Virus record (IMG/VR): IMGVR_UViG_3300025012_000049
Coordinates: 32,304-96,303 of that record
Strand: one strand, 5' to 3'
Length of the DNA: 64,000 nt
From: a virus
Shown here: positions 1-64,000 of the stretch, piece after piece
How positions within the stretch are numbered: position 1 is the first letter of the stretch
How the letters are laid out: each line of letters starts with the position of its first letter
Program-made: the position numbers and the translations under genes
The notes under the pieces: model-generated
The model's input: only the letters and a program-made list of their open reading frames with translations
What the model was told of the DNA's origin: nothing
The model's database searches: none

Positions 1-2190
1 TATGGAGAAGAATTATGGTGTAATTATGGTTATTACAGTAACGAGCTAATTTGTTGGTCAAGTTCTGGTTCTATTATTTATGATTTTACTAGAAATCCAA
101 CAGGTATTTCCTATAATATATTTAATGATTATGTAAAATACCAAGATAAGATTTATTTTACCTTTGCCTATAAGGGTGACACGGGGTATGAAAATCAGAA
201 GGGTTTAGGTATATTCGACCCTGCAACTGAGACTTCACGATTTGTTATTCCCAGCTATAAAACAGCAGATGATTATGGTTTTTATAAAATGACCCTTAAT
301 GAAGATTTAGGGGAAATATATATTGGTACAAATGTAGATGGTATTGTCATATTCAACATCATTACGGAGCAATTTACTCGTTTAAGTAATGAGGAAATTA
401 CAGGAATCACACCAAATAATACAGATAATTTTTATGGTAATGGTGGTGGTCCTGTATATGATTCAGCAAATGATCGTTTTTTCACTTGTTCTTATAATTA
501 TCGTGCAGTGGTTTCTTTTTTAAGAGAAGGAAAATTTAAACAGACACTATATAAACTTGGAACTAAAACAACTGGATGGGCTTTTTCTGCTGATGCACAA
601 TTAATCAATGGTTCTACAGCTCTTAATGCTTGGCTTAACATGGATGAAGGTAACAAAGTATGGTGTTTTTGGCAGAAAGATACCAATAATTTCACTGACC
701 ATTTTCTTGCTTGGGATGTTATTGAACCATTTTTTGATATAACCAATTATGTAGTAACCAGCAGAGATATTGAATTAAGAAGAACTGTTGATGGAAAACC
801 CAATGAGTTAAGTTTTGCTTTGTCTCATGGTCATTTATTTGATCCAAGTAACCAGTTATCTATTTTTTCCTCTTATGCTAGGAAAGGTCGTAAATTAACT
901 TTTGAAGCAGGAGAAATGATTGGTGGTGTAGCCTATTATCAAAATCAAGGTACATTTTTTATAATTGAAACAAGTATAGAATATTCGGTAAATGTTTATC
1001 CTGAAATAACTATACGGGCAGAAGATAAAAGATATTTGTGGAGTGAAGATAATCAAACAGCAATAGGATATGTTGAAGAAACACCAGAAAATATCTTGAA
1101 TGATTTTTTAACAGGTGAAATAATTGGTTTACTTACTGAAGAGGTAAGTATTCCAACAATGCAGGGAAGTATTTCTATTGATGCACAATGGGCTGAAGTA
1201 GATGCTGTAGAAATCATTAATACTATTGCTAAACGCTTTGGTTATTTCCCAAAAATAACTGTGGATGATATTTTTACTCTAGGTTTAATTTCAGATAGTG
1301 CAAGTGTAGTTCATACATACACAGATAAAAAAGCAATTATGAAATATACACCGGATGATAATTATTCATCGTTTATTAATCGTATAATTGTTACCGGAGA
1401 AGAAAAAGAAGAGATAGATGTACTTTTTGCAGAAGAAAGAGTAGCTACTTTAAATGGTACTGCTGGTTGGTGGGGTCATAAAAAGACTTATGATATTTAC
1501 TATTCAGATGATGGTAGTCGCAGGGTAAGGTATCCACGATTGGTAAAGTTGGAAACTACCTCAAGTATCATGTTTGAGTTGGCTGGTTCTGTTGATGAAT
1601 CCATTAATTATATAGACCCCAATGATAAATATTGTACTGTAAAGATTGATTGTCCAGATTTAATTCCATATTTTGCAGCAGCTTTAGGTATTATTGTTGG
1701 TAGTTATTGGATACCAGATCTTGATGTTAGTATTGGTCCAAACCCAACACTACCTATTGGTCGATACATTGGTGATGGTGGTATTTTCCTAGCTTTGAAT
1801 ATATTAGGTTCAATGGTTAATTATCAATATGAAATTTGGGGTGTTCCTGTAGGCAATATCCGTAGATCAGTACAATATACAGAAAATGATGAATTATTAC
1901 AGCAAGAAATTGGCAGAATAATAAGAGATATGATTGAAGGATTTGCTTGTTATACTGTAGCTGATTGCCGTTTTGTTGCTGAATTTGAAATGATGATACA
2001 AAAATTACAAAGAAAAAGGGTTACTTTTTCCAAGATAGCTCATCTACAGGATGAAGAGGGGGATACAATACAAGTACCACACCCTTATACAAATTTACCA
2101 ATTAAGTTGTTTATTAGCGATATAAAAAGAAAATGGAAATTTGGGGAAAACGGTTATTGTATTGATGATATAGAGGGTTGGAGAATTTAA
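1..2190 (+). CDS. Phage tail/baseplate hub-like protein (5' partial)
   Basis: Frame is open from base 1 into the 289..2190 ORF; beta-rich N-terminal part; C-terminal part resembles tail hub/host-specificity proteins; lies in a structural cluster. Confidence 0.6.
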   Translation, partial: YGEELWCNYGYYSNELICWSSSGSIIYDFTRNPTGISYNIFNDYVKYQDKIYFTFAYKGDTGYENQKGLGIFDPATETSRFVIPSYKTADDYGFYKMTLNEDLGEIYIGTNVDGIVIFNIITEQFTRLSNEEITGITPNNTDNFYGNGGGPVYDSANDRFFTCSYNYRAVVSFLREGKFKQTLYKLGTKTTGWAFSADAQLINGSTALNAWLNMDEGNKVWCFWQKDTNNFTDHFLAWDVIEPFFDITNYVVTSRDIELRRTVDGKPNELSFALSHGHLFDPSNQLSIFSSYARKGRKLTFEAGEMIGGVAYYQNQGTFFIIETSIEYSVNVYPEITIRAEDKRYLWSEDNQTAIGYVEETPENILNDFLTGEIIGLLTEEVSIPTMQGSISIDAQWAEVDAVEIINTIAKRFGYFPKITVDDIFTLGLISDSASVVHTYTDKKAIMKYTPDDNYSSFINRIIVTGEEKEEIDVLFAEERVATLNGTAGWWGHKKTYDIYYSDDGSRRVRYPRLVKLETTSSIMFELAGSVDESINYIDPNDKYCTVKIDCPDLIPYFAAALGIIVGSYWIPDLDVSIGPNPTLPIGRYIGDGGIFLALNILGSMVNYQYEIWGVPVGNIRRSVQYTENDELLQQEIGRIIRDMIEGFACYTVADCRFVAEFEMMIQKLQRKRVTFSKIAHLQDEEGDTIQVPHPYTNLPIKLFISDIKRKWKFGENGYCIDDIEGWRI

Positions 2191-2192
2191 TC

Positions 2193-3266
2193 ATGGGCTT
2201 ATTTAATAATAAGAGACTTATACGAAAAAATGCGTTATCTGTTTCCAAATCAAGACAAGAAACCAGAGATGCTATTATATGGGAGGTACTACCAACACAA
2301 CGTTTATGCAAAATAAAAATACAAGGATCAACTAATTTTCTTTATGCGAGATATCCACAAAATTGGGAATCAACCCCACAATACTTAAAAGCTGGTAATG
2401 CGGTAAGAATTGTGCATCGTGGAGGGAATAGAAATATTCTGGAAATAGTGGGGCATGGTAGAAATATACCCACATTTCCAGATTCAACAGACGTAATAGT
2501 TCCAATTGGTTCAAATAATGCAGTGTTAAGTGGTTTGGATATTTATGCTATAAGTGGTGTGATGAGGGTGGAGGTCTATAATGGAACATACAGAATAAAT
2601 GATGTAACTTACAGTGTTGGTGGTTTACTGCTTGGTAATGATTATAATACAATGGTTTTGGGTGATAATGTTATTTTAGGCGAATCTGTTGGGGTGTTTA
2701 CATTTACTGCACCATCGGCAGGTTATTGGCGCTATGATATGCTTGTAATTGGCGCTGATGGAACAATAGATAAAGTTGTTGGTACACAAACAATTAGTGA
2801 TCCAGCAATGCCAGCAACCCCAAGTAGCCATATAAAAATAGGTCATGTTTTGTTGTATGGTGGGATGACAGAAATAACTCAGGCTTATATTAATAAAATG
2901 TGGGAAGTATCTGTGCCTACATCAATGTTGGTTTCTCCGGTTTACTCAGAAATGGATTGGTTGGATAATCCGTTAAATATTACAGTTACAATCAAAGATC
3001 AAAATGGGATAAATCTTTCTGGTAATTGGAATATAAGTGTATCATTTGATGTTGGTAACGGATATTTTGATAATAATCCTGACTTTACAAATGGTATAAA
3101 AAGTACAGGGGGAACAGCTTCAGTAACATTTGCTTATTACAGATTAAATGATTTAATAGGTGAAACAGATGTTTCTCCACAAATAAGATTTAGTTTAAAT
3201 GGATATCCATTTAACATAGTTGTTGTAGTTATGTTATATGATTCTTTAGGCGAGTATATGTTATAG
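2193..3266 (+). CDS. Tail/baseplate structural protein
   Basis: GGAG RBS before ATG 2193; OB-like N-terminus, Ig-like C-terminus; tail context. Confidence 0.5.
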   Translation: MGLFNNKRLIRKNALSVSKSRQETRDAIIWEVLPTQRLCKIKIQGSTNFLYARYPQNWESTPQYLKAGNAVRIVHRGGNRNILEIVGHGRNIPTFPDSTDVIVPIGSNNAVLSGLDIYAISGVMRVEVYNGTYRINDVTYSVGGLLLGNDYNTMVLGDNVILGESVGVFTFTAPSAGYWRYDMLVIGADGTIDKVVGTQTISDPAMPATPSSHIKIGHVLLYGGMTEITQAYINKMWEVSVPTSMLVSPVYSEMDWLDNPLNITVTIKDQNGINLSGNWNISVSFDVGNGYFDNNPDFTNGIKSTGGTASVTFAYYRLNDLIGETDVSPQIRFSLNGYPFNIVVVVMLYDSLGEYML

Positions 3267-3280
3267 AAAGGAAAATTAAA

Positions 3281-3514
3281 ATGACAGATAGAGAACTGTT
3301 GGAGTTTATTTTGACAAAAGTTATAAATATTGAACAACAATTAACAGAAAGCAAAGCAGAACAAGAACGATACAAACAAAAATCCATAAGAATAAGGCAA
3401 CGAGCAAAATTGCAAATGGAGGCACAAATGAGCCATATGCCTCCAGCAATAAGACAAATAATGCAAGCAGCAATTCCTACAAATATAGATGATGAAGATG
3501 AAGGAGAAAACTAA
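3281..3514 (+). CDS. Hypothetical coiled-coil protein
   Basis: AAAGGA RBS; translationally coupled to next gene. Confidence 0.55.
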   Translation: MTDRELLEFILTKVINIEQQLTESKAEQERYKQKSIRIRQRAKLQMEAQMSHMPPAIRQIMQAAIPTNIDDEDEGEN

Positions 3515-4284
3515 TGTATAATTTTATTACTGCTTTGGTTGAGGGAACAACAAGATTTAATAAAGTGGATATGGAGGCACAAACCAAAGACTTAGATAAA
3601 GCTATTACTTATAAACATAATTTTCTTTTTCATTGTGATGGGGATATTACTTGGTCAAGCGGTACACTCACTTGGTCAGATAAAATGAGGATTATTTTCA
3701 TATCTGATGCCGGGAATGCTATTGCTAATGAAATCGCTGCTGGTAATATTGCTTTAGCGGATAACGAATATGCTTATGTTGATTTAAATGAAACCAACAA
3801 TAGTGTATTGACCGTTTCCAAAACCACCATTACTACCGGGGCCGCTGCTGGATATATTGGTGTTGGTCGAGTAGTATTAGGTTATCGAAATACCGCCAGT
3901 GATAATTTTTATCCAGTTGCTATTAAGAAAAAGTTTGAAACGGCTTTAACCGGGATTGGTTTGGAATTAACTGGTTATTCTGAAACAGAGGTTGGACCTG
4001 TTGATGCCTCTGGCGGAACGGCTAATATTGATTATGCAGCAGGAAATGTGCAGAGAGTCACTATTGGCGATGGTGTGGATGCAGCACTGACCTTTACCAA
4101 CTTACCTACAGGAAAAAGTTGTTCGGCAACACTACGATTAGAAATGGCAGGAGCAGTGCCAACAACCATTACATTACAAGGGACAACCATTGATACTACC
4201 GGAGTAACTGCCACGGGAGAAATTCTCGTAGAAGCTATTCGGATTAGTACGGATTGGTATATGGCGGTGCATCATGCCTCTTAG
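3514..4284 (+). CDS. Tail fibre/structural protein
   Basis: Thr/Gly/Ala-rich; IDYAAGNVQRVT-type fibre C-terminal domain. Confidence 0.55.
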   Translation: MYNFITALVEGTTRFNKVDMEAQTKDLDKAITYKHNFLFHCDGDITWSSGTLTWSDKMRIIFISDAGNAIANEIAAGNIALADNEYAYVDLNETNNSVLTVSKTTITTGAAAGYIGVGRVVLGYRNTASDNFYPVAIKKKFETALTGIGLELTGYSETEVGPVDASGGTANIDYAAGNVQRVTIGDGVDAALTFTNLPTGKSCSATLRLEMAGAVPTTITLQGTTIDTTGVTATGEILVEAIRISTDWYMAVHHAS

Positions 4285-4942
4285 TCATCGTGGAAGAATG
4301 ATGGGTGGTGGAGAATTATCGCCACCAACACCACCAGAAGATGTCGTTTTTGATTATACAACTTTTACTGAGGTTGATCCTAATAGTAGATATACTGTTG
4401 GTGTTGCCAGCATAGCTTTTGCAGCATTACCTAGAAATGAATCTTCCTATATTTACAAAGATATGGGTGTTAATTATTATTCAGGTAACTTTAAATTTGA
4501 CTTTGATTATATAGCTACAGCATATGGTTCTGCTGGTCATGCTGAACCGTGGGCTTTAGCTAATGCGGTAAATAATGTTTATACACTGAGAACTTCAGGT
4601 GAATCATTGTTGCAATGCTCTGCTTATATATTCAGTGGTGCGATTCGTTTTGAAGTATATGAAATAATTGGCACAGTGGTTAGGTCGTCTGGTAATTATC
4701 AAGGTACATGGAATAGTCAATACTATTTAACAGTTGAGCGGGATGAAAGTATTGGTACTTATGGAAGATTGTATCTTAGGGTTTATTCTGATGCAGCACG
4801 CACTACACTGTTATCAGAGGTCTATCTTGATTTAACTGCAAAATTGGATTTTAGATATTTATATGGGATTAGTTCAATTAATACGGGGGAAACAGATTGG
4901 TTAACTGGTTCTGTTTCTAATCTTACACAAGTAAATACATGA
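4274..4942 (+). CDS. Putative fibre-associated beta-sandwich (lectin-like) protein
   Basis: Short RRMMGGG-type leader, Pro linker, aromatic beta-rich body; follows the fibre gene. Confidence 0.45.
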   Translation: MPLSHRGRMMGGGELSPPTPPEDVVFDYTTFTEVDPNSRYTVGVASIAFAALPRNESSYIYKDMGVNYYSGNFKFDFDYIATAYGSAGHAEPWALANAVNNVYTLRTSGESLLQCSAYIFSGAIRFEVYEIIGTVVRSSGNYQGTWNSQYYLTVERDESIGTYGRLYLRVYSDAARTTLLSEVYLDLTAKLDFRYLYGISSINTGETDWLTGSVSNLTQVNT

Positions 4943-5847
4943 TAAACAATATGAAAAAACTAATATTTAGAAATAAACGAGCAATAGGTGACAATTTAAT
5001 ATTTACCACCACAATTAGAGAATTACATAAACAATATCCACAACAACATCAAACAGGAATAGCAACATATTACCCCGAAGTTTATTATAATAATCAATTT
5101 ATTACCTTGTTTGATTTATATGATAAACACCAAAATATACCAATAATTGATATTGATTACGGAGATAATTTTCAGCATAGAAAAACTTCGGGAAAACATT
5201 TTGCAGAATTTTACATCAATGAAGTAAACAAAAAACTAAATTTAAACATTGAATTAACCGATTGTAGACCACACTTAACTATTACTGTAGAAGAAATAAC
5301 TAAAGCTAAAGAAATATTGGAAAAACAAAACATACCAGAAAAGTTTTGGTTATTATCACCAGCCATTAAACAAGATATACCGTTAAAAAATTATTCCGCA
5401 AAACGTTGGCAGGAATTTTGTAATCTGGCTAAAGAAAATAATATTAATATTGTGCAAACCGGAGATAGCACAGCACTTAATCCTTGTTTAAAAAATATAA
5501 TTTCTCTGGTTGGAAAATTAAATCTCAGAGAGTATTTTGCTGTTGCTTTATTATCAAGAGGAATGATTGGGCATGTGTCTTTACAAACTCATTTGGCGGC
5601 AGCTTTAAATAAACCCTGTATCACTGTTGCCGGTTCCAGAGAAGGAAATCACCTATATAGTTATCCAAAACAACATTATCTTCATTCTATTGGTTTCCTT
5701 GAATGCTGTAAAGAAACTGCTTGTTGGAAAAAAACCATTCAAGATTGTGAAAATTATGATTACCAAAAAGGTATTAGCGGTTGTATGCAATTAATTAACC
5801 CAAAACAAATTGTAGATATTGTTTTAAAGTATGAAGGAAGATACTAA
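4939..5847 (+). CDS. Glycosyltransferase family 9 (heptosyltransferase-like)
   Basis: AIGDNL, KNYSAKRW, SLVGKLNLRE and HLAAALNKP motifs typical of GT9. Confidence 0.8.
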   Translation: MINNMKKLIFRNKRAIGDNLIFTTTIRELHKQYPQQHQTGIATYYPEVYYNNQFITLFDLYDKHQNIPIIDIDYGDNFQHRKTSGKHFAEFYINEVNKKLNLNIELTDCRPHLTITVEEITKAKEILEKQNIPEKFWLLSPAIKQDIPLKNYSAKRWQEFCNLAKENNINIVQTGDSTALNPCLKNIISLVGKLNLREYFAVALLSRGMIGHVSLQTHLAAALNKPCITVAGSREGNHLYSYPKQHYLHSIGFLECCKETACWKKTIQDCENYDYQKGISGCMQLINPKQIVDIVLKYEGRY

Positions 5848-5909
5848 TATTTTGGTTGGCAAAAGAAAAGATAACATGATAATATTACTTGAATTTAATA
5901 GAGGCAGAA

Positions 5910-6716
5910 ATGAGGTTAATAGACAGGTTAAAGAATGAACAACGTAGTCTTTTATCTTTCAGGCATGGTCTAGGTGATATAATTCAGTTTTTTCCCATAT
6001 ATAAAGAGATTTGCAGAATAACTGGTAAACGAATTGATTTAGGTGTAGAAAATAAACGGCAATTTCAACTATTATTTCCTAATGTGGTTTCAATTGACAA
6101 AATGAGGGATGATGTTAAATCACGTTATTCCTTTATTCATCGAGTTGCTTATAGGGAACCACAAGGAGAGTTATCTAAACCCTACGAATGTGCAATCAAT
6201 GAATTTGGTTTAAAAGATTTTGTATGGGAACCATACCAATTTAAAACAGAATTAAATAATGAAAACAGTAAACAGATAGGTATTAATTTTTTTGGAATTA
6301 CGGGCAGTAATAAAGAATCTAAGTTTTGTTCTTTGACAACCGCATATAGTATTTGGGAAGAGATTCAACAAGCTGGTTATAATCCTTTTGAGTTGTATCA
6401 GAGAGTTGGTTTTATCACTGACTACTATCGTGAAGGGTTACAAGTACCTGACGAATTCCCACTTGCTGATAATGTCAACTCTCTGCGTTTTCAAAAACCC
6501 GATCTTGGGTTGATTATAAATGAAATAAAAAAAAGTAGAAAGGTCATTTCCACTGATTCAGGAATCCTTTATTTAGCTATCATGTTGCTAGGAAAGGAGA
6601 ATGTTATTGGTTTAGAAAATGAAAAGAAAATCAGTAAATATTTGCCCATTGAAATTATCAAGGTTAATATTAAATGTTATAAACGAGGTACAATTTATAA
6701 TTTATTAAAATATTAA
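5910..6716 (+). CDS. Divergent GT9-like glycosyltransferase
   Basis: HGLGDIIQF and ISTDSGILYLA motifs; GAGG RBS before ATG 5910. Confidence 0.65.
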   Translation: MRLIDRLKNEQRSLLSFRHGLGDIIQFFPIYKEICRITGKRIDLGVENKRQFQLLFPNVVSIDKMRDDVKSRYSFIHRVAYREPQGELSKPYECAINEFGLKDFVWEPYQFKTELNNENSKQIGINFFGITGSNKESKFCSLTTAYSIWEEIQQAGYNPFELYQRVGFITDYYREGLQVPDEFPLADNVNSLRFQKPDLGLIINEIKKSRKVISTDSGILYLAIMLLGKENVIGLENEKKISKYLPIEIIKVNIKCYKRGTIYNLLKY

Positions 6717-6764
6717 GGAGGTTAGAATGAAACATGATTTTCATTGTGGTGGAGGGATTGTGTC

Positions 6765-7175
6765 ATGGACGTGGTAAAAGAATGGTTATCTAATCCAATA
6801 CTATTTGCTTTGGCCGCTTTATTTTTTTATATGGGTAAGAAACTATTTGACCATATGTTTGATTATCTAATAAAGAAAACCAAAACAGAATATGTAACCG
6901 CTGAAGATTTTGAAAAATATATAGAAAAAACTAAGGAAGCCTTTGAAAGTTATATCAAAGAATCTAAAAAAGATTTTGAAAAAACTTGCAAAGAAAATAT
7001 GGATGCTTGTTCTCTTCATCGACATGAATCAATTGCATGGCTAGAACCAACTATGAAAAAGATGATTAAACAAAATGTGGAGATAAAAAAAATAATGCAC
7101 TTGTTTGGTACAAAAATAGGTGTAGATGAATCCGTGCTGGCTAAATTGATAAATGGTGACTCTGAGGATTTTTAA
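6765..7175 (+). CDS. Single-TM lysis-region protein (holin/antiholin-like)
   Basis: N-terminal TM plus coiled coil; GGAGG RBS; upstream of endolysin. Confidence 0.45.
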   Translation: MDVVKEWLSNPILFALAALFFYMGKKLFDHMFDYLIKKTKTEYVTAEDFEKYIEKTKEAFESYIKESKKDFEKTCKENMDACSLHRHESIAWLEPTMKKMIKQNVEIKKIMHLFGTKIGVDESVLAKLINGDSEDF

Positions 7176-7195
7176 TATAATCAATGGAGATATAA

Positions 7196-7360
7196 ATGTC
7201 TGACACCAAGGAATATGATTGTTTTAAAAATACTAAGAAACACTGCATAAATTCACCAAGCGGTTTTTGTTCCAACAGAGGTCATCTCGATAAATGTATC
7301 CATCAACAAGGCTGTATTGTTCCAGAAAGACCTTTTGAACAGAAGATTATTAAGAAATAA
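7196..7360 (+). CDS. Small Cys/His-rich protein (54 aa, not in ORF track)
   Basis: GGAG RBS; MSDTKEYDCFKNTKKHCINSPSGFCSNRGHLDKCIHQQGC... Confidence 0.55.
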   Translation: MSDTKEYDCFKNTKKHCINSPSGFCSNRGHLDKCIHQQGCIVPERPFEQKIIKK

Positions 7361-7371
7361 AGGAGGTATTT

Positions 7372-7605
7372 ATGGAGGGTATTATTACCAATATTGAACA
7401 ATACATGAATCATGTTTTTGTTATCCTTACTATTTTATTTATTATCTCAGAAGGACTGGCACAAATTCCATCTATAAAAGCCAATAGTGTCTTTCAAGCA
7501 TTATCCAACATTATAAAAAACCTTTATGGTTTGTTTGGTAAAAAACAATTGGTAGTAAAAGAAAAGGAAATAAAGCAGGAGGGAGAGAATGTCACAAATA
7601 CTTGA
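7372..7605 (+). CDS. Putative holin
   Basis: Small hydrophobic protein with LFIISEGLAQIPSIKANSVFQ motif, charged C-terminus, near endolysin. Confidence 0.6.
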   Translation: MEGIITNIEQYMNHVFVILTILFIISEGLAQIPSIKANSVFQALSNIIKNLYGLFGKKQLVVKEKEIKQEGENVTNT

Positions 7606-7825
7606 GGAACGTTTACATAAAGCTATATCCCTAGCTAAAAGTAAAGGCATAAAGGTTATTAACTGTTCACGATTTTTCTTTGAGTATTACTATCCTCATG
7701 AACGTATGGATGCTAATAGTCGGGAACGATTTTATTATTTACAAGTATTTGACAAACTAAATTCTATGGGTGTATTAAAAGAAGATGGGATGGTATGGAG
7801 AGTGTTTTTAAATGAACAGAAATAA
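7589..7825 (+). CDS. Hypothetical protein
   Basis: GGAGGG RBS; overlaps the holin end. Confidence 0.5.
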   Translation: MSQILEERLHKAISLAKSKGIKVINCSRFFFEYYYPHERMDANSRERFYYLQVFDKLNSMGVLKEDGMVWRVFLNEQK

Positions 7826-7833
7826 TACATACT

Positions 7834-7869
7834 AAAAGAGCCTATCAGAATTAGCTGATAGGCTCTTTT
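7834..7869 (+). terminator. Intrinsic terminator-like hairpin (possibly bidirectional)
   Basis: AAAAGAGCCTATCAG-loop-CTGATAGGCTCTTTT. Confidence 0.7.
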
Positions 7870-7896
7870 GTTTATCTACAATTTAAGGAGTTAATT

Positions 7897-8478
7897 ATGT
7901 CAGATTTTGAAGATAGCTATAAGAAACTGATTGGTCATGAGGGAGAATATAGTCATGACCCCAATGATAATGGTGGAGAAACGTATAAAGGTATATCAAG
8001 GGTACACCATCCTGATTGGGAAGGTTGGAAAATTATTGATGAAGCAAAAAACAAACCAAATTTTCCAATTAATTTAAGGAGTAATCAAGAATTGGAAAAT
8101 TTGGTTATGGTGTTTTATAAACAATATTATTGGGATAAAATAAAATTGGATAATATAAATTCCCCAAAAATAAAATATGAATTGTTTGAAATTGGGGTAA
8201 ATATGGGTTTAGGTATTGCTGTTAAATTTTTACAAGAATCTATAAATTTACTGAATAGAAACAAAAAGAATTATACTAATATAGAGGTTGATGGTAATAT
8301 TGGTACAGATACCTTGTTAAAAACTCAGAAACTACTAGATATAGGTGATGAACATATCTTGTTTAATTTAATAAACATGTTGCAAGGAGAACGTTATATA
8401 GAAATTTGTCGTAGAAATGAAACCCAAGAAACATTTATCCGTGGATGGTTAAATAGAATTGATATAGTTAAAAATTAA
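7897..8478 (+). CDS. Endolysin, glycoside hydrolase family 108 with peptidoglycan-binding domain
   Basis: HEGEYSHDPNDNGGETYKGI catalytic motif; VDGNIGTDT and GWLNR C-terminal motifs. Confidence 0.9.
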   Translation: MSDFEDSYKKLIGHEGEYSHDPNDNGGETYKGISRVHHPDWEGWKIIDEAKNKPNFPINLRSNQELENLVMVFYKQYYWDKIKLDNINSPKIKYELFEIGVNMGLGIAVKFLQESINLLNRNKKNYTNIEVDGNIGTDTLLKTQKLLDIGDEHILFNLINMLQGERYIEICRRNETQETFIRGWLNRIDIVKN

Positions 8479-10567
8479 TTTGTTTTTTAAATATTTGTTT
8501 TAATTGTTTGAATGTAAGGCTATTTGGGTCAGCCTCTTTACCATTTACATCTGGCAAAATAATAAAATCAACATCCATTGGAAAAGTATCTTTATATTTT
8601 TTATAGTCAAACCATGCTTTAGAATCTAGTATAAATATAACCTGTTTAGGATTTTTTTCAATCAATAATTTTATCTGGTTTCTGGATAATGATTTAACAA
8701 ATCCCGTGGTAACAGAAAATTTATCAGGGTAATAATGTTTAACAAAACTTTTTAAATGTAAAGCATCCAAATAACCTTCAGTTACTAATACAGGTTTACT
8801 TTCAATAATATCATCTTCCCATAAAAGATAATGTGCCAAGTTTGGTGGGATATGATATTTTTTAAAAGTAATAAATCGCCATTGATAACTGACAAGTTTA
8901 CCACCAACATAAACAGGGAAAACAATCTTATTTGTATGCTGTTTTATTCCTATTCTGAGGTCATGTTTGACTATATCCCAAGGTTTGATCCGCCTTTCCT
9001 TGAGAAAGGCTTTTAATAGAGGATTTCTTGAAATAATACCTTGGGTAATAGGTCTATTTTCAGGGAGTTCATCCGTTCCTCGATAACTATATTCCTTTTC
9101 TTTCTTATTACCACCATAAAGTATTTGTTTTACTCGATCTTCTAAATCCATTTCTTGATTATCTGATAAGGATATTAAATATTTCGCAGCACCAATAATG
9201 GAGGTGTTTTTTAATAAGGCAACAGTATTTAAAGGACCATAATTACATTTACAAATAAAACAGGTGATGTTTAAAGAATCTTTATTTAAAGCAGCGTGAA
9301 ATCGAGAATCAGCACAATTCTTAACAACAGAACCATTTGCAGTGTATGTATGGTCATTTTCAATGGTTAAATTATAGACAAATGTATTTACATTTCTTAA
9401 TAATTTTGTTTTTTTCAATTTACCATACCACTCACCATTTATAAAACGTATATTTTTATGTTTTTTAGCACTCCGATGTTTTGGGTTGTACCCAATAGTA
9501 ACACAAGGTTTTCTTACTATACCATCTGCACCTGTTCTATAATTAGTAAATGTGTTTATAGAGGTTGGAAAACCAAGCCGCCTCAACAATATAGATGTTT
9601 GTAATGCTAAATGAAAACTGGTTGTAGTTAATGTTTTATGTCCTGTTTTTGTGGTACAACCATCACCGTCAAACAAACCCTTTAAAAATTTCCGAATAGA
9701 ATAAACATTTGAATTATATAAAATTTCATCAGGTACAATTTTATTTGTTGAGCCTCTTCCACACTTTATGAAATTTGGAACTTGTTTTACATCATTTAAA
9801 TCTACAAACATACCAAGGTCATTTTTTTTATTATATTTTTTTCCTTTTTTATAAAAATTTATAATTTTGTCTGCTATATTTTTTTTTGTTGTTTGATTCA
9901 AAGAAAAGGAAATTGTTCGTAAATTTTTTCCCCCACCAATTGAGCCTTCTGCACAATAAAGACCTAGAAAATAGGCATTATCAACTATTTTATTAAATTT
10001 TGTTTTTATATCGGGAAGTTTTACCCATAAATTGTTTTTGTTAAATGCGTTGTTTGAAAAATCCCCAGCTTTGATTTTATTAAATAACCAAGTTTGGTGT
10101 GTTCTTGTTGTACTGCCTTGTGATTTTTTTTCTACATAACCATAAATATGTTTACCATTAATAATTTCAGCACAGTATATTTCATGATTTTTTGTACATT
10201 TGGTTGGCTTCACCATACCATACGCAAAATACTCTATTAAATTTTCTCTTTCTATTTTTCTTTTCCAAAATTTTAAAATTTTATTAAAATGACCATTTTT
10301 GGACAACACACCACCATTATATGATTCTAAATTTTCAATTGGAATCATGCCATTTTCAGTAAGGATTAAAGTATCACCAGTAAAACAATTAGGGCATGGA
10401 GAGATACCAATAAAACCTTTGGAACTAGAAATATTTTTACCTTCCAAAGAATATTCTAAATTACTATTATCCAATAATTCAAAAATATCTATTTTTTCTA
10501 AACCCTGTTGTATTCTATAATCATTAAAATCAATATCATGATGTTTTTCTTTATTATATTTCTTCAT
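8468..10567 (-). CDS. DNA primase (zinc finger + TOPRIM), intein-containing
   Basis: Spliced CPNC...H...CFIC zinc finger; VTEGYLDAL TOPRIM motif; EADPN. Confidence 0.85.
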   Translation of the reverse strand: MKKYNKEKHHDIDFNDYRIQQGLEKIDIFELLDNSNLEYSLEGKNISSSKGFIGISPCPNCFTGDTLILTENGMIPIENLESYNGGVLSKNGHFNKILKFWKRKIERENLIEYFAYGMVKPTKCTKNHEIYCAEIINGKHIYGYVEKKSQGSTTRTHQTWLFNKIKAGDFSNNAFNKNNLWVKLPDIKTKFNKIVDNAYFLGLYCAEGSIGGGKNLRTISFSLNQTTKKNIADKIINFYKKGKKYNKKNDLGMFVDLNDVKQVPNFIKCGRGSTNKIVPDEILYNSNVYSIRKFLKGLFDGDGCTTKTGHKTLTTTSFHLALQTSILLRRLGFPTSINTFTNYRTGADGIVRKPCVTIGYNPKHRSAKKHKNIRFINGEWYGKLKKTKLLRNVNTFVYNLTIENDHTYTANGSVVKNCADSRFHAALNKDSLNITCFICKCNYGPLNTVALLKNTSIIGAAKYLISLSDNQEMDLEDRVKQILYGGNKKEKEYSYRGTDELPENRPITQGIISRNPLLKAFLKERRIKPWDIVKHDLRIGIKQHTNKIVFPVYVGGKLVSYQWRFITFKKYHIPPNLAHYLLWEDDIIESKPVLVTEGYLDALHLKSFVKHYYPDKFSVTTGFVKSLSRNQIKLLIEKNPKQVIFILDSKAWFDYKKYKDTFPMDVDFIILPDVNGKEADPNSLTFKQLKQIFKKQINF
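9317..10387 (-). mobile_element. Intein (357 aa) with LAGLIDADG homing endonuclease in the primase
   Basis: Starts CFTGDTLILT; block B CTKNHEI; YFLGLYCAEG and FLKGLFDGDG; ends VYNLTIENDHTYTANGSVVKN/C. Confidence 0.92.
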
Positions 10568-11967
10568 AGGAGTAATCTTTTCTTAAACCACCCTTTTTCT
10601 TTATATAATTCTATTCTTTTTTTAGAATATTCAAGGAAGTAACTATGATATTTTTGTTTGCCAATAACTGTATCATAGGAATCAATAATTATAGCTTTAT
10701 CTTTCCCTTCTGAGACACGCCTTGCTCGACCAATGGATTGTAGAATGGATATTTCTGATTTTCTTGCTGAACCAAGTACCAAACAATCCAAGGATACAAT
10801 ATTTGTTCCAGTTTTAAAAATTCCGGTAGCTATGACTAATTTTATTTTTTTATCTTCCAATGTTTCTTTTATCTGTTCATTTATTTTGGAATGTTTTCTA
10901 CCGTGTGCTATTTTATTCTTAATCCCCATTTTTGCTGCTAAATAACCCACTTGTTCCGCCTGACTGATTTCATCCACTAAGAATAAAACTGTTTTGCCTT
11001 TATTAATAGCTAAATATTTTGCTGCTTTCAATAATTTAATGTTTCTTTTTTCTGATAAACAAATGTCATTTCTAAAGACTCCATGATAGTTTTTACCTTG
11101 TGGTTCCTTACATAAAAAATTAACCATATAAACATCACAAGAAACAACTCTTGATTTAACAACATCATCTTCCAATTCTTTTAGAGAGGAACCAATATTT
11201 CCAGTCATTTCTAAAAATGCCTGTTTATTATTTTCATATTTTTGAGTGGTGGCCGTCAAACCATAACGATAATGAACATTGGTCAATTGTTTGGAAATCT
11301 TCGACAGAGAACTTGAAGCAGCATGAACTTCATCAGCCAGCCATAAATTACAAATTTTATTATATTTTCGTAAATCGTATTTAGCAACACTTTGATATAA
11401 ACCAATGGTGATATGGGATATATCACAATGACCATCCCCTACCCTGCCAATTTCAATATCAGGAAACCATTTACAAAAGTCTTTATAGAATTGATTAAAG
11501 ATAGTTTTATTTATGGTGGTTATTAGAGCTATTGGAAAATTCAATTTAGCAATAATACCAGCAGCTATGGCAGACTTACCACTAGCTGTTGGGGCTATAA
11601 AAATACCACGTTTATTTTTTCTAGTGCTATCAATAACTTTAATCTGATAATCTTCAAAGGTTATACCATTAAGTTTTGGGTTTTTTATTGTTTTTAAAGT
11701 TTTATCAATTTCCTGTATAACTGTTTCATAACCAAGTCCATCAAGTTTTTCTAAGATAAAATCAATTAGACCATAAGGGAACTTGTTATTACGGCGATCT
11801 AAAAGAGAAAAAGTAACCTTTTCTGGTCTTGGTTTATATTTTAACTTTATTATTTTCTCATAGGATAAAGCTTCCCATACATCCATAATTTGTTCTTCTG
11901 TGCCAATAACTTTACCATAATGACCATCAATTTGTTTCAGGGTGATTGTTTTCATATTATTTAGCAT
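10564..11967 (-). CDS. Superfamily 2 DNA helicase (UvsW-like)
   Basis: APTASGKS, DEVH, GLTAT and QSIGRARR motifs. Confidence 0.9.
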   Translation of the reverse strand: MLNNMKTITLKQIDGHYGKVIGTEEQIMDVWEALSYEKIIKLKYKPRPEKVTFSLLDRRNNKFPYGLIDFILEKLDGLGYETVIQEIDKTLKTIKNPKLNGITFEDYQIKVIDSTRKNKRGIFIAPTASGKSAIAAGIIAKLNFPIALITTINKTIFNQFYKDFCKWFPDIEIGRVGDGHCDISHITIGLYQSVAKYDLRKYNKICNLWLADEVHAASSSLSKISKQLTNVHYRYGLTATTQKYENNKQAFLEMTGNIGSSLKELEDDVVKSRVVSCDVYMVNFLCKEPQGKNYHGVFRNDICLSEKRNIKLLKAAKYLAINKGKTVLFLVDEISQAEQVGYLAAKMGIKNKIAHGRKHSKINEQIKETLEDKKIKLVIATGIFKTGTNIVSLDCLVLGSARKSEISILQSIGRARRVSEGKDKAIIIDSYDTVIGKQKYHSYFLEYSKKRIELYKEKGWFKKRLLL

Positions 11968-12128
11968 TCATGTATGTCGGTACTACCACAAGTACAACAT
12001 TCTAAATCATAATCACCAGCAAAGTATTTAATAGTTTTAAATCCATGCAAATTACCACACTCATTACAGATATATTTTGGCTTTCTATGTTTTTTATCTT
12101 TGTTTTTTTCAACATTAACATCAAACAT
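11961..12128 (-). CDS. Small zinc-ribbon protein
   Basis: CNEC...CCTC. Confidence 0.5.
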   Translation of the reverse strand: MFDVNVEKNKDKKHRKPKYICNECGNLHGFKTIKYFAGDYDLECCTCGSTDIHEC

Positions 12129-12132
12129 ACAA

Positions 12133-12330
12133 TTAATACCTTTCAAAGAGTTCTTCAAGTTTATTCAATTGGTTTACAGTCAGCTTAAAACCTTTATAAA
12201 AACGGGTTTTAATATCATAAATAAAATCTACTGACCAATCACTATCAATAAACCCCCTATCACATTGTTCTACCAATTTATCAATCATCAGTTTTGTTCT
12301 AGGATTCAATTCAAGTATTGTTTTCATCAC
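12133..12330 (-). CDS. Hypothetical protein
   Basis: GGAG RBS; in operon. Confidence 0.5.
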   Translation of the reverse strand: MMKTILELNPRTKLMIDKLVEQCDRGFIDSDWSVDFIYDIKTRFYKGFKLTVNQLNKLEELFERY

Positions 12331-12344
12331 TTTCTCCTATTATA

Positions 12345-12812
12345 TTATTTCAAAATAAAACCAGTACCAGAACTACCAAAACCACCTTTACCACGATCTG
12401 TTGCTTCTGGAAATAATTCATCCAAAGAATTAACAATTTTTATTGGTGAACATAAGATAGGCATAAGAATAAACTGAATAACTTTTTCCCCAGCATAAAC
12501 CATAACTTTTTCATCAGAGGTATTAAACAAACAGATACCTATTTCCCCCATATAACCACTGTCAACTACCCCACCAATATATTTCAGACCTTTCTTTGTA
12601 CCAACACCTGATTTATCTTCAGCTTTTAACATATATCCATGAGGTATTCTTGCATGTATCCCTGAAGGAATCATGTGGCGTTGATGCGGAAAAAAACCAA
12701 TAGGATTAACAAAATTAGGCACAAAAAAATCAAGACCAGCATCGTGTTCAAAAACACGTTCAGGGCTTCTTACACATTTTGATTTGTATATCAGTAATGG
12801 TAGATAAGACAT
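12345..12812 (-). CDS. dut: dUTPase (trimeric)
   Basis: DAGLD, GVVDSGYMGEI and RGKGGFGSSG motifs. Confidence 0.95.
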   Translation of the reverse strand: MSYLPLLIYKSKCVRSPERVFEHDAGLDFFVPNFVNPIGFFPHQRHMIPSGIHARIPHGYMLKAEDKSGVGTKKGLKYIGGVVDSGYMGEIGICLFNTSDEKVMVYAGEKVIQFILMPILCSPIKIVNSLDELFPEATDRGKGGFGSSGTGFILK

Positions 12813-12813
12813 T

Positions 12814-13071
12814 TTAACATACCCCTGATTTATTATTATAATAAATAGATTTTTTAAGATTACTTACAGAGTATGGTTCAATTTTATCCAATTTTTTCCA
12901 ACCTTTTTTTAACATAGGGTCAGTCGGAAAGACAGATTTAGTATTAAATACCAACCAATCTTTTAAATAAACAAACCCATCTTCTTCAAGCTTATGAATA
13001 ACAATTTTCAAATTACCTTTTTCTAAAACATCACCAATATTCCAGCTTTTTTTCAATTGTTTTTTAGTCAT
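12814..13071 (-). CDS. Hypothetical protein
   Basis: Fills operon gap on coding strand. Confidence 0.5.
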   Translation of the reverse strand: MTKKQLKKSWNIGDVLEKGNLKIVIHKLEEDGFVYLKDWLVFNTKSVFPTDPMLKKGWKKLDKIEPYSVSNLKKSIYYNNKSGVC

Positions 13072-13079
13072 GATGATTT

Positions 13080-13382
13080 CTACAGAAAAATTATTTGTTT
13101 GTTTAGGGATATAGCATAATGTAATTCTTTCTTTGTAGATTCACCAATATATCCATTTACATTTAAAATCAAAACTTCATCTGCCAATTCTATTTTCTTT
13201 AGATGTAATTCATCTAACATTTTCTTTATTGGTCCGTTCATATCTATATTTTCTTGGTGCCCAAATAAACCAACAGATAAAACAATTTTACCTTTGAGTG
13301 TTTCTTCTTTTTGTGCATTTATAAATGCTTCAGGAAAACGTGTAGAGCCACACAAACAGATTATAGTTGGAAAGCCAGTCAT
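13080..13382 (-). CDS. Small Rossmann-like protein (nucleoside deoxyribosyltransferase-like fold)
   Basis: IICLCGSTRF...KIELADEVLILNVNGYIGESTKKE, a pattern common in phages. Confidence 0.5.
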   Translation of the reverse strand: MTGFPTIICLCGSTRFPEAFINAQKEETLKGKIVLSVGLFGHQENIDMNGPIKKMLDELHLKKIELADEVLILNVNGYIGESTKKELHYAISLNKQIIFL

Positions 13383-13720
13383 GATGATTTTCCTTTCAGT
13401 TGTCGATAAATAATTAAAATTTCATTATTACTCATTTTTTCAAAATGGCTTCTAGGAATAATACTTTTACCATCATTTGTAATGTAATCAATCATCTTGG
13501 ATATAACCTCCTTAGAACGTTTAAAGTTATTAAAATGGATAATATCACCAGATAATATATTTTCAATGGTTGCTTTTCTTTGTTTGACAATATTATGATG
13601 TTTTCCGGTTTTACAGATTAAACATACAGGTGGTTTTTTTTCTATATAATATTGGTCAAAGAAACCACATAAAGAGGTTTGGTCAATCATTTGACATTGT
13701 GCGCATATGAATTCTGGCAT
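13379..13720 (-). CDS. Hypothetical Cys-motif protein
   Basis: CAQC...CLIC. Confidence 0.5.
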   Translation of the reverse strand: MPEFICAQCQMIDQTSLCGFFDQYYIEKKPPVCLICKTGKHHNIVKQRKATIENILSGDIIHFNNFKRSKEVISKMIDYITNDGKSIIPRSHFEKMSNNEILIIYRQLKGKSS

Positions 13721-13732
13721 AATATTCCCTTT

Positions 13733-15166
13733 TTAATAACTTTCAACTTTGCTTTCATCTTCTACATCTTCATAATCATCACAAGGCATAGAATCTAAAG
13801 CTATTTGACCAATGGTTAAATCTCGGATAATACGAATTGTCCAATGCTGTTTTCCATGACGGAAATTAGCACAATATAAACGATAGCTATTTTCTTTTTC
13901 TTCTTTTTTAGTCTGGCACATAGTTAGTATTAAATCTGAATTAAATATTGTATCAATATCATCAGCAATCATATGGGAATGAAAGACCTTTGCCATTAAA
14001 GCTTTTCTGTTACCCTGCATTGCAGTAATACCAATTATATTTCTTTTACCACATATCTCTTTAAGACCAAGGCAATTTTCACCAATCCTATCTTTTTTTG
14101 ATTGTCCTGATGATGTTTCACGCATAAGCCCTAAATAATCAACTACCAATACATCAGCAATAAAACCATCATTTAGCTCTGCTTCATTTAAAACTCGCTC
14201 AATATCCATATAATTCATACGACCACGGTTGAAAGCAATAACTTTCAAAGAACCACCACCAATTTTCTTTATACGTTTACGGTTTTTTTCAACCTCATTA
14301 ATATCATAAATGGATTTTACGTTATCGTTCACCTTTGCCCATTTTCCACGTTTATATTCCATTGTTTCCTGTGTACTATCAGTATCTTTTGATGACATAA
14401 AGCCGGTTATTTGGTCTAATCTACCATCAATAATTTCTTTATTCATCTCCAATGAAACAAATAAAACATTTAATCCCTGTAAAAGTGCAGAAACAGATAA
14501 CTCTAACAAAGCCCAACTTTTACCAACCTTTGTTCCTGCAAGGATTGTGATAAGCCAAGGAGGATTAAAACCACCAACAAACTTATCAAGTTCTTCTATT
14601 TTTGTTTTCATTTTGTATTTTGTTTCATTTAATCTTTTAAAGATATAACTTTTATCTGAAAAATAATCATAATACTCTTCTTGTTCTTCTATTTCAGATT
14701 TTTTCATTGCTGCAAGTATAGTCATTTTTGCATCATCATATTTTTTACGTTTAATTAGAGAAGCAAATTCAACACTAGCTTCCTCCAAATAAAAATGACG
14801 TAAAGCATCAGATAATCTGGAAAGAATATATTCATGATTTGAACCAGTAATACTTTTTAGTGTTTTTATTAAAGCCATGCACTGATCATATAATTCTTCA
14901 GACATGGTTTTTTCATGTTCTTTAAATAAATCATAAAAATTATCTTTGGGACTTATTTTAAAATCATAATAAAAATCATACAACATTTTCATGATGTATT
15001 TTTTTTCTCTTGATTTAAAAGTATCCAAGGGGATAATCTTAACTACTTTACCTAAAAAATCATCATTTTTTATGCAATGGAAAATAACTTGGTTCCAATA
15101 TCTATTATTAAAATTCTCGTTTAGAAAATCTATTTTTGAACTTTGGTCATCATCATATTCAGGCAT
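13733..15166 (-). CDS. Replicative DnaB-like helicase
   Basis: AGTKVGKS Walker A; VSLEM; VVDYLGLM; AMQGNR. Confidence 0.88.
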   Translation of the reverse strand: MPEYDDDQSSKIDFLNENFNNRYWNQVIFHCIKNDDFLGKVVKIIPLDTFKSREKKYIMKMLYDFYYDFKISPKDNFYDLFKEHEKTMSEELYDQCMALIKTLKSITGSNHEYILSRLSDALRHFYLEEASVEFASLIKRKKYDDAKMTILAAMKKSEIEEQEEYYDYFSDKSYIFKRLNETKYKMKTKIEELDKFVGGFNPPWLITILAGTKVGKSWALLELSVSALLQGLNVLFVSLEMNKEIIDGRLDQITGFMSSKDTDSTQETMEYKRGKWAKVNDNVKSIYDINEVEKNRKRIKKIGGGSLKVIAFNRGRMNYMDIERVLNEAELNDGFIADVLVVDYLGLMRETSSGQSKKDRIGENCLGLKEICGKRNIIGITAMQGNRKALMAKVFHSHMIADDIDTIFNSDLILTMCQTKKEEKENSYRLYCANFRHGKQHWTIRIIRDLTIGQIALDSMPCDDYEDVEDESKVESY

Positions 15167-15201
15167 TATAATACCCTCAATTTATTTTTACATATTAGTT
15201 T

Positions 15202-16095
15202 TCAGGAAATGCTGAAGTATTTTTCAAATTCCCAAAGATTATCAAGAAATTGTCTGAATCCATTTTTCTGACAGAATTTAATAAAACCATCTGGTTCCAT
15301 ATCACTTTGCTTAAATTTAAACTTATAATTTTTTAAAGAGGGATGGGGTAAAGAAACTGCTGTTAAATATCTTTCTATTATTTTCCAATTTTCTTCAATT
15401 TTCTCCTTTTGCTTTTGTGAAATTGAATCATTTAAATATTTAATTGCCGTCTTTTCACCAATGCCTTCTATTGGTTTCAAATTGTCAGAGGTGCAGCCTC
15501 CAATTGCTTTCACCATATTCCAATCAGTAGGTTCCAACTGATGTTCTTTTCTAAACCATTTGTCAGTTCTTTTTTGTTTTTTATCAACATCATAAAGTGA
15601 CACATTTTCTTTTAGGCACTGAAACAGGTCTTCATCCTTTGACACAATATAAATTTCTTCATCGTTTTCAAAATAACAATATAGAGCAATCAAATCATCA
15701 GCTTCATACCCCTCTAAAAAGTTACCATAAAATCCCACTTCATTGCAGTAATTAACTAGATTATGGTATTCCTCCTTGAACTGTTTATTTAGTTCAATTT
15801 CATAATCTGTGAGTTTTTTATTTTGTTTTTTACTTTTATATTCTGGAAATTGTTCTCTTCTTACTGACTTTTCACCAATGTCCCAAGTAATAACACACTT
15901 ATTTGTTTCTAGTTTTTTAGCACATGAAAGTAATGTGTTAAAAAATGTATAATACATTGTTGTGTTTACTGAATTATATGATAAATCAATGTTACTGGTG
16001 TATTTTGACCTGTATGCCAAGAATTTTCCGTCTACTAAAAGAGTTTTTGTTTTTTCTTTTCTTTTGGGTATTTTTTTAAGATTTAGTTTTTTCAT
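15202..16095 (-). CDS. 5'-3' exonuclease / flap endonuclease (T4 RNase H, T5 D15-like)
   Basis: LLVDG, YEADDLI, SKDEDL and SDNLKPIEGIGEKTA motifs. Confidence 0.92.
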   Translation of the reverse strand: MKKLNLKKIPKRKEKTKTLLVDGKFLAYRSKYTSNIDLSYNSVNTTMYYTFFNTLLSCAKKLETNKCVITWDIGEKSVRREQFPEYKSKKQNKKLTDYEIELNKQFKEEYHNLVNYCNEVGFYGNFLEGYEADDLIALYCYFENDEEIYIVSKDEDLFQCLKENVSLYDVDKKQKRTDKWFRKEHQLEPTDWNMVKAIGGCTSDNLKPIEGIGEKTAIKYLNDSISQKQKEKIEENWKIIERYLTAVSLPHPSLKNYKFKFKQSDMEPDGFIKFCQKNGFRQFLDNLWEFEKYFSIS

Positions 16096-16798
16096 TTGTC
16101 TCCTCTTCAGTCAAAAATCTAAATATCCAGCCTTTATATGTTTTTATTTTTCCAAGGATATAAGCACTTATTAAATTTTGTGATAGACCGTGCTTTTTAG
16201 CAAAATCAGTTTGATTATTGCTTATATATTTTACCCCTTCTGGTGAAGTAGCTTCAAACCATTTATTTTTTCTGGTATTTTTATTTTACTCACTCCGAGG
16301 AATCCAACAACAATTCTCTTTACAGTAGTTGCCGTTTATATCTTTTCTTTCAATAGTTATTGGATTGTTTTTTGATAATACATCTCTATATGTTTGTTTT
16401 ATAGCAATTAAATAAGACATATACATATCTTTTTTGAATTCCAAAAAATCTCCCCACCTTGGGTCATAGGTTATACCCCTTCCACCATAGTCATTGAAAG
16501 ATTTACAGTTTATATCATTGCATCTTTGTCTTATTCCTTTCCACAAAATATAAAATTTAGATTTTCCTGACCTTTTAGCGAACCCATGTTTTGTGTTTAC
16601 TTCTTTTATTCTTTCTATTGTATAACAACCACAACTTTTTGCTTTACCTGTTTTTAGGGTTGCTGCTGTTACCTTTACTTTGTTCCCACAATCACACTCA
16701 CATAACCATACATTTTGTCTATATTTATTTTTACCAATAATCATTTTAGCGGTTAACCTTGTAAATTTTTTATCAGTTAAGTCCAGAGGCATAGCCAT
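16076..16798 (-). pseudogene. HNH homing endonuclease with an internal TAA at 16286-16288
   Basis: Frame continues past the stop (IPRSE*NKNTRKNKWF...KGWIFRFLTEE) and aligns with the intact paralog 35001..35717, which has Gln at that position. Confidence 0.75.
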
Positions 16799-16855
16799 TT
16801 TATGTTTTCCTTTTCAATTGATGCCTTTTTGTTTTCTTTTTTAGCACCATACGTT

Positions 16856-17368
16856 TCATGTTTTCTTCCTTAGTTTTATTCTTTTTACGTTTTTACCTTT
16901 TGATTTTAAAGTTAAACGTTTTGTTGTTTTTACTTCGGTTGTTTTTCTCTTCAATACAGGCTTTCTACTAACTACATGGAAAGAACCAGTACCAGTTTGC
17001 ATCAATTGTTTATAGGCTTTGAGAAAATGATTATGTGTTTCTGGATTAAGTTCTAATTCTTTTATAGCTTTTTCTGATGGGTAGAAAAAATCATCTGTGC
17101 AACGTTCTTTGTTTTCAACATCAATGAAATATCTTTTTATTTTCCACTTATCAATACGAATAAAAAACTCTTTGGTTTTTTCTTCTATTTTTAATAATGG
17201 AAAATGATCTCTTATCCAAGGACCAACAGAACTAAGATTGCTTTTGTTTTTGGCTTGCTGATAACTGCTTCCATGCACCCTTAACAACGCTTCTTGTTGT
17301 TCCAATCTTTCAGGGGTCATCAATTGTTTGCGTAAAATAGAACGTTTAAATTTATTGACCATTTTCAT
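16856..17368 (-). CDS. Hypothetical protein with basic C-terminal tail
   Basis: ORF in operon; ends KRLTLKSKGKNVKRIKLRKKT. Confidence 0.55.
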   Translation of the reverse strand: MKMVNKFKRSILRKQLMTPERLEQQEALLRVHGSSYQQAKNKSNLSSVGPWIRDHFPLLKIEEKTKEFFIRIDKWKIKRYFIDVENKERCTDDFFYPSEKAIKELELNPETHNHFLKAYKQLMQTGTGSFHVVSRKPVLKRKTTEVKTTKRLTLKSKGKNVKRIKLRKKT

Positions 17369-17942
17369 TATCCATTTTCAAAGAAAAAATTTCATGACTA
17401 ATATCTTTGTAATTATCAATAATCAAGGCCCATGCAGCTACAGATACCCAATCATTGTCATTTATAGCACTATCCAACATGGCTAAACATTGGTCTTTAG
17501 ACAACATATGATTATCTACATCATTTACATCATGATGTTTAATAAATTTTTTCTGCATATCAAAACAGAATTTTTTAAAGTATTTAAAAATAATTTCCAA
17601 ACGACAAGTTTTGATATTTTTGTTGTTTTTATATTGTTTGTCTTCCTCAGTAAAATCCCTAGTCTGAATAATAAAACCTAACTGATCTTCTCTTTCAAGG
17701 TATTTGCTATTAGCAAAATCTCGAAACATGGACATTTTAAATTTGTCCAAAGTACCGAAAACTGTTCCTTCAGGGTCATTATCTTGTTGCATCAACAGTT
17801 CCGTTTTTTCAATATCATCATAATATTTTAGAGTTAATGCCAAACCCAAAGGATGAAAAAAGGTACGGTTAACTTCATGTAAAACTCCATTGGAAATTAA
17901 CAAATCTTTTAACGCTTCATTTTGCAAGTAGTTCATTGTCAC
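17352..17942 (-). CDS. Hypothetical phage protein
   Basis: LHEVNRTFFHPLGLAL N-terminal motif; GGAG RBS. Confidence 0.55.
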   Translation of the reverse strand: MTMNYLQNEALKDLLISNGVLHEVNRTFFHPLGLALTLKYYDDIEKTELLMQQDNDPEGTVFGTLDKFKMSMFRDFANSKYLEREDQLGFIIQTRDFTEEDKQYKNNKNIKTCRLEIIFKYFKKFCFDMQKKFIKHHDVNDVDNHMLSKDQCLAMLDSAINDNDWVSVAAWALIIDNYKDISHEIFSLKMDNENGQ

Positions 17943-18216
17943 TGCTCCTTTTGAGTTTTTTGCGTTTGATTTTGAACATGGAATAATCCATACGTCTACA
18001 GTAATCTTTAACCATTTTACTTTTTAAACTTACTACATCTAAATCTTTTAATTTTTTATTTTTTACATTATGTATATTATTTCCTTGTGGGCAGTTAAAA
18101 CAAAATATCAAGGATTCACAATAGGCTATGGTTGTTTCCGATTGGTTTTTAGCTTTTTCCTGTCTGTTTAAACAACATTCGGTGGTAAGTGTTGTTCTAA
18201 ACCTTTCGCAGTACAT
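17917..18216 (-). CDS. Cys-rich hypothetical protein
   Basis: YCERF...ECC...CFNCPQG. Confidence 0.55.
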   Translation of the reverse strand: MYCERFRTTLTTECCLNRQEKAKNQSETTIAYCESLIFCFNCPQGNNIHNVKNKKLKDLDVVSLKSKMVKDYCRRMDYSMFKIKRKKLKRSSDNELLAK

Positions 18217-18240
18217 TACTCTACCCCCTTGGATAGAATT

Positions 18241-19014
18241 CTATTTTTTACTTCTATTATATTTTAATAATTCAGGAAGGAAAACCATATCTTCTTTGAG
18301 GGCATTTCCGGTAGAACAGATAGGACAATTATTGTTTTCTTCAGTTGTGAAGATATTAGAAAAACAAGCAATACAACGTTTGTATTTATTGATGGGCATT
18401 TTTCCTTTAAAGACAATCCCGTATTGCGGGCCTGTTCGATTAATATTAAGACTATGTGTGATTTCATCGGCTAAGTGATCCGGAGTCACACCAAAATATT
18501 TGTAATCACGCAAACCAGCACCAAATAGAAACTTTGAAACCAATTCACTACATACCAATCTATTCCAATGAATGATATGGGATAGATTAAATAAATGAAG
18601 AGCTAAACGATGAAAAGGATACCATTGACCTATATGTTCTTTGATTTTTTCCATACCTAAATCAAAGGATTTGTTAGTCATACCAACAAGACGACCAATT
18701 AAAACATTATCTCCCTCATATTTAGTAATAAAATTATCTTTTGATACTGTATAAGAGGCTTCAAGTATTTCAATGTCATTAATAAAAAAACCAGAATGAG
18801 AAAACTCAGATTTACGGTCAACGCTATACATGGTTGATACAGCATTAATCATTTTGCCTAGCATCATTGGGTTAGTGGATAGAAAAATATCACCGCGTTT
18901 AAACTTATTAAATAGAGGATGATGTTCAATTCCAAAAACTACTTCAGGTCTGTCCAAAATGATGTTACTGGCTTTTTCGTATTTTCCGGGCTTTACTAAG
19001 GGAAGGTTTTTCAT
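18241..19014 (-). CDS. Permuted papain-like amidase (YiiX/YaeF, NlpC/P60 superfamily) with C-terminal zinc ribbon
   Basis: GDIFL...SHSG...LVCSELV...TPD order of motifs; CIAC...CPIC. Confidence 0.75.
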   Translation of the reverse strand: MKNLPLVKPGKYEKASNIILDRPEVVFGIEHHPLFNKFKRGDIFLSTNPMMLGKMINAVSTMYSVDRKSEFSHSGFFINDIEILEASYTVSKDNFITKYEGDNVLIGRLVGMTNKSFDLGMEKIKEHIGQWYPFHRLALHLFNLSHIIHWNRLVCSELVSKFLFGAGLRDYKYFGVTPDHLADEITHSLNINRTGPQYGIVFKGKMPINKYKRCIACFSNIFTTEENNNCPICSTGNALKEDMVFLPELLKYNRSKK

Positions 19015-19600
19015 TGACACACTCCTTGGAAATTTCAATGACATTATCAGCTATCTCAATTAGTTCCGGTATATGCGTAACCATAATCAATTGTATATTT
19101 AATTCTTTTATCAGTTTTTTCAACATATCTGCTACAGCAGGTAAATGTTCTTTACTGACATTTTTCAACATAGGTTCATCAGCAATTAATATAGGTGGTG
19201 ACTTTTCTAGTATTAACACTAACACATGCAAAGCTAATGCTGCAACATCAATTATACCCCCACCCATTGTATCGGAACGTGGTTCAAGTAATAATCCATT
19301 TTTATTAACATAGAAATGACATTCAGGTTGATCCCGTTTCATTTCAAAGACAATTTTGAAACTATATTCTTCTCCAAAGATACTTTGTAAAGCTAATGTA
19401 ATGGTTTCCTCCATATAACCAATGACATTTTGCTGGGATTGTTGTCCAACATCAATAACTAATCTTTGTATTTTTTCTAAATTTGAAATGGTTTCTTTTA
19501 CTATTTCAATTTTATCCTTGTTACTTTTATAATTGTTGATTGTTAGATTTAATTCGGTATTTTTGCTTTCTAGTATTTTTATAGCTTTATCTAAATTCAT
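18965..19600 (-). CDS. SbcC/Rad50-like ATPase, C-terminal half
   Basis: Coiled coil, signature-like MGGG, Walker B ILIADEP, switch LIMVTH; no Walker A. Confidence 0.85.
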   Translation of the reverse strand: MNLDKAIKILESKNTELNLTINNYKSNKDKIEIVKETISNLEKIQRLVIDVGQQSQQNVIGYMEETITLALQSIFGEEYSFKIVFEMKRDQPECHFYVNKNGLLLEPRSDTMGGGIIDVAALALHVLVLILEKSPPILIADEPMLKNVSKEHLPAVADMLKKLIKELNIQLIMVTHIPELIEIADNVIEISKECVNEKPSLSKARKIRKSQ

Positions 19601-19863
19601 TCCATAAGTCCTTCCTTTCTCATATCAGCAAGCATTTTTTCCGTTCTTTTGGTTATATCTTTTTCTAATATTTCTATTTCCTCTTCTAGTTCCTCCAATA
19701 GTTTTTCAGCATCCTCCAAGGTTTTACATTCATAATCTTCATTTAGTTTTTTCATAAGATGTTTTTTTTCAGCTTCAGACTCCCTTTGTTTTTCTTTTAA
19801 TTGTTCTAACTGATCTTTAATACTCTCTAAACGTTTTCGTTCCTTGACTACATTGATAGCCAT
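19597..19863 (-). CDS. Coiled-coil protein coupled to the SbcC C-half
   Basis: Heptad E/K/L pattern; ATGA overlap with 18965..19600. Confidence 0.55.
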   Translation of the reverse strand: MAINVVKERKRLESIKDQLEQLKEKQRESEAEKKHLMKKLNEDYECKTLEDAEKLLEELEEEIEILEKDITKRTEKMLADMRKEGLME

Positions 19864-19883
19864 AAAATACCTTTCTCCTTATA

Positions 19884-20600
19884 TTAAATAAACAAATCGT
19901 CAAAGAATACTGGATAACGTAATTTAAATTCTTTAAGTAATGGAAGCATGACCTCCACCATTTGTGGATGGGGTTTACCTGTAGTACCCAATGCCCTTTG
20001 TTGCATTATCAAACGCCACTCCCTAAGATTTGCTGTAATACGAATTTTAGTAGCTAAAGAATTAGGAAGGACAGAACGAGCTTCTTGTGCTGTTGCTCCC
20101 ATATTCAGCAACAACATATAGAAGTATTCTGCATAAAGACAAGCAATAAACCATGCGTCAAATTTAGACATTTTCAACATTGTTTCAGATGAAACAAGTT
20201 CCCATTTATTTTTTGAATCATTATAAATAGGAATAGGCAAGTCTACTGCTTTGGTAGGCAGGTCTTCTCTGTTAAAGAAGATGGGGGAAATTACTTTTAT
20301 TTCATTGCCAAATTTATCTTTATTGTATGAGCAGAATCTTGTACTTTCATGGGAAAAAGAACAAATTCTATGACGGACTTGCTCATGTGAAATTCCTCGA
20401 TCATTAATAAAGTCAACAGAAATAATACAATGTTCAAGTGGTGTGTAGTGACCTAGTTTCATTTTGGTTCTGATAAATTCTTCACTATCTCCTTTCGGTT
20501 CTGAAGCATAACAAATACGATAAGCACTTTCAATAATATGTAGCATCTCCTGATAAGACAAAGCTTGTACAATTTCAAATGAAGGATTTAATACTTGCAT
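19884..20600 (-). CDS. thyX: Flavin-dependent thymidylate synthase
   Basis: GHYTPLEH, SHEQVRHRICSFSHESTR and EARSVLP motifs. Confidence 0.93.
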   Translation of the reverse strand: MQVLNPSFEIVQALSYQEMLHIIESAYRICYASEPKGDSEEFIRTKMKLGHYTPLEHCIISVDFINDRGISHEQVRHRICSFSHESTRFCSYNKDKFGNEIKVISPIFFNREDLPTKAVDLPIPIYNDSKNKWELVSSETMLKMSKFDAWFIACLYAEYFYMLLLNMGATAQEARSVLPNSLATKIRITANLREWRLIMQQRALGTTGKPHPQMVEVMLPLLKEFKLRYPVFFDDLFI

Positions 20601-20642
20601 TGTGACTAAATCTCCCTTAATTAAAATAAAGTTTATTGTTTG

Positions 20643-20906
20643 TTACTCAGCTTTTTTTACTTCCTCTAATTTAGTAATAACGTGAATCATTTGCCGTTCA
20701 AAGTTTTTAAAGTTTTTATTAGGTACGCTAAATGGCCCCAATTTAAAAGTAATTAAATCAAGATGTCCCTCAAGAATAGCTTGTTCCTGTTTCTCATATA
20801 TAATAAGGAAGAAGATATGTCTCTTGTGAACATATGTCACAATATCTTTGTTATTATTACTAGAATGTAAGGTATAATCTTTTTCAATCATCTGTTTAAA
20901 TGTCAT
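20643..20906 (-). CDS. Hypothetical protein
   Basis: ATGA overlap with the SbcD-like gene. Confidence 0.5.
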   Translation of the reverse strand: MTFKQMIEKDYTLHSSNNNKDIVTYVHKRHIFFLIIYEKQEQAILEGHLDLITFKLGPFSVPNKNFKNFERQMIHVITKLEEVKKAE

Positions 20907-21823
20907 TTATTTTTCCTTTCTTCAACCTTTGCTAAGATATTTATTAGTAATTCTTTTAATTCATTATCTAAATCATCATCAAGCAACAGCCTGTTTAATT
21001 CTTCCATAAAGGTTGAACTATATTTTCCACTTTGTTTAGATATAGCTTCGATGAATTTCTTTACATTTTCTGAATTATTCTCCTTATTAGCAAGATGCTT
21101 GGAAGATAAAACTTCTGTGAAAGGTTTAGCCGATTTTAAAGGAAATCTTTGAAAAATTCCAGATTTTAAATTTATTAAACAGATGGATGGATTTACTTTA
21201 TCTTCAACATTAATACGAGATACTGGACCGGCATTGATAACCCTTGTATCTTTATATTTAAAACTATAAGGAATGTGCCAATGACCACATAAAATTATCT
21301 CATATTGTTTAGACCAAGAACCAACAACATTAGCAAAAGATATATCATTAGCAATCCAATAATTTGATTGTTCTTGTTCTTTACTAATTACAGCTTTATG
21401 GGATAAAAGAAGTTTAGATTTGTTATTTGTAATTTCTTGATCCCAATCTTGATAATCCCAAGATATACCATAATCATTTTTAAATTCAGAGATATGTTTA
21501 ATGTTGGGGTTATTTTGTAATAACACTCCAAGAGAGGTTTGCTTCCATAGATTTAGCGAATGATAAAGTAAATCATGATTACCAAAAACACAATAAAGAG
21601 GGTTATTTAATTCATTAAGTATTTCTCCAAAACGATTGACAATGGAATTAGCAACAACTGAGACATGAAATAAATCACCACAAGAAATAATAGGGGTATT
21701 TTTATCATTAGCAAATTTGACTATTTCTTCCCACTTATCCCATTGGGTTTCAGTCAAATCATCTAAACGCGCTATTGGGTTTTTTCCGGTAAGGTGTGCA
21801 TCGCCTGCAAAGGTAATTAACAT
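20903..21823 (-). CDS. SbcD/Mre11-like metallophosphoesterase nuclease
   Basis: GDAH, CGDLFH, GNHD, SH and CGHWH motifs. Confidence 0.9.
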   Translation of the reverse strand: MLITFAGDAHLTGKNPIARLDDLTETQWDKWEEIVKFANDKNTPIISCGDLFHVSVVANSIVNRFGEILNELNNPLYCVFGNHDLLYHSLNLWKQTSLGVLLQNNPNIKHISEFKNDYGISWDYQDWDQEITNNKSKLLLSHKAVISKEQEQSNYWIANDISFANVVGSWSKQYEIILCGHWHIPYSFKYKDTRVINAGPVSRINVEDKVNPSICLINLKSGIFQRFPLKSAKPFTEVLSSKHLANKENNSENVKKFIEAISKQSGKYSSTFMEELNRLLLDDDLDNELKELLINILAKVEERKNK

Positions 21824-21841
21824 AATTAATCCTGAAACAAA

Positions 21842-22876
21842 TTAAAGTAATGGGCATTCACAACACATACCCATATTTTTTACCACTTCCTTTTTTTCTT
21901 TTTCTTTGTCTACCAAATCACTTTTTGTTTTGTTTAATTCACTGTTTAAATGTTTAAGTGCTACTGAGGTTTGTTGGACTTCATTATAGGCTGTTACTTG
22001 TTCATTTAAGGCAGGAAGCAATTTTAGAATTTGCTTTGTTTCAGATAGATAAGATTCAAGAATTGTTGCTGGAATGTTCTCAGTGTCTTTCAACTTATCC
22101 AATATGTCAACAAGATTTTGCTGCTGCTGAATATTTTCTTCAAAAGTCTTTATAAATTGCAGGGTTTCCTTTATATATGACAGGTATTGTTCAATATCAC
22201 ATTTGCTTTTTTGTGTGTCCAATTTTTTTACTTTGGAAACTATTTCTTGTATGTCTGATATTTGTTCTTGTAATTCTTCTAATTGATTTTGTTTTCCTTT
22301 AGTATTTCTAGCTTGTAGTAATAAACTAACAACTGGTCTAAGTTCTTTTATTTTCCTTTTGTTATCATAGTTGTTTTCTTGCAAGCGTTTTAATTCAGAT
22401 TTACTGTCTGATAATCTGGCTTTTATTTCTTTTATAATCTCTTCCTGTTCTTCCAGACCTGTTGATACTCCCAACTGTTTTGCGGCATTTCCAGAGGTAT
22501 TTAAAATCAGAAAATGACCATCTAATTGTTTATGCCAGTTGATGGTTTTTAAAGGAAACAGTTTACGGATAGGTTGAGGAACGTCTTTATTGAAAGCTTT
22601 GAATAATTCTCCATTTAAATAATATTTTTTCTTTTTACGTTTAATAATGTTACCTTGGAAATCTTCAACAATTATTTCCATAGGTTGTTTGGAATTATGT
22701 TTATGAAATATTTTATCTGCTCCCCTTGGTAAGTTTTCAAGAATTAAATAAAGTGCTCTAACAATAGCTGATTTACCTTGATCGGTTTCACCAATGATAG
22801 CATTAATACCTTTGGTGAAATTTAATTGTTTTTCTTTGTGTTTCTGAAAGTTTTTAACAATCAGTTTTTTTAACAT
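21842..22876 (-). CDS. SbcC/Rad50-like ATPase, N-terminal half
   Basis: KNFQKH, Walker A GETDQGKS, Q-loop, coiled coil, ends CCECPLL. Confidence 0.88.
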   Translation of the reverse strand: MLKKLIVKNFQKHKEKQLNFTKGINAIIGETDQGKSAIVRALYLILENLPRGADKIFHKHNSKQPMEIIVEDFQGNIIKRKKKKYYLNGELFKAFNKDVPQPIRKLFPLKTINWHKQLDGHFLILNTSGNAAKQLGVSTGLEEQEEIIKEIKARLSDSKSELKRLQENNYDNKRKIKELRPVVSLLLQARNTKGKQNQLEELQEQISDIQEIVSKVKKLDTQKSKCDIEQYLSYIKETLQFIKTFEENIQQQQNLVDILDKLKDTENIPATILESYLSETKQILKLLPALNEQVTAYNEVQQTSVALKHLNSELNKTKSDLVDKEKEKKEVVKNMGMCCECPLL

Positions 22877-22887
22877 TTGTATTCTCT

Positions 22888-23091
22888 TTAATTTTTAAAG
22901 TATTTTTGAATAATATCATCAATTATTTCATTAACAATATTTGTTTTATCAATTATGAATTGTTGTTGTGATAAATTATTAGCAAAAAGAAGAAGAAATA
23001 AAGCTATTGCTGCTTCAATACTTGTTGTATAACCAAACCAAATAAAAGATGGTACACCTACAATTAATGCCACAATATCTCTTGCTTTCAT
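22888..23091 (-). CDS. Small two-TM membrane protein
   Basis: Two hydrophobic segments. Confidence 0.5.
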   Translation of the reverse strand: MKARDIVALIVGVPSFIWFGYTTSIEAAIALFLLLFANNLSQQQFIIDKTNIVNEIIDDIIQKYFKN

Positions 23092-23288
23092 TTTTCCCTT
23101 TCTTTTTCCCAAATAGGCCACCATACATAATATTTAGTTGCCCAATGTAATCCTTCCATACAACCTTTACAACCACTAGCATTCTGTCTTCTACGCTCTG
23201 CACAACGTTTCAAAGGGAAATTTGGTTTTCCTTTATTTACTTTATAATTTATTTTTTCTATATCTGGACAAACTATTTCATTTTTCAT
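23088..23288 (-). CDS. Cys-rich hypothetical protein
   Basis: CPD...RC...CKGC; ATGA overlaps. Confidence 0.5.
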   Translation of the reverse strand: MKNEIVCPDIEKINYKVNKGKPNFPLKRCAERRRQNASGCKGCMEGLHWATKYYVWWPIWEKEREK

Positions 23289-23539
23289 TTGTGTAAAGAA
23301 ATAACTTTAGAATCAAACTCTTCTTTTTGTTTATTTTCAAAATGTTGTATTGCATCAGCTTCAGGTTTACCACACTCTAAACATACCAAACCAATTACTT
23401 TAAGAACACCTTCACTACCATCAGGACTTTGTAATTTAGAAACAAACTTCAATCTGGTAATTTGTGAAAATAAAATAGAACCACACGGGCAAGAAATATC
23501 TTTCAAATTATTTACATCGAATTGCATTTTTTGATTCAT
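23285..23539 (-). CDS. Zinc-ribbon protein
   Basis: CPCGS...CLECG. Confidence 0.55.
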   Translation of the reverse strand: MNQKMQFDVNNLKDISCPCGSILFSQITRLKFVSKLQSPDGSEGVLKVIGLVCLECGKPEADAIQHFENKQKEEFDSKVISLHK

Positions 23540-23540
23540 G

Positions 23541-23897
23541 TTACTTTCTCCTTAGTTTAATTTTATTATTTTTCTTTATCATCCAATATGGGTATAACAC
23601 TTTAAATTTAAACCATTCTCCAACTGTAATAAGATGTTGTAAATAAACTGCTGAAGGAAGTTGAGTCTCTCCAAATTCTGAAAATATAGTTATTTTAAGT
23701 TTAAAATCATTAGGTGGCATCCTTTCTTTATAATGATATTTTTTATTGTTTTCTAGTGGTGGTAATTTTTTGAACTGTTCATCATAAAACAATAATCGTT
23801 TATCGAGAAAATTATGAAAAGCATCTGCACCTTTATATTTTTCTTTTTTAAATAATTTAATCCTTTTTGGTTTTTTCTTCAGTATCAATTTTTTCAT
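23541..23897 (-). CDS. Hypothetical protein with basic N- and C-terminal tails
   Basis: MKKLILKKKPKRIKLFKK...KIKLRRK. Confidence 0.55.
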   Translation of the reverse strand: MKKLILKKKPKRIKLFKKEKYKGADAFHNFLDKRLLFYDEQFKKLPPLENNKKYHYKERMPPNDFKLKITIFSEFGETQLPSAVYLQHLITVGEWFKFKVLYPYWMIKKNNKIKLRRK

Positions 23898-24351
23898 ATT
23901 CTTCTTCTTTTTTATATTTTAGCCATGCTTTATAGAAAATTGTTTCAAATAACAAACTACTGAAAGGAATATAATTCTCATTGAAACCATCAGTAATTTG
24001 TTTAATTTTAGTAAAGGTGGAAATACTACCTGTTTCTAAATAACAATCTGGATAAAGCTCCACATGAAAATAACCTAGTTTTTCCGAAAACACTTCTATA
24101 TCAGTTTTATATATGTCTTGCCAAGGAAGAACTGTTACCAATTCTTTTTTTCTTTTATTAATAATTACTTTAACAATTTGGGTATCAGACAAATGAACAT
24201 AAGCCATTGTTCTTGTTTCAGTTAATTTTTTGAAATATTGAATTTTCTTAGTATCCTGAATAGCTTTTATAATTTCTTTTTTAGAAGCAATATCAGGATG
24301 GATTCTTTCCAGATAACGTTGATTAGCATGATTGTTTTTAAATATATTCAT
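23857..24351 (-). CDS. Hypothetical protein (HAxxRxxER motif, RelE-like fold possible)
   Basis: HANQRYLERI N-terminal motif. Confidence 0.45.
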   Translation of the reverse strand: MNIFKNNHANQRYLERIHPDIASKKEIIKAIQDTKKIQYFKKLTETRTMAYVHLSDTQIVKVIINKRKKELVTVLPWQDIYKTDIEVFSEKLGYFHVELYPDCYLETGSISTFTKIKQITDGFNENYIPFSSLLFETIFYKAWLKYKKEEEYEKIDTEEKTKKD

Positions 24352-24353
24352 GA

Positions 24354-24551
24354 TTATTTTTCCAATTCAAAAATGGCTAGACCATCTTCTTCATATCTAG
24401 TACGATAGAAAATTTTAATTTTATTATCTAAACAAAATAATCTGATTGCATCAATACCTTTTTGCACAGGTAGAATTGTATCTGCAAAGCCTTCTTCCCG
24501 CACAATTATTCTTTCTCGATTTATCTTTTTTTCTTCTGAGAATATAGACAT
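24354..24551 (-). CDS. Hypothetical protein
   Basis: Tightly packed in operon. Confidence 0.5.
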   Translation of the reverse strand: MSIFSEEKKINRERIIVREEGFADTILPVQKGIDAIRLFCLDNKIKIFYRTRYEEDGLAIFELEK

Positions 24552-24556
24552 TTTAT

Positions 24557-24754
24557 TTAGTCCTTTTGAATTATTTCCACGATCATCTTATATTTATTAG
24601 TGTCACCCAAAATATTTGGCTCTATTGTTCTGATTGACCAATTAGTTTTACCATATTTTACATCCAGATAATTTTCAACATTACGTCTATTTAAAATAGT
24701 TGGTTCATACTCAATATCTAATATTTTTACATTTTTTTCAGAAAGTATTTTCAT
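24557..24754 (-). CDS. Hypothetical protein
   Basis: AAGGA RBS; tightly packed. Confidence 0.5.
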   Translation of the reverse strand: MKILSEKNVKILDIEYEPTILNRRNVENYLDVKYGKTNWSIRTIEPNILGDTNKYKMIVEIIQKD

Positions 24755-24757
24755 AGG

Positions 24758-25249
24758 TTATTCCTTGTCGAGTTCGCGGAGAGCGTTAATTAATTGTAAA
24801 TCGTACCAATCATCATCATTTAAAGTTACAGCTATCGGTTTTACTGCTTCAACCACCCTCTCGTACTTGACAAGAAGGGCTTCGGCTTTCTCAGATCGTT
24901 TGTTTGCAGAAATAACATTACTGTTATCGCTATTCCCCTGTACCCATATCATTGCATTTAAACTGACAATTTTCTCGCTCGCTTCTGCCAATTCGGTTTC
25001 AAGACTGGCAATAATTGTAGATAGGTCAATAATGTGCATTTGTAGTGTATCTGTTTCAGCTTGTTTAAGCATATCAGATTGCTGTGATCTCACTAATTGA
25101 GACTCTGCAAGTTCAGCACGGAGTTGGTCGATGACACAGTGTGGGCATTTAGTTGGGTTTCTAGCATTATCAACGCTGTCAATGAACCGCCAGTTGTGTT
25201 TTTTACACTGCCTAAATAGGCTGTATTTTTTCACGTCTTCCTCTGTCAT
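24758..25249 (-). CDS. Hypothetical zinc-finger/coiled-coil protein
   Basis: CKKH...CPHC then coiled coil; likely start ATG 25249; locally higher GC. Confidence 0.5.
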   Translation of the reverse strand: MTEEDVKKYSLFRQCKKHNWRFIDSVDNARNPTKCPHCVIDQLRAELAESQLVRSQQSDMLKQAETDTLQMHIIDLSTIIASLETELAEASEKIVSLNAMIWVQGNSDNSNVISANKRSEKAEALLVKYERVVEAVKPIAVTLNDDDWYDLQLINALRELDKE

Positions 25250-25263
25250 AACTCTCTTTCTTT

Positions 25264-25503
25264 CTATGTGTTCTGATGATTTATTAATCCACGAATATAA
25301 TTTATTGTGAACCAAATGGATACAGCAAACATTCCCCATAGTTTTTCTGACCAAGTTGAATATAGCCAAAAAGGTTGCCCACATAAACCGCAAATAAAGC
25401 CAAGTTTATGACGTTTACCAGCGAATGCCCATATAGAAGCACCAGACAAAATGAGAATTATTACTTGTGAAATATCTACCATTATTTCAATCCTTATCAT
25501 CAT
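25264..25503 (-). CDS. Small PnuC-like membrane protein
   Basis: GFICGLCGQPFWLY...WGMF; three hydrophobic helices. Confidence 0.5.
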   Translation of the reverse strand: MMIRIEIMVDISQVIILILSGASIWAFAGKRHKLGFICGLCGQPFWLYSTWSEKLWGMFAVSIWFTINYIRGLINHQNT

Positions 25504-25659
25504 TAAATATTGATATCACTCCACAAATAATCAAAATTATAAAAATAGTTGTACCTGTTATTATACCTACAAAACCCAAAGCTGAAGGATGTTTAAAATT
25601 TATAAGATCATAAAAGAAAGCATAAACCCATGCAAAAATTAAAGCATTAATAATTTGTT

Positions 25660-26349
25660 TCATTTTACACCTCGATTTCTTTTATAAACAGTTCTTTTTA
25701 AATTAAAAACTATAAAAGGACATTGATAAATACCATTATCCATTTCTACTGTTTTTATTTTTCCCTTAGTCCACTCAAAAAATTTATAAAGGTTACAAAC
25801 ACTGATAGAAGGAAAACACATATTTTTTGAACAAAAATTCAATGTTAAAAATTCAAAATCAGGATAACCACATTTTCTAATAATGGTATTGAAAATATCA
25901 GAATATAAGGAAATACATGGTTGTTTGTTATTTCTTCTAAAGATTAACATGGGTTCTTTAGAAGCTGCTAGAGCGTCTTTTTCACTTTGTTCCCAAAATT
26001 GATAAAACATAGGCTTACCTTGGTTAGAATCAACCATATCCAAAATATCCCAATTGGTTATTTTAATAACTTCCTTACCATCATGTTTTTTAGCTTTAGA
26101 TTTGGCTTTCTTAGCGTAACCTGTTTTTAGTTCTATAGAAAAGAAATCAGTTAATGGTTTTCCAAGGGGTGACTCGGCTTTAATATCACCAAAGTCATCT
26201 ATTTGAACATCTTTATTTCCCTTTCTTCGCATAGTGGCTCTAGCACCACTTGCAGATGTGCGCCAGAAAGTTGACTCCTCTTTATCTTCTGTGAACCATA
26301 AAGATAATTGTTTACTTATTGACCCTTCAAAGTTTGCTCCTTTTGCCAT
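25660..26349 (-). CDS. Holliday junction resolvase-like PD-(D/E)xK nuclease
   Basis: KGANFE...SASGA...GDI...SIELK motif order. Confidence 0.75.
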   Translation of the reverse strand: MAKGANFEGSISKQLSLWFTEDKEESTFWRTSASGARATMRRKGNKDVQIDDFGDIKAESPLGKPLTDFFSIELKTGYAKKAKSKAKKHDGKEVIKITNWDILDMVDSNQGKPMFYQFWEQSEKDALAASKEPMLIFRRNNKQPCISLYSDIFNTIIRKCGYPDFEFLTLNFCSKNMCFPSISVCNLYKFFEWTKGKIKTVEMDNGIYQCPFIVFNLKRTVYKRNRGVK

Positions 26350-26550
26350 TTATTCCTCCTCCACATTTTTAAGATAACCAAATTCAATACATATATTTCC
26401 AAAAGATAAGCTTATAGAATTTGAATATTTACTAATGGATACAAAGAGTGTTGGCAATAAAAAAATAGTATCTTCCATCTCCTCACTACAGTTGTCAAAA
26501 GCTGTTCTTTGGAAACTTACAAAGATGATATCAAAAATATAAAATTGCAT
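26350..26550 (-). CDS. Hypothetical protein
   Basis: Fills gap on coding strand. Confidence 0.45.
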   Translation of the reverse strand: MQFYIFDIIFVSFQRTAFDNCSEEMEDTIFLLPTLFVSISKYSNSISLSFGNICIEFGYLKNVEEE

Positions 26551-26564
26551 TTTAAATACCTTTA

Positions 26565-27083
26565 TTATTTAATAAATACAGCTTTACCATTTTCAATAAT
26601 TTGACGTTCTGGACAAAATTCATCTATGGCTTTGGTAGCACCATCTAAACAACCATAATCATTAAAGTACATAATTCCACCAATTGTTAAAAAAGGAATT
26701 AAAATTTGAATACAGTTTTTAATACTTTCATATTGGTCACAATCAATATGTGCAAAAGAAATATCAGGAAGAAAAATATCTTTAATTGTTTCTGGAAAAA
26801 ACCCTTTAAATATTCTAGCTTCAGGAACCAATGATTTTACAGTTTCATAAGAACAATCGGAAAAATCACCCACATTATGAAGATCAATTCCTTCAGTTTT
26901 TTCAGGCATACCTTCAAAGGTATCAAATAGCCATAATTCAGTTTTCCTTTCTTTTGTTATCTCATTTAAATAATAAGCTGTTCCACCTTTATAAACACCT
27001 ACTTCAACAAATATACCATTATTAGGCGTTTGTTTGGCATATTTTAAAAGTATGGAAACATTTTCTGGTGATACTAAAGTCAT
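26565..27083 (-). CDS. TylF/MycF-family O-methyltransferase
   Basis: VEVGVYKGG, LFDTFEGMP, FAHIDCDQYES, GGIMYFNDYG; likely start ATG 27083. Confidence 0.85.
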   Translation of the reverse strand: MTLVSPENVSILLKYAKQTPNNGIFVEVGVYKGGTAYYLNEITKERKTELWLFDTFEGMPEKTEGIDLHNVGDFSDCSYETVKSLVPEARIFKGFFPETIKDIFLPDISFAHIDCDQYESIKNCIQILIPFLTIGGIMYFNDYGCLDGATKAIDEFCPERQIIENGKAVFIK

Positions 27084-27087
27084 TATC

Positions 27088-27423
27088 TCATTTGGATTTA
27101 ACATGCAGTTTTCCTTGATGATAGATTGACCAACGAATATCATGTTTATATTCAAAACCATAAACAAAATCTCTGGCTTTTTCTGGCGATTCAAAAACAA
27201 TAAATCCAAATTCTGAATTAGATCCCAACATATATATTTTAAAATTATCTCGTTTCAAAATATTCAATGCCGGTATTTTATCAAAGGCATCTTTAGCATC
27301 AAACAAAACCAATACGGTTATATGGTTATAAAAATAAAGACACCACAATGCCACCAAGTTTTCCAATGAATAAAATTGATAATTGCCACATTCACTGGAT
27401 TTCAATTTTATTTTTGGCATCAT
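27088..27423 (-). CDS. Hypothetical protein
   Basis: Starts MMPKIKLKS; overlaps upstream stop. Confidence 0.5.
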   Translation of the reverse strand: MMPKIKLKSSECGNYQFYSLENLVALWCLYFYNHITVLVLFDAKDAFDKIPALNILKRDNFKIYMLGSNSEFGFIVFESPEKARDFVYGFEYKHDIRWSIYHQGKLHVKSK

Positions 27424-27737
27424 TCATCCTCTGATTCTATATAGAATCTATCATCGTCAATTTTATAAATTTCCTGACCATCTCTAGTAATATAGGGTCT
27501 ACCATTGGTTTCCAGATTAAGCAATTCCTCAGCTAATACAGGTTCATCATTGGGGAGAATAATACCATTATCCTTGTCTACATTGGAATAATAAAAAGAA
27601 TCTTTCTCAGTGTAAATAACTAAATCTTCAGCTTTAGCAGAATTGCTAAAATAAAGAATTATAAAAAGCAATACTAGACCAAGTAAAGTAGTTAGCTGCA
27701 AAGCTGTAATCATACTTTTAATAATTTTTTCTTTCAT
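27420..27737 (-). CDS. Putative exported/membrane-anchored protein
   Basis: Hydrophobic N-terminus ending SAKA, acidic body. Confidence 0.55.
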   Translation of the reverse strand: MKEKIIKSMITALQLTTLLGLVLLFIILYFSNSAKAEDLVIYTEKDSFYYSNVDKDNGIILPNDEPVLAEELLNLETNGRPYITRDGQEIYKIDDDRFYIESEDE

Positions 27738-28012
27738 AGACTTTCTCCTTTTTTAGAGAGAGTATATAAATCGTAATATTCAACATACCTGTTAAAGTCT
27801 TTATCTTTAGAAGTTACTTTTTCTAAGGCACCAACACTGATAAGATTATTGATTGAGTTTTTATTAATACGAATAGCGGTTCCTTTTATTTCATCAATAA
27901 TAACCCACATGAAAGTAAAACGATCCTGTTTCAAATACCATCCTTTTTTCAATTTATCAATTAAATTCCTTTGAGTTTCAGATAGCATATAAGGTTTGAT
28001 TGTTTTATTCAT
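27734..28012 (-). CDS. Hypothetical protein
   Basis: In operon. Confidence 0.5.
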   Translation of the reverse strand: MNKTIKPYMLSETQRNLIDKLKKGWYLKQDRFTFMWVIIDEIKGTAIRINKNSINNLISVGALEKVTSKDKDFNRYVEYYDLYTLSKKGESL

Positions 28013-28014
28013 AA

Positions 28015-29169
28015 TTAGTCATCCCACCTGTTTTTTCTTTCTGGTTTAATGGCTTGTTCTATTTCATTCCAATCTTTCTCTACAGCATCAACCAATGCCT
28101 CATATTCATCTTTATCATTTTCAATCAGCTCAATATATTCTTCTCGTTTATAATTTTCATCATTCCATTTAATAATTTTTACTTCTGGACCAAACAAATA
28201 ATCAACCATTGAACCAATATTATCCAAACCATAATCAAATAAGATACAGAATTCAGCATCACGATATGGTTTGGCACATTTATTACGTTTAAATGTAGCT
28301 TCAACCCTAACACCGTAAACTCTTTCCTGTGACCTAAATGTTTTGCTTAATTTCTTTTTGGTTCTTAACCAAGGAACTTGGTGAGTATAAAAGTCCAAAG
28401 CTTTTCCACCAGTTCTTTTATATTTATCACCAAACTTAACACCAATGTTTTCCCTGATTTGTGAAATAGCAAATATGGTTGCATCTTTACCTTGCTGCAA
28501 TTCACAAAGGTGATTGAAGAAACCGCCTGAAAAATATTTAGCTTTTTCTGTACCATAAGCATCTTCTTCATCTTTGTCTTTTTTTAACGATTGTACATTA
28601 CGTTCTTTTTGGGCGGAAGAAATTGTAGCGTCAATTGAATCCCACGCATATAATAAACATTCTCCATCTTTAAGGTTTTGAATTCTCCTTTGAATGTTTC
28701 TTCCTCCTGCTTCACAAGTTGGTGAAGAAATCCATTCAACTGCATCAACAAAATCCTTACCATACATTTCTTCAATTGGAAAATCCATCACTCCTTCTGC
28801 ATTGTCATAAACCATAAGCAGTTTTTTAACTTTTGGAAATGCATACGAAGGAATATCACCAAACTTTTTAAGAGTGTAAAAGGCATTAGCAAAGGCTTCC
28901 AATGTTAATAGTGTTTTCCCTGAACTACCATCACCAACTGGATTGATAATTCTACCCCTTGCCCAACCACCTCTACGACCTTTTTGAGATGCAGCAAGGT
29001 TAAGAATAACTGAACCTGTATTCAAATAATCAATACGCTTGTTTTCTTCTTTTGGTTCTTCTGTAAGAGTTTTCCTTAGAGATTTCTTTTTTACTGTTCT
29101 AACTTCAGCAGTAGCTAAAGTAGTTTTAGCTTTATCAGATTTTAAATTAAGGCGTCCCATTGTTTTCAT
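28015..29169 (-). CDS. recA: RecA/UvsX-like recombinase
   Basis: TGSVILN, GDGSSGKT, WDSIDA, SQIRENIG, TGGKALDFY. Confidence 0.9.
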   Translation of the reverse strand: MKTMGRLNLKSDKAKTTLATAEVRTVKKKSLRKTLTEEPKEENKRIDYLNTGSVILNLAASQKGRRGGWARGRIINPVGDGSSGKTLLTLEAFANAFYTLKKFGDIPSYAFPKVKKLLMVYDNAEGVMDFPIEEMYGKDFVDAVEWISSPTCEAGGRNIQRRIQNLKDGECLLYAWDSIDATISSAQKERNVQSLKKDKDEEDAYGTEKAKYFSGGFFNHLCELQQGKDATIFAISQIRENIGVKFGDKYKRTGGKALDFYTHQVPWLRTKKKLSKTFRSQERVYGVRVEATFKRNKCAKPYRDAEFCILFDYGLDNIGSMVDYLFGPEVKIIKWNDENYKREEYIELIENDKDEYEALVDAVEKDWNEIEQAIKPERKNRWDD

Positions 29170-29176
29170 TTTCTCC

Positions 29177-29395
29177 TTATTGGATTACACGTTTTTGAAT
29201 ATCATAAACTTCACCATTAAAAATCATACCTTTTAATTGAATACTATCAGACATTTTTTTATCGTATCGTTTTTCAAAAACTACCATACCACAAAAAAAA
29301 CCAATTAGAAAAACTATCAAAGTCCACAAGCCATAAGTATGAAATTTATTACTTAGACCGGTTGTGAATTTCCTTACATCGTTTTGGATTTCCAT
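29177..29395 (-). CDS. Small single-TM protein
   Basis: Central hydrophobic helix; GAGG RBS. Confidence 0.5.
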   Translation of the reverse strand: MEIQNDVRKFTTGLSNKFHTYGLWTLIVFLIGFFCGMVVFEKRYDKKMSDSIQLKGMIFNGEVYDIQKRVIQ

Positions 29396-29423
29396 TTTCC
29401 TCTTCCTTTCTTTCCCTAGTTGT

Positions 29424-29954
29424 CTATAGGCTTCTGTATAATTGAATAACGTGTTCCGCTTGTTTCTTAGCCAAAGGATTATTGCCGCCCTTATACAAAG
29501 CTAAAGCTAAACGTATATCGCCTTTGGCATAACCTATTTTTTCCTCTAAAATTTTACAACCAATTAATATATCAACATCTTCCCATTGTTTGGTGGCTAT
29601 CGGGGTTTGCATTAAACCTTTATAGCCTTTTTCTGATACAGCTTTCTTATCAAAGTCTGATTCAGTTCTAATCAATGCTGCAATCAATTTTGGATCAATT
29701 TTGATTTTATCTGCTCCTTCTAAAATTGCTGTGGTTATCTTATCAACAGATTTATTGGCACAACCTAGCTTTAATAACGTGTCTTTTATTTCTTGAAACC
29801 TTGGATCATTTACTGATTTTTCTACAATAACAAAAGGTAAAGGCATTTTTTCCTCAATATGTCTAAATTTAATAAACACATTGAAAGACAAAACAAAGAT
29901 AATCAGCAGTTTAAAGACAACAGATAAAAAGTGTAGAACAATGATTTTTTTCAA
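29424..29954 (-). CDS. Membrane-anchored lytic transglycosylase (SLT domain)
   Basis: LIAALIRTESDF, AVS, GLMQ and ALALYKGG motifs; N-terminal TM. Confidence 0.85.
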   Translation of the reverse strand: MKKIIVLHFLSVVFKLLIIFVLSFNVFIKFRHIEEKMPLPFVIVEKSVNDPRFQEIKDTLLKLGCANKSVDKITTAILEGADKIKIDPKLIAALIRTESDFDKKAVSEKGYKGLMQTPIATKQWEDVDILIGCKILEEKIGYAKGDIRLALALYKGGNNPLAKKQAEHVIQLYRSL

Positions 29955-29974
29955 ATCATATTCTCCTTTTTATA

Positions 29975-30021
29975 AATAAACAGGTATGGTTTTATTATTG
30001 CATTATCCATACCTGTTTATT
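29975..30021 (-). terminator. Terminator-like hairpin after the SSB gene
   Basis: AATAAACAGGTATGG...CCATACCTGTTTATT inverted repeat. Confidence 0.6.
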
Positions 30022-30038
30022 CTTATTTTAATTACACA

Positions 30039-31199
30039 TTAGAATGGCAAATCATCTTCTTCAATTTCACCTTCGACGATTTTAGAATACAAATCATCAA
30101 CAATAGCTTCAACTGCTTCTTCCCGTTCTTTTATTTCAAGGGCTTCTTCATAATCATTTTCTTTACACCATTTTTTAAACTTGAAGTCTTTCATTTCTGT
30201 CAAATCTTCTTCTAACTCTTCAAGTTTAGCTACCATATCTTCATCAATATCTTTGTTCTTTTTCTTTTTATCTTTTCCTTTAGCCGGTTTTTCATCTTCT
30301 TCATCTTCTTCATCTTCTTCTTGTTTCTTATTCTTTTTGCTTTTACTTGGTTTTTCGTCTTCCTCTTCATTATCCATAGCAGTCATCATGGATACTTTAA
30401 CCTCTTCAGAGGTAGGAATGTGCAGAAACATTTCCAGAGGATGTTTATAATTGCCTTCCTCAGCAGCAGAAATGATTTCATCCAATTGTTCAAGAATTTC
30501 ATCAGGAATGGGTTCTTCTCGATCCAAAAGAGCAAATCCTTTATATTCAGGAAAATCACCCTTGTTCTTTTGAATCATTTCAAAATTAATAGTTCTGCCT
30601 TCTCCGTCTTCTTCAACATCAGAAATATCCAAAGTAGTTTTTTTACGTTTATCTCTGACAAGGATTTGAATTTCAGCATGTGCTTTGGTTTTAGGTGCTG
30701 CCCAAATACTCAATTGATATTCGGGGTCTTCATTTTCTGCTAATTCAGCAGTACGATCCCACATAAGCCAGATAGCCCGATCAGTGGGGTACAAAGCTTT
30801 AATTTCTTCGGTGGGTTTAGTTCCTTTAGGGTGTTCCCGATACATCTTTTGTTGTTCTTCACAACGATAACATTTTTTACCGTTATATCGTTGCAAGCAA
30901 ACAAACTGGTCAAAGGAAGCACCAACACTATAATGTATAGAGCATTCAAAAACATAAGGTGTATCTGCATCATAAGACGCCGGAAGGATTTCAATGTAAT
31001 TATCACCAATATGAGGACGAAATTCTTTTACATTGAATTTTTCCAGTATTTCCTGATTGAAGCAGGATTTACCACCACCACCAGCTTTACTTTTTTCTTC
31101 CCTTTCATTATACATTTTTTCAAGTATTGTCGTGTCCCGTTTTTTAAATTTGCTCCTTAATCCACCAGACTTTTTACCAAGTGATTTTTTCAGTGCCAT
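30039..31199 (-). CDS. Single-stranded DNA-binding protein (gp32-like)
   Basis: IEILP...IHY...CL...CYRC zinc motif; acidic tail ending EDDLPF. Confidence 0.75.
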   Translation of the reverse strand: MALKKSLGKKSGGLRSKFKKRDTTILEKMYNEREEKSKAGGGGKSCFNQEILEKFNVKEFRPHIGDNYIEILPASYDADTPYVFECSIHYSVGASFDQFVCLQRYNGKKCYRCEEQQKMYREHPKGTKPTEEIKALYPTDRAIWLMWDRTAELAENEDPEYQLSIWAAPKTKAHAEIQILVRDKRKKTTLDISDVEEDGEGRTINFEMIQKNKGDFPEYKGFALLDREEPIPDEILEQLDEIISAAEEGNYKHPLEMFLHIPTSEEVKVSMMTAMDNEEEDEKPSKSKKNKKQEEDEEDEEDEKPAKGKDKKKKNKDIDEDMVAKLEELEEDLTEMKDFKFKKWCKENDYEEALEIKEREEAVEAIVDDLYSKIVEGEIEEDDLPF

Positions 31200-31227
31200 T
31201 GTTTTACTTTCCTTTCAGTTGGTTGTT

Positions 31228-31734
31228 TTATTCCTCTGAATCATCCAGAGAAAGTGGTTTTTTACGTTTTTTAACAACATATGTTTCTGAAGTATAATAA
31301 TTATTCAACCACAATTCTGTAAGTGTTTTTATCATCCTTCCCCGTTCTTGAATAGTATTTAAAAGAATAGATAGTTGTTCTTCCTTGGTTTTAGCAAACA
31401 GATAAGAAGAAAACGCTCGTTTATATTCTGGCTGTGTTTTTGTCTCTTTGTAGACCACTGTGTCTGTTACTTTATCTAATTTGTATTTTTTGGGGTTTTT
31501 TCTTATTTCCTTGGCTAAATCAGACTCAATAACTTCTAATCTATTCTTAGCAGCTAGGGATAATTCTCTGGCTCTAGGTAATAAATTGGAAATCTTCTCC
31601 ATAAGTGTAACCTGTTTGGTGGCTTCTTCTTCTAATTTAAACTTATCAATTGGTAGATTATTTAAAATATAATCCAGTATTCCTGATTTATCTTCCTCCT
31701 TCCTTTCCTCTTTTTGTAAATTCATTCGTTTCAT
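31228..31734 (-). CDS. UvsY-like recombination mediator
   Basis: Helical protein with KVTDTVV...EY pattern, adjacent to SSB/RecA. Confidence 0.55.
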   Translation of the reverse strand: MKRMNLQKEERKEEDKSGILDYILNNLPIDKFKLEEEATKQVTLMEKISNLLPRARELSLAAKNRLEVIESDLAKEIRKNPKKYKLDKVTDTVVYKETKTQPEYKRAFSSYLFAKTKEEQLSILLNTIQERGRMIKTLTELWLNNYYTSETYVVKKRKKPLSLDDSEE

Positions 31735-31737
31735 AGT

Positions 31738-31962
31738 TTATCCTCGGTTCATATAATTGATAAGAAACTTAGCTGATAATATAGGCCAAATAACAGGGGT
31801 GGTGATGGCTGTTATTATCAGAAAAATAAAATGATAGGTCTTTATTTGTCTTTCTTGTTTTATTTTCCAATGAATAAACTTCAATAAGAAAAACCAAAAA
31901 TAAATGGTGAAGAAAATATAAACACACAAAGTATAATTTTTAATCATATCTACAATATCCAT
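31738..31962 (-). CDS. Small two-TM protein
   Basis: Two hydrophobic segments, IWP motif. Confidence 0.5.
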   Translation of the reverse strand: MDIVDMIKNYTLCVYIFFTIYFWFFLLKFIHWKIKQERQIKTYHFIFLIITAITTPVIWPILSAKFLINYMNRG

Positions 31963-31963
31963 G

Positions 31964-32197
31964 CTACTTATCCTCCTTTAAAAGATTATTTATTTTATTT
32001 GTGGAAGAATATATAATGTCTTGTTTTTGTAATGTTTTACATTTGGTTTCTGTTGTAACTGCCATTTCCATGATAATTAGAATAAGTTCTTCCCTAGTAA
32101 AATCTTCAAGGTTTATACCATAAAATGTACCTACTTTTCCTTTATGTGTTTCTGCAAGGTCATCCATTAAATCCTGTAGATCTTCTTTTGTTATCAT
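31964..32197 (-). CDS. Hypothetical protein
   Basis: In operon. Confidence 0.5.
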   Translation of the reverse strand: MITKEDLQDLMDDLAETHKGKVGTFYGINLEDFTREELILIIMEMAVTTETKCKTLQKQDIIYSSTNKINNLLKEDK

Positions 32198-32209
32198 AAT
32201 TTTATCTTT

Positions 32210-33163
32210 CTAAAAAGAAAATTTACGTCTGACTTTTTCCGTGGAAGCATCCAATTCTTTTTTAATCTCCCCCAATTGTTTATTAATGGTTTTAGTCAAT
32301 GCTTCATCATCTCTTAAATCTTTGGGAGTAACCCCTTTTACCACATTTTTTGCTTTGGTAATCAATGATTCCAATTCACTATCGTTAAATACGTTTTTAT
32401 TTTGGAACTCGTTGAAAAATTCCGTAACTTTATCAATAGAAGAAGCTCTTAGACGTTTTTCTTCACCATCTAATTTACCGGAAAGAGTATTAGTTAAATG
32501 AGTAACAATTTCTGCAAATCCTTCTCGCAAAGCTAATACCGCTTCCTTTTTAGCTTGTTGCATTAGGTCATTAAACCTTTTGGTTTCCTCTTCTCTAATT
32601 TCTTTGGTGATGCTGGATGGAACAGTCATTTCAAAGAAACGCCAATAGATACCAAACCGTTCTCTGATGTTTCTTGGATAATCAGCTTCATTGAATATTT
32701 CTTCATCCATATCAGCTTTAGCTTCACCAATAAATTCATCATATTGATTAGCAAACTCTTCAATTTTTACTTTCATTTCATCAAAGATACTAATTAAACC
32801 TGTATTTATTTTTTCAACAGTGCCTAGAGGAATAAAATAAATACCTTTAATTGGAAAGGGAAGAGCAACAGAGGTAATTAATTTTCTTGCTTCAGTAATA
32901 CAGAATTGAATATCTTCCAATTTTTTACGGTTGATAAGATTTTTATTGGCTTTCAACCAGCCATTTTCAAAATCTTTACCATATTTTTTAGCTTTATCTT
33001 TGGGGATTCTTTTAACTGCTTGCCAACAATGGGTTTCAAATTGAAGAAGGGTGCCTAGATTGAAAATATTGATTTCATTTGATTTACCAGTAGAAATTTT
33101 AGGTTTGCTTTTTTTATTTAATTTTAACCTGATTATTTTATTACTACTCTTACCCGTTTTCAT
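32210..33163 (-). CDS. DUF3150-like protein
   Basis: ALPF...GIYFIP...FANQYD...DYP...RF pattern; GGAGG RBS; own promoter; AAA-module context. Confidence 0.6.
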   Translation of the reverse strand: MKTGKSSNKIIRLKLNKKSKPKISTGKSNEINIFNLGTLLQFETHCWQAVKRIPKDKAKKYGKDFENGWLKANKNLINRKKLEDIQFCITEARKLITSVALPFPIKGIYFIPLGTVEKINTGLISIFDEMKVKIEEFANQYDEFIGEAKADMDEEIFNEADYPRNIRERFGIYWRFFEMTVPSSITKEIREEETKRFNDLMQQAKKEAVLALREGFAEIVTHLTNTLSGKLDGEEKRLRASSIDKVTEFFNEFQNKNVFNDSELESLITKAKNVVKGVTPKDLRDDEALTKTINKQLGEIKKELDASTEKVRRKFSF

Positions 33164-33198
33164 TTTTACCTCCAATCTTTGTAAGAAGGGGAATTTTC

Positions 33199-33227
33199 AT
33201 TGTAACTACTTAGTGGTTTTTCGTCAA
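33199..33227 (-). promoter_or_regulatory. Sigma70-type promoter
   Basis: TTGACG-N17-TACAAT followed by GAAAATTCCC. Confidence 0.7.
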
Positions 33228-33719
33228 TCAAAATGTAAATTTCCTATTTAGCAATCTAACATGTTTAATTATTTCTTTTTGTTCCTTATCTATGACACTA
33301 CCATTTATTTCTTTGGTAAAATCACCAAGAATACCGCAGAAAACAAAACTATATTGATGAAGGTTATCATAAATACCATATTCCATATTACTAAAAAAAC
33401 CACAAACATTGTCAAATGATTTATCTTTAAAAACCAGATAACCTATTTCAGTTTGTAACTCTGATAACCAATTAAAACCAGTTAGAGAATGGAAAAAAGT
33501 AATCATTTTAATTTCTATAGATGAAGGTGATATTATGTGATTATCTATAGTTTTGACATTTGTTATGGCAGAAATAGACTCACATACTTCTTTTATAGTA
33601 ATAATTTTATTTTTGTTTGGGTAATGTATTTTTGCAGGAAACAAAAATGTATTGGCTGTTTTTGCATCGACTATTAAATCTTTTGTTTTAATATCTTCAA
33701 TATTATATTCATCAGTCAA
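33228..33719 (-). CDS. Hypothetical protein
   Basis: Ends RLLNRKFTF. Confidence 0.5.
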   Translation of the reverse strand: MTDEYNIEDIKTKDLIVDAKTANTFLFPAKIHYPNKNKIITIKEVCESISAITNVKTIDNHIISPSSIEIKMITFFHSLTGFNWLSELQTEIGYLVFKDKSFDNVCGFFSNMEYGIYDNLHQYSFVFCGILGDFTKEINGSVIDKEQKEIIKHVRLLNRKFTF

Positions 33720-34353
33720 AATGTATTCTCCTTGTCAGTATTCTATTCTTTTTCCTTTCCTCTTCTTCCTGCTTGGTTTTTTCCAATAATTGTTTTTCTT
33801 TTAAGGTATGATAATACATATACAAATCGCCAGATATATTTTTTCCAATAAATTCAAAAGAATAATCCCCCTCATTTATACTTTCTATTTTTCCTTCTAA
33901 AGTAAAGGTTTTATTTTTGTTTGTGTTGTTTTTATCAGCAATCGTAAAACCAAGACGACCTTTTGCATATCTCAAAGAAGGTATTTTAAAATGGTCATTA
34001 TTATGTTCTATTGATACATTTATTTTTATTTGGTTTGTTACAATACTTTGTTTTATATCAGTTATTGTGCAATTTCTAAGAAAAACTCTATCTGAAGCAT
34101 ATGCTGGATTATTTTGAAATTTATAATTATTTTGAAATTTATGAAATACTGTTTCAACAATAGGTATAGTGATATCAACTTTTTTGTTTTTTCTTTGTTT
34201 AAATTTTTCTTTTATTTTCTGAATATCTTTTTGCTCTTTTGTTTCAGTTGTTGCAATATATGTAGTAGTTATTTTTGGAATCCCATAAATATCAAAAAGA
34301 GCATTTTCTAAATCATTGTCATCATCGTCATCAAAAGGATTTTGGACACTCAT
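33712..34353 (-). CDS. Hypothetical protein
   Basis: Acidic N-terminus; ends RILTRRIHFD. Confidence 0.5.
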   Translation of the reverse strand: MSVQNPFDDDDDNDLENALFDIYGIPKITTTYIATTETKEQKDIQKIKEKFKQRKNKKVDITIPIVETVFHKFQNNYKFQNNPAYASDRVFLRNCTITDIKQSIVTNQIKINVSIEHNNDHFKIPSLRYAKGRLGFTIADKNNTNKNKTFTLEGKIESINEGDYSFEFIGKNISGDLYMYYHTLKEKQLLEKTKQEEEERKKNRILTRRIHFD

Positions 34354-34359
34354 AATTGA

Positions 34360-34551
34360 TTACCTCTTAATAGTTACACCAGTTCCGATTTTCTCAGTTT
34401 CATAATATTCTGGTTTATGTTTTTTATTGGTGACTTTACCTAGTGCTTCTTCAATTTTCTTGGTTGCTTGTTCACAACTTATCCCTTTAAAATTTTGACC
34501 TTCAATTTGGATTTCTCCTTTTGGAGAAATTGTTATAATAATTTCCGGCAT
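34360..34551 (-). CDS. DUF2997-family protein
   Basis: ITISPKGEIQIEGQNFKGISCEQATKKIEEALG...KPEYY. Confidence 0.8.
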   Translation of the reverse strand: MPEIIITISPKGEIQIEGQNFKGISCEQATKKIEEALGKVTNKKHKPEYYETEKIGTGVTIKR

Positions 34552-34568
34552 ATTATTCTCCCTTTTGT

Positions 34569-34754
34569 CTATATATTTTCTTTAAAATATTTTGTTTTGT
34601 TCCCTTTGGTCGTTTCCATTGTTACTTCAAATGTGCCTGTTCCGCCTCTATCATCATTTATTTCAACACATAAAATTGATTCTGCTTTCAAATGTGTTTG
34701 TTCAAAATATTTAATTTGAGCTACAAACAATTGAGCTAAATCTTTTTTAGTCAT
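34569..34754 (-). CDS. Hypothetical protein
   Basis: AAAGGA RBS. Confidence 0.45.
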   Translation of the reverse strand: MTKKDLAQLFVAQIKYFEQTHLKAESILCVEINDDRGGTGTFEVTMETTKGNKTKYFKENI

Positions 34755-34771
34755 ATCACTTTATCCTTTCT

Positions 34772-35026
34772 TTATGAGAATAATTCCTGATTAAAGAATT
34801 CAATTTCAGCATTGATAGCATCTTCCCTTTTAACAAATGCCATAGGAAGACAGCAACCAGTATAAATGCCGTGTAGAATTGTGACAACCCATTTTTGAAT
34901 ATTTGCATTAAACTCAACTTCACTAACACGTTTTATTTCTTTTTTGCCTTCAAACTCAGAAAGAAAATCTGAGTACAAAGAATGAATTGTTCCATCTGGT
35001 TTAATTATTAGGTTTATTTCTTTCAT
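34772..35026 (-). CDS. Hypothetical protein of the AAA/DUF2997 module
   Basis: IKPDGTIHSLYSD...IKRVSEVE...REDAINAEIE. Confidence 0.55.
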   Translation of the reverse strand: MKEINLIIKPDGTIHSLYSDFLSEFEGKKEIKRVSEVEFNANIQKWVVTILHGIYTGCCLPMAFVKREDAINAEIEFFNQELFS

Positions 35027-35717
35027 TTTTAAATTTCTCCAATATATCCTCTTCTGTTAGATATCTAAAAACCCAGCCTTTATGTTGTTTATATTTCCCC
35101 AATAAACAATTGTTCAAACTTTTTCTGTTTAGTTTGTGTTCTTTAGAAAAATCAGATTGGTTTTTACTTTTGTATTTTTTTCCATTTGGAGAAAATGCTA
35201 TAAACCATTTATTTCTCCTTGTATTTTTTCCCTGTAGATTTTTTGGTATAAAAACACAATTAACAAAAGTGTAGTTATTATTACTATCTTTTCTTTCAAG
35301 GGTCAGGTAGTTTTTTTCTGTTATTTCTTTTCTATATACCTTTTTGGCATGAATATACTTAAAATACATATCTTTTTTAAACTCTAAAAAATCATTCCAT
35401 CTAGGATCATGAATTATACCTCTACCACCATAAAAAGGATAATCAAGGGTGTTTTTATTATTACATCTTCTTCGCATGGAAGACCAGTATTTATAAAGAA
35501 TATGTTTTGTTTCCCCATGCTTTTTGCTTAAATTTCCTCTGATTTCGCGTGTAAGACAACCACATGATTTTGTATGTCCATTTAACAAAGCATAAATTCT
35601 TACTGAACTTATTTTATTATTGTCACAAACACATACGCAGAGAAAATTATATGTTTTTGTTTTGTCTTTTTTTATTACTGTTAATCTCCCAAATTTCTTC
35701 CCTATAATATCATTCAT
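35001..35717 (-). CDS. Free-standing HNH-type homing endonuclease
   Basis: GKKFGRLTV, KSCGC, YGGRGI and TLERKDSNNNYTFVNC motifs; C-terminal DNA-binding domain. Confidence 0.8.
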   Translation of the reverse strand: MNDIIGKKFGRLTVIKKDKTKTYNFLCVCVCDNNKISSVRIYALLNGHTKSCGCLTREIRGNLSKKHGETKHILYKYWSSMRRRCNNKNTLDYPFYGGRGIIHDPRWNDFLEFKKDMYFKYIHAKKVYRKEITEKNYLTLERKDSNNNYTFVNCVFIPKNLQGKNTRRNKWFIAFSPNGKKYKSKNQSDFSKEHKLNRKSLNNCLLGKYKQHKGWVFRYLTEEDILEKFKNERNKPNN

Positions 35718-35719
35718 TT

Positions 35720-36106
35720 TTAATTTACCATTATTTTTAATTCAATAACTCCGTTTTCTTTTGTTTTTTCTGTAAAAATATATCCTTGCATTTTTGCCAC
35801 ATTTTTTGCAACTTCAACAGCATAAGTTTGTTTTAGTTTATTTGCATTTTCACCTAATACTTTTGATAAACCTCCAGAAGAATATGAGTCCCATTGAAGT
35901 ACATAATCATTATTCTCACCCTTAATTATGCCTAGATCAAAGGAACAATTAGGGAAAGAAGCAGCATGGAGGCATTTCCCTTTTCTTCCTGCATAATAAC
36001 TAAATTCAGTTTTATTTTTATGAAATGTGCCACCTAATTTTTTAACTGCTTTTTCCAAACAAGGAAGATTATTAACTTCAAGATTTATTTTACTGATATG
36101 ACTCAT
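35720..36106 (-). CDS. DUF1257 (Ycf35-like) protein
   Basis: MSHISKI...LEKAVKKLG...LQWD...LKQTYA. Confidence 0.75.
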   Translation of the reverse strand: MSHISKINLEVNNLPCLEKAVKKLGGTFHKNKTEFSYYAGRKGKCLHAASFPNCSFDLGIIKGENNDYVLQWDSYSSGGLSKVLGENANKLKQTYAVEVAKNVAKMQGYIFTEKTKENGVIELKIMVN

Positions 36107-36108
36107 GA

Positions 36109-36391
36109 TTACACCTCTTTCTTTTTAAGTTCAAATTCTTCTACTTTTCTATTAAGTAGTTCCCATAATTCATTACTTGCATCATTATTTTCTGTATCAA
36201 AAAAAGCTTTCCATAGTTCTTTATCTTCTTGCTTAATAAAAGAATCTAAATCTTCTTTAAAAGGTTCAAAACTTGAATTAAATCTAAGCCACAACTCAAC
36301 CAAGTCTAATTCATTCTCTACATTAATAGTAATAGCAAAAGGTTTAAATTTGGTTTTTTTTTTCAACCACTTTGATTTCTTTCACTTTCAT
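36109..36391 (-). pseudogene. Paralog of 36407..36688 with a frameshift in an A10 tract
   Basis: RBS and ATG 36391 give MKVKEIKVVEKK; removing one A from the A10 run restores frame into TKFKPFAI...LDLVELW. Confidence 0.65.
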
Positions 36392-36406
36392 TTTATTTAT
36401 CCTTTC

Positions 36407-36688
36407 TTATTCATCTTCTTCGTCACCATAATTATCCATCTCATATTCTATAACTTTTTTGTTTAAAATATCCCAAATCTCTTTTGGTCCTTTATTCATT
36501 TTTGAAACCTTAAAAGACTCAGCATACTCAAGTTTAAATTTATCATCTATAGCACGAAAAAGTGTGTCTTTTTCTTGGTTAAATAAAGCCCAAAGCTCTA
36601 CTAAATCTAGTTCTTTTTCAATATCAATATTAATAGCAAAAGGTTTAAATTTTTTCTCTTCAATAATTTCTATCTTTTTCACTTTCAT
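36407..36688 (-). CDS. Hypothetical protein (tandem duplicate family)
   Basis: MKVKKIEIIEEKKFKPFAI...LDLVELW. Confidence 0.6.
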   Translation of the reverse strand: MKVKKIEIIEEKKFKPFAINIDIEKELDLVELWALFNQEKDTLFRAIDDKFKLEYAESFKVSKMNKGPKEIWDILNKKVIEYEMDNYGDEEDE

Positions 36689-36693
36689 TTTAT

Positions 36694-36945
36694 TTATCCT
36701 TTCTTATCTTCAAATCGTAGGAAAACAACATCAATTAACTTCTTGCCAAGATACAAACCCAAAGGAATAAATAAACTATTTGCCAAGGGATTTTCCCAAA
36801 TGGATTTATCCACCACTACATAATGTTTATTTAACCCTTCTATTGCTTTAGTATTTATCCAGAAATTAAATAAAAGCCAACTACCAATAACTACTACAAT
36901 CAAAAAAGAATAAAACAAATATCTAGTATACTTCATAATTATCAA
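36694..36945 (-). CDS. Small membrane protein
   Basis: Two hydrophobic segments. Confidence 0.5.
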   Translation of the reverse strand: MIIMKYTRYLFYSFLIVVVIGSWLLFNFWINTKAIEGLNKHYVVVDKSIWENPLANSLFIPLGLYLGKKLIDVVFLRFEDKKG

Positions 36946-37144
36946 CCATATCTTTATTAACAGCTTCTCGAAGATTGGCTAATACCATTCGATCATGTAA
37001 AGTATCTTCCATAGCATAACGTTTAATATGCTCACATTGAATCTTTTTACAAAGCAATGTATTAGGGCTGATTTCACCATCCTCACTTAAACATAACCCT
37101 TGTGCATTTATTTGACATTCATAAACTACACATTTGATTTTCAT
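36923..37144 (-). CDS. Cys-rich small protein
   Basis: KC...EC..N..G.C...C; AAAGGAG RBS. Confidence 0.5.
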   Translation of the reverse strand: MKIKCVVYECQINAQGLCLSEDGEISPNTLLCKKIQCEHIKRYAMEDTLHDRMVLANLREAVNKDMVDNYEVY

Positions 37145-37157
37145 TTTATTTCTCCTT

Positions 37158-38957
37158 TCAATTCAATTTAAGTTTCCTACCCCCAACAGCCTTGTTATCG
37201 GTTTTAGGTTTCAATTGAATCTTTTTCCTAATTGCACCATCTTTACTACTAGCAGCACGGAACTGTTTAGCTTTCTTTCTGATTTCATCCATATCATCTT
37301 TTCGGAAATCTGCCAATAAAGGAATATTATTCATAGCAGTTTCCAAATCATCGAAATGAGAATCTTTAGCCAATTGTTCAATTTCTGCACCTGTCCATTG
37401 TTCCTCAGCTAATTCTTTACAGAATTCTTCATTTACTGGTAGTTTTGCATGATAACGTCTATTCATAATTTCAAGGATAAATTTAATTTCATTGGCATTA
37501 GGAGTATCTACAAACCATAGAGAATCCCACCTACCTGAACGCATAAATTCAACAGGTAATTTTGATAAATCATTTGCCGTGGCTACAATAATACCGTCTG
37601 ATGTACGATCATTCAACCATGTAAGAATTGTACCAAATAAACCTTGACTAACTCCTGAATCAAGATTTTGTCCTCCTGCTCCTGCAAGCGCTTTATCCAC
37701 CTCCAAATGTTACGGAATAACCGTTTCCGTTATTCCTCTTATAGTTTCCTATAAGTTCAGACTATATCTTTAATTACCTTTTATTTCGGCAATTACTCCC
37801 CATTTCGGATTCACTTGAATCCTACTCCGTATGGATAGTCGTTGAACCTTCACCATTTTAAAGGTGCTTGGCTGCTGATTGCCCAATCCAATCAATTCTC
37901 AAACATTCACGCTTACTGTTTCCAGTTACGTTGTAGTTTGATTGGCTCTAAGGGGTTTCCAGCAATTAAGGGAGTTTTAGATCGACAAGGTTGCTTTTTT
38001 ATCGATCAGAATGATTGCCTTGCCGAACGCATCAATTGTTTTACAAGCTAATCTTACATTTTTTTCTGTCTCCCCAACAATACCACCTTTCATTGCTCCA
38101 ATGTCTAATTGAATAAGCGGCCAATCAAAAATTGATGCTAAGCATTTAGCAGAAAGTGACTTACCCGTCCCGCTTAATCCGGCAAGAAGTAATGAACGCA
38201 ATTTTGGTTTATTACTACCATCAACAAAAGCTTCCTTTCTTTTGAAGACATATTCTTTCAATTTATCCAAACCACCAAGATTTTCAATTGGTTCAGGATT
38301 CATAAAATCCATAAATCCAGTGGATTTTATAATTTGTCGTTTCCTGTCAAGAATAGATTTAATATCAAATCGTTTATATTCAATCAATGACAGGGATAAA
38401 GCATTTTCAATTTCTTCATTGGATAATCCAAGACAGGCAGAAATAACTTCATCAGAATAGGAAAAATCAAATTGATCTTTTACCTTTTCATAATTTTCAG
38501 ATTGTTTAAAATCTTCTTCTGCTGATTTAGAAATGGTACTGACAATCAGTTTTACTTCTTCCTTATCAGGTAAATTAAATTGAATAATAGGAATAAGTTC
38601 TTTAAGAACAGTTGGAATTTTATTAGGGGTATGACCGACAATTACCAAACAAACTTGATTAGCTTTACACAATTCATAATTATTCAGGAACATTTGAATA
38701 ATTGTAGGATTTTCTAAAAAGAAATCATAATTTTCCAGAATGATTGCTTTTTGTTGTAATTCAGTTGCTTTCTGAAGAATAGATAGTTGGTCAGCATCTT
38801 CTGATTGACTATCAATGGTTAAACCTGAAACCATATTCCATTCAATTTTTTCAAATGGTGGTTTTACCGTAATGGATTTAACTGCACGTTTAATTTCTAA
38901 TGCTTCTACATATAGTGCAGCATATCCAGCGGAAAGATATTTACTAATATCTGACAT
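37158..38957 (-). CDS. Ycf46-like AAA+ ATPase, join(38001..38957, 37158..37703), about 500 aa after splicing
   Basis: Walker A GLSGTGKS; Walker B ILID/EVDK restored by splicing; ATAN sensor; PVEFMRSGRWD arginine finger. Confidence 0.9.
37704..38000 (-). ncRNA. Group I self-splicing intron (297 nt, no ORF)
   Basis: P AATTGCTGGAAA, Q AATCAGCAG, R GTTCAACGACTA, S AAGATATAGTCT; exon ends in U, intron ends in G; IGS TTGTCGAT pairs the 5' exon ATCGAT and ACCTT pairs the 3' exon GAGGT. Confidence 0.93.
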
Positions 38958-38977
38958 TTTGTTTCTCCTTTCTTTGA

Positions 38978-39172
38978 TTAAGAGTCTTTTCTATGATTAT
39001 AATATGTTTCCAAGTTGTATAATCTCCTACGTATTTCATTTTTAAACAAATTAAATTCATCACCAAAATAAAGTAAACTATCAAGCAAATTGCGATAGAA
39101 TTTAATAGCTTCATCTAATTCACTATCAGATAGTATACCGTCATTAATTTTCTCCATTAATTCTCTTGTCAT
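38978..39172 (-). CDS. Hypothetical protein
   Basis: AAAGGAG RBS, ATG 39172. Confidence 0.55.
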   Translation of the reverse strand: MTRELMEKINDGILSDSELDEAIKFYRNLLDSLLYFGDEFNLFKNEIRRRLYNLETYYNHRKDS

Positions 39173-39192
39173 TTTATTTCTCCTTTCTTTGG

Positions 39193-39429
39193 TTAAAAGT
39201 CTTTCGGATAAATCCAAATCATATTACTTGCTCTTGGTTCAATAGTAATTGAATCACCACCAGAAATTTCAATCACATCCTTTTTATCCCTTTGCAATAA
39301 CATTACACTTATTTTTTTTCTATTATTTTCTTTATCAAACACAAAATGGATATTAGTTCTTTCTGCCAAAAATATTTTGTCACTTTTCAAATCCCAAGGA
39401 GAAGTAAGATAAATATTGCTTTCTTCCAT
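39193..39429 (-). CDS. Hypothetical protein
   Basis: ITIEPRASN motif; coding strand. Confidence 0.45.
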   Translation of the reverse strand: MEESNIYLTSPWDLKSDKIFLAERTNIHFVFDKENNRKKISVMLLQRDKKDVIEISGGDSITIEPRASNMIWIYPKDF

Positions 39430-39548
39430 TTCACCCCTATAAAATTTAATTTTTTTTCCAATACAGTTATTTTATTATTTAATTTTTCCAACTCCTCCCG
39501 CACCCATTTAGGTAATTTATTAATATCTTCATTTGCTTTTCTACTCAT
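39387..39548 (-). CDS. Hypothetical small protein
   Basis: AAAGGAG RBS, ATG 39548; KLPKWVR motif. Confidence 0.45.
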   Translation of the reverse strand: MSRKANEDINKLPKWVREELEKLNNKITVLEKKLNFIGVKWKKAIFILLLLGI

Positions 39549-39549
39549 T

Positions 39550-39834
39550 TTATTTCTCCTTTCTTTGGTAATTAAAATCAATAATATGTCTTTTTCCTTT
39601 TGGGTAGATAAAACGCATAATAAAAATACCCTTTCCCTTTTCAACAAGATTATCTAATTTTCTACATTGTTTAATAGCTGATTTAAAAGTTTTACAATTT
39701 CTATGTGAAGAATAACCTTTGTGGTTTTCTTCACCATATTTGGGATCATCCATAAGTAACCATTTTTTATATTTATGACAATACATTACAGAATCAAAAC
39801 AACCAACTAAATAACGTATATTTTTTCCTTTCAT
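39550..39834 (-). CDS. Hypothetical protein
   Basis: AAGGAG RBS. Confidence 0.5.
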   Translation of the reverse strand: MKGKNIRYLVGCFDSVMYCHKYKKWLLMDDPKYGEENHKGYSSHRNCKTFKSAIKQCRKLDNLVEKGKGIFIMRFIYPKGKRHIIDFNYQRKEK

Positions 39835-39838
39835 ATTT

Positions 39839-40036
39839 TTATTTCTCCTTTCTGCCAGCGTAAAAACCAGCCATAAAGATATATTCCAATTGTTTGTTTT
39901 TATCCATGATGTTTAAATGATCTTTATTCATTTTAAAGAAATATTCTTTAGCTTTAAATCCTTGTTGATAATCATCCAATGTCAAATTTTCCTCTTTATA
40001 TTTTATTTTTAAATTATACCTTTTGAATTTATTCAT
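39839..40036 (-). CDS. Hypothetical protein
   Basis: ATGA overlap with the polymerase C-part. Confidence 0.5.
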   Translation of the reverse strand: MNKFKRYNLKIKYKEENLTLDDYQQGFKAKEYFFKMNKDHLNIMDKNKQLEYIFMAGFYAGRKEK

Positions 40037-42258
40037 ACATATTTAAACTCCCAATCTTTTAATTGATATGGTTTATCTTCTTTATCTTTTTTACCAGCTA
40101 ATATTTTAGCAATTAAACCAGTATCCATTCCCATTACCTCAGTAAAACCATGTAAGAATTTCTCTTTGAATACTTCTTCACTAGGTATATGTCTTGCTTC
40201 AAATAATTTATTTTCCAATTTTAAATCCAGCCAATTACTATCTGACAGCTCCCATTCTGCTTCCAACTTAACCTTTCCTAACCATTTAAACATGGGTTTG
40301 ATAGTCATACAACCTTCAACCAAATCCATGACTTGTTCAGCTTCATTTTTAAAGATATTGAAATAACCAGAGTCATGAATCTGACCAACAACTTTACTTC
40401 TCAAATCTAATTCTCGCATTTTGTTTTCTGTTTCAATCAAGGAATGTAGCAGCAAATGAAATGAGGTTGATTGTATTGGAAAATTAATAATCTCATTACG
40501 TTTCATTGGATAACGTCTTCTGAAGCCCAATGGATTTTCCACATAACCTAAATCATAATAACTATCAACAATCCATTTTTGCCATTCTTCCACACCACTA
40601 TAACGTTTATAAAAAACTTTTTGGCATTCAGTAATGTGTTGTTCTGAATAATCCTTAAAGAAATCACTCCAAGATTTATCAAATCCTTTTACCTGTTTGG
40701 CTTTTTGAAAAGCTTTCTTTACATATTCTACATAGAAATCAGATTTCCTGAATTCCTCTGCCATGGAAATTGAACTGGCACCAAACAAATTAGCAAAAGT
40801 AAAATTATTCTTGGCAAGAAATCTTTCATCCTTATGGGTTGCTTTTATTTCATCGACTGATTTGTTAATACCAAAAATAACTCCTGCCCAATGGGAATGT
40901 TGGTCATAACCATTATTTAAATCTTCAATTAATTGGTCGTCTTCTGATATAGCGGCAGCTACTTTAACTTCAGCACCAACATAATCGACCTCTCCAAGCA
41001 TCCCCTCTTGGAGATTTAATTGATAATTCCCACATTGATACTGTTTATAAAATTCAATTCTGGTAAAAATTTTTCTGATATTATGCCAAGGAACACCATT
41101 AATAATATCACCATGTTTTGGTATGGTGTTATGTACCACAATATTGTTTGCTACAAAAGAGTGTGAATCTTCAATTGTTAAATCAAAAGTCTCACACTCA
41201 CCGGCAGGAATAATACTTACAATTTCTTTTTCTTCAAACGCTTGTAAGTTGGCCGATACATTTTCATTAATGCTTCCCTCATTGATAAACCAATTGATAG
41301 ACGGTAATGAAATCTCCCTGTTGATATGCCATACTCTCTTGCCCAATCTGCCAATGATTGTGTTTTTCCTAAATAAGTTAAAAGTCTTTTTACTCTTCGA
41401 TTGTCTGCTTGCATTTTTGGGGTTGCCCAACAACAATTCTTTGGTGAATAATTGCCATTTACATTTATTCGTTCTATTGACCAACCCTTTTCTGGTTTTT
41501 CTCCCATATCTTTTAGAAAAAATCTGAATTTGTGCCATCTTGTGCAAACTTTTATTCCTCTTCCCCCGTATCGTGGATAATCTTTGCTTGTTTTGCTGTT
41601 GCATCTGTTTTTCATTGCTGCCCAACTGTAATAAGTTGGGCTTGTATAATTCTTTGTTCTGTGACCTAAACTCATAACAAATATCTCCTTTAAGTAATTG
41701 GTCTGTACGAACCCATCCACGTTTTGTTAGATATGGATGATTTTCCGTACTTGTTACCATATTACCACTTTCAGAAGATACGGCAAACACCTTTTTTATT
41801 CCATTACGATACACACCAATAATTTTTTTCCAAGAACCATCATGAGTAAGAACTTCAAATTGTTCATTATTTTCATATCTTTTTACAATTTCCTCAATTG
41901 CAATATTTCCTTTATTTGTTAATACTAATACACCCCCTTTAAGGCATTGGAAGAGAGTAGCAGAACTTCTATATGTACGAGTAGAATGCAACCAAAAATC
42001 AGTATGAAAGAAAATATCTGATTCATTAGCAATAAGTCTACGAAAACCTTTCACATAGGTATTCTTGGCTTTTTTCAATTTTCTTGCATTAATCAATAAT
42101 TTACAAAACTCAACATTTTCCTTTTCTGCGTAATGTAACAATACATCTTCTGCTACCGAATAATTACCCTTATCATTTTTCCCTTTAGTTGGTTTCAATT
42201 CAAGAAATTCAAAGAGAAATTGCTGCATTTGTACAGGGCTGGCAATATTGAAAATCAT
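40033..42258 (-). CDS. Family A DNA polymerase, C-terminal (polymerase) part, intein-containing
   Basis: FNIASPVQ, RSS..FQ/TIP, motif A EVDYVGAEVK, motif B RFLAKNNFTFANLFG, NFPIQST, motif C QIHDS. Confidence 0.9.
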   Translation of the reverse strand: MIFNIASPVQMQQFLFEFLELKPTKGKNDKGNYSVAEDVLLHYAEKENVEFCKLLINARKLKKAKNTYVKGFRRLIANESDIFFHTDFWLHSTRTYRSSATLFQCLKGGVLVLTNKGNIAIEEIVKRYENNEQFEVLTHDGSWKKIIGVYRNGIKKVFAVSSESGNMVTSTENHPYLTKRGWVRTDQLLKGDICYEFRSQNKELYKPNLLQLGSNEKQMQQQNKQRLSTIRGKRNKSLHKMAQIQIFSKRYGRKTRKGLVNRTNKCKWQLFTKELLLGNPKNASRQSKSKKTFNLFRKNTIIGRLGKRVWHINREISLPSINWFINEGSINENVSANLQAFEEKEIVSIIPAGECETFDLTIEDSHSFVANNIVVHNTIPKHGDIINGVPWHNIRKIFTRIEFYKQYQCGNYQLNLQEGMLGEVDYVGAEVKVAAAISEDDQLIEDLNNGYDQHSHWAGVIFGINKSVDEIKATHKDERFLAKNNFTFANLFGASSISMAEEFRKSDFYVEYVKKAFQKAKQVKGFDKSWSDFFKDYSEQHITECQKVFYKRYSGVEEWQKWIVDSYYDLGYVENPLGFRRRYPMKRNEIINFPIQSTSFHLLLHSLIETENKMRELDLRSKVVGQIHDSGYFNIFKNEAEQVMDLVEGCMTIKPMFKWLGKVKLEAEWELSDSNWLDLKLENKLFEARHIPSEEVFKEKFLHGFTEVMGMDTGLIAKILAGKKDKEDKPYQLKDWEFKYV
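41128..41946 (-). mobile_element. Intein (273 aa) in the DNA polymerase
   Basis: Starts CLKGGVLVLT; block B STENHPY; ends TFDLTIEDSHSFVANNIVVHN/T; exteins join as SSATLFQ-TIPKHG. Confidence 0.92.
41217..41675 (-). CDS. HNH homing endonuclease nested out of frame within the intein
   Basis: AAAGGAG RBS before ATG 41675; TYYSWAAMKNRC, YGGRGIKVC, SIERINVNGNYSPKNCCWAT; C-terminal HTH-like segment. Confidence 0.88.
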   Translation of the reverse strand: MSLGHRTKNYTSPTYYSWAAMKNRCNSKTSKDYPRYGGRGIKVCTRWHKFRFFLKDMGEKPEKGWSIERINVNGNYSPKNCCWATPKMQADNRRVKRLLTYLGKTQSLADWAREYGISTGRFHYRLSIGLSMREALMKMYRPTYKRLKKKKL

Positions 42259-42614
42259 GATGATACACCCAATCTTTTAACAATTTTATTTTCAAAAACA
42301 GTATATTTAAAACCAAATAATGTATCCTCTATTGAATAAGTCCAACACATGCCATCATACTCTGGTTCTTCCATTATTTCATAAATCAAATCAGAATTTG
42401 GCATGTTATGTATTTTAATAATATCTCCTTTTTTAAATTCAGGTTCCGTTTTTTTCCAGTTTTTATCTTCTTGAAAATGAATATTATCAATTAATCCATT
42501 TTTATTATCTCTACATTGACATGGTTCAAAAGTTATTTTAATTTCTTGTGTTTTATTTTCAACACTATATTTTAATTCTTGTAAGCAAAAAGGGCATTCA
42601 ACTATCAGTCTCAT
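42255..42614 (-). CDS. Hypothetical protein (zinc ribbon + SH3-like)
   Basis: CPFC...PCQC; FKKGDII; coupled to the polymerase C-part. Confidence 0.5.
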   Translation of the reverse strand: MRLIVECPFCLQELKYSVENKTQEIKITFEPCQCRDNKNGLIDNIHFQEDKNWKKTEPEFKKGDIIKIHNMPNSDLIYEIMEEPEYDGMCWTYSIEDTLFGFKYTVFENKIVKRLGVSS

Positions 42615-42615
42615 G

Positions 42616-43593
42616 TTATTTACTCCTTAAAGAAATACGTTTTGGTTTAGTTCTTTTCAATTTGTATCTTTTTGGTAATGTTGATGGAATTTCTAAATAA
42701 TCAAGAACTTTTTGTATTCCAAGATTCTCCATACAATATTTATGTAATTGTGGGTGTATTTTTCTCATTATATGAAATCTATTAATTTTTTCCATATGAA
42801 TGCCAAACATACAAAACATACAGCCAGTTCTTCCAATTCCTTTTTTATAAATATCTGCATAAGGTAAATTATTTGTATGGATGTATTTCCAAATGTCTTT
42901 TTCTGTAAAAATAGACAATGGTTTACTTTGTGGTTTGTTTAGTGTGAAACTATTGCATCCATATTCTTTCCATTGACCCAAACGAACACCACTATCATCG
43001 GTCATTGTCCCTATATATGGTTTTCTATTTGTTTGTTTTTCATATATATATATAGGTTTCTTTTTTATCCAGTCACAACAGTATTCACTTATTTTAAATG
43101 GTGCTATTAATAGTTTATGCCACTTATCAGACAACTTAGCTCTCTGTTTATATACACCTTTATTCCATCCAGTTAAATGATATTTGCTAATATTTGAATT
43201 GGGATTGTGTCTTATTTTCCTTATTCTTAAAGAAACTTCTTTACTTATTACTGGATAACCATATTCTTCAATTACTTGTTTGAAATTCTTTTTAGGTTTA
43301 ACCCACATAACATTATCAAATGTTTTAACAAACTCTCTGATTTCAGGCCATTCAAGACCAGTATCAGAAAATACAGCAGGAACATCTGGATAAATTTGTC
43401 TAACCAAATGCAATAAAACTGTTGAATCTTTTCCACCAGAAAAAGAAACATATACATTTCCATTCCAATATTCATACCACTCTTTGATTTTCTCTTGTGC
43501 ATAAAGTACCTTTGTTTCTAATGATAAAGATTGTAAAAGTTTTAAATCTTGGTATGTTCTTTTTTGTTTTCTTTTTAGTTTGTGTTTTATCAT
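42616..43593 (-). CDS. PAPS-reductase-family (PP-loop, Fe-S) protein
   Basis: SFSGGKDS, DTGLE, CC and RTGCMFC motifs. Confidence 0.85.
   Translation of the reverse strand: MIKHKLKRKQKRTYQDLKLLQSLSLETKVLYAQEKIKEWYEYWNGNVYVSFSGGKDSTVLLHLVRQIYPDVPAVFSDTGLEWPEIREFVKTFDNVMWVKPKKNFKQVIEEYGYPVISKEVSLRIRKIRHNPNSNISKYHLTGWNKGVYKQRAKLSDKWHKLLIAPFKISEYCCDWIKKKPIYIYEKQTNRKPYIGTMTDDSGVRLGQWKEYGCNSFTLNKPQSKPLSIFTEKDIWKYIHTNNLPYADIYKKGIGRTGCMFCMFGIHMEKINRFHIMRKIHPQLHKYCMENLGIQKVLDYLEIPSTLPKRYKLKRTKPKRISLRSK
42623..42648. repeat. 26-bp direct repeat, copy 2 (copy 1 at 43775..43800)
   Basis: CTCCTTAAAGAAATACGTTTTGGTTT identical at both sites. Confidence 0.85.
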
Positions 43594-43766
43594 ACAATTA
43601 TATCTTCTACTCTTAAAATATCACAAGTATCAAAGGTTAAATTGTACCCTTTAATTGTTCTTACATATAAATTATCTTCATTTCCATCCAACAGCAACTC
43701 ACAAATAAACTCATCATTATTATTCATGATTACTTTAAATTTTAATTGTTCCATAAGTTTTTCCAT
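43590..43766 (-). CDS. Small hypothetical protein (58 aa, not in ORF track)
   Basis: AAGGAG RBS; MEKLMEQLKFKVIM...; ATGA overlap with the PAPS-like gene. Confidence 0.55.
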   Translation of the reverse strand: MEKLMEQLKFKVIMNNNDEFICELLLDGNEDNLYVRTIKGYNLTFDTCDILRVEDIIV

Positions 43767-43767
43767 C

Positions 43768-45390
43768 TTATCTTCTCCTTAAAGAAATACGTTTTGGTTT
43801 TTCAAAACATAAAGATTGTAAATCTTTTTCCTCTTTCTTCTTTTTAGTCTTTCCTGTTTTGTTCTCAAGGTATTTGTTAAACTCAATAACTTCAGGCATT
43901 GATTCAATTTCTGCTTCAATTCGTTCTATTTCTTTATCCAGAAACTTTTCAAATTCATTCAATTCCTGTTCACCAATATTGATTCCCCTTTGGGTCATAT
44001 CAGCAAACAACATATGACCATCATATAAGAATTCATAATTTTCCTTGGCTTTGGGATATATATCAAATAAGTCTTTTCGAAACAATAAAAAATTATTAAA
44101 TGTAGTGATAACGTCTAAAGCATTGTATTGAATCATATCTTCTTTTGGTGCTTCTCGAATCTTATTTACTTTTTCAAAGGTATAGTTACCAACATCATCA
44201 TTATCTTCCTCTTCTGAATCATTATCTTCTTTATCAATGGATTTTTTACTGGTTTCCAAATATTTCTTAATAGTCTCATTATATGGTGGAATTCCAAACC
44301 TTACCAAGTTCTGAAAATCCAAGGAAGTACAACCTTCCCGCTCATCAATAACATGGGTTGCCAACATGGTACAAAACATATTTTCAATTCTTTTAATTTT
44401 AAAAATAAACCGACTGGCTAAATCTTCAAATTTACTATTTTGAATAACTTTACAAATATTTTTATTGGTTAGTAATTTCTGCATTTGCAAATGAAACCAT
44501 ATTTCTATTTTCTTATCCTTCTTCCAAAAATCCTCATGGAATACCCATGCACTTTGCTTATTAGCAAAGGCAATATAGATTATTTCAAAGTAATGGTCAT
44601 AAGGAAACAGATTAGTGGTTTCATAGTCTAAAGCAATCTCTTTACATTGGTTCCATAAATTAAATAATTGCTTGGCTTCTTTTACTGTTTTAACTTCGGT
44701 AATAGTTATACCTTCAAGTATTTTCCGTTCCTGCAATATTTTTTTGACTTCGGTACGTTTGTAGGCAATTTTATTCCAAAACTTAAAAATTCTTTCCAAG
44801 TCACGTTTGTAAGTATGTTGATAATAATAATTCAATTCATCAATACCGTTTTTCTTACTATACATTTCCCGATTGTAAGGATCATAAACTGGAAATACCA
44901 AACAATTATATTCATAATTAGGTATAATTCTATTTCTAAGTTTGGAAATGGCATATTTATTTTTCAGGTTGAATAAATATTTAAATGCCATTTCACCACA
45001 ACAAATAATCAATTTAGGTTTTAACTCTTTAAGACGTGCATCCAAAATACTTTGACAGCATTTAAAATGTGTATCCGAGGTTTTCTTTTTGGAAGGATTA
45101 TAGCAAGAGACAGCATGAAGCATTGCCGATTGTTTGGCTAGATTGATACCAAATTTAATAGCAATACTTCTGAGAATTTTAGATCGTGAATCAGCAAATG
45201 GTTTGCCTTTTTCATCATCTTCTTTGGATACCTTTTGGCCCAATATAATTAATCCATCATATTGTGGTCCTTGATATATTTCCAATACTGGATTATCAAT
45301 CTTATTATTTTTCAAACCACATTTATTACAATCAAATTTTGAATTGTTAGTTTTTTTATTTAATGATGGTATTGGAAAATAAAAAGACAT
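43768..45390 (-). CDS. Family A DNA polymerase, N-terminal part: UDG-like domain + 3'-5' exonuclease
   Basis: CNKC...GKPF...SC...C family 4 UDG-like pattern; Exo I LDYETT, Exo II QNSKFE, Exo III YNALD; MTQRGI. Confidence 0.85.
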   Translation of the reverse strand: MSFYFPIPSLNKKTNNSKFDCNKCGLKNNKIDNPVLEIYQGPQYDGLIILGQKVSKEDDEKGKPFADSRSKILRSIAIKFGINLAKQSAMLHAVSCYNPSKKKTSDTHFKCCQSILDARLKELKPKLIICCGEMAFKYLFNLKNKYAISKLRNRIIPNYEYNCLVFPVYDPYNREMYSKKNGIDELNYYYQHTYKRDLERIFKFWNKIAYKRTEVKKILQERKILEGITITEVKTVKEAKQLFNLWNQCKEIALDYETTNLFPYDHYFEIIYIAFANKQSAWVFHEDFWKKDKKIEIWFHLQMQKLLTNKNICKVIQNSKFEDLASRFIFKIKRIENMFCTMLATHVIDEREGCTSLDFQNLVRFGIPPYNETIKKYLETSKKSIDKEDNDSEEEDNDDVGNYTFEKVNKIREAPKEDMIQYNALDVITTFNNFLLFRKDLFDIYPKAKENYEFLYDGHMLFADMTQRGINIGEQELNEFEKFLDKEIERIEAEIESMPEVIEFNKYLENKTGKTKKKKEEKDLQSLCFEKPKRISLRRR

Positions 45391-45414
45391 TATATTAATT
45401 CCTTAGTTAATTAA

Positions 45415-45501
45415 TGGTGGGAGCGGCGGATCACGATCCCGCAATCCTCAAGGGCGACGGCTTTTAAGGCCGTAGTGTATTTCCAGTTCCACCACGCTCC
45501 C
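45415..45501 (-). tRNA. tRNA-Leu (anticodon TAA), encoded CCA
   Basis: GGGAGCG/CGCTCCC acceptor; ACGGC-CTTAAAA-GCCGT anticodon arm; long variable arm; atypical T-loop. Confidence 0.85.
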
Positions 45502-45515
45502 ATATTTATTTAAAT

Positions 45516-45728
45516 TTAATCAAGGCAAGGTTTAAAGCCAATAATTCTTGGTTCCTGATTTTCTCTTATTTCTTTTAAATTAACCTTGGTAACTCCCACC
45601 GCTTTTATTTCATCATTATCAATACATTCAATTAGATCAGCCACAATCATTTTAGCTCTAATTCTAGCATCAACATCATCAACGGCAATAACGGGAATAT
45701 AAACCTGCAACATATAATTCTTATCCAT
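45516..45728 (-). CDS. Hypothetical protein between tRNAs
   Basis: AAAGGA RBS. Confidence 0.5.
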   Translation of the reverse strand: MDKNYMLQVYIPVIAVDDVDARIRAKMIVADLIECIDNDEIKAVGVTKVNLKEIRENQEPRIIGFKPCLD

Positions 45729-45749
45729 TTATATTCATCCTTTATTTAA

Positions 45750-45825
45750 TGGTGGACCTGACAGGACTTGAACCTGTAACAATTCCGTTATGAGCGGAGA
45801 GATCTGCCAGTTGATCTACAGGTCC
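45750..45825 (-). tRNA. tRNA with CAT anticodon, probably Ile2 (lysidine-modified)
   Basis: GGACCTG/CAGGTCC acceptor with C4-G69 and C5-G68; CTCATAA loop; TTCAAGT T-loop; CCA. Confidence 0.85.
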
Positions 45826-45835
45826 ATTATAATAA

Positions 45836-45867
45836 GGGGGTTTATATCTTGGGCAATATAAACCCCC
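45836..45867 (-). terminator. Terminator/processing hairpin upstream of the tRNAs
   Basis: GGGGGTTTATAT...ATATAAACCCCC. Confidence 0.55.
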
Positions 45868-45952
45868 ATTCTCCCTTTCTTTTCCGATTTATGTCGTAGT
45901 TAATTTATCGACCCATATATTTAATAACTCCTTTCAATTTATTTAATAGGAA

Positions 45953-47521
45953 TTATTCTCCCATAGCAGCTTCAACTACAGCTACCATTTGTTTAACCAG
46001 TTTCTTAATTTCAAATTTATTCTTACCACGTTCCGTAAGAATTGGTGTAACAGCCTTTACAATATCACTTTCATCTTCTCCGGCCTCAACCATTTCTTCG
46101 ACAATTTGGAAAAGAGATTTAGATTCTTCACCTTTATCAATCCCCTTGGCTTTTTCCTTCTTACCTTTCTCTTCCTTGCCTTTTTTCTTGGATTCCTTGG
46201 GAAGTACGGCCAAAATCTTTTCAGCCATTTTATCAACCGATTTCTTTTCCAGAATACCCAATTTAATATTGAGTACAGCACACATTTCTTTTAGGGTTTC
46301 TTTATCTTCTGCTTCAACAGCATCATTAACTGCTTCCTCAGTAATATCCAATTCAGCAGTTTCTTCTACTTCCTCTTCAGCTTCTTCTGCTTCACTGGAC
46401 TCCAAACGATCCAACATTTCTTTTTTCAGTTTCTTAACATCTTCCCGATAAGGTGATTTACCACGACCAGAGCGGAAAGAAATACCTTTAAACAATTCAG
46501 GATTATCTTCCTTAACTGAATCGGCAACTTCTTTCAAACTCTCTGCATCATCAGCTTCATTGATTGCTTCAATCAATTCAGCATAATCATTTTCTTCTTC
46601 TTTGGCCTTTTTCCCTTTTCCTTTTGACACTTCTTTTTCAACTTTTTCCTTTTTGCCCTTAGCTGGTTTTTCTTCCTCAACTTCTTTAGCTTTTTTACCC
46701 TTAACCTTGTCTACAATTTTCTTAGCACTTTTTTCAATTACTTCTTTTGCTTCCATTTGTCCTTCTTCATACTCATCAATTGCTGCAAGCATGGCTTTTT
46801 TCAATTTCTTTACCAATTTAGTATCAGTATCAATTTCACTGAAGATTTCTTCATAATCTTCATCTTGTGCCAATTCAACCAATTCATCAATTTCTGTAGC
46901 TTCATCAATAGCTTCACGCAATTCGGAAAAATCAGCTTCTTCCTTTTCTTCTTCCTTTTCTTCTTCCTTTTCAGCTTTACCTTTTTTACCTTTAGCCGGT
47001 TTTTCATCTTCTTCAATTGCATCAGCTTCATCAAACAATTCATCAGGAAGATCATCATACCATTCCGTAAATTCATCCGAATAAGCTTTTTCAGCATCAA
47101 TATTCTTCAGAATTTCCAGAGTCAATTCATCTTCATCCAAATTTTTGATTTTCTTTGCATCAAGACCAACTTCCTTAGCGAATTCCTTGAGTTGTTTCAG
47201 TTCCATGATTAATTCTCCTGTATTAATTTTGTAGGCTAGAAATAATTTATTCGCAACCTCAATCTCTTCCTTGGTAGCAATTGCGAGTTTGCTACTAAGC
47301 ACTATCTTGACCAATTCAAAATACTGAACAGCCTTAACGCATCGCAAAACCTCCTTTCGTAAATATTTATGCTGCATCCCATGTAGAATACCTTTTTCCT
47401 TATTGGTAAGGCCAAAGTCAGCCATACCCATATTAATCCATTTATACCGTCGCCACCGTTGCGCAAGGGTATATAAATAAACTTTCCAAACAGGTAGTTT
47501 TACTTTATGGTGTTTTTTCAT
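45953..47521 (-). CDS. Large acidic repeat protein (HeH/SAP-like helical modules, E/K linkers); second start likely near 47207
   Basis: Very D/E/K-rich; repeated LKE...L...IL modules and KPAKGKK linkers; CAGGAG RBS before internal MELKQL. Confidence 0.65.
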   Translation of the reverse strand: MKKHHKVKLPVWKVYLYTLAQRWRRYKWINMGMADFGLTNKEKGILHGMQHKYLRKEVLRCVKAVQYFELVKIVLSSKLAIATKEEIEVANKLFLAYKINTGELIMELKQLKEFAKEVGLDAKKIKNLDEDELTLEILKNIDAEKAYSDEFTEWYDDLPDELFDEADAIEEDEKPAKGKKGKAEKEEEKEEEKEEADFSELREAIDEATEIDELVELAQDEDYEEIFSEIDTDTKLVKKLKKAMLAAIDEYEEGQMEAKEVIEKSAKKIVDKVKGKKAKEVEEEKPAKGKKEKVEKEVSKGKGKKAKEEENDYAELIEAINEADDAESLKEVADSVKEDNPELFKGISFRSGRGKSPYREDVKKLKKEMLDRLESSEAEEAEEEVEETAELDITEEAVNDAVEAEDKETLKEMCAVLNIKLGILEKKSVDKMAEKILAVLPKESKKKGKEEKGKKEKAKGIDKGEESKSLFQIVEEMVEAGEDESDIVKAVTPILTERGKNKFEIKKLVKQMVAVVEAAMGE

Positions 47522-47761
47522 TTAAACTTTGAGTTTTTTTAAAATTTGTTCTTCAATTATTTTTCTAGATAATTTCATCACAACATCATAGATTTCTTCA
47601 TCATCTTCAATTGCATTTCTAACAATATTTTCAATTGCTTTTGTGAAATTTTTAACTTCAATATCATCAATTGCTTGTATTAGTTTTTCTTTTAATTTGT
47701 TCTGAATTTCTGGATCATCTTTAAAAATAATAAATAGACTCTCCTCAACACTTTTGCTCAT
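47522..47761 (-). CDS. Hypothetical protein
   Basis: AAAGGAG RBS. Confidence 0.5.
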   Translation of the reverse strand: MSKSVEESLFIIFKDDPEIQNKLKEKLIQAIDDIEVKNFTKAIENIVRNAIEDDEEIYDVVMKLSRKIIEEQILKKLKV

Positions 47762-48297
47762 GATTTATTCTCCTTTCTTTGTTTAAATCTATCAAAACCT
47801 CTATTCCATTCAAGTACTAAATCACCAGCAGAATATTTATTAGGCAAACCTTTTAAACCTGTTTGATATGCTTCTTCTAAAGCTTTATCGGTAAATTTTG
47901 GTGGTGTGTTTCTCCTTTTTAAATTTAATCTCATTTTATTTGGTTTTGGATGATAACCTTCAATACCAATATGGGGATATTTTGTAGCTGGTATTTTAGC
48001 AGCTATTTCCTGTACTTTCTTTTTTCCTAAATATTGTTCACAAATCTTCTTCCATGAAATATTGGTTCTTTTAAAAATCCATTTCCAACACCATGAAAAC
48101 GTTTTACCTTGGTCAATTAATTCAAGATATTCTTTCTCCCTTCTGTCAATAACCTCATTGACTTCTTTCAGTTGTTGCTCTAATTGTTTTCTTTGTTCAA
48201 ACAGTTCAAGGAATTGCCGATGCTCAGGATTTAATTTTTGATATTCTGCTTTAGAAATGTGTTTGACGGTTCCTTCAGGGTAAGGATTGAATTTCAA
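47758..48297 (-). CDS. Hypothetical protein
   Basis: Likely TTG start 48297 after AAAGGAG, downstream of promoter. Confidence 0.55.
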   Translation of the reverse strand: MKFNPYPEGTVKHISKAEYQKLNPEHRQFLELFEQRKQLEQQLKEVNEVIDRREKEYLELIDQGKTFSWCWKWIFKRTNISWKKICEQYLGKKKVQEIAAKIPATKYPHIGIEGYHPKPNKMRLNLKRRNTPPKFTDKALEEAYQTGLKGLPNKYSAGDLVLEWNRGFDRFKQRKENKS

Positions 48298-48352
48298 TGA
48301 AATCTCCTTTCCATTCTGGATTTTTGGAGTGAAGCAGCTTGTAGGGAATTTT

Positions 48353-48381
48353 ATATTACTCCCCATTTACAACCTTGTCAA
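48353..48381 (-). promoter_or_regulatory. Sigma70-type promoter
   Basis: TTGACA-N17-TAATAT followed by AAAATTCCC. Confidence 0.7.
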
Positions 48382-48451
48382 GAACTTTTAAAACGTTGAT
48401 TTTACACAGGTTTTTAGAAAAGTAAGAAAACAAACAATGCAAAATAGGTTT

Positions 48452-48883
48452 TTATTGCCAATTTTCAGGATCATCCAGTGCGTTATCTGATTTAGTAAAT
48501 TCACTTTTTACTTTTTGAGAACCCCATATTCTTTTATACTCTTCTTCTGTAGGAATACCATCAGCAAAATATTCGTAGTCAGAAAAAATCTTTATATCAA
48601 TTTTTTGTTGTCTTTTTTTATACATTTTATTCAGTGTATAAGCCCACATAACTGCTTTAGCTGGATTATCAATAATCAGAGAAATAAAAGCAATCAAATG
48701 GTCTGTAACAGGTGTTTGAAAATGTTGTAGACGTTTCTTCAATACTTGAAAAAGAAAAGAATTAACAATATCTTCATGTATATCTTTAGCTCCTTCATTT
48801 AAACACAAAAGAATAAATATTCTGGATTCTATTTCCGTCATTTCCCTTTTCTTGGTTTGAAATAGATAATCAATGGTTTTCAT
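48452..48883 (-). CDS. Hypothetical protein
   Basis: GAAGGA RBS; 143 aa. Confidence 0.55.
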   Translation of the reverse strand: MKTIDYLFQTKKREMTEIESRIFILLCLNEGAKDIHEDIVNSFLFQVLKKRLQHFQTPVTDHLIAFISLIIDNPAKAVMWAYTLNKMYKKRQQKIDIKIFSDYEYFADGIPTEEEYKRIWGSQKVKSEFTKSDNALDDPENWQ

Positions 48884-49055
48884 TTTTTAGATTCCTTCCA
48901 TTTACGTTTAAGTATTTGTTCAGTAGCAAAACTACCAAATTTAAAAACATGATCTCCTGTCAATTGATTTTCAGGACAAATGAAATAATATAAACCAAAA
49001 TGGTTTACCATTTTCAATCTTTTAAAACAAAAAGGACATATATATTCTTCCATTT

Positions 49056-49505
49056 TTAAAGCCTTTCTGAACGGATAGCAAAGGGAAAGAAACCACGTTC
49101 ATCAACAATAATTTGCCCTTGTTTATTAACAGACAGTTTAGCGTGCTTATCTTGTGCTTCTTTCAGTGTGTTGTGTTCTGATATAATTTCATAATTTCTG
49201 CCATCAAATTCCCTTGTTACAAAATATTTAGAATGTTGTGAAAATCTAGGAAGAAAACAATTTTCCAATTTGATTGTTTGTCTATTCAAATTTCTTTTAA
49301 TACCAAAAATGTCATGGGTAAAATCAAACACACTGGCATTTAGCAAATCAATCAATCGAAGCGGAATAATATTGGTATGAACACAAGCAATATCCATAAC
49401 AATATCCAGTTTATCTTTTTTATATTCCTTATACATTTTAATAAAACGATCAACAATTTGTACAATCAATTCATGGTCTTGTTTATTCACATTAATTTCC
49501 AACAT
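49056..49505 (-). CDS. Hypothetical phage protein (DUF6874-like)
   Basis: MDIACVH...LRL..LL....FDFTHDIFGI...NCFLPRF. Confidence 0.55.
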   Translation of the reverse strand: MLEINVNKQDHELIVQIVDRFIKMYKEYKKDKLDIVMDIACVHTNIIPLRLIDLLNASVFDFTHDIFGIKRNLNRQTIKLENCFLPRFSQHSKYFVTREFDGRNYEIISEHNTLKEAQDKHAKLSVNKQGQIIVDERGFFPFAIRSERL

Positions 49506-49508
49506 GAT

Positions 49509-49694
49509 TTATTCTCCTTTCCGTTTTACTTCCTTGATTTCAAAATCTTTAATTTTCTCAACCTTTAACAATTGATTATAAATTTTAAATCTTGCATTCA
49601 ATTGGTTTGTAGCTTTAACAATTCTGTTTTGTTTTTTCTTCTTTACAAGAATGGAAACAATAAAAGAATATTCCCTTTCTTCTGATTCATCCAT
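49509..49694 (-). CDS. Hypothetical protein
   Basis: AAAGGAG RBS. Confidence 0.5.
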   Translation of the reverse strand: MDESEEREYSFIVSILVKKKKQNRIVKATNQLNARFKIYNQLLKVEKIKDFEIKEVKRKGE

Positions 49695-50118
49695 TTAATT
49701 TACTCCTTTCTTTAGTTTGTTTACAGTGGCAGATTTGAGAGTTATCACCATAATTAACACCATGCCACCAATAACCATTAAATACAAACCAAACATCTGT
49801 TCTAGTTCCAGCTATATTATGTTTACCAATTTTTACTTTTCTAATTGGAATCCGTAATGTTCCCGGCCAATTGATTACAAGATACTTTAAAAAATCATCT
49901 TTATAAGTTACAAGATAAAGTACAATCTTTTTATTATCTATCATCCTTTGTCTATCATTTTCCCCACAACAAGAATAACAAATCAATTCATTACTATTGT
50001 TTAAAGCATATCCCGTTCCTCCATTTTTCTGTAGTTCAATAATATGATGACATTGTTTACATTGAAAATGAGTATATGTTGAATAATTATCAGGATCATA
50101 TTTAACCATTGTTTTCAT
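49687..50118 (-). CDS. Cys-motif hypothetical protein
   Basis: CKQC...GTGYA...CYSC...NWPG. Confidence 0.55.
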   Translation of the reverse strand: MKTMVKYDPDNYSTYTHFQCKQCHHIIELQKNGGTGYALNNSNELICYSCCGENDRQRMIDNKKIVLYLVTYKDDFLKYLVINWPGTLRIPIRKVKIGKHNIAGTRTDVWFVFNGYWWHGVNYGDNSQICHCKQTKERSKLNG

Positions 50119-50120
50119 AA

Positions 50121-50315
50121 TTATTTCCTTTCAGTTGTTTCACCTTGTTCTTCAATAACTCTCATAATGGTTCTAGCTAAACCAATAGGGGTTTTATCAC
50201 CTCCAATTGTGTTGTAACGTCTTTTCTTATTTCTTTTCAATTGTAATTCTTCTACAATAGATTGACCAATTTGTTCTAGTTCATTATCTGTATAATCAGT
50301 AGAATGTTTCCTCAT
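50121..50315 (-). CDS. Hypothetical protein
   Basis: YNTIGGDKTPIGLAR; RBS. Confidence 0.5.
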   Translation of the reverse strand: MRKHSTDYTDNELEQIGQSIVEELQLKRNKKRRYNTIGGDKTPIGLARTIMRVIEEQGETTERK

Positions 50316-50319
50316 GTTA

Positions 50320-50565
50320 TTATTCCTTTCCTATTTCTCGTGAATAATAATATAATGGGGAATAATTAAACCCTGTTGGCTGTATATCATGTTTAATTCC
50401 ATAACGCCAATCAACTGCATTTGGATTATCATGACTAACTGAATTGAATGAAGAATCACAAGCCTCAATAATAACAACCGTGCCTTTTCCGTGAGGTGTT
50501 ATTACTCTATCATTAATTTCATATTCTTTTTTATTATCAATCCACCAACCCATTTCTCTTTTCAT
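50320..50565 (-). CDS. SH3/KOW-like hypothetical protein
   Basis: INDRVITPHGKGTV; RBS. Confidence 0.5.
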   Translation of the reverse strand: MKREMGWWIDNKKEYEINDRVITPHGKGTVVIIEACDSSFNSVSHDNPNAVDWRYGIKHDIQPTGFNYSPLYYYSREIGKE

Positions 50566-50569
50566 ATTA

Positions 50570-50791
50570 TTATTCCTTTCCTATTTTATTAATATAATCC
50601 ATAGCCTCTTCTCTAGTATAAAAACCACCAGCAGATAATTCTTCACTTGGTTTATATTTATCATCTTCCAATTGTAAAATAGTAACTCCATATATTTTGC
50701 TTGATCTATTCAATATTCCTTCACCTCTTGATAATTCATAAAGATATTTATCATTGTCAATTGAACCATAATCAATTATTACAGGAGTCAT
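50570..50791 (-). CDS. Hypothetical protein
   Basis: YELSRGEG...YGVT. Confidence 0.5.
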   Translation of the reverse strand: MTPVIIDYGSIDNDKYLYELSRGEGILNRSSKIYGVTILQLEDDKYKPSEELSAGGFYTREEAMDYINKIGKE

Positions 50792-50851
50792 AAAATTATG
50801 TTTGCCATTGTATGTTTTAAAAATATTTTTTCTATTTTATTTTTCTCCATT

Positions 50852-51937
50852 TTAATTCTCCTTTTCTGTTTTATATTCCCCAATAACAAACACCTTTCTG
50901 CACCTTACTTTGGTAATATCATTAGGATAAACCACAAAATCATCAACATGTACCTTACATTTTAAAAGTTTTCCTTTATTATATTTTAATGCCATCTCAG
51001 GTTTTGGTGAGAGATGCAAACCACCTCCACATTGTCTATTTTTATCCTCATCAAAATCAGGACAAATAATTTCTTCACCAACATTATATTTAATTTTGCC
51101 AGTATAAAAATCACAATTTGTTTCGGGGTTTACGGATTTAAACAAAAGAATATGTTCACTATCAACCATAGGATAAATATCAATAAATGAATCTTTTGTG
51201 TGTTTAAATTGTCTTTGTTTGATTACTTGTACTGATTTATCTTTAATTATTGTTGGCTTACAATCAAAACAAATAATAACTGAATTGTGTTTAGCAGTTA
51301 TTTTGCTTTTGTTTGAATAACACCTTGCAATTGCTGTTTCAAAAAGAGTTGTTTGGGAATTCCCCCACATTACATTTACTTGGGAATTATCCAGCATTTC
51401 ATTTACTTGGGAATTCCCCCACATTTCATTTACTTGGGAATTCCCCCACATTTCATTTACTTGGGAATTCCCCCACATTTCATTTACTTGGGAATTATTC
51501 CGCATTACATTTACTTGGGAATTCTCCCGCATTACATTTACTTGGGAATTCTCCCGCATTACATTTACTTGGGAATTCCCCCACATTTCATTTACTTGGG
51601 AATTATCCAGCATTTCATTTACTTGGGAATTACCCCACATTACATTTACTTGGGAATTACCCCACATTACATTTACTTGGGAATTATCCCGCATTTCATT
51701 TACTTGGGAATTATTCCGCATTACATTTACTTGGGAATTATTCCGCATTACATTTACTTGGGAATTCCCCCACATTATATTTACTGTTGTTTTGTTAACC
51801 AGTATAACAATACTGTTTTCTCTGTGAGAAAATAAATTAATTTGTTCACTAGCATCAATAATAATTTTAGTTGTTTTTTTGAATACTTTTGGTAATTTAT
51901 CCAGTTGTTTTTGATTTTTAACAATGATCTCTTTCAT
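50852..51937 (-). CDS. Beta-solenoid repeat protein with C-terminal CGGGLH domain
   Basis: About 16 nine-residue NSQVN(V/E)Mxx repeats; C-terminal Y.VG...CGGGLH...KVRC domain common in phages. Confidence 0.75.
   Translation of the reverse strand: MKEIIVKNQKQLDKLPKVFKKTTKIIIDASEQINLFSHRENSIVILVNKTTVNIMWGNSQVNVMRNNSQVNVMRNNSQVNEMRDNSQVNVMWGNSQVNVMWGNSQVNEMLDNSQVNEMWGNSQVNVMRENSQVNVMRENSQVNVMRNNSQVNEMWGNSQVNEMWGNSQVNEMWGNSQVNEMLDNSQVNVMWGNSQTTLFETAIARCYSNKSKITAKHNSVIICFDCKPTIIKDKSVQVIKQRQFKHTKDSFIDIYPMVDSEHILLFKSVNPETNCDFYTGKIKYNVGEEIICPDFDEDKNRQCGGGLHLSPKPEMALKYNKGKLLKCKVHVDDFVVYPNDITKVRCRKVFVIGEYKTEKEN
51353..51785. repeat. 27-bp coding tandem repeat (about 16 copies)
   Basis: CATT(A/T)CATTTACTTGGGAATT core repeated head to tail, no spacers. 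Confidence 0.95.
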
Positions 51938-51960
51938 TTTATTTCTCCTTAAAGTTTTAT

Positions 51961-52284
51961 TTATCTAACTACTGAATAATCACCTTTAGAAATACGTTCA
52001 AAGATTAAATCAATAGCCTGTTCTGGTACTGGCAATAGTTCCTTGGCTTTCTCTTTCAGTTTAAACATTTCAAAGGCTGAGAATAAATGACTATCACAAG
52101 TTAAAACTACACTGGCTTTCTTTTGTTTATTTAATAGGGTTTTATTATACTCAGCAAAAACATCAATTGGAAATGGACGGAAATTTTTCAACGGTGATAG
52201 TTTAAATTTAATTTGATCTTTTCTAGGGAACTCCACTACAACGGAAGTATAACCATATTTCGTTTTAAATTTAAATGTTATCAT
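51961..52284 (-). CDS. Hypothetical protein
   Basis: AAAGGAG RBS. Confidence 0.5.
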   Translation of the reverse strand: MITFKFKTKYGYTSVVVEFPRKDQIKFKLSPLKNFRPFPIDVFAEYNKTLLNKQKKASVVLTCDSHLFSAFEMFKLKEKAKELLPVPEQAIDLIFERISKGDYSVVR

Positions 52285-52481
52285 GATAAATCTCCTTTCC
52301 TTGGTTAATTGTTATTTTTTAAATGCATCCATTAAATCAAATACAATCGCATAAATTGTTACAACCAAAAAACAAAACACAAACATATTTTCATTTATTG
52401 GTTCAATCGATTGTGTTCTACTGGCATACACAAAAATACCAAAAAGAATTATAAATCGCATTTTAATACTCCTTTCTTTAG

Positions 52482-52754
52482 TTATTTAACTAATTTAAGG
52501 TTGCTTTTTTTTGTGCCGATTCTCCATGTATTATTCTTATGAATTGGATTACCTTGAAATAAATTGTCTTTAATAAAATCAACACAAACAAATGTACAGT
52601 TATTTCCTGTTACATAAGGTACTTCAATTGCACCAACAATTCCAATTTCTCCCGGTTCAGTAATACATTTAGGATTTCCGGCATATCCTGAATAATATGC
52701 CTCTACAGGAGTTTTAACAGTAACTTTGTCACCTACTTTAAAATTTATTTTCAT
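52482..52754 (-). CDS. SH3-like hypothetical protein
   Basis: FKVGDKVTV; AAAGGAG RBS. Confidence 0.55.
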   Translation of the reverse strand: MKINFKVGDKVTVKTPVEAYYSGYAGNPKCITEPGEIGIVGAIEVPYVTGNNCTFVCVDFIKDNLFQGNPIHKNNTWRIGTKKSNLKLVK

Positions 52755-52766
52755 TTAAATTCTCCT

Positions 52767-52805
52767 TTCAAATTCTGGAGTCAATTCACTTGTTATGATT
52801 AATTA
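52767..52805 (-). promoter_or_regulatory. Conserved leader motif (other copies at about 48320, 54218, 55139 and 56527)
   Basis: Plus-strand consensus TT(C/T)TGGAGTCAATCAGCTTGTTA, always intergenic. Confidence 0.6.
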
Positions 52806-53102
52806 GAATACTTCATGGTCGTTTGTCCATTGCCTTTGTGTACCATGATCCATATCCATAATAAACACCCGTTGCTTGCCATTAGCATGTTTCCAAGGGA
52901 TATTTTTTGGATTATTCAGAATATCTTTTAAATTAAATCGCCTGACCGCGTTTCCAAAGTTATTCAATTCAACGGCACCAATTACTTTCCATTTAACACT
53001 TGGTACATTCATATTTATTTCTGGTCGAGTGATACAGCCATCATCATGCAAATCCATATATTCAGTTTTATTGGTTGTAAATGCAATTGTACGTTTAATC
53101 AT
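52803..53102 (-). CDS. Hypothetical protein
   Basis: DMDHGTQRQW motif; RBS. Confidence 0.55.
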   Translation of the reverse strand: MIKRTIAFTTNKTEYMDLHDDGCITRPEINMNVPSVKWKVIGAVELNNFGNAVRRFNLKDILNNPKNIPWKHANGKQRVFIMDMDHGTQRQWTNDHEVF

Positions 53103-53410
53103 TTTAAATACTCCTGTTTAAAGTTATAAATAATCTTATTCAATTTACCTTTACATTCCAATTCTGCATTAGTACCAACTGATTGTAAATAAATAAGAAT
53201 TGCTTTTTCAATATAATTACATTGCCCATTATCCGATGAAATGATATTCAGCAAATTATTTTTATCCGTGAAATAATCTACCTGTTTACCATTTTCAAAT
53301 CGTGAGCGGCAAAGGTGATTAGTAAAATGCTTTTCAAATATAATTGAACAGCTATTATAAATAAGCTTTACTTGAAATGACTCAAATAGTATTTCAAAGT
53401 AGTTTTTCAT
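53099..53410 (-). CDS. Hypothetical protein
   Basis: GAAAGG RBS. Confidence 0.5.
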   Translation of the reverse strand: MKNYFEILFESFQVKLIYNSCSIIFEKHFTNHLCRSRFENGKQVDYFTDKNNLLNIISSDNGQCNYIEKAILIYLQSVGTNAELECKGKLNKIIYNFKQEYLK

Positions 53411-53442
53411 TTTTGGCTTTCCTTTCCCTGTTAGGGTGTTAT

Positions 53443-53949
53443 TTAAACTCTTTCACCAATAAATAACAAATCAGAAAGCATACTTTGAATATCATAATGA
53501 AACAATTCTTCCAAATAATCACGTAACATATGTTTTTTATTTAAATATTGTGAATTACTTCCATATTTATCAATAAAATGCAGACTAAATTCCAGTGGAT
53601 TCTTTTTGGAAATAATTAAAGTAAAATCTGCATGTCCACAATAATATCCCTTTGAATTCATACAATGAAAAGAATTACTGCATTTAAAATACTTTCCTTT
53701 ATCTTCAATAATCCATTTACAATCAATTCCAGAGCCATGTGAAAGATTATCAAGAATAACTTTTTCGTTTAATTTAGCTTCAAAGGAAAACCTTTGATTT
53801 TCATATTGTCTGGCAAATTCCAAATCAGTATTATTCCATTGAATTGAATGACCTGCATTTCCTCTTGAATTACACCATATTTCCAATTTATCTGCATCAA
53901 AATCATAAAGCAAATGTTGACCATTACCTAGAGATTTAATATACTGCAT
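53443..53949 (-). CDS. Hypothetical phage protein
   Basis: LSHGSGIDCKW...SFHCMN..GYY. Confidence 0.55.
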   Translation of the reverse strand: MQYIKSLGNGQHLLYDFDADKLEIWCNSRGNAGHSIQWNNTDLEFARQYENQRFSFEAKLNEKVILDNLSHGSGIDCKWIIEDKGKYFKCSNSFHCMNSKGYYCGHADFTLIISKKNPLEFSLHFIDKYGSNSQYLNKKHMLRDYLEELFHYDIQSMLSDLLFIGERV

Positions 53950-53974
53950 ATTCTCTTATTTAAGAGTATTCATT

Positions 53975-54193
53975 TTAATTCTCCTTTGGTTTAATAAACA
54001 AGGTTTTAAATGGTGTTATATCATGAATATTTCTATATAATTCAATACGACAAATATGTTTTTTAAAGTGTTCAGGAATACCATATTTGATTAGATTACG
54101 TTCTGTTTTATATTCTCCTGTAATCATCCTATTATTCATTCCAACCTCATCAAAAGAGTCGTCTTTATTTTGCTTGGTAATAATAGCTTTCAT
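53975..54193 (-). CDS. Hypothetical protein
   Basis: AAAGGAG RBS before ATG 54193. Confidence 0.5.
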   Translation of the reverse strand: MKAIITKQNKDDSFDEVGMNNRMITGEYKTERNLIKYGIPEHFKKHICRIELYRNIHDITPFKTLFIKPKEN

Positions 54194-54238
54194 TTTAATT
54201 CTCCTTTCCAATTATGTATTCTGGATTTAATCAGCTTG

Positions 54239-55120
54239 TTACTTTTCAATAAATCCCGTACCATTACACAATTCACAGCTAGTAGAATTTACATGAACAT
54301 AACGTTGACCACTCCCACGACAAATACTACACAATTCATTTCCATTTTGATATTGTTCAATTGTTTCAATAAATCTGTCTTTCAATTTATCAATATCAAT
54401 ATACCAATTTCCACCAGCTTCAACATATCCATATTCATTTTCTTTTTCACAACAAAAACGATAGATTTCCCAAAGAGTATCATCATCCAATTCATCAGCA
54501 AATTCTCTTAAAGTCTTTTCTTCAATTGGATAATAACGAATCATCTGCCCGTTATTACAGTTTGGACAAATTGGATAATCCCCTAAATCAATAATCAATT
54601 CCCTTGCAATTCCTTCCCAAAAACAGTTCATGCATTTACATTCCCTATCTTTAATTTGTTCTTCTGAATACTCATCCGGCAATAATTTAATCAAATCAGA
54701 TTTAATATAACTATCCCATGCCTCATTTTCCATTTCCATTTCAATTTGTGATACCATATCATCATCCAATACACAATAATCTTCCAATTGATCCAATTCC
54801 ATTTCATTCCAGATATCTTCTCTAATCCACAATTGAATTGAACCATAACCACCATAGGTTTCAATCAATTTGGAATCAGATTCAATTGGTTGCCATGTTG
54901 CAAAACCATTTTCACTTCGATGATTATCTGATAAATAATCTCCCCTGTCAAAATCTCCCATTGACCATGATTCAATTGAATCTTTCAAGTCATTGTGTTC
55001 CTTCAAATATCTTACATTAGCACGTTCTACAGCACATGAATTATCGTAATCACCAAAAGAAAGATATTCACAAGATATATATTTAATTCCATTGACCAAT
55101 TCTTTAGTTTGTTTGTTCAT
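54239..55120 (-). CDS. Acidic hypothetical protein with zinc-finger inserts
   Basis: CMNC...CPNC and C-terminal CSICRGSG...CELCNGTG; RBS before ATG 55120. Confidence 0.6.
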   Translation of the reverse strand: MNKQTKELVNGIKYISCEYLSFGDYDNSCAVERANVRYLKEHNDLKDSIESWSMGDFDRGDYLSDNHRSENGFATWQPIESDSKLIETYGGYGSIQLWIREDIWNEMELDQLEDYCVLDDDMVSQIEMEMENEAWDSYIKSDLIKLLPDEYSEEQIKDRECKCMNCFWEGIARELIIDLGDYPICPNCNNGQMIRYYPIEEKTLREFADELDDDTLWEIYRFCCEKENEYGYVEAGGNWYIDIDKLKDRFIETIEQYQNGNELCSICRGSGQRYVHVNSTSCELCNGTGFIEK

Positions 55121-55166
55121 TTTAATTCTCCTTTTAGTTTTTGGAGTCAATCAGCTTGTTATACAA

Positions 55167-55589
55167 TTATCTACCACACTCATAATCACGTTCCCTGTCA
55201 AGCATGTTTTTTTCATATTTATTATTGGGGATTGAATTAATGTCAATCATTGCAATCCAACGAGAACCAATAATCTGATTATATTTCATAATCAACATAG
55301 CAGTATTATCAGGATAAATCATAATAGTAAAATAAATCTGATCATAATCAACTGAAATCATATGATTATTAATCAATTCAACTAATTTATCAGTTGGTTT
55401 AACATTATAAAAATAACGGCAAGGAGTTTGCGCCCTACAAACTTCCAAATAATTACCAATTGTGGCTTTTTCGCCAAATGGAATAGCTTTAAATGCCTTT
55501 GAATTTTTATCATGGGGTGCATATTCAGAAAAGAAATCTAAGAATTGACAGACTTCTTTAATCAATAGTTTTTCTATGAATAATGGCAT
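55167..55589 (-). CDS. Hypothetical protein
   Basis: AAAGGAG RBS. Confidence 0.55.
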   Translation of the reverse strand: MPLFIEKLLIKEVCQFLDFFSEYAPHDKNSKAFKAIPFGEKATIGNYLEVCRAQTPCRYFYNVKPTDKLVELINNHMISVDYDQIYFTIMIYPDNTAMLIMKYNQIIGSRWIAMIDINSIPNNKYEKNMLDRERDYECGR

Positions 55590-55627
55590 TTTAATTCTCC
55601 TTTATTAATTAATTATTAATTTCCTTT

Positions 55628-56134
55628 TCACTTAATCAAATTCCGCATATAAAAATCCTCACTAATAGGATATGGAATATCTTTAAATTCTCCGGCTTTA
55701 CTTTCTAGATAATCAACCATTGTATTCCAGCTTTTCACATAAATATCAATTTCCTTTTCAAAGCTTTTCAGTTTATCAATATGATCCTGAAAGCTATACC
55801 AATTATCATATTCAAATATATATTCCATTTTAAGCAGTTTATTCCCGTCATTTCGACACAATCTAATTGTAATCATGTTGTCGTAATCAATTCCATTTCC
55901 CCATATTTTCAATTCATGCTCTACATATCCCACGGCATAATAAACCGTAAAATCTTTCAATACTTCCTTGGCTTTCGTTTCAATTCGTTTACTAACAGTT
56001 TTCCCCTCAAAGGATTTAAGCACAGGAATAATCAATTGCATAACTATTACTTTTTTCTCAAGCTTGGCAATATAAGCATTAATCTTTTTTACCAATTCAA
56101 ATTTATTTACCTTTTTTCCGGTTATCGGATACAT
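55628..56134 (-). CDS. Hypothetical protein
   Basis: AAGGAG RBS. Confidence 0.55.
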   Translation of the reverse strand: MYPITGKKVNKFELVKKINAYIAKLEKKVIVMQLIIPVLKSFEGKTVSKRIETKAKEVLKDFTVYYAVGYVEHELKIWGNGIDYDNMITIRLCRNDGNKLLKMEYIFEYDNWYSFQDHIDKLKSFEKEIDIYVKSWNTMVDYLESKAGEFKDIPYPISEDFYMRNLIK

Positions 56135-56136
56135 GA

Positions 56137-56373
56137 TTAATTCTCCTTCCCTTTGGAAAAAATGGATTCATAAACTTGTGCAATTTGCCATGCGTAATTA
56201 ATCAGACCATGCCAATTGCACCATGCTTCAAACAATTCCGCTTCTGTCATTTGATTCAACTGTTCAATTTGATTATCAAACAAAAGAAGATGGCAATTAT
56301 CAGGACAATCAAGATCAAAAACTTGATTAGCAATATCCTTCTTAATCTGTTTTGGCAATTCAGACCATTTCAT
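56137..56373 (-). CDS. Hypothetical protein
   Basis: ELFEAWCNWHGLI; AAAGGAG RBS; first gene of the leftward unit. Confidence 0.55.
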   Translation of the reverse strand: MKWSELPKQIKKDIANQVFDLDCPDNCHLLLFDNQIEQLNQMTEAELFEAWCNWHGLINYAWQIAQVYESIFSKGKEN

Positions 56374-57138
56374 GATTATTCTCCTTTGTCTGGTTTATTT
56401 TCATGCAACATGCATCTTTATTTCATAGCTTGTCAAGTAAAATCTATAAACAGTTGAAAAAGCTAATTTTTTCTGTGATAACCTTGTAGCAAATATATTC
56501 AAAACAATTCAAAAATCAAATTGAAATTCAAATTCTGGAGTCGATTGCCTTGTTATGATTAATTATATAATGGTGCGAATACATGGATAGGTGGTGGAAT
56601 TAAAAAATAAAAAATTTAATTAAAAAATAATAACCTTAAATCAATTAAGGTTATAGTCGATTAATGAATAATTGATAGGAGCAAACAATAAAACAGCGAT
56701 TAATAATTTAAACCTGGGTATGCTATTAATAATCATGCAACGAATCCAGGCGAAAACATTAATAATCATATTACTATATTTTGACATTATTAAGCCTCCT
56801 TTACAGGTAAAATCCTTGAAAAACACCTTCTACAACATGCCACGCCATTTTAAAGTCTGTCAAGGATCTTTAAACTATTGAAATCATTACATTTTTACAT
56901 ATATAACTGAAATAGTATAAAAATAAATAATCAATAAAAACAATAGTTTATAAATCCGGTTTAAACACTATAAAAAAACGTCTGAACTTATAACTATAAA
57001 AAAAATGACTTATTACATAATGATAAAATCATCTAAAACTATCAGGATAAAATTAGATGCTATGAAACCGGATAAAACCCCGAAAAAATGACCGGCGGAA
57101 AAAAATGAAAAATCTTACGGAAAAATGTATTTTTTCGT

Positions 57139-57170
57139 TTGACATTAGCCATATTGCCATTATATATAAC
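57139..57170 (+). promoter_or_regulatory. Putative sigma70 promoter with upstream A-tracts
   Basis: TTGACA, then TATATA at 16 or 18 nt; repeated GAAAAAATG upstream. Confidence 0.5.
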
Positions 57171-57283
57171 ACGTACCTAATTTTTTCCGCTCCTTGATCC
57201 TTGACAATTGAATATCTGCCTAGCTTGACGGGTTTTGGGTTTTGCCTGAAATTACGCTAGGCAGAGCTAATAACGGAAAACAG

Positions 57284-57575
57284 CCTGTTATTAGTCAAGG
57301 GATAAAGCAAAGGAGATTGACAATGAAAAAACAATTTGCAGAAATGAATCAAATTGAAAAACACATACATAATGCAAAAGAGCTTATGACAATGAATAAA
57401 AATGCAATTGAAATCTTGCTGTCCAATAATAGCTACAGAATGCCCCAAATAATCCTCGAAATGGAAAATGAAAAACAAGCGGCATGGATAGGAGAACTTG
57501 AAAACATGCTAGAAGAAGGAAAAACCGAAATATAACAAAAAACATATAACTATTTATCCCTTGGCTAATAGCAGG
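57284..57575 (+). repeat. 23-bp inverted repeat arms (57284..57306 and 57553..57575) enclosing an ORF
   Basis: CCTGTTATTAGTCAAGGGATAAA pairs with TTTATCCCTTGGCTAATAGCAGG, two U.G wobbles. Confidence 0.85.
57323..57535 (+). CDS. Early-type hypothetical protein
   Basis: AAAGGAG RBS before ATG 57323. Confidence 0.6.
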   Translation: MKKQFAEMNQIEKHIHNAKELMTMNKNAIEILLSNNSYRMPQIILEMENEKQAAWIGELENMLEEGKTEI

Positions 57576-57606
57576 ACAATATAAAAATGAAAGGGGGTGA
57601 AAACTT

Positions 57607-57714
57607 ATGAAAACTATTTTTGTTATGTCAGTTTTTCCTATCCTGATTTATGGTCTAATCATGATTTACATTATTCCGGTTTTTGAACAGGTAGCAAAAC
57701 ACCTGATCCCGTGA
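57607..57714 (+). CDS. Small hydrophobic peptide (35 aa, not in ORF track)
   Basis: AAGGGGGTG RBS; MKTIFVMSVFPILIYGLIMIYIIPVFEQVAKHLIP. Confidence 0.55.
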   Translation: MKTIFVMSVFPILIYGLIMIYIIPVFEQVAKHLIP

Positions 57715-57772
57715 TTATCCTTTAATAGGATAATCAAAACATTAACCATTAACTAAACAAAGGAGTTAAATT

Positions 57773-58555
57773 ATGAATCCGAAAGCTAACAAATTCGCCA
57801 GTAAAAAAACTGCTTCTGTCAATGCAATTCCGGCCACAAATAACGGTTTCCGTGAAATTGCAGAAAAATCAATTAAGGAATGTCTTACAGTTGAATTGAA
57901 ACCGCTATTTGATTCCTTGCTCCACCTGTCCAAAAAACTGCAATCGACACAGGAGCAACTGCACAATCTCCATGCAATCATGATGCAGGACAACAATGGG
58001 CAATTGATTGCCAAGCTTGACCAATTGCTGAATAAAACCAATTCAGTTAAACCGGCTGAAACTGGCGAACAGGAAAAAACGGATAACAACAATAAATCCC
58101 CGCTGGAAATCATGAATAAACATTTTTCCGGTAACATCCCTGATGATGCAGCATTTAACAGATTTTTTGCATCGGCTGATTTTACCAGCCCTGAAACACT
58201 GGCCGAATCGTTTGCAGATTACAACCGTAAGGCGGAAAAGCTGCTTTGTGCAAGGAGATCCAATAAAGAGTTTCTGGCTTCAGCTTGGCAGACACATGTT
58301 GATTTAAACGGCAATGCAAAACCGGCTATTAAAGAAGTTCCGGCAACCTCTCCGGTTAAATCCCTTACAACATGGTCAAAAGAGCTTGGCACGGATAAAG
58401 GCACATTGCAGGAATTTGCGGATTTTATCAAAAATCAAGGGTTTATTGCAGACGATGATTCCAGCCTGTTAATCGATGATTGTGAAAATATCGAATGCTC
58501 TGATGAACTGGAAGATTTTATGGCATGGTTAAAAGCATCTTTACATGTTAAATAA
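57773..58555 (+). CDS. Early-type hypothetical protein
   Basis: AAAGGAG RBS; higher-GC codon usage; acidic C-terminus. Confidence 0.65.
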   Translation: MNPKANKFASKKTASVNAIPATNNGFREIAEKSIKECLTVELKPLFDSLLHLSKKLQSTQEQLHNLHAIMMQDNNGQLIAKLDQLLNKTNSVKPAETGEQEKTDNNNKSPLEIMNKHFSGNIPDDAAFNRFFASADFTSPETLAESFADYNRKAEKLLCARRSNKEFLASAWQTHVDLNGNAKPAIKEVPATSPVKSLTTWSKELGTDKGTLQEFADFIKNQGFIADDDSSLLIDDCENIECSDELEDFMAWLKASLHVK

Positions 58556-58655
58556 TTGATTTATAGATTGCCTGATATATTAGTTTTATCAGGCAATCAA
58601 TTAAACCAGTTATTGCAGAGCAAACAAAAACCACTAACAAAGGAGGATAAATAAA

Positions 58656-58946
58656 ATGAATAAATACCAGTTGAAAAAACAGAGTGCTGAACAGGTAAAC
58701 AAATATCAACAAATGAAATTACAACGGAAAGGAGAAGATGATAAAACAATTGATTTAACCGATGAAATAAAACCGGAAATGGAAAAAGGTTTAAAACCCA
58801 TTATTCACAAATCCATTAAACAACAATTCAATGATGATTCAAATCAATGTCTTTATGGTTTAGTCCAATTGCTATTAGATAAACAACTTATTACTAATGA
58901 TGAGTATTTAAAATACTGTTTACACATTCAGTCAGTCAAAAAATAA
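58656..58946 (+). CDS. Hypothetical protein
   Basis: AGGAGG RBS. Confidence 0.55.
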   Translation: MNKYQLKKQSAEQVNKYQQMKLQRKGEDDKTIDLTDEIKPEMEKGLKPIIHKSIKQQFNDDSNQCLYGLVQLLLDKQLITNDEYLKYCLHIQSVKK

Positions 58947-58969
58947 ACCGGAAGGAGAATAAATATAGA

Positions 58970-59820
58970 ATGATGCAAGGTGAACATGCAAAGAATAAAA
59001 CCGATAAAGTATATCTGTTTATCGGAAACAATGGAGCAGTGAGATATAATGTTAATAGTTTAAATGCAGCTAATAGCATTGGCTATACTGATAGAGCAAA
59101 ACAAAGGTTAGAATTATTTGAAAGGGAGAATAAATAAAAAACTAATTACAGAACTGTTTAACTGTCACCTCCTTCACATTTCCACTTTATCCAAATCCTA
59201 TTAATTACAGCAAAGGAGAATAACAATGGAATACTACAGATATCTGTCAATTTGCTGGGTAATAACTTTTTTATTGGTTTTATTTTTTCCAAATTACCCT
59301 GATGAGGATTCAGGGAATATAACAAGGCGTTTATTTAGCACAATGAGTTTGATTTATTTATCCCTGCTGGTTTTTGAGCGGTTTATAAAATGAATAAATA
59401 TAACCGGCTATATATGGCTAATAGTAATAATAAAGATTCTGTATTGATCTATTCTGTATATGGTTTATTTTCTATCCTGTTTATTACCGGATTAGTATTA
59501 TTCATTTAACAATGCATTCAATACATATAGATTTATTCCCCTTTACAGGCAGAAATAAATCTATATGTATTGAATGCACCGATATTTAAGTATTAATATT
59601 GGTGCAATTTATAAAGTAGTTAAATAAAGGAGGTGATAAAGTATGAAAATATTAGTTGGAGATAAAATCTATAAATCAGTATTGGAATTGATCGAAGAAG
59701 ATAAACGAGAACAACAAAGAAGGGAATCAATTGATAATGCTTATGCAGTGCTTTGTTTTTGCATGGTTGGTAACGAGTATCATCATAAGCATTGCAAGAG
59801 GTATTAGATTATTGGTTGAT
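58970..59820 (+). other. Four short ORFs with RBSs (starts about 58970, 59225, 59390 and 59643), two of them hydrophobic
   Basis: AAGGAG/GGAGGTG RBSs or ATGA coupling; below the ORF-track length cutoff. Confidence 0.45.
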
Positions 59821-59829
59821 AGTTATCTG

Positions 59830-59864
59830 ATCCCCTGACCATATCGGCCAAGGGATTTTTTATT
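59830..59864 (+). terminator. Intrinsic terminator ending the + strand island
   Basis: ATCCCCTGACC-loop-GGCCAAGGGAT followed by a T-run. Confidence 0.55.
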
Positions 59865-60097
59865 GTTTGCTGATTATCCGGTTTATTCTGGGATAGGTTT
59901 ATATCGGTTTTATCTGTCTAATTGGTTCACTATGTGATTATTCATATTCTGGTAATGCTCTGATATTAGTTTGATCTGAAAAGGGCGTATAGGTCAAATT
60001 TGTTTGTTTTAGAATATAATTCATTTTCCAATATTAATCGGATAGCCTGGGTTTAATCTGATTGTATTAGTTATTAATCGGACTGTATATTATTTAA

Positions 60098-60322
60098 TCA
60101 GATACTCCCACCAATTGATTTTTTTAATAAATTGTATGCTAAGAGGTAGCGTAATAAAATTTTTACTATTTTTAGATTTATATTTAAGTATAGATATTTA
60201 GTAAATATACAAACAAAGATAGTGTAATAAATATCTATGATTATTTTAAAATATGAACAATCATAGATATGACCTCCGTAAATTTTTTTATATGTTTTAG
60301 ATTTGTATTTAAGTATAGGCAT
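60098..60322 (-). CDS. Hypothetical protein
   Basis: Follows the radical SAM gene; very AT-rich. Confidence 0.35.
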   Translation of the reverse strand: MPILKYKSKTYKKIYGGHIYDCSYFKIIIDIYYTIFVCIFTKYLYLNINLKIVKILLRYLLAYNLLKKSIGGSI

Positions 60323-60326
60323 TTAA

Positions 60327-61313
60327 TTATTTTTTAAAATACCAAAATTTTAAAATTTTTTTTCTAGTTTTTTTATTTTTTATTCTTAGATAAACTACTT
60401 GTTCAAATGTTTTAGTTTTAAATATATGTGGTTGATTACACCATGCAGCTAGGCAAGAATAAAAAGAACTATTTATTGATTTATAACAATTACTATCTCT
60501 CATTATATATGGGAGAATATTATTTTGTTTGAGATAAAATATCCTTTGCTTTATATTTTCTATTGTATCTTTTTTGTTTATATAAACACACATTTTTATT
60601 TTCCAATTTTTTGAAATATATTTTTTTAAAATGGGTATTTTTTCTTTTATAATTGGAAATAAATTTATGTTGTCAAATGCAAAAATGTATTCTCCTATAT
60701 ATTTTAACTGGGAGAGTTTTTTGGCTTTTTCTTCAGTAAGATACCTTATATCTAAACCAGCATTAAATTTAACTTTGTATTTTTTTTGGATCATTATATC
60801 CAAAATATTTAAACTATCTTCAAAAGCTAAAAAATTATTATCTAAAAAATTAATTTGTTTGTGTTGTATTCTTTTTTCCCAATCATAGTATTTTTGTATG
60901 TTTCCTTCTTTTTTAGGAACAATACAAAAATAACATTTGTTAGGGCATCCTCTAGTTATAAAAATATAAGAAAACTTTGAATCTGGATAAATAGAATAAT
61001 CTTCTATTAATTGGTCTATATCTTGTGGTAATTTGATTATAAGATTATGTCCTGTACCTCCAACTAGTGTGGGTTGTTTTTTAAATATTATTCTATTTTT
61101 ATTTTGTGCAAAAATAACAGAAACAAAGGTTAAATCATATTTTGTATTATCTATAACTTTATGTTTTTTATGTGGGTAGGCATTAAAACCAATTTTTAAA
61201 AAAACAGCTTGAGGATATTTTGTTTTTAATTTCATCAGAGCAATGTTAGGAATTTTGGAATCAACATCAACCAATAAAACTTTTAATTGTTTTTTTAAAA
61301 TTATCCTTTGCAT
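60327..61313 (-). CDS. Radical SAM protein
   Basis: TRGCPNKCYFC (CX3CX2C); LDNNFL; FNAGLDIR; GGAGG RBS. Confidence 0.85.
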   Translation of the reverse strand: MQRIILKKQLKVLLVDVDSKIPNIALMKLKTKYPQAVFLKIGFNAYPHKKHKVIDNTKYDLTFVSVIFAQNKNRIIFKKQPTLVGGTGHNLIIKLPQDIDQLIEDYSIYPDSKFSYIFITRGCPNKCYFCIVPKKEGNIQKYYDWEKRIQHKQINFLDNNFLAFEDSLNILDIMIQKKYKVKFNAGLDIRYLTEEKAKKLSQLKYIGEYIFAFDNINLFPIIKEKIPILKKYISKNWKIKMCVYINKKDTIENIKQRIFYLKQNNILPYIMRDSNCYKSINSSFYSCLAAWCNQPHIFKTKTFEQVVYLRIKNKKTRKKILKFWYFKK

Positions 61314-61472
61314 AGTTCCTCCAAATATACTTTTATTTATAAAAATGATATCATTATATATAATGATTGTCGATCAAAAAATTTTAGTAAGTTTAGAAAA
61401 AAGGAGTAATTATAGATAAAAAGAGGCTTCCAAATTTCCTTTATATGGGCTTTTCTAGGAAAGGGGTAGGTT

Positions 61473-62033
61473 ATGACATGGGTTAAGAGAATTGTATTTT
61501 GGTTTGTTTTGATGATTGGTATAAGTTTTAATTGTTATGGTTATGATCGGGAAAAAGATTTTGGAGGATGGATTGATTTGGATGGGGATGGGCAAAATAC
61601 CAGAGAGGAAGTTTTAGAAAGAGATAGTTTGGTAGGAGTAGAAAAAGATACTTATGGAAATATTAGTTGGGGAATATGGTTTTGTCCTTATTCTGGTTTA
61701 TTTTTTGATAATCCAAAAATGTTGGATATAGATCATTTTGTACCTTTGGCTGAAGTTTATGAATCTGGTGGGGATGAATGGGAAAAGAATAAAAAAATAA
61801 ATTATGCAAATTATCTTTTAGATAAACAACATCTGGTAGTCACTTGGAAAAAATATAATCGAAGTAAAGGTAGTAAAGATATTGGGGAATGGTTGCCTTT
61901 GATATATGTGGAAGAATATATTTATTTGTGGTGGAAAATCAAAAATGATTGGAATTTATGTTTTGATAAAAAAGAAATAGAAAAATTAAAGGGATATGAT
62001 ATTATAGAAGAAAACTTATGTAAGGAGAGATAA
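61473..62033 (+). CDS. Secreted HNH nuclease (DUF1524-like)
   Basis: Signal-peptide-like N-terminus; YDR..FGGW.D.DGD...TR..VL.RD; LDIDHFVPL; NRSKG. Confidence 0.8.
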   Translation: MTWVKRIVFWFVLMIGISFNCYGYDREKDFGGWIDLDGDGQNTREEVLERDSLVGVEKDTYGNISWGIWFCPYSGLFFDNPKMLDIDHFVPLAEVYESGGDEWEKNKKINYANYLLDKQHLVVTWKKYNRSKGSKDIGEWLPLIYVEEYIYLWWKIKNDWNLCFDKKEIEKLKGYDIIEENLCKER

Positions 62034-62034
62034 A

Positions 62035-62697
62035 ATGAATATATGTGAGGAAAAAGAAATCTGTTTAAATGTTCCAGTTATTTATCAGGAAAAACCTACC
62101 AGAAATAAAGGTGGGGATTGTTTTGCTTATGCTTTTATGGCTGGATTACATTATTTTTATCCAGAGAATAAAATAAATCTGGATGATTTATGGGAATGTT
62201 TCATGGGAGAATCGGTAGGAGGAAAGCCTTGTTTATGTAATAGTTGGAATTATTATAATAGAACTTTTTTGAAATTAAATAGTAAAGGCTATATGTTGGA
62301 ATTTTTATCAGGTATTGTTTTACCTGATTATTCTGAAACAAATATTTGGAGTTATGATTTCTATCGTTTTAATAATCATAAAGGATTTTTTAATAAAGTT
62401 TATGATTTATTAGATAATGGTTGGTTATTATTATTCAGTATTGATAATGATGGGAATGGATCTTATAAATTAGATAGTGATGGTAAATTGTGTAAAAATA
62501 GTATTAATCATTTGGTTTTAGTCGATGGAATTAAATCTCAATGGGATGATGTTGAGAACATGGATGGATGCAGGAGTTTTGTATATTATGTGCATGTGGT
62601 ATGTTCTACGAAGGGTGGTTATTGGATAAAATTAAGTGATTTCATTGATAAACATGGGGCGGCTGCATGGTGGCAATTTAGAGGTTATATTCCTTAA
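62035..62697 (+). CDS. Papain-like/C39 cysteine peptidase-fold protein
   Basis: VPVIYQ...GDCF...NHLVLVDG motif order. Confidence 0.55.
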   Translation: MNICEEKEICLNVPVIYQEKPTRNKGGDCFAYAFMAGLHYFYPENKINLDDLWECFMGESVGGKPCLCNSWNYYNRTFLKLNSKGYMLEFLSGIVLPDYSETNIWSYDFYRFNNHKGFFNKVYDLLDNGWLLLFSIDNDGNGSYKLDSDGKLCKNSINHLVLVDGIKSQWDDVENMDGCRSFVYYVHVVCSTKGGYWIKLSDFIDKHGAAAWWQFRGYIP

Positions 62698-62873
62698 TTT
62701 TACTGATATATTCATTATTATTTAAGAATATTCAAATATTTTAAAGGTATTGATTGTAATTTACAAATAAATTATACTTAATATGATTGGTAATTTATGG
62801 AAAGGAGGTTTTAAAGTTGTTATTGTAGTATTGGTCTATTTTTTAACATATAAACCTAAAAAGGAGATGTATT

Positions 62874-63242
62874 ATGAAAAAACTTATTTTTACTGTTTTG
62901 TTTCTTGGTATGGCTATTCCTGCTTTTGCTTTAAATCCTTTGCCTAAATTGGGCAGAGATATCATTCCTCTATTTAATGGCACCAATGATGATTATGCTG
63001 TGGTTAAAACCTTGACTGCTGCTTCTCAGAATGTGTTTGCTAGTGCCTTGACTCAAGATGAAGTTGTCAGGTTTTGGGCAGAGGAGGATTTTTCCTATAG
63101 TGTGGCAGCTTCTCCTACGGCAGTTGTGGCTACCAGTCACCGTATTCCTGCATTTACCGTTATTTACATGGTTATTCATAAAGATAATAATATGGCGATT
63201 ATTGGTACGGGTAGCAGTATGAAATTTTATCTTAGCAAATAA
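62874..63242 (+). CDS. Small protein with signal peptide
   Basis: MKKLIFTVLFLGMAIPAFA; AAAGGAG RBS. Confidence 0.6.
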   Translation: MKKLIFTVLFLGMAIPAFALNPLPKLGRDIIPLFNGTNDDYAVVKTLTAASQNVFASALTQDEVVRFWAEEDFSYSVAASPTAVVATSHRIPAFTVIYMVIHKDNNMAIIGTGSSMKFYLSK

Positions 63243-63269
63243 TTAGTTTAATAATAGTAGGGAGGTATT

Positions 63270-64000
63270 ATGAAATTAAAAAGATTTTTACATGGTATAG
63301 TTATTGTTCCCTTAATTGCTGTATTAACCTGTACTCAAGCCTTTGGTTTATCTTTTCTTGATTTAGATGGTTTAAATCAATTTTCTGGTGGTGTAAATGG
63401 TGGTGTAAAAACTATCTATACTTTAAAATTAGGTTTAAATACTGCACAAACTAATCCCCTGACCGCGCTGACCGGCACCAACGCCACGCAGGTAGCAACG
63501 TCGGCAGTGGTCGTCTCCACGGAAGCCGGGGTGCTGGAGACGATAGCGGCTGGGTATCCGGCGATCCCTGGCGGTAATTACGAAGGCAGCGGAACGTGGT
63601 CAATCACCAACACCGGAGCCACCGCCGCGCTGCTCTCCTCCGGCCTGACCCGTTACAGCGGAAGTACCTACGGGCCGGGCAATCTGGGCGTGCTGGCAGA
63701 ACCGGCGGCGACGAACCGGTGCTTGCAGTCGCAGGAGTTTGACACGACGTGGGCTGTTTATGAGTCAGCAATAGATGACCAAACCACAGATACTACAGCG
63801 CCAGACGGTACGGCTACTGCGGATAAAATTACAGCCACGGTAAACTCAAGTAGTTCTCAAGTCTACCAGGTGATTACGTTAGCAAACACAACGAGATATA
63901 CTTGGAGTGTTTTTGCGAAAAAAGGGACGACTAATTTCATCGCTGTAAATTCAGCGAATGGAGGGAATTTATTCACTTATTTTGACTTAAGCACTGGTGC
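63270..64000 (+). CDS. Head-spike/fibre-like protein with signal-peptide-like N-terminus (3' partial, not in ORF track)
   Basis: GGAGG RBS; frame appears open to the window end; GVLAEPAATN...SQEF..W...APDGTATAD fibre motif. Confidence 0.65.
   Translation, partial: MKLKRFLHGIVIVPLIAVLTCTQAFGLSFLDLDGLNQFSGGVNGGVKTIYTLKLGLNTAQTNPLTALTGTNATQVATSAVVVSTEAGVLETIAAGYPAIPGGNYEGSGTWSITNTGATAALLSSGLTRYSGSTYGPGNLGVLAEPAATNRCLQSQEFDTTWAVYESAIDDQTTDTTAPDGTATADKITATVNSSSSQVYQVITLANTTRYTWSVFAKKGTTNFIAVNSANGGNLFTYFDLSTG

Follow-up and report, generated by a model that had tools for sequence, protein, structure and literature searches.

The interrupted ATPase gene

The window, that is the whole stretch of 64,000 nucleotides analysed here, comprises bases 32304-96303 of a virus record from an uncultured groundwater phage. 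On its minus strand two open reading frames, of 326 codons (38957..37977) and 182 codons (37706..37158), follow one another with an RNA-like spacer between them. A preliminary description of this DNA had listed the same two frames, at 37977..38957 and 37158..37706, and had read them as the exons of a single AAA ATPase gene split by a group I intron. The gene is made up of the following parts:

38001..38957, minus strand: exon 1, 319 codons (ORF list, PF00004 match, alignment to full-length homologues)
37704..38000, minus strand: ORF-less group I intron of IA type, with P7.1 and P7.2 present and P2 absent, 297 nt (RF00028 match, fold, empty allele)
37158..37703, minus strand: exon 2, 181 codons plus stop (PF00004 match, homologue alignment)

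Exon 1 encodes the N-terminal domain, the Walker A motif (GLSGTGKS) and the Walker B motif as far as its aspartate (..ILID), and closes with the codons CTG ATC GAT, the final T of which lies at position 38001. Exon 2 opens at 37703 with GAG, the codon of the Walker B glutamate (EVDK..), and continues through sensor 1 and the Arg-finger region (..SGRWD..) to the C-terminal lid. The insertion, in phase 0, separates the Walker B codon for Asp from that for Glu, and the joined exons give a computed product of 319 + 181 = 500 residues; both the position of the junction and a length of about 500 residues had been anticipated in the preliminary description. On the Pfam model PF00004, exon 1 (residues 256-319) aligns with positions 1-64 and exceeds the cut-off with 37.5 bits, whereas exon 2 aligns with positions 65-129 and, taken alone, stays under the cut-off of 21.2 with 18.1 bits; the exons are therefore two halves of one AAA domain. 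Walker A, a Walker B of the form hhhhDE and the second region of homology all fall within this one classic AAA domain (PF00004), which is also present in the full-length homologues, and the DE pair of Walker B is complete only once the exons are joined.

Most homologues are single proteins. The intron-less ones, of 490-507 aa, run continuously across the junction when aligned with the window protein, a comparison that the preliminary description had proposed as a check; the protein P0002 (74% identity), for example, reads ..LIDEVEKALAG.. at this point. These motifs and alignments place the product, with its roughly 500 aa, in the classic clade of AAA ATPases. Its homologues in cultured phages reach only about 30% identity and are annotated 'AAA-ATPase'. 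The label 'Ycf46-like' goes back to a JGI COG-type name, 'SpoVK/Ycf46/Vps4 family', and to full-length alignment at about 32% identity with widespread 490-aa proteins (e.g. P0112) which do not themselves carry the name Ycf46. With the intron-less P0002 as a stand-in for the query, no NCBIfam model was reached at its cut-off, so that no curated model confirms the label, the best match being CDC48 with 68.6 bits against a required 802.

Family and fold of the intron

The spacer and its immediate flank (38035..37738) match the Rfam group I model RF00028 with 89.2 bits (E 1.8e-21) over model positions 1-253 of 253, the gathering score being 50 bits. The covariance-model search proposed in the preliminary description has thus returned the expected family at full model length, and the 297-nt ORF-less intron that it had placed at 37704-38000 has exactly these boundaries. 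Nowhere else in the 96,303-bp virus record does RF00028 match, and a permissive Rfam scan of 34000-48000, including the gap in the split polymerase gene, yielded no second intron. The minimum-free-energy (MFE) fold has -90.9 kcal/mol, with z = -5.28 relative to shuffled sequences, none of the 100 shuffles equalling it. The conserved elements P, Q, R and S were found in this order, as had been claimed, and can be located along the intron as follows:

37836..37967, minus strand: P4-P6 domain and 5' strand of P7 (cmscan alignment, RNAalifold)
37967-37959, minus strand: element P
37955-37888, minus strand: P5/P5a/P5b
37880-37871, minus strand: element Q
37871-37847, minus strand: P6/P6a
37847-37836, minus strand: element R
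37704..37835, minus strand: 3' half of the intron (RF00028 alignment, MFE fold, compensatory changes)
37835-37826, minus strand: P7.1 (MFE fold)
37822-37807, minus strand: P7.2 (MFE fold; covaries in L093, a related locus described below)
37801-37796, minus strand: 3' strand of P3
37795-37771, minus strand: P8
37770-37760, minus strand: element S with the 3' strand of P7
37755-37738, minus strand: P9
37736-37714, minus strand: P9.1
up to 37704, minus strand: intron tail, with the terminal G at 37704

P7.1 and P7.2, two hairpins that follow P7 and precede the 3' strand of P3, place the intron in subgroup IA, the usual type among group I introns of phages. The call is made at the level of IA (IA2-like), with IA1, IA2 and IA3 taken together. 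An RNAalifold consensus of six related compact introns has compensatory changes on both sides in 25 of its 48 pairs, which backs the helices P4, P5, P5a, P5b, P6, P9 and P9.1. Along these lines, an alignment with the introns of two related loci, L093 and L012 (alignment A4, judged by eye and with no formal count), contains two-strand changes that preserve pairing in P3, P5a, P5b, P7, P7.2, P8 and P9. A gene for an intron-encoded homing endonuclease is absent, the gene-strand ORFs of at least 40 aa amounting to a single 41-codon frame across the core. Some group I introns require protein cofactors in vivo.

Splice sites and the proposed splicing pathway

The elements that define the two splice sites and the guide are these:

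38001..38007, minus strand: exon strand of P1, GAUCGAU, its final U at 38001 forming the U.G pair at the 5' splice site
37980..37991, minus strand: internal guide sequence; intron nt 10-14 are the P10 strand ACCUU, nt 15-21 the P1 strand GUCGAUC
37977..37979, minus strand: UAA, the eighth intron codon and the first stop in frame, directly 3' of the P1 strand
37699..37703, minus strand: exon strand of P10, GAGGU; the intron-less allele has A as the third base and would lose this pair

P1 has 7 bp, formed by the last seven exon bases and intron nt 15-21 with the U.G pair included, and P10 has 5 bp, formed by the first five bases of exon 2 and intron nt 10-14, while the last intron base is G (37704). 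A 5' exon ending in U, an intron ending in G and an internal guide able to form both helices had all been described beforehand, and all are borne out at the level of single bases.

Taken together, the locus is best explained by a functional, ORF-less, self-splicing group I intron of IA type in the mRNA of a phage AAA ATPase, a reading that can be held with high confidence. Direct support comes from the match to the RNA family, from the fold and the precise boundaries, from the covariation of guide and exon, and from the polymorphism between alleles with and without the intron; catalysis itself is what we infer from these. In the transcript, the end of the 5' exon would pair with the guide to form P1, with U.G at the splice site, and an external guanosine would then cleave at the 5' splice site. 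The guide would hold the 3' exon by means of P10, the terminal G marking the second cut, and ligation of GAT to GAG would restore the Walker B sequence ..ILIDE.. within an ATPase of 500 aa. Without splicing, translation would stop 8 codons into the intron; the predicted product of unspliced RNA is a fragment of 326 aa that ends in ..ILIDKKATLSI and is devoid of the catalytic Glu, sensor 1 and the Arg finger. That ATP hydrolysis would depend on splicing can thus be soundly argued from the position of the interruption.

The intron-less allele

An empty site is provided by the metagenome contig L039 (Ga0209727_1033197), which carries the ATPase gene without the intron, exactly 297 nt being missing. 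It covers residues 286-319 of exon 1 and all of exon 2, with 96% DNA identity to the window exons and one residue differing from the window protein. The base identities at the four edges are such that no shift of the intron boundaries is possible. The joined form also occurs in Logan contigs of two DNA sequencing runs from groundwater metagenomes, X1 and X3, as a joint of 37700 to 38010, in which 309 nt are skipped and 12 nt lie between, for a net loss of 297. Both runs contain the intron form as well, and the intron-plus and intron-less alleles therefore share one habitat. A second variant of the intron was met in X1 and X3 at depths of 12.8 and 3.5; it consists of a 174-nt contig corresponding to window positions 37799-37970, with 14 differences and 2 gaps. 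As a separate observation, unrelated contigs that have the P6-P7 core in common reach a depth of about 2,000 in X3, so that the aquifer community is rich in other group I introns.

Window and L039 exons differ at 24 positions. Synonymous changes account for 23 of these, which places the interrupted gene under purifying selection. Five of the 24 lie no more than 11 nt from the junction (binomial P = 0.001). Guide pairing in the intron-less allele would be broken by no fewer than two of these five, the one at -7 (P1) and the third base of exon 2 (P10). On the side of exon 1, the synonymous differences from the intron-less allele at -7 and -4 lie inside the P1 strand and that at -9 just 5' of it.

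These comparisons bear on the idea that the intron is a decayed, non-splicing relic and that the ATPase gene is dead or reduced to its truncated product. The absence of an endonuclease gene would suit such a relic, being the stage before decay in the usual life cycle of a homing element. Against it, all core elements score over the full length of RF00028, and P1 and P10 are intact, with exon codons that differ from those of the intron-less allele synonymously and toward pairing. Both exons are also open, with the excess of synonymous differences just given, and by contig depth, a rough measure, the intron form is the more frequent one (about 10-17 versus about 3.9-6.5 for the joined form in X1 and X3). 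A relic is accordingly considered very improbable, and an intron that still splices remains the preferred reading.

Homologous introns at the same Walker B site

Walker B is interrupted at the same point in other uncultured phages. The locus L012 (IMGVR_UViG_3300025012_000067, a contig of about 98.7 kb; L002 and L085 are the same locus) encodes an ATPase with 66-73% protein identity to that of the window, and a 935-nt intron sits at the same D|E point, in phase 0. Its core is 86% identical to that of the window intron when an insert of about 640 nt in the P8 loop is set aside. This insert carries the gene of a 195-aa HNH endonuclease (L012:4259-4846; PF01844, E 2.8e-7), whose last codons extend into P8, P7 and P9. 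A more distant host gene, that of L093 (IMGVR_UViG_3300015214_000031; 46% protein identity in exon 2), holds an ORF-less intron of 310 nt at the same D|E point and in phase 0, with 75% intron identity to the window and with a compensatory variant of P7 (alignment A4).

The exon ends of both loci differ from those of the window, and their guides are changed to match. The exon/guide pairs of P1 are ATACTGGAT/GTTCAGTAT in L012 and CGTGGAT/GTTCACG in L093, corresponding to 9 and 7 bp, respectively, and P10 has 7 bp in L012 and 3 bp in L093. In both cases the intron core is closer to that of the window than are the flanking exons (86% versus 70-78% for L012, 75% versus 59-64% for L093), a pattern compatible both with horizontal spread and with strong constraint acting on the ribozyme.

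Further intron-bearing alleles are suggested by protein ends and starts, on which their assignment is based. The proteins P0009, P0014 and P0043 end one or two residues past the Walker B aspartate and P0125 and P0126 start exactly at the Walker B glutamate, so that all five probably derive from such alleles. As judged from these sequences, the Walker B site is occupied in several related uncultured phages and not in the window genome alone.

As to detection, Rfam at the gathering threshold gave no matches in nine viral loci, and a search with a permissive E-value still missed the introns of L012 and of L020, a further locus treated below, probably as a result of their large ORF inserts. These two introns were assigned by blastn alignment to the window intron together with P1/P10 pairing. 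From its relatives the window intron would appear to belong to a mobile lineage, with mobility in the past; the window copy would either never have carried an HNH gene or have lost it.

It is against this background that a naturally split ATPase has to be weighed, in which the two ORFs would be separate genes and the RNA-like spacer incidental. Gene callers do split the ATPase gene in several public data sets, giving products of about 312-326 aa and 173-195 aa (P0009, P0014, P0043, P0124, P0125 and P0126). The break, on the other hand, lies between adjacent codons of one catalytic motif, and the spacer is a full-length match to RF00028. The only start codon available to exon 2 is a TTG made by the last three bases of the intron. 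Most homologues, moreover, are single proteins of 490-507 aa, and L039, whose protein is identical to that of the window but for one residue in the region covered, is without exactly this spacer. Two naturally separate genes had been named in the preliminary description as a possible finding in homologues; in L012 and L093, the DNA of which was read, homologous introns were found at this point instead. The probability of a split ATPase is practically negligible, and with a single, intron-interrupted gene as the preferred reading the two ORFs should be merged into one gene in the annotation.

Other insertions and a mosaic tract in the ATPase gene

The same ATPase family is also interrupted elsewhere. 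In L020 the Arg finger is the site of a different group I intron (4078-4886), which follows ..LRAGR in phase 1 and has a 7-bp P1 (GGACGGU/GCCGUCC), a 5-bp P10 (GGGAU/AUCCU) and an HNH ORF at 4329-4838. In a further locus, L016, the ATPase homologue is a 773-aa ORF (2998-5319) that includes an intein of about 270 aa within Walker A, bounded as GVPG|CLTGDT...IVHN|SGKS and with an HNH-like motif inside. A side observation concerns P0006 (283 aa, from a 1384-bp contig), a near-copy of the L012 exon-1 protein that diverges from the family after ..AIISIF and has only 7 residues more. This may reflect an assembly artefact, or else one more insertion site, located between Walker A and Walker B.

The closest intron-less relative of the window protein is P0001, encoded by locus L011, in which QLEE replaces the LIDE of Walker B. 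The two proteins are 98% identical outside and 71% identical inside a 150-residue tract centred on the intron site. At the DNA level this mosaic tract of about 450 nt (L011:3700-4200 compared with window 37480-38230) is the only part in which identity drops, from about 90-100% to 63-78%. Within the tract the window is nearest to P0002 and P0001 is nearest to P0003, and therefore at least one of them has exchanged a segment. Such an exchange would be the expected trace of endonuclease-driven repair at a homing site, and these affinities fit either direction. L039 has the tract of window type without the intron, and tract and intron are therefore not strictly linked. Two more specific scenarios were considered. 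Co-conversion with L012 as donor was rejected, the flanking exons of the window being no closer to L012 near the site, and the arrival of the divergent tract together with the intron is weakened by L039, in which the tract is present and the intron absent.

It might further be asked whether the intron, taken as real and splicing, is kept for a use, either as a gate on the ATPase that is sensitive to GTP or to translation, or as a shield of the site from the HNH enzymes of co-infecting phages. In favour of such a use are the occurrence of intron-plus and intron-less alleles together in the same groundwater samples, the HNH endonuclease encoded by the sister intron of L012, and the tract and QLEE sequence of L011/P0001, which would be expected if the site were a focus of cleavage-driven recombination. 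The same observations are equally expected of a purely selfish element. The direction of recombination, as just noted, does not emerge from the affinities of the two tracts, and L039 loosens the link between tract and intron. A useful intron is thus regarded as unlikely. Much the same holds for a wider, conflict-based reading, which is offered here only tentatively and with the chances against it: the ATPase gene may be an arena between co-occurring phages, in which homing elements hit Walker A (intein), Walker B (intron) and the Arg finger (intron), the ORF-less intron would persist since an occupied site is immune to the HNH enzymes of relatives, and the polymorphism and the 450-nt tract would be the traces.

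Genomic neighbourhood

The ATPase gene lies in the replication block of the phage, with helicases, exonucleases, a UvsX-like recombinase and PolA nearby. A free-standing HNH gene (35001-35717, minus strand; phrog_374, E 3e-42) is located 1.4 kb downstream of it, with five small ORFs (73-128 aa) in between. Searched against Pfam, its protein did not reach the HNH model and gave no Pfam match. As a candidate for the lost endonuclease of the intron it was rejected, having no similarity to the HNH protein of the L012 intron.

Also downstream of the ATPase gene are a weak match to DUF1257 (Ycf35-like; window 35720-36106, minus strand; 21.9 bits against a cut-off of 22.2) and a DUF3150 protein (window 32210-33175, minus strand; 39.7 bits). 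In L016 the same DUF1257-like gene follows the ATPase (5323-5700). A co-located DUF1257/DUF3150 module near the ATPase is thereby confirmed in part.

Several further features of the block deserve mention in their own right. PolA is split in two ORFs, the first comprising a UDG-like part and the 3'-5' exonuclease (43768-45390, minus strand), the second the polymerase domain (40033-42258, minus strand), and a gene with a PAPS-reductase domain (PF01507; 42616-43593, minus strand) lies between the two. Just upstream of the N-terminal ORF are phage tRNA genes for Leu (anticodon TAA, 45415-45501) and Met (anticodon CAT, 45750-45825), both on the minus strand. The ORF of the polymerase domain contains an intein (PF14890, residues 113-377) at ..RSSATLFQ|C...HN|TIPKHG. 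The PolA gene of L016 (492-2241) has, at essentially the same point, a group I intron (L016:798-1162; RF00028, 70 bits). Thus intein and intron share one conserved site in sister genomes.

Comparison with known systems and significance

Group I introns of IA type are established in a number of phage genes, including td, nrdB and nrdD of T4, the DNA polymerase genes of SPO1/SP82, orf142 of Twort and the polymerase gene of Pf-WMP3. The window intron has in common with them the P/Q/R/S elements, the P7.1/P7.2 hairpins and the J8/7 sequence. Like them it sits in a conserved gene of the replication module, at a catalytic motif, with an early in-frame stop after the 5' splice site, exists in ORF-less and HNH-bearing versions, and is distributed sporadically among close relatives. 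In a search with the DNA, only the intron core was common to the window and many cultured phages (Serratia, Pseudomonas phiKZ-like, Staphylococcus, Bacillus and the crAss-like cr118_1). The difference lies in the host gene, which is a classic-clade AAA ATPase rather than a gene of nucleotide metabolism, a polymerase, a terminase or a lysin; the literature searched, the coverage of which is incomplete, yielded no account of an intron in this family of ATPases. The intron is thus typical of the IA introns of phages in its structure, in where it is placed and in its natural history, and only the host gene is new.

The DNA polymerase intron of cyanophage Pf-WMP3 is accompanied by a nicking HNH enzyme, I-PfoP3I (PMC3428280). 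Introns that are ORF-less or defunct can home in trans with the help of free-standing endonucleases, as described for mobE and I-TevIII of T4 (PMC2790892). The window resembles the T4 case in combining an ORF-less intron with a nearby free-standing HNH gene, and departs from it in that this HNH protein is unrelated to that of the L012 intron and is encoded 1.4 kb from the ATPase gene. The replication genes of crAss-like phages, finally, are dense in group I introns and inteins (Yutin et al. 2021, PMC7886860). The window phage is likewise uncultured, with a genome of about 100 kb and with intron- and intein-dense replication genes, and its PolA, UvsX-like recombinase and helicases do not settle crAss-like status.

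With this locus a classic-clade AAA ATPase joins the phage genes known as hosts of group I introns, in support of the rule that such elements settle in the most conserved catalytic codons. For an uncultured phage the system is unusually complete, comprising alleles with the intron and, from the same samples, alleles exactly without it, an HNH-bearing sister intron at the same site, and a second intron and an intein at other motifs of the gene. It would permit a direct test of homing, of site immunity and of the co-evolution of guide and exon.

Follow-up and report, generated by a model that had tools for sequence, protein, structure and literature searches.

An endonuclease carried out of frame within an intein was reportedly first proposed by Gorbalenya in 1998, for the intein of dnaX. 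Cases of this kind with nucleases of other families are already in print. In the 'non-canonical' inteins of actinobacteriophages, the homing endonuclease occupies a separate frame or the antisense strand, and a free-standing gene invading an intein is the proposed origin (Gosselin, Arsenault and Gogarten; bioRxiv 10.1101/2025.01.02.630785). A cyanobacterial dnaX intein carries an out-of-frame (+2 ORF) LAGLIDADG endonuclease, and mini-intein and empty alleles co-exist with it (Phillips, DeSimone and Gogarten; bioRxiv 10.64898/2026.09.14.751524). These two preprints, of 2025 and 2026, bear out the mention of similar architectures in an earlier note on the DNA studied here. Two further arrangements are close. 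In fractured genes, the two halves of a split intein flank an endonuclease gene that stands free (Dassa et al. 2009, PMC2677866); in the ShiLan insertion, an HNH lies hidden out of frame within a phage methylase (Arsenault et al. 2025, PMC11855218).

The window, by which we mean the whole 64,000-nucleotide stretch of groundwater phage DNA analysed, is AT-rich and has the following features relevant here:

40033..42258, minus strand: C-terminal (fingers/palm) gene of a split family A DNA polymerase, 741 aa with the intein (Pfam DNA_pol_A, E 2e-39)
41128..41946, minus strand: class 1 intein, 273 aa, in the polymerase motif R-S-S-x-x-(P-N)-L-Q / N/T-I-P-K-H (Cys1, TENH, HN/T junction)
41659..41946, minus strand: N-terminal splicing domain, intein residues 1-96 (AF2 pLDDT 91-96; wobble at intein codon position 3; pN/pS 0.41)
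41272..41658, minus strand: in-frame linker, intein residues 97-225, 129 codons without stops (AF2 pLDDT 30-46; pN/pS 1.42)
41128..41271, minus strand: C-terminal splicing domain, intein residues 226-273 (AF2 pLDDT 88-96; pN/pS 0.23; TIGR01443 match)
41217..41675, minus strand: nested gene, 152 aa, +1 frame relative to the intein, ATG to TAA with the stop included (phrog_3377 match)
41673..41675, minus strand: ATG of the nested gene, spanning the intein codons TAT/GAG (Tyr-Glu) (ATG at the equivalent position in 9/10 loci)
41685..41691, minus strand: Shine-Dalgarno sequence AAAGGAG, nine nucleotides 5' of the nested ATG and also encoding intein Lys-Gly-Asp (GG(A/G)GAT conserved 7-9 nt upstream in most loci)
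35001..35717, minus strand: free-standing paralog of the nested gene, 238 aa (E 5.7e-12; 35 stops in the intein-equivalent frame)
16286..16798, minus strand: free-standing paralog, 170 aa, ending early inside the conserved core (E 7.8e-8; 19 stops in the intein-equivalent frame)

We consider it probable that this is a mobile intein with a homing-endonuclease-type gene overprinted on its linker; its cis-splicing, the separate nested product and homing are parts that we infer. As in the actinophage inteins, the endonuclease-type gene occupies the space between the splicing blocks and is read on the same strand in a different frame; the middle of the intein frame itself shows no recognisable structure, the nested gene is kin to free-standing phage genes, and gene callers miss it. 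The actinophage inteins differ in that their out-of-frame nuclease is endonuclease VII-like and in 'frame 3', HNH nucleases occur in frame only, and the hosts are cultured; that study names the DNA polymerase III alpha subunit among the invaded genes, whereas the window has a family A polymerase of uncultured phages and an HNH-like/HTH protein of phrog_3377 in the +1 frame. With the dnaX intein the window shares a disordered in-frame middle, a confidently folded alternative-frame protein, an upstream Shine-Dalgarno motif, frame-dependent selection with a low omega for the nested frame and a high one for the host frame, and mini-intein and empty alleles alongside, but the dnaX endonuclease is LAGLIDADG, in the +2 frame, and in a cellular gene of cyanobacteria. 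ShiLan likewise combines a stop-free in-frame insertion with an HNH endonuclease in an alternative frame (HNH-like in the window); unlike the window, it has no splicing domains and so is not an intein, starts at GTG without a detectable ribosome-binding site and encodes a recognisable HNH.

The polymerase frame is continuous through the intein, and the host gene is not broken into two ORFs. Its closest polymerase relatives, up to 87% identical, are intein-less, so empty sites exist, and the distribution of the intein is sporadic. Removing the intein leaves 468 aa (741 - 273), compared with 461-470 aa in those relatives, and the intein-less P0005-P0010 align exactly across the junction RSSATLFQ/TIPKH. 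The junction of the intein-less allele, ...CTCTTCCAA|ACCATACCA..., is the putative homing target. At the intein boundaries, Cys1 is encoded at 41944-41946, the terminal Asn at 41128-41130 and Thr+1 at 41125-41127. Block B reads T67-E-N-H70 and the C-terminal end is H272-N273, followed by Thr+1, the signature of a class 1 (Hint fold) intein; Cys1, block B and the C-terminal positions are invariant in our homologue alignment (A3). The intein boundaries, nested ORF and AAAGGAG site first reported in the earlier note are all as given above, and the profile searches that it proposed for the two frames returned intein models for one and phrog_3377 for the other. The intein-frame matches are to Pfam Intein_splicing PF14890 (E 1.8e-12, 47.8 bits; cut-off 35.8), TIGR01445 (37.5 bits; cut-off 24.5) and TIGR01443 (23.5 bits; cut-off 15.6). 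Together, the intact blocks and the confident model of the splicing halves suggest that the intein is competent to splice. Between those halves, the claim that the middle is stop-free and lacks endonuclease motifs was borne out: its 129 codons have no family match in Pfam or PHROGs profile searches, and in the AF2 model (pLDDT <50) the linker has almost no secondary structure, with one 3-residue helix.

The same stretch read one base out of step looks very different. The nested protein matches the phrog_3377 'HNH endonuclease' profile (E 4.9e-47, profile positions 6-149 of 196), and its model is confident (AF2 mean pLDDT 90.6), with an HNH-like domain at about residues 10-96 and a helix-turn-helix-like DNA-binding domain at about 97-140; residues 97-152 give fold matches to HTH and I-TevI DNA-binding domains. 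Its reading frame closes with TAA at 41217-41219. The Shine-Dalgarno sequence and an ATG at a matching position in nine of ten loci fit separate translation of the nested ORF, which would require initiation within the polymerase message. RNA folding gave no sign of a conserved structure that would mask the nested start (RNAalifold gave no pairs; single-sequence fold z -0.88), and promoter consensus hits would say little in DNA this AT-rich.

Relatives of the nested protein are numerous: tblastn found 958 phage records, and 1132 database relatives lie at E<=1e-10. The family is widespread in phages and has no Pfam name, and its nuclease role is putative. Named clusters nearest to it carry NUMOD1, NUMOD3 and I-HmuI NUMOD-like modules, which are DNA-binding modules of homing endonucleases. 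The free-standing genes near 16 kb and 35 kb do belong to the same family as the nested gene, as had been proposed. By blastn, only short matches appeared, all to free-standing relatives of the nested gene. A catalogue of 5.8 billion proteins contains the polymerase, whereas the window's nested gene is absent from it.

The two-frame layout recurs in nine further distinct polymerase loci of uncultured phages (L006, L007, L008/9/11, L010, L012, L014, L033, L048 and L055), with a partial locus (L027) in addition. These were retrieved from IMG/VR by an alignment query, which gave 456 hits, and come from different metagenomes; IMG/VR scans with a single polymerase or intein protein gave no matches, and tblastn of the intein against cultured phages found unrelated inteins only. 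All ten loci, the window included, share a frame offset of +1, and in four of them the offset is exactly 271 nt. Every locus has an open intein frame, whereas the third frame contains 7-32 stops. Identity to the window is 37-72% in the nested frame and 35-47% over the whole intein, the nested value being at least as high as the intein value in every locus. The nested ATG is at the matching position in 9/10, with GGAG or GGGGA 7-9 nt upstream in most.

Within the overlap it is the nested frame that selection follows, and the intein frame stays open through synonymous choices alone. The frame-specific comparison among homologues that had been proposed gives a pN/pS of 0.33 for the nested frame against 1.42 for the intein frame. 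Nucleotide identity at intein codon positions 1/2/3 is.63/.71/.33 in the N-terminal splicing domain and.77/.84/.35 in the C-terminal one but.42/.69/.75 in the overlap, where the wobble phase moves to the nested frame. When nested codons were redrawn synonymously from extein codon usage (2000 draws), the window's redraws had a mean of 18.3 intein-frame stops and 0/2000 were stop-free (P<1/2000); 0/2000 were stop-free in eight of the ten loci, with 8-18 stops expected there. By comparison, the window's third frame is interrupted by 15 stops across the nested ORF and by 32 across the intein as a whole. A stop in the intein frame needs a T-ending nested codon ahead of one that starts with AA, AG or GA; C can replace each of these Ts synonymously, which makes the +1 offset cheap to maintain. 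None of the 51 risky nested codons ends in T, versus 19/64 and 35/104 (30-34%) in the two free-standing paralogs. The proposal that this DNA codes in two frames therefore stands on conservation of both frames in nine further loci, the wobble shift, synonymous stop avoidance and a nested protein that folds where the linker does not.

These patterns bear on two readings in which no separate nested product is made. One holds that the ORF is a decaying, unexpressed relic of a past invasion and that the intein persists by splicing alone; degenerate relatives, namely L031 with only an HTH remnant and the short P0062 and P0056, would fit such a history. We regard it as very improbable, because stops and frameshifts would build up at such divergence, whereas the ORF is intact in the window and in nine other loci, starts at the matching position in nine of the ten, and retains the low nested pN/pS despite 37-72% identity to the window's copy. 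The other reading, for which we found no support, is that two compensating frameshifts mask an in-frame HNH intein or that nuclease and intein are joined into one protein by programmed ribosomal frameshifting. Contigs of three runs, one from a sample not flagged as source, cover the region and contain no inserted or missing letters; run X5, with a small share, gave fragments only. Since the independent run's contigs also lack indels, the arrangement is not an assembly artefact, and the compensating frameshifts that the earlier note had named as a refutation did not appear. Moreover, ten distinct loci drawn from different metagenomes share the +1 relation, the intein frame avoids stops, which would be pointless were it never read, the nested ORF has its own Shine-Dalgarno sequence and ATG, and an in-frame fusion would need two frameshift events. 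Masked or programmed frameshifting is hence scarcely credible, and an overprinted gene with its own start is the reading that we carry forward.

What the nested protein does is a more delicate question. The description of it as a complete HNH needs tempering. It matches neither an HNH model nor any other family of Pfam or NCBIfam at E<=1; hhalign of the nested family against the canonical in-frame HNH_3 domain gave no match (probability 0.1); and searches of PDB sequences returned chance matches only, with no solved relative by sequence. Foldseek with the nested model likewise found nothing at E<=0.001, with I-HmuI a weak match at E 0.25. The best fold match, itself weak, is PacI over nested residues 1-96 (Z 6.6, rmsd 3.1, 82 aligned). 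In the model, a strand at 66-69, a strand at 81-84 and a helix at 86-91 follow one another. An alignment of homologues (A2), read by eye, puts an invariant Arg69 (S-I-E-R-I-N) at the presumed catalytic His position, with D/E68-R69 in place of D/H-His; by the same placement the acidic residue, N80, Q89 and N92 of the presumed beta-beta-alpha core are conserved. The Arg for His, the weak fold matches and the want of a Pfam or NCBIfam match make 'HNH-like' a safer label than 'HNH', and the invariant Arg leaves nuclease activity uncertain.

The nested protein could accordingly be made and yet be no nuclease, acting instead as a sequence-specific DNA binder, either a regulator or the targeting partner of another nuclease, in which case the intein would no longer home alone. 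The Arg aligned with the catalytic His, the negative Pfam and hhalign searches and the weak fold matches all speak for this. We nevertheless think it unlikely. In its behaviour the family resembles endonuclease genes that are mobile and stand free, with hundreds of phage records, several copies per genome and a NUMOD association; the nested gene is located exactly at the intein-endonuclease position; and the residues of the presumed beta-beta-alpha core are conserved. PacI, the best fold match, is moreover an HNH enzyme that is active without the canonical His.

Assuming an overprinted homing-endonuclease-type gene, the following mechanism would account for the locus. Polymerase-frame ribosomes would read through the whole 273-codon intein, whose Hint halves (1-96 and 226-273) would fold around a 129-residue disordered loop, and splicing would give ...ATLFQ-TIPKH.... 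Other ribosomes would initiate at the internal AAAGGAG-N9-ATG, one base out of step, and make the separate 152-aa protein. This protein would most likely recognise and cut or nick intein-less polymerase alleles of co-infecting relatives, and repair would copy the intein and the nested gene into the cut alleles (homing). Four elements of this scheme are predictions: internal initiation, nuclease activity, the site targeted and competence to splice.

Relatives carry inteins of other forms. One relative (L039) has exactly the fractured form described by Dassa et al., a split intein at the same site with an endonuclease of the same family as the nested gene, whereas the window's intein is contiguous, predicted to splice in cis, and leaves the host frame unbroken; the endonucleases in that earlier work were Vsr-like or GIY-YIG (PMC2677866), unlike the window's. 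Another (L029) has the same site and splicing blocks with an in-frame HNH (HNH_3, E 1.3e-6). It exemplifies in-frame HNH inteins, whose nuclease belongs to the intein chain itself, is of the canonical HNH_3/NUMOD4 type and is unrelated by sequence to the nested gene. In two short forms (P0062 and P0056), the intein frame still includes part of the overlap, and L031, the sole short form whose DNA was readable, is a deletion derivative that retains a remnant of the nested gene. That a free-standing gene invaded a mini-intein, as the earlier note had it, is no more than plausible.

A bolder and rather doubtful conjecture is that the YGGRGI proteins, as the nested gene's family may be called, form a new His-less beta-beta-alpha class of homing endonucleases with PacI-like Arg or Tyr chemistry. 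Overprinting would then be a regulated design, with internal initiation under polymerase-frame ribosome traffic tying a low endonuclease dose to polymerase expression, and one lineage would pass back and forth between contiguous, fractured and mini forms. If true, this would provide a living series for the gain and loss of endonucleases by inteins. Papers retrieved for the YGGRGI motif dealt with unrelated venom peptides only.

The locus extends what is known of inteins with out-of-frame homing genes in several ways. First, its nuclease family is the third for this class, and the phage family A DNA polymerase is a new host gene. Second, the codon rule explains the ease with which a +1 offset is maintained. 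Third, as the nested gene is absent from so large a protein catalogue in which the polymerase is present, such inteins are probably mis-scored as decaying or mini-inteins. Finally, one polymerase site offers empty, overprinted, fractured, deletion-derivative and in-frame HNH forms, a series on which to consider the 'splicing first, endonuclease later' model.

The window comes from an IMG/VR virus record of 96.3 kb with an estimated completeness of 98%, and groundwater-metagenome runs contain its DNA. An earlier note had claimed an intein in a DNA polymerase here, and we confirm it: the element begins with Cys, carries TENH as block B, ends in ...VVHN followed by Thr and scores over both curated cut-offs of TIGR01445 and TIGR01443. 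The nearest polymerase relatives (at most 87% identity) lack an intein and are 461-470 aa long; as 741 minus 273 leaves 468 aa, the insertion is precise. It falls in the conserved motif R-S-S-x-x-P-N-L-Q ^ N-I-P-K-H (^, insertion point), of which the window version is RSSATLFQ ^ TIPKH.

Features of the polymerase locus and the nested gene family in the window
40033..42258, minus strand: family A DNA polymerase ORF, 741 aa (Pfam polymerase domain E 2e-39, intein splicing domain E 5e-11)
41128..41946, minus strand: intein, 273 aa
ATG 41675 to TAA 41217-41219, minus strand: nested ORF, 152 aa, in the frame shifted one base downstream from that of the intein
41685-41691, minus strand: AAAGGAG, nine nt upstream of the nested ATG
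about 16286..16798, minus strand: free-standing paralog, same family as the nested protein
35001..35717, minus strand: free-standing paralog, same family as the nested protein

The polymerase itself is split in the window, its front part being encoded by a separate 540-aa gene (43768..45390, minus strand), with three minus-strand ORFs (43590..43766; 42616..43593, 325 aa; 42255..42614) between this and the polymerase-domain gene. By reading only, we take the first two large genes of this region to be putatively UDG-like/exonuclease and PAPS-reductase-like.

Model searches on the two frames gave the intein in one and, in the other, phrog_3377, annotated 'HNH endonuclease' (E 4.9e-47). The complete shifted-frame ORF with its own AAAGGAG is as first described, and an alternative GTG start at 41720 would extend its product to 167 aa. 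The family is large, with 1132 database relatives (E<=1e-10) and tblastn relatives in 958 phage records. Its proposed kinship with the genes at 16 kb and 35 kb also held, and a third free-standing paralog lies elsewhere in the genome. The 16-kb copy has a TAA inside the conserved core (directly after ...CCWIPRSE) with homology running on past it, and may be broken. The nested protein is absent from a catalogue of 5.8 billion proteins (best match 68% identity) in which the window polymerase is present (P0004), which we read as gene callers having skipped the nested gene.

Two compensating assembly frameshifts could mimic such an arrangement, a possibility the earlier note had raised. Across the region, Logan contigs from three runs show 0 inserted or missing letters; those of X4, a run whose sample is not flagged as the source, span 41053-42300 and so the whole intein. 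Because the contigs are free of indels and the frame relation is conserved in independent metagenomes, this artefact is excluded.

The open intein frame is not due to chance. When the nested protein sequence was fixed and its codons were resampled from extein usage, the intein frame acquired a mean of 18.3 stops and none of 2000 draws was stop-free; the third frame, with 15 stops observed vs 9.8 simulated, is at expectation. Frame geometry explains how openness is achieved: an intein-frame stop arises only if a nested codon has T in third position and the next codon begins with AA, AG or GA. At such risky positions, 0 of 51 nested codons end in T, whereas 35% do so at safe positions. In the two free-standing paralogs of the window, T ends 19 of 64 and 35 of 104 codons at risk, which accounts for the 19 and 35 stops in the frame that corresponds to the intein's.

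The layout recurs well beyond this virus. In about 25 distant polymerases an intein aligns with that of the window from end to end (35-48% identity), mostly without gaps over 273 aa. Among 80 loci fetched by an alignment query of IMG/VR, an intein with an HNH-like gene in the next frame is found at L006, L007, L008/9/11 (identical to one another and counted once), L010, L012, L014, L033, L048 and L055, as well as at the partial locus L027. The intein frame is open in every two-frame locus, the third frame holding 7-32 stops, and in eight of ten loci, the window included, the synonymous redraw gave zero stop-free draws. The distance from intein start to nested ATG is 256-283 nt, four of the ten loci sharing a value of exactly 271 nt; in nine, an ATG occupies the corresponding position, mostly preceded by GGAG or GGGGA, a purine run that doubles as conserved Gly-Asp codons of the intein.

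Nucleotide identity by intein codon position (1/2/3) and pN/pS
N-terminal splicing domain:.63/.71/.33; pN/pS 0.41 in the intein frame
Overlap:.42/.69/.75; pN/pS 1.42 in the intein frame, 0.33 in the nested frame
C-terminal splicing domain:.77/.84/.35; pN/pS 0.23 in the intein frame

Identity by codon position thus shows that wobble shifts to the nested frame within the overlap. The intein-frame pN/pS there resembles the 1.28 obtained when the N-terminal splicing domain was deliberately read in the +1 frame. In the overlap, then, the nested protein is the target of selection and the intein frame is merely held open. Together with the redraw test, this frame-specific selection bears out a stop-free intein middle on DNA coding in two frames, and the dual-coding interpretation is supported at the level of sequence. 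The predicted structures agree. The nested protein is modelled (mean pLDDT 90.6, 40-sequence alignment) with a core of two strands and a helix (66-69, 81-84, 86-91), followed by a C-terminal domain made of helices; the in-frame intein reaches pLDDT 88-96 at residues 1-96 and 226-273, and 30-46, almost without secondary structure, at 97-225. The disordered intein linker and the folded part of the nested protein are thus encoded by almost exactly the same DNA.

The weakest link is the HNH identity. The phrog_3377 match stands, and in the nearest named protein clusters there are modules of the kinds that homing endonucleases typically have (NUMOD1, NUMOD3 or I-HmuI NUMOD-like). Searches of the Pfam and NCBIfam models gave no match, no solved structure was related by sequence, and hhalign of the family against the canonical in-frame HNH_3 domain of L029 was negative. 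Foldseek's best match was the HNH homing endonuclease I-HmuI, at E only 0.25. In an exhaustive structural search the top match was PacI, an HNH restriction enzyme (Z 6.6, rmsd 3.1, 82 residues, model residues 1-96), and residues 97-152 matched HTH domains, among them the DNA-binding domain of I-TevI, Z values of such size being common. The aligned core, S-I-(E/D)-R-I-(D/N)...G-N-Y...N-C-x-W...Q..N, has invariant R69, Y76, N80 and Q89, and by eye an Arg stands where the catalytic His would be expected. PacI, too, works without the canonical His, probably by means of a Tyr. We therefore call the nested protein HNH-like, family phrog_3377.

Empty, fractured, deletion and in-frame HNH relatives represent other stages of the same element. 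P0007-P0010 have no intein, yet share the unusual junction ...ATL-(F/I)Q ^ TIPKH, with Thr in place of the usual Asn, and intein-less P0005 has Val at that position; the canonical ...P-N-x-Q-N... is found in more distant relatives. This odd junction, ...ATL-(F/I)Q ^ (T/V)IPKH with P0005 included, is shorter than the canonical motif by two residues, perhaps as the scar left when an intein was precisely lost or as a co-converted target; the sites themselves fit target alleles or precise loss. In L039 (995-4168) the polymerase frame is interrupted: a first ORF (995..2794) encodes the N-terminal parts of polymerase and intein, an HNH-like gene (2775..3239) lies between the intein halves, and a further ORF (3041..4168) encodes both C-terminal parts, its intein block ending in MN, not HN. 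This matches the fractured-gene arrangement of Dassa et al. 2009 (PMC2677866). At the same site the intein of L029 (2456-3373) includes an in-frame endonuclease of canonical HNH_3/NUMOD4 type, so that one insertion point is used by two unrelated endonuclease types. A second, different intein match occurs in the polymerase locus of L012, L055, L060, L050, L077 and L083, upstream of the shared site in the first two. In L034/L035, L042 and L050, N- and C-terminal intein matches fall in different frames, and these may be further fractured or frameshifted forms.

The intein that L031 (1643-2242) has at this site is 200 aa long, and all that its +1 frame retains from the nested gene is the HTH end; it appears to have arisen from the overprinted form by deletion. 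With this only short form with readable DNA seemingly derived rather than ancestral, and the short forms P0062 and P0056 retaining the start of the overlap, invasion of a mini-intein by a free-standing gene would be a reasonable origin at most.

Out-of-frame intein endonucleases are already known, and invasion by free-standing genes has been proposed as their origin (Gosselin, Arsenault, Gogarten; bioRxiv 10.1101/2025.01.02.630785). Cyanobacterial dnaX inteins with a LAGLIDADG gene in a +2 ORF show the same frame-dependent selection and disorder pattern as the window intein (Phillips, DeSimone, Gogarten; bioRxiv 10.64898/2026.09.14.751524, which credits Gorbalenya 1998 with the first proposal). 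These preprints bear out the earlier note's mention of similar architectures, and a hidden out-of-frame HNH is described in a non-intein methylase insertion (Arsenault et al. 2025, PMC11855218). Our literature search found no report of this layout with a phrog_3377-type nuclease family or a family A polymerase intein. The intein with an overprinted gene is a confirmed observation of a kind described in 2025-26, to which the nuclease family, the host gene and the explicit codon rule are new; such a polymerase intein is of specialist interest, and a surprise no more.
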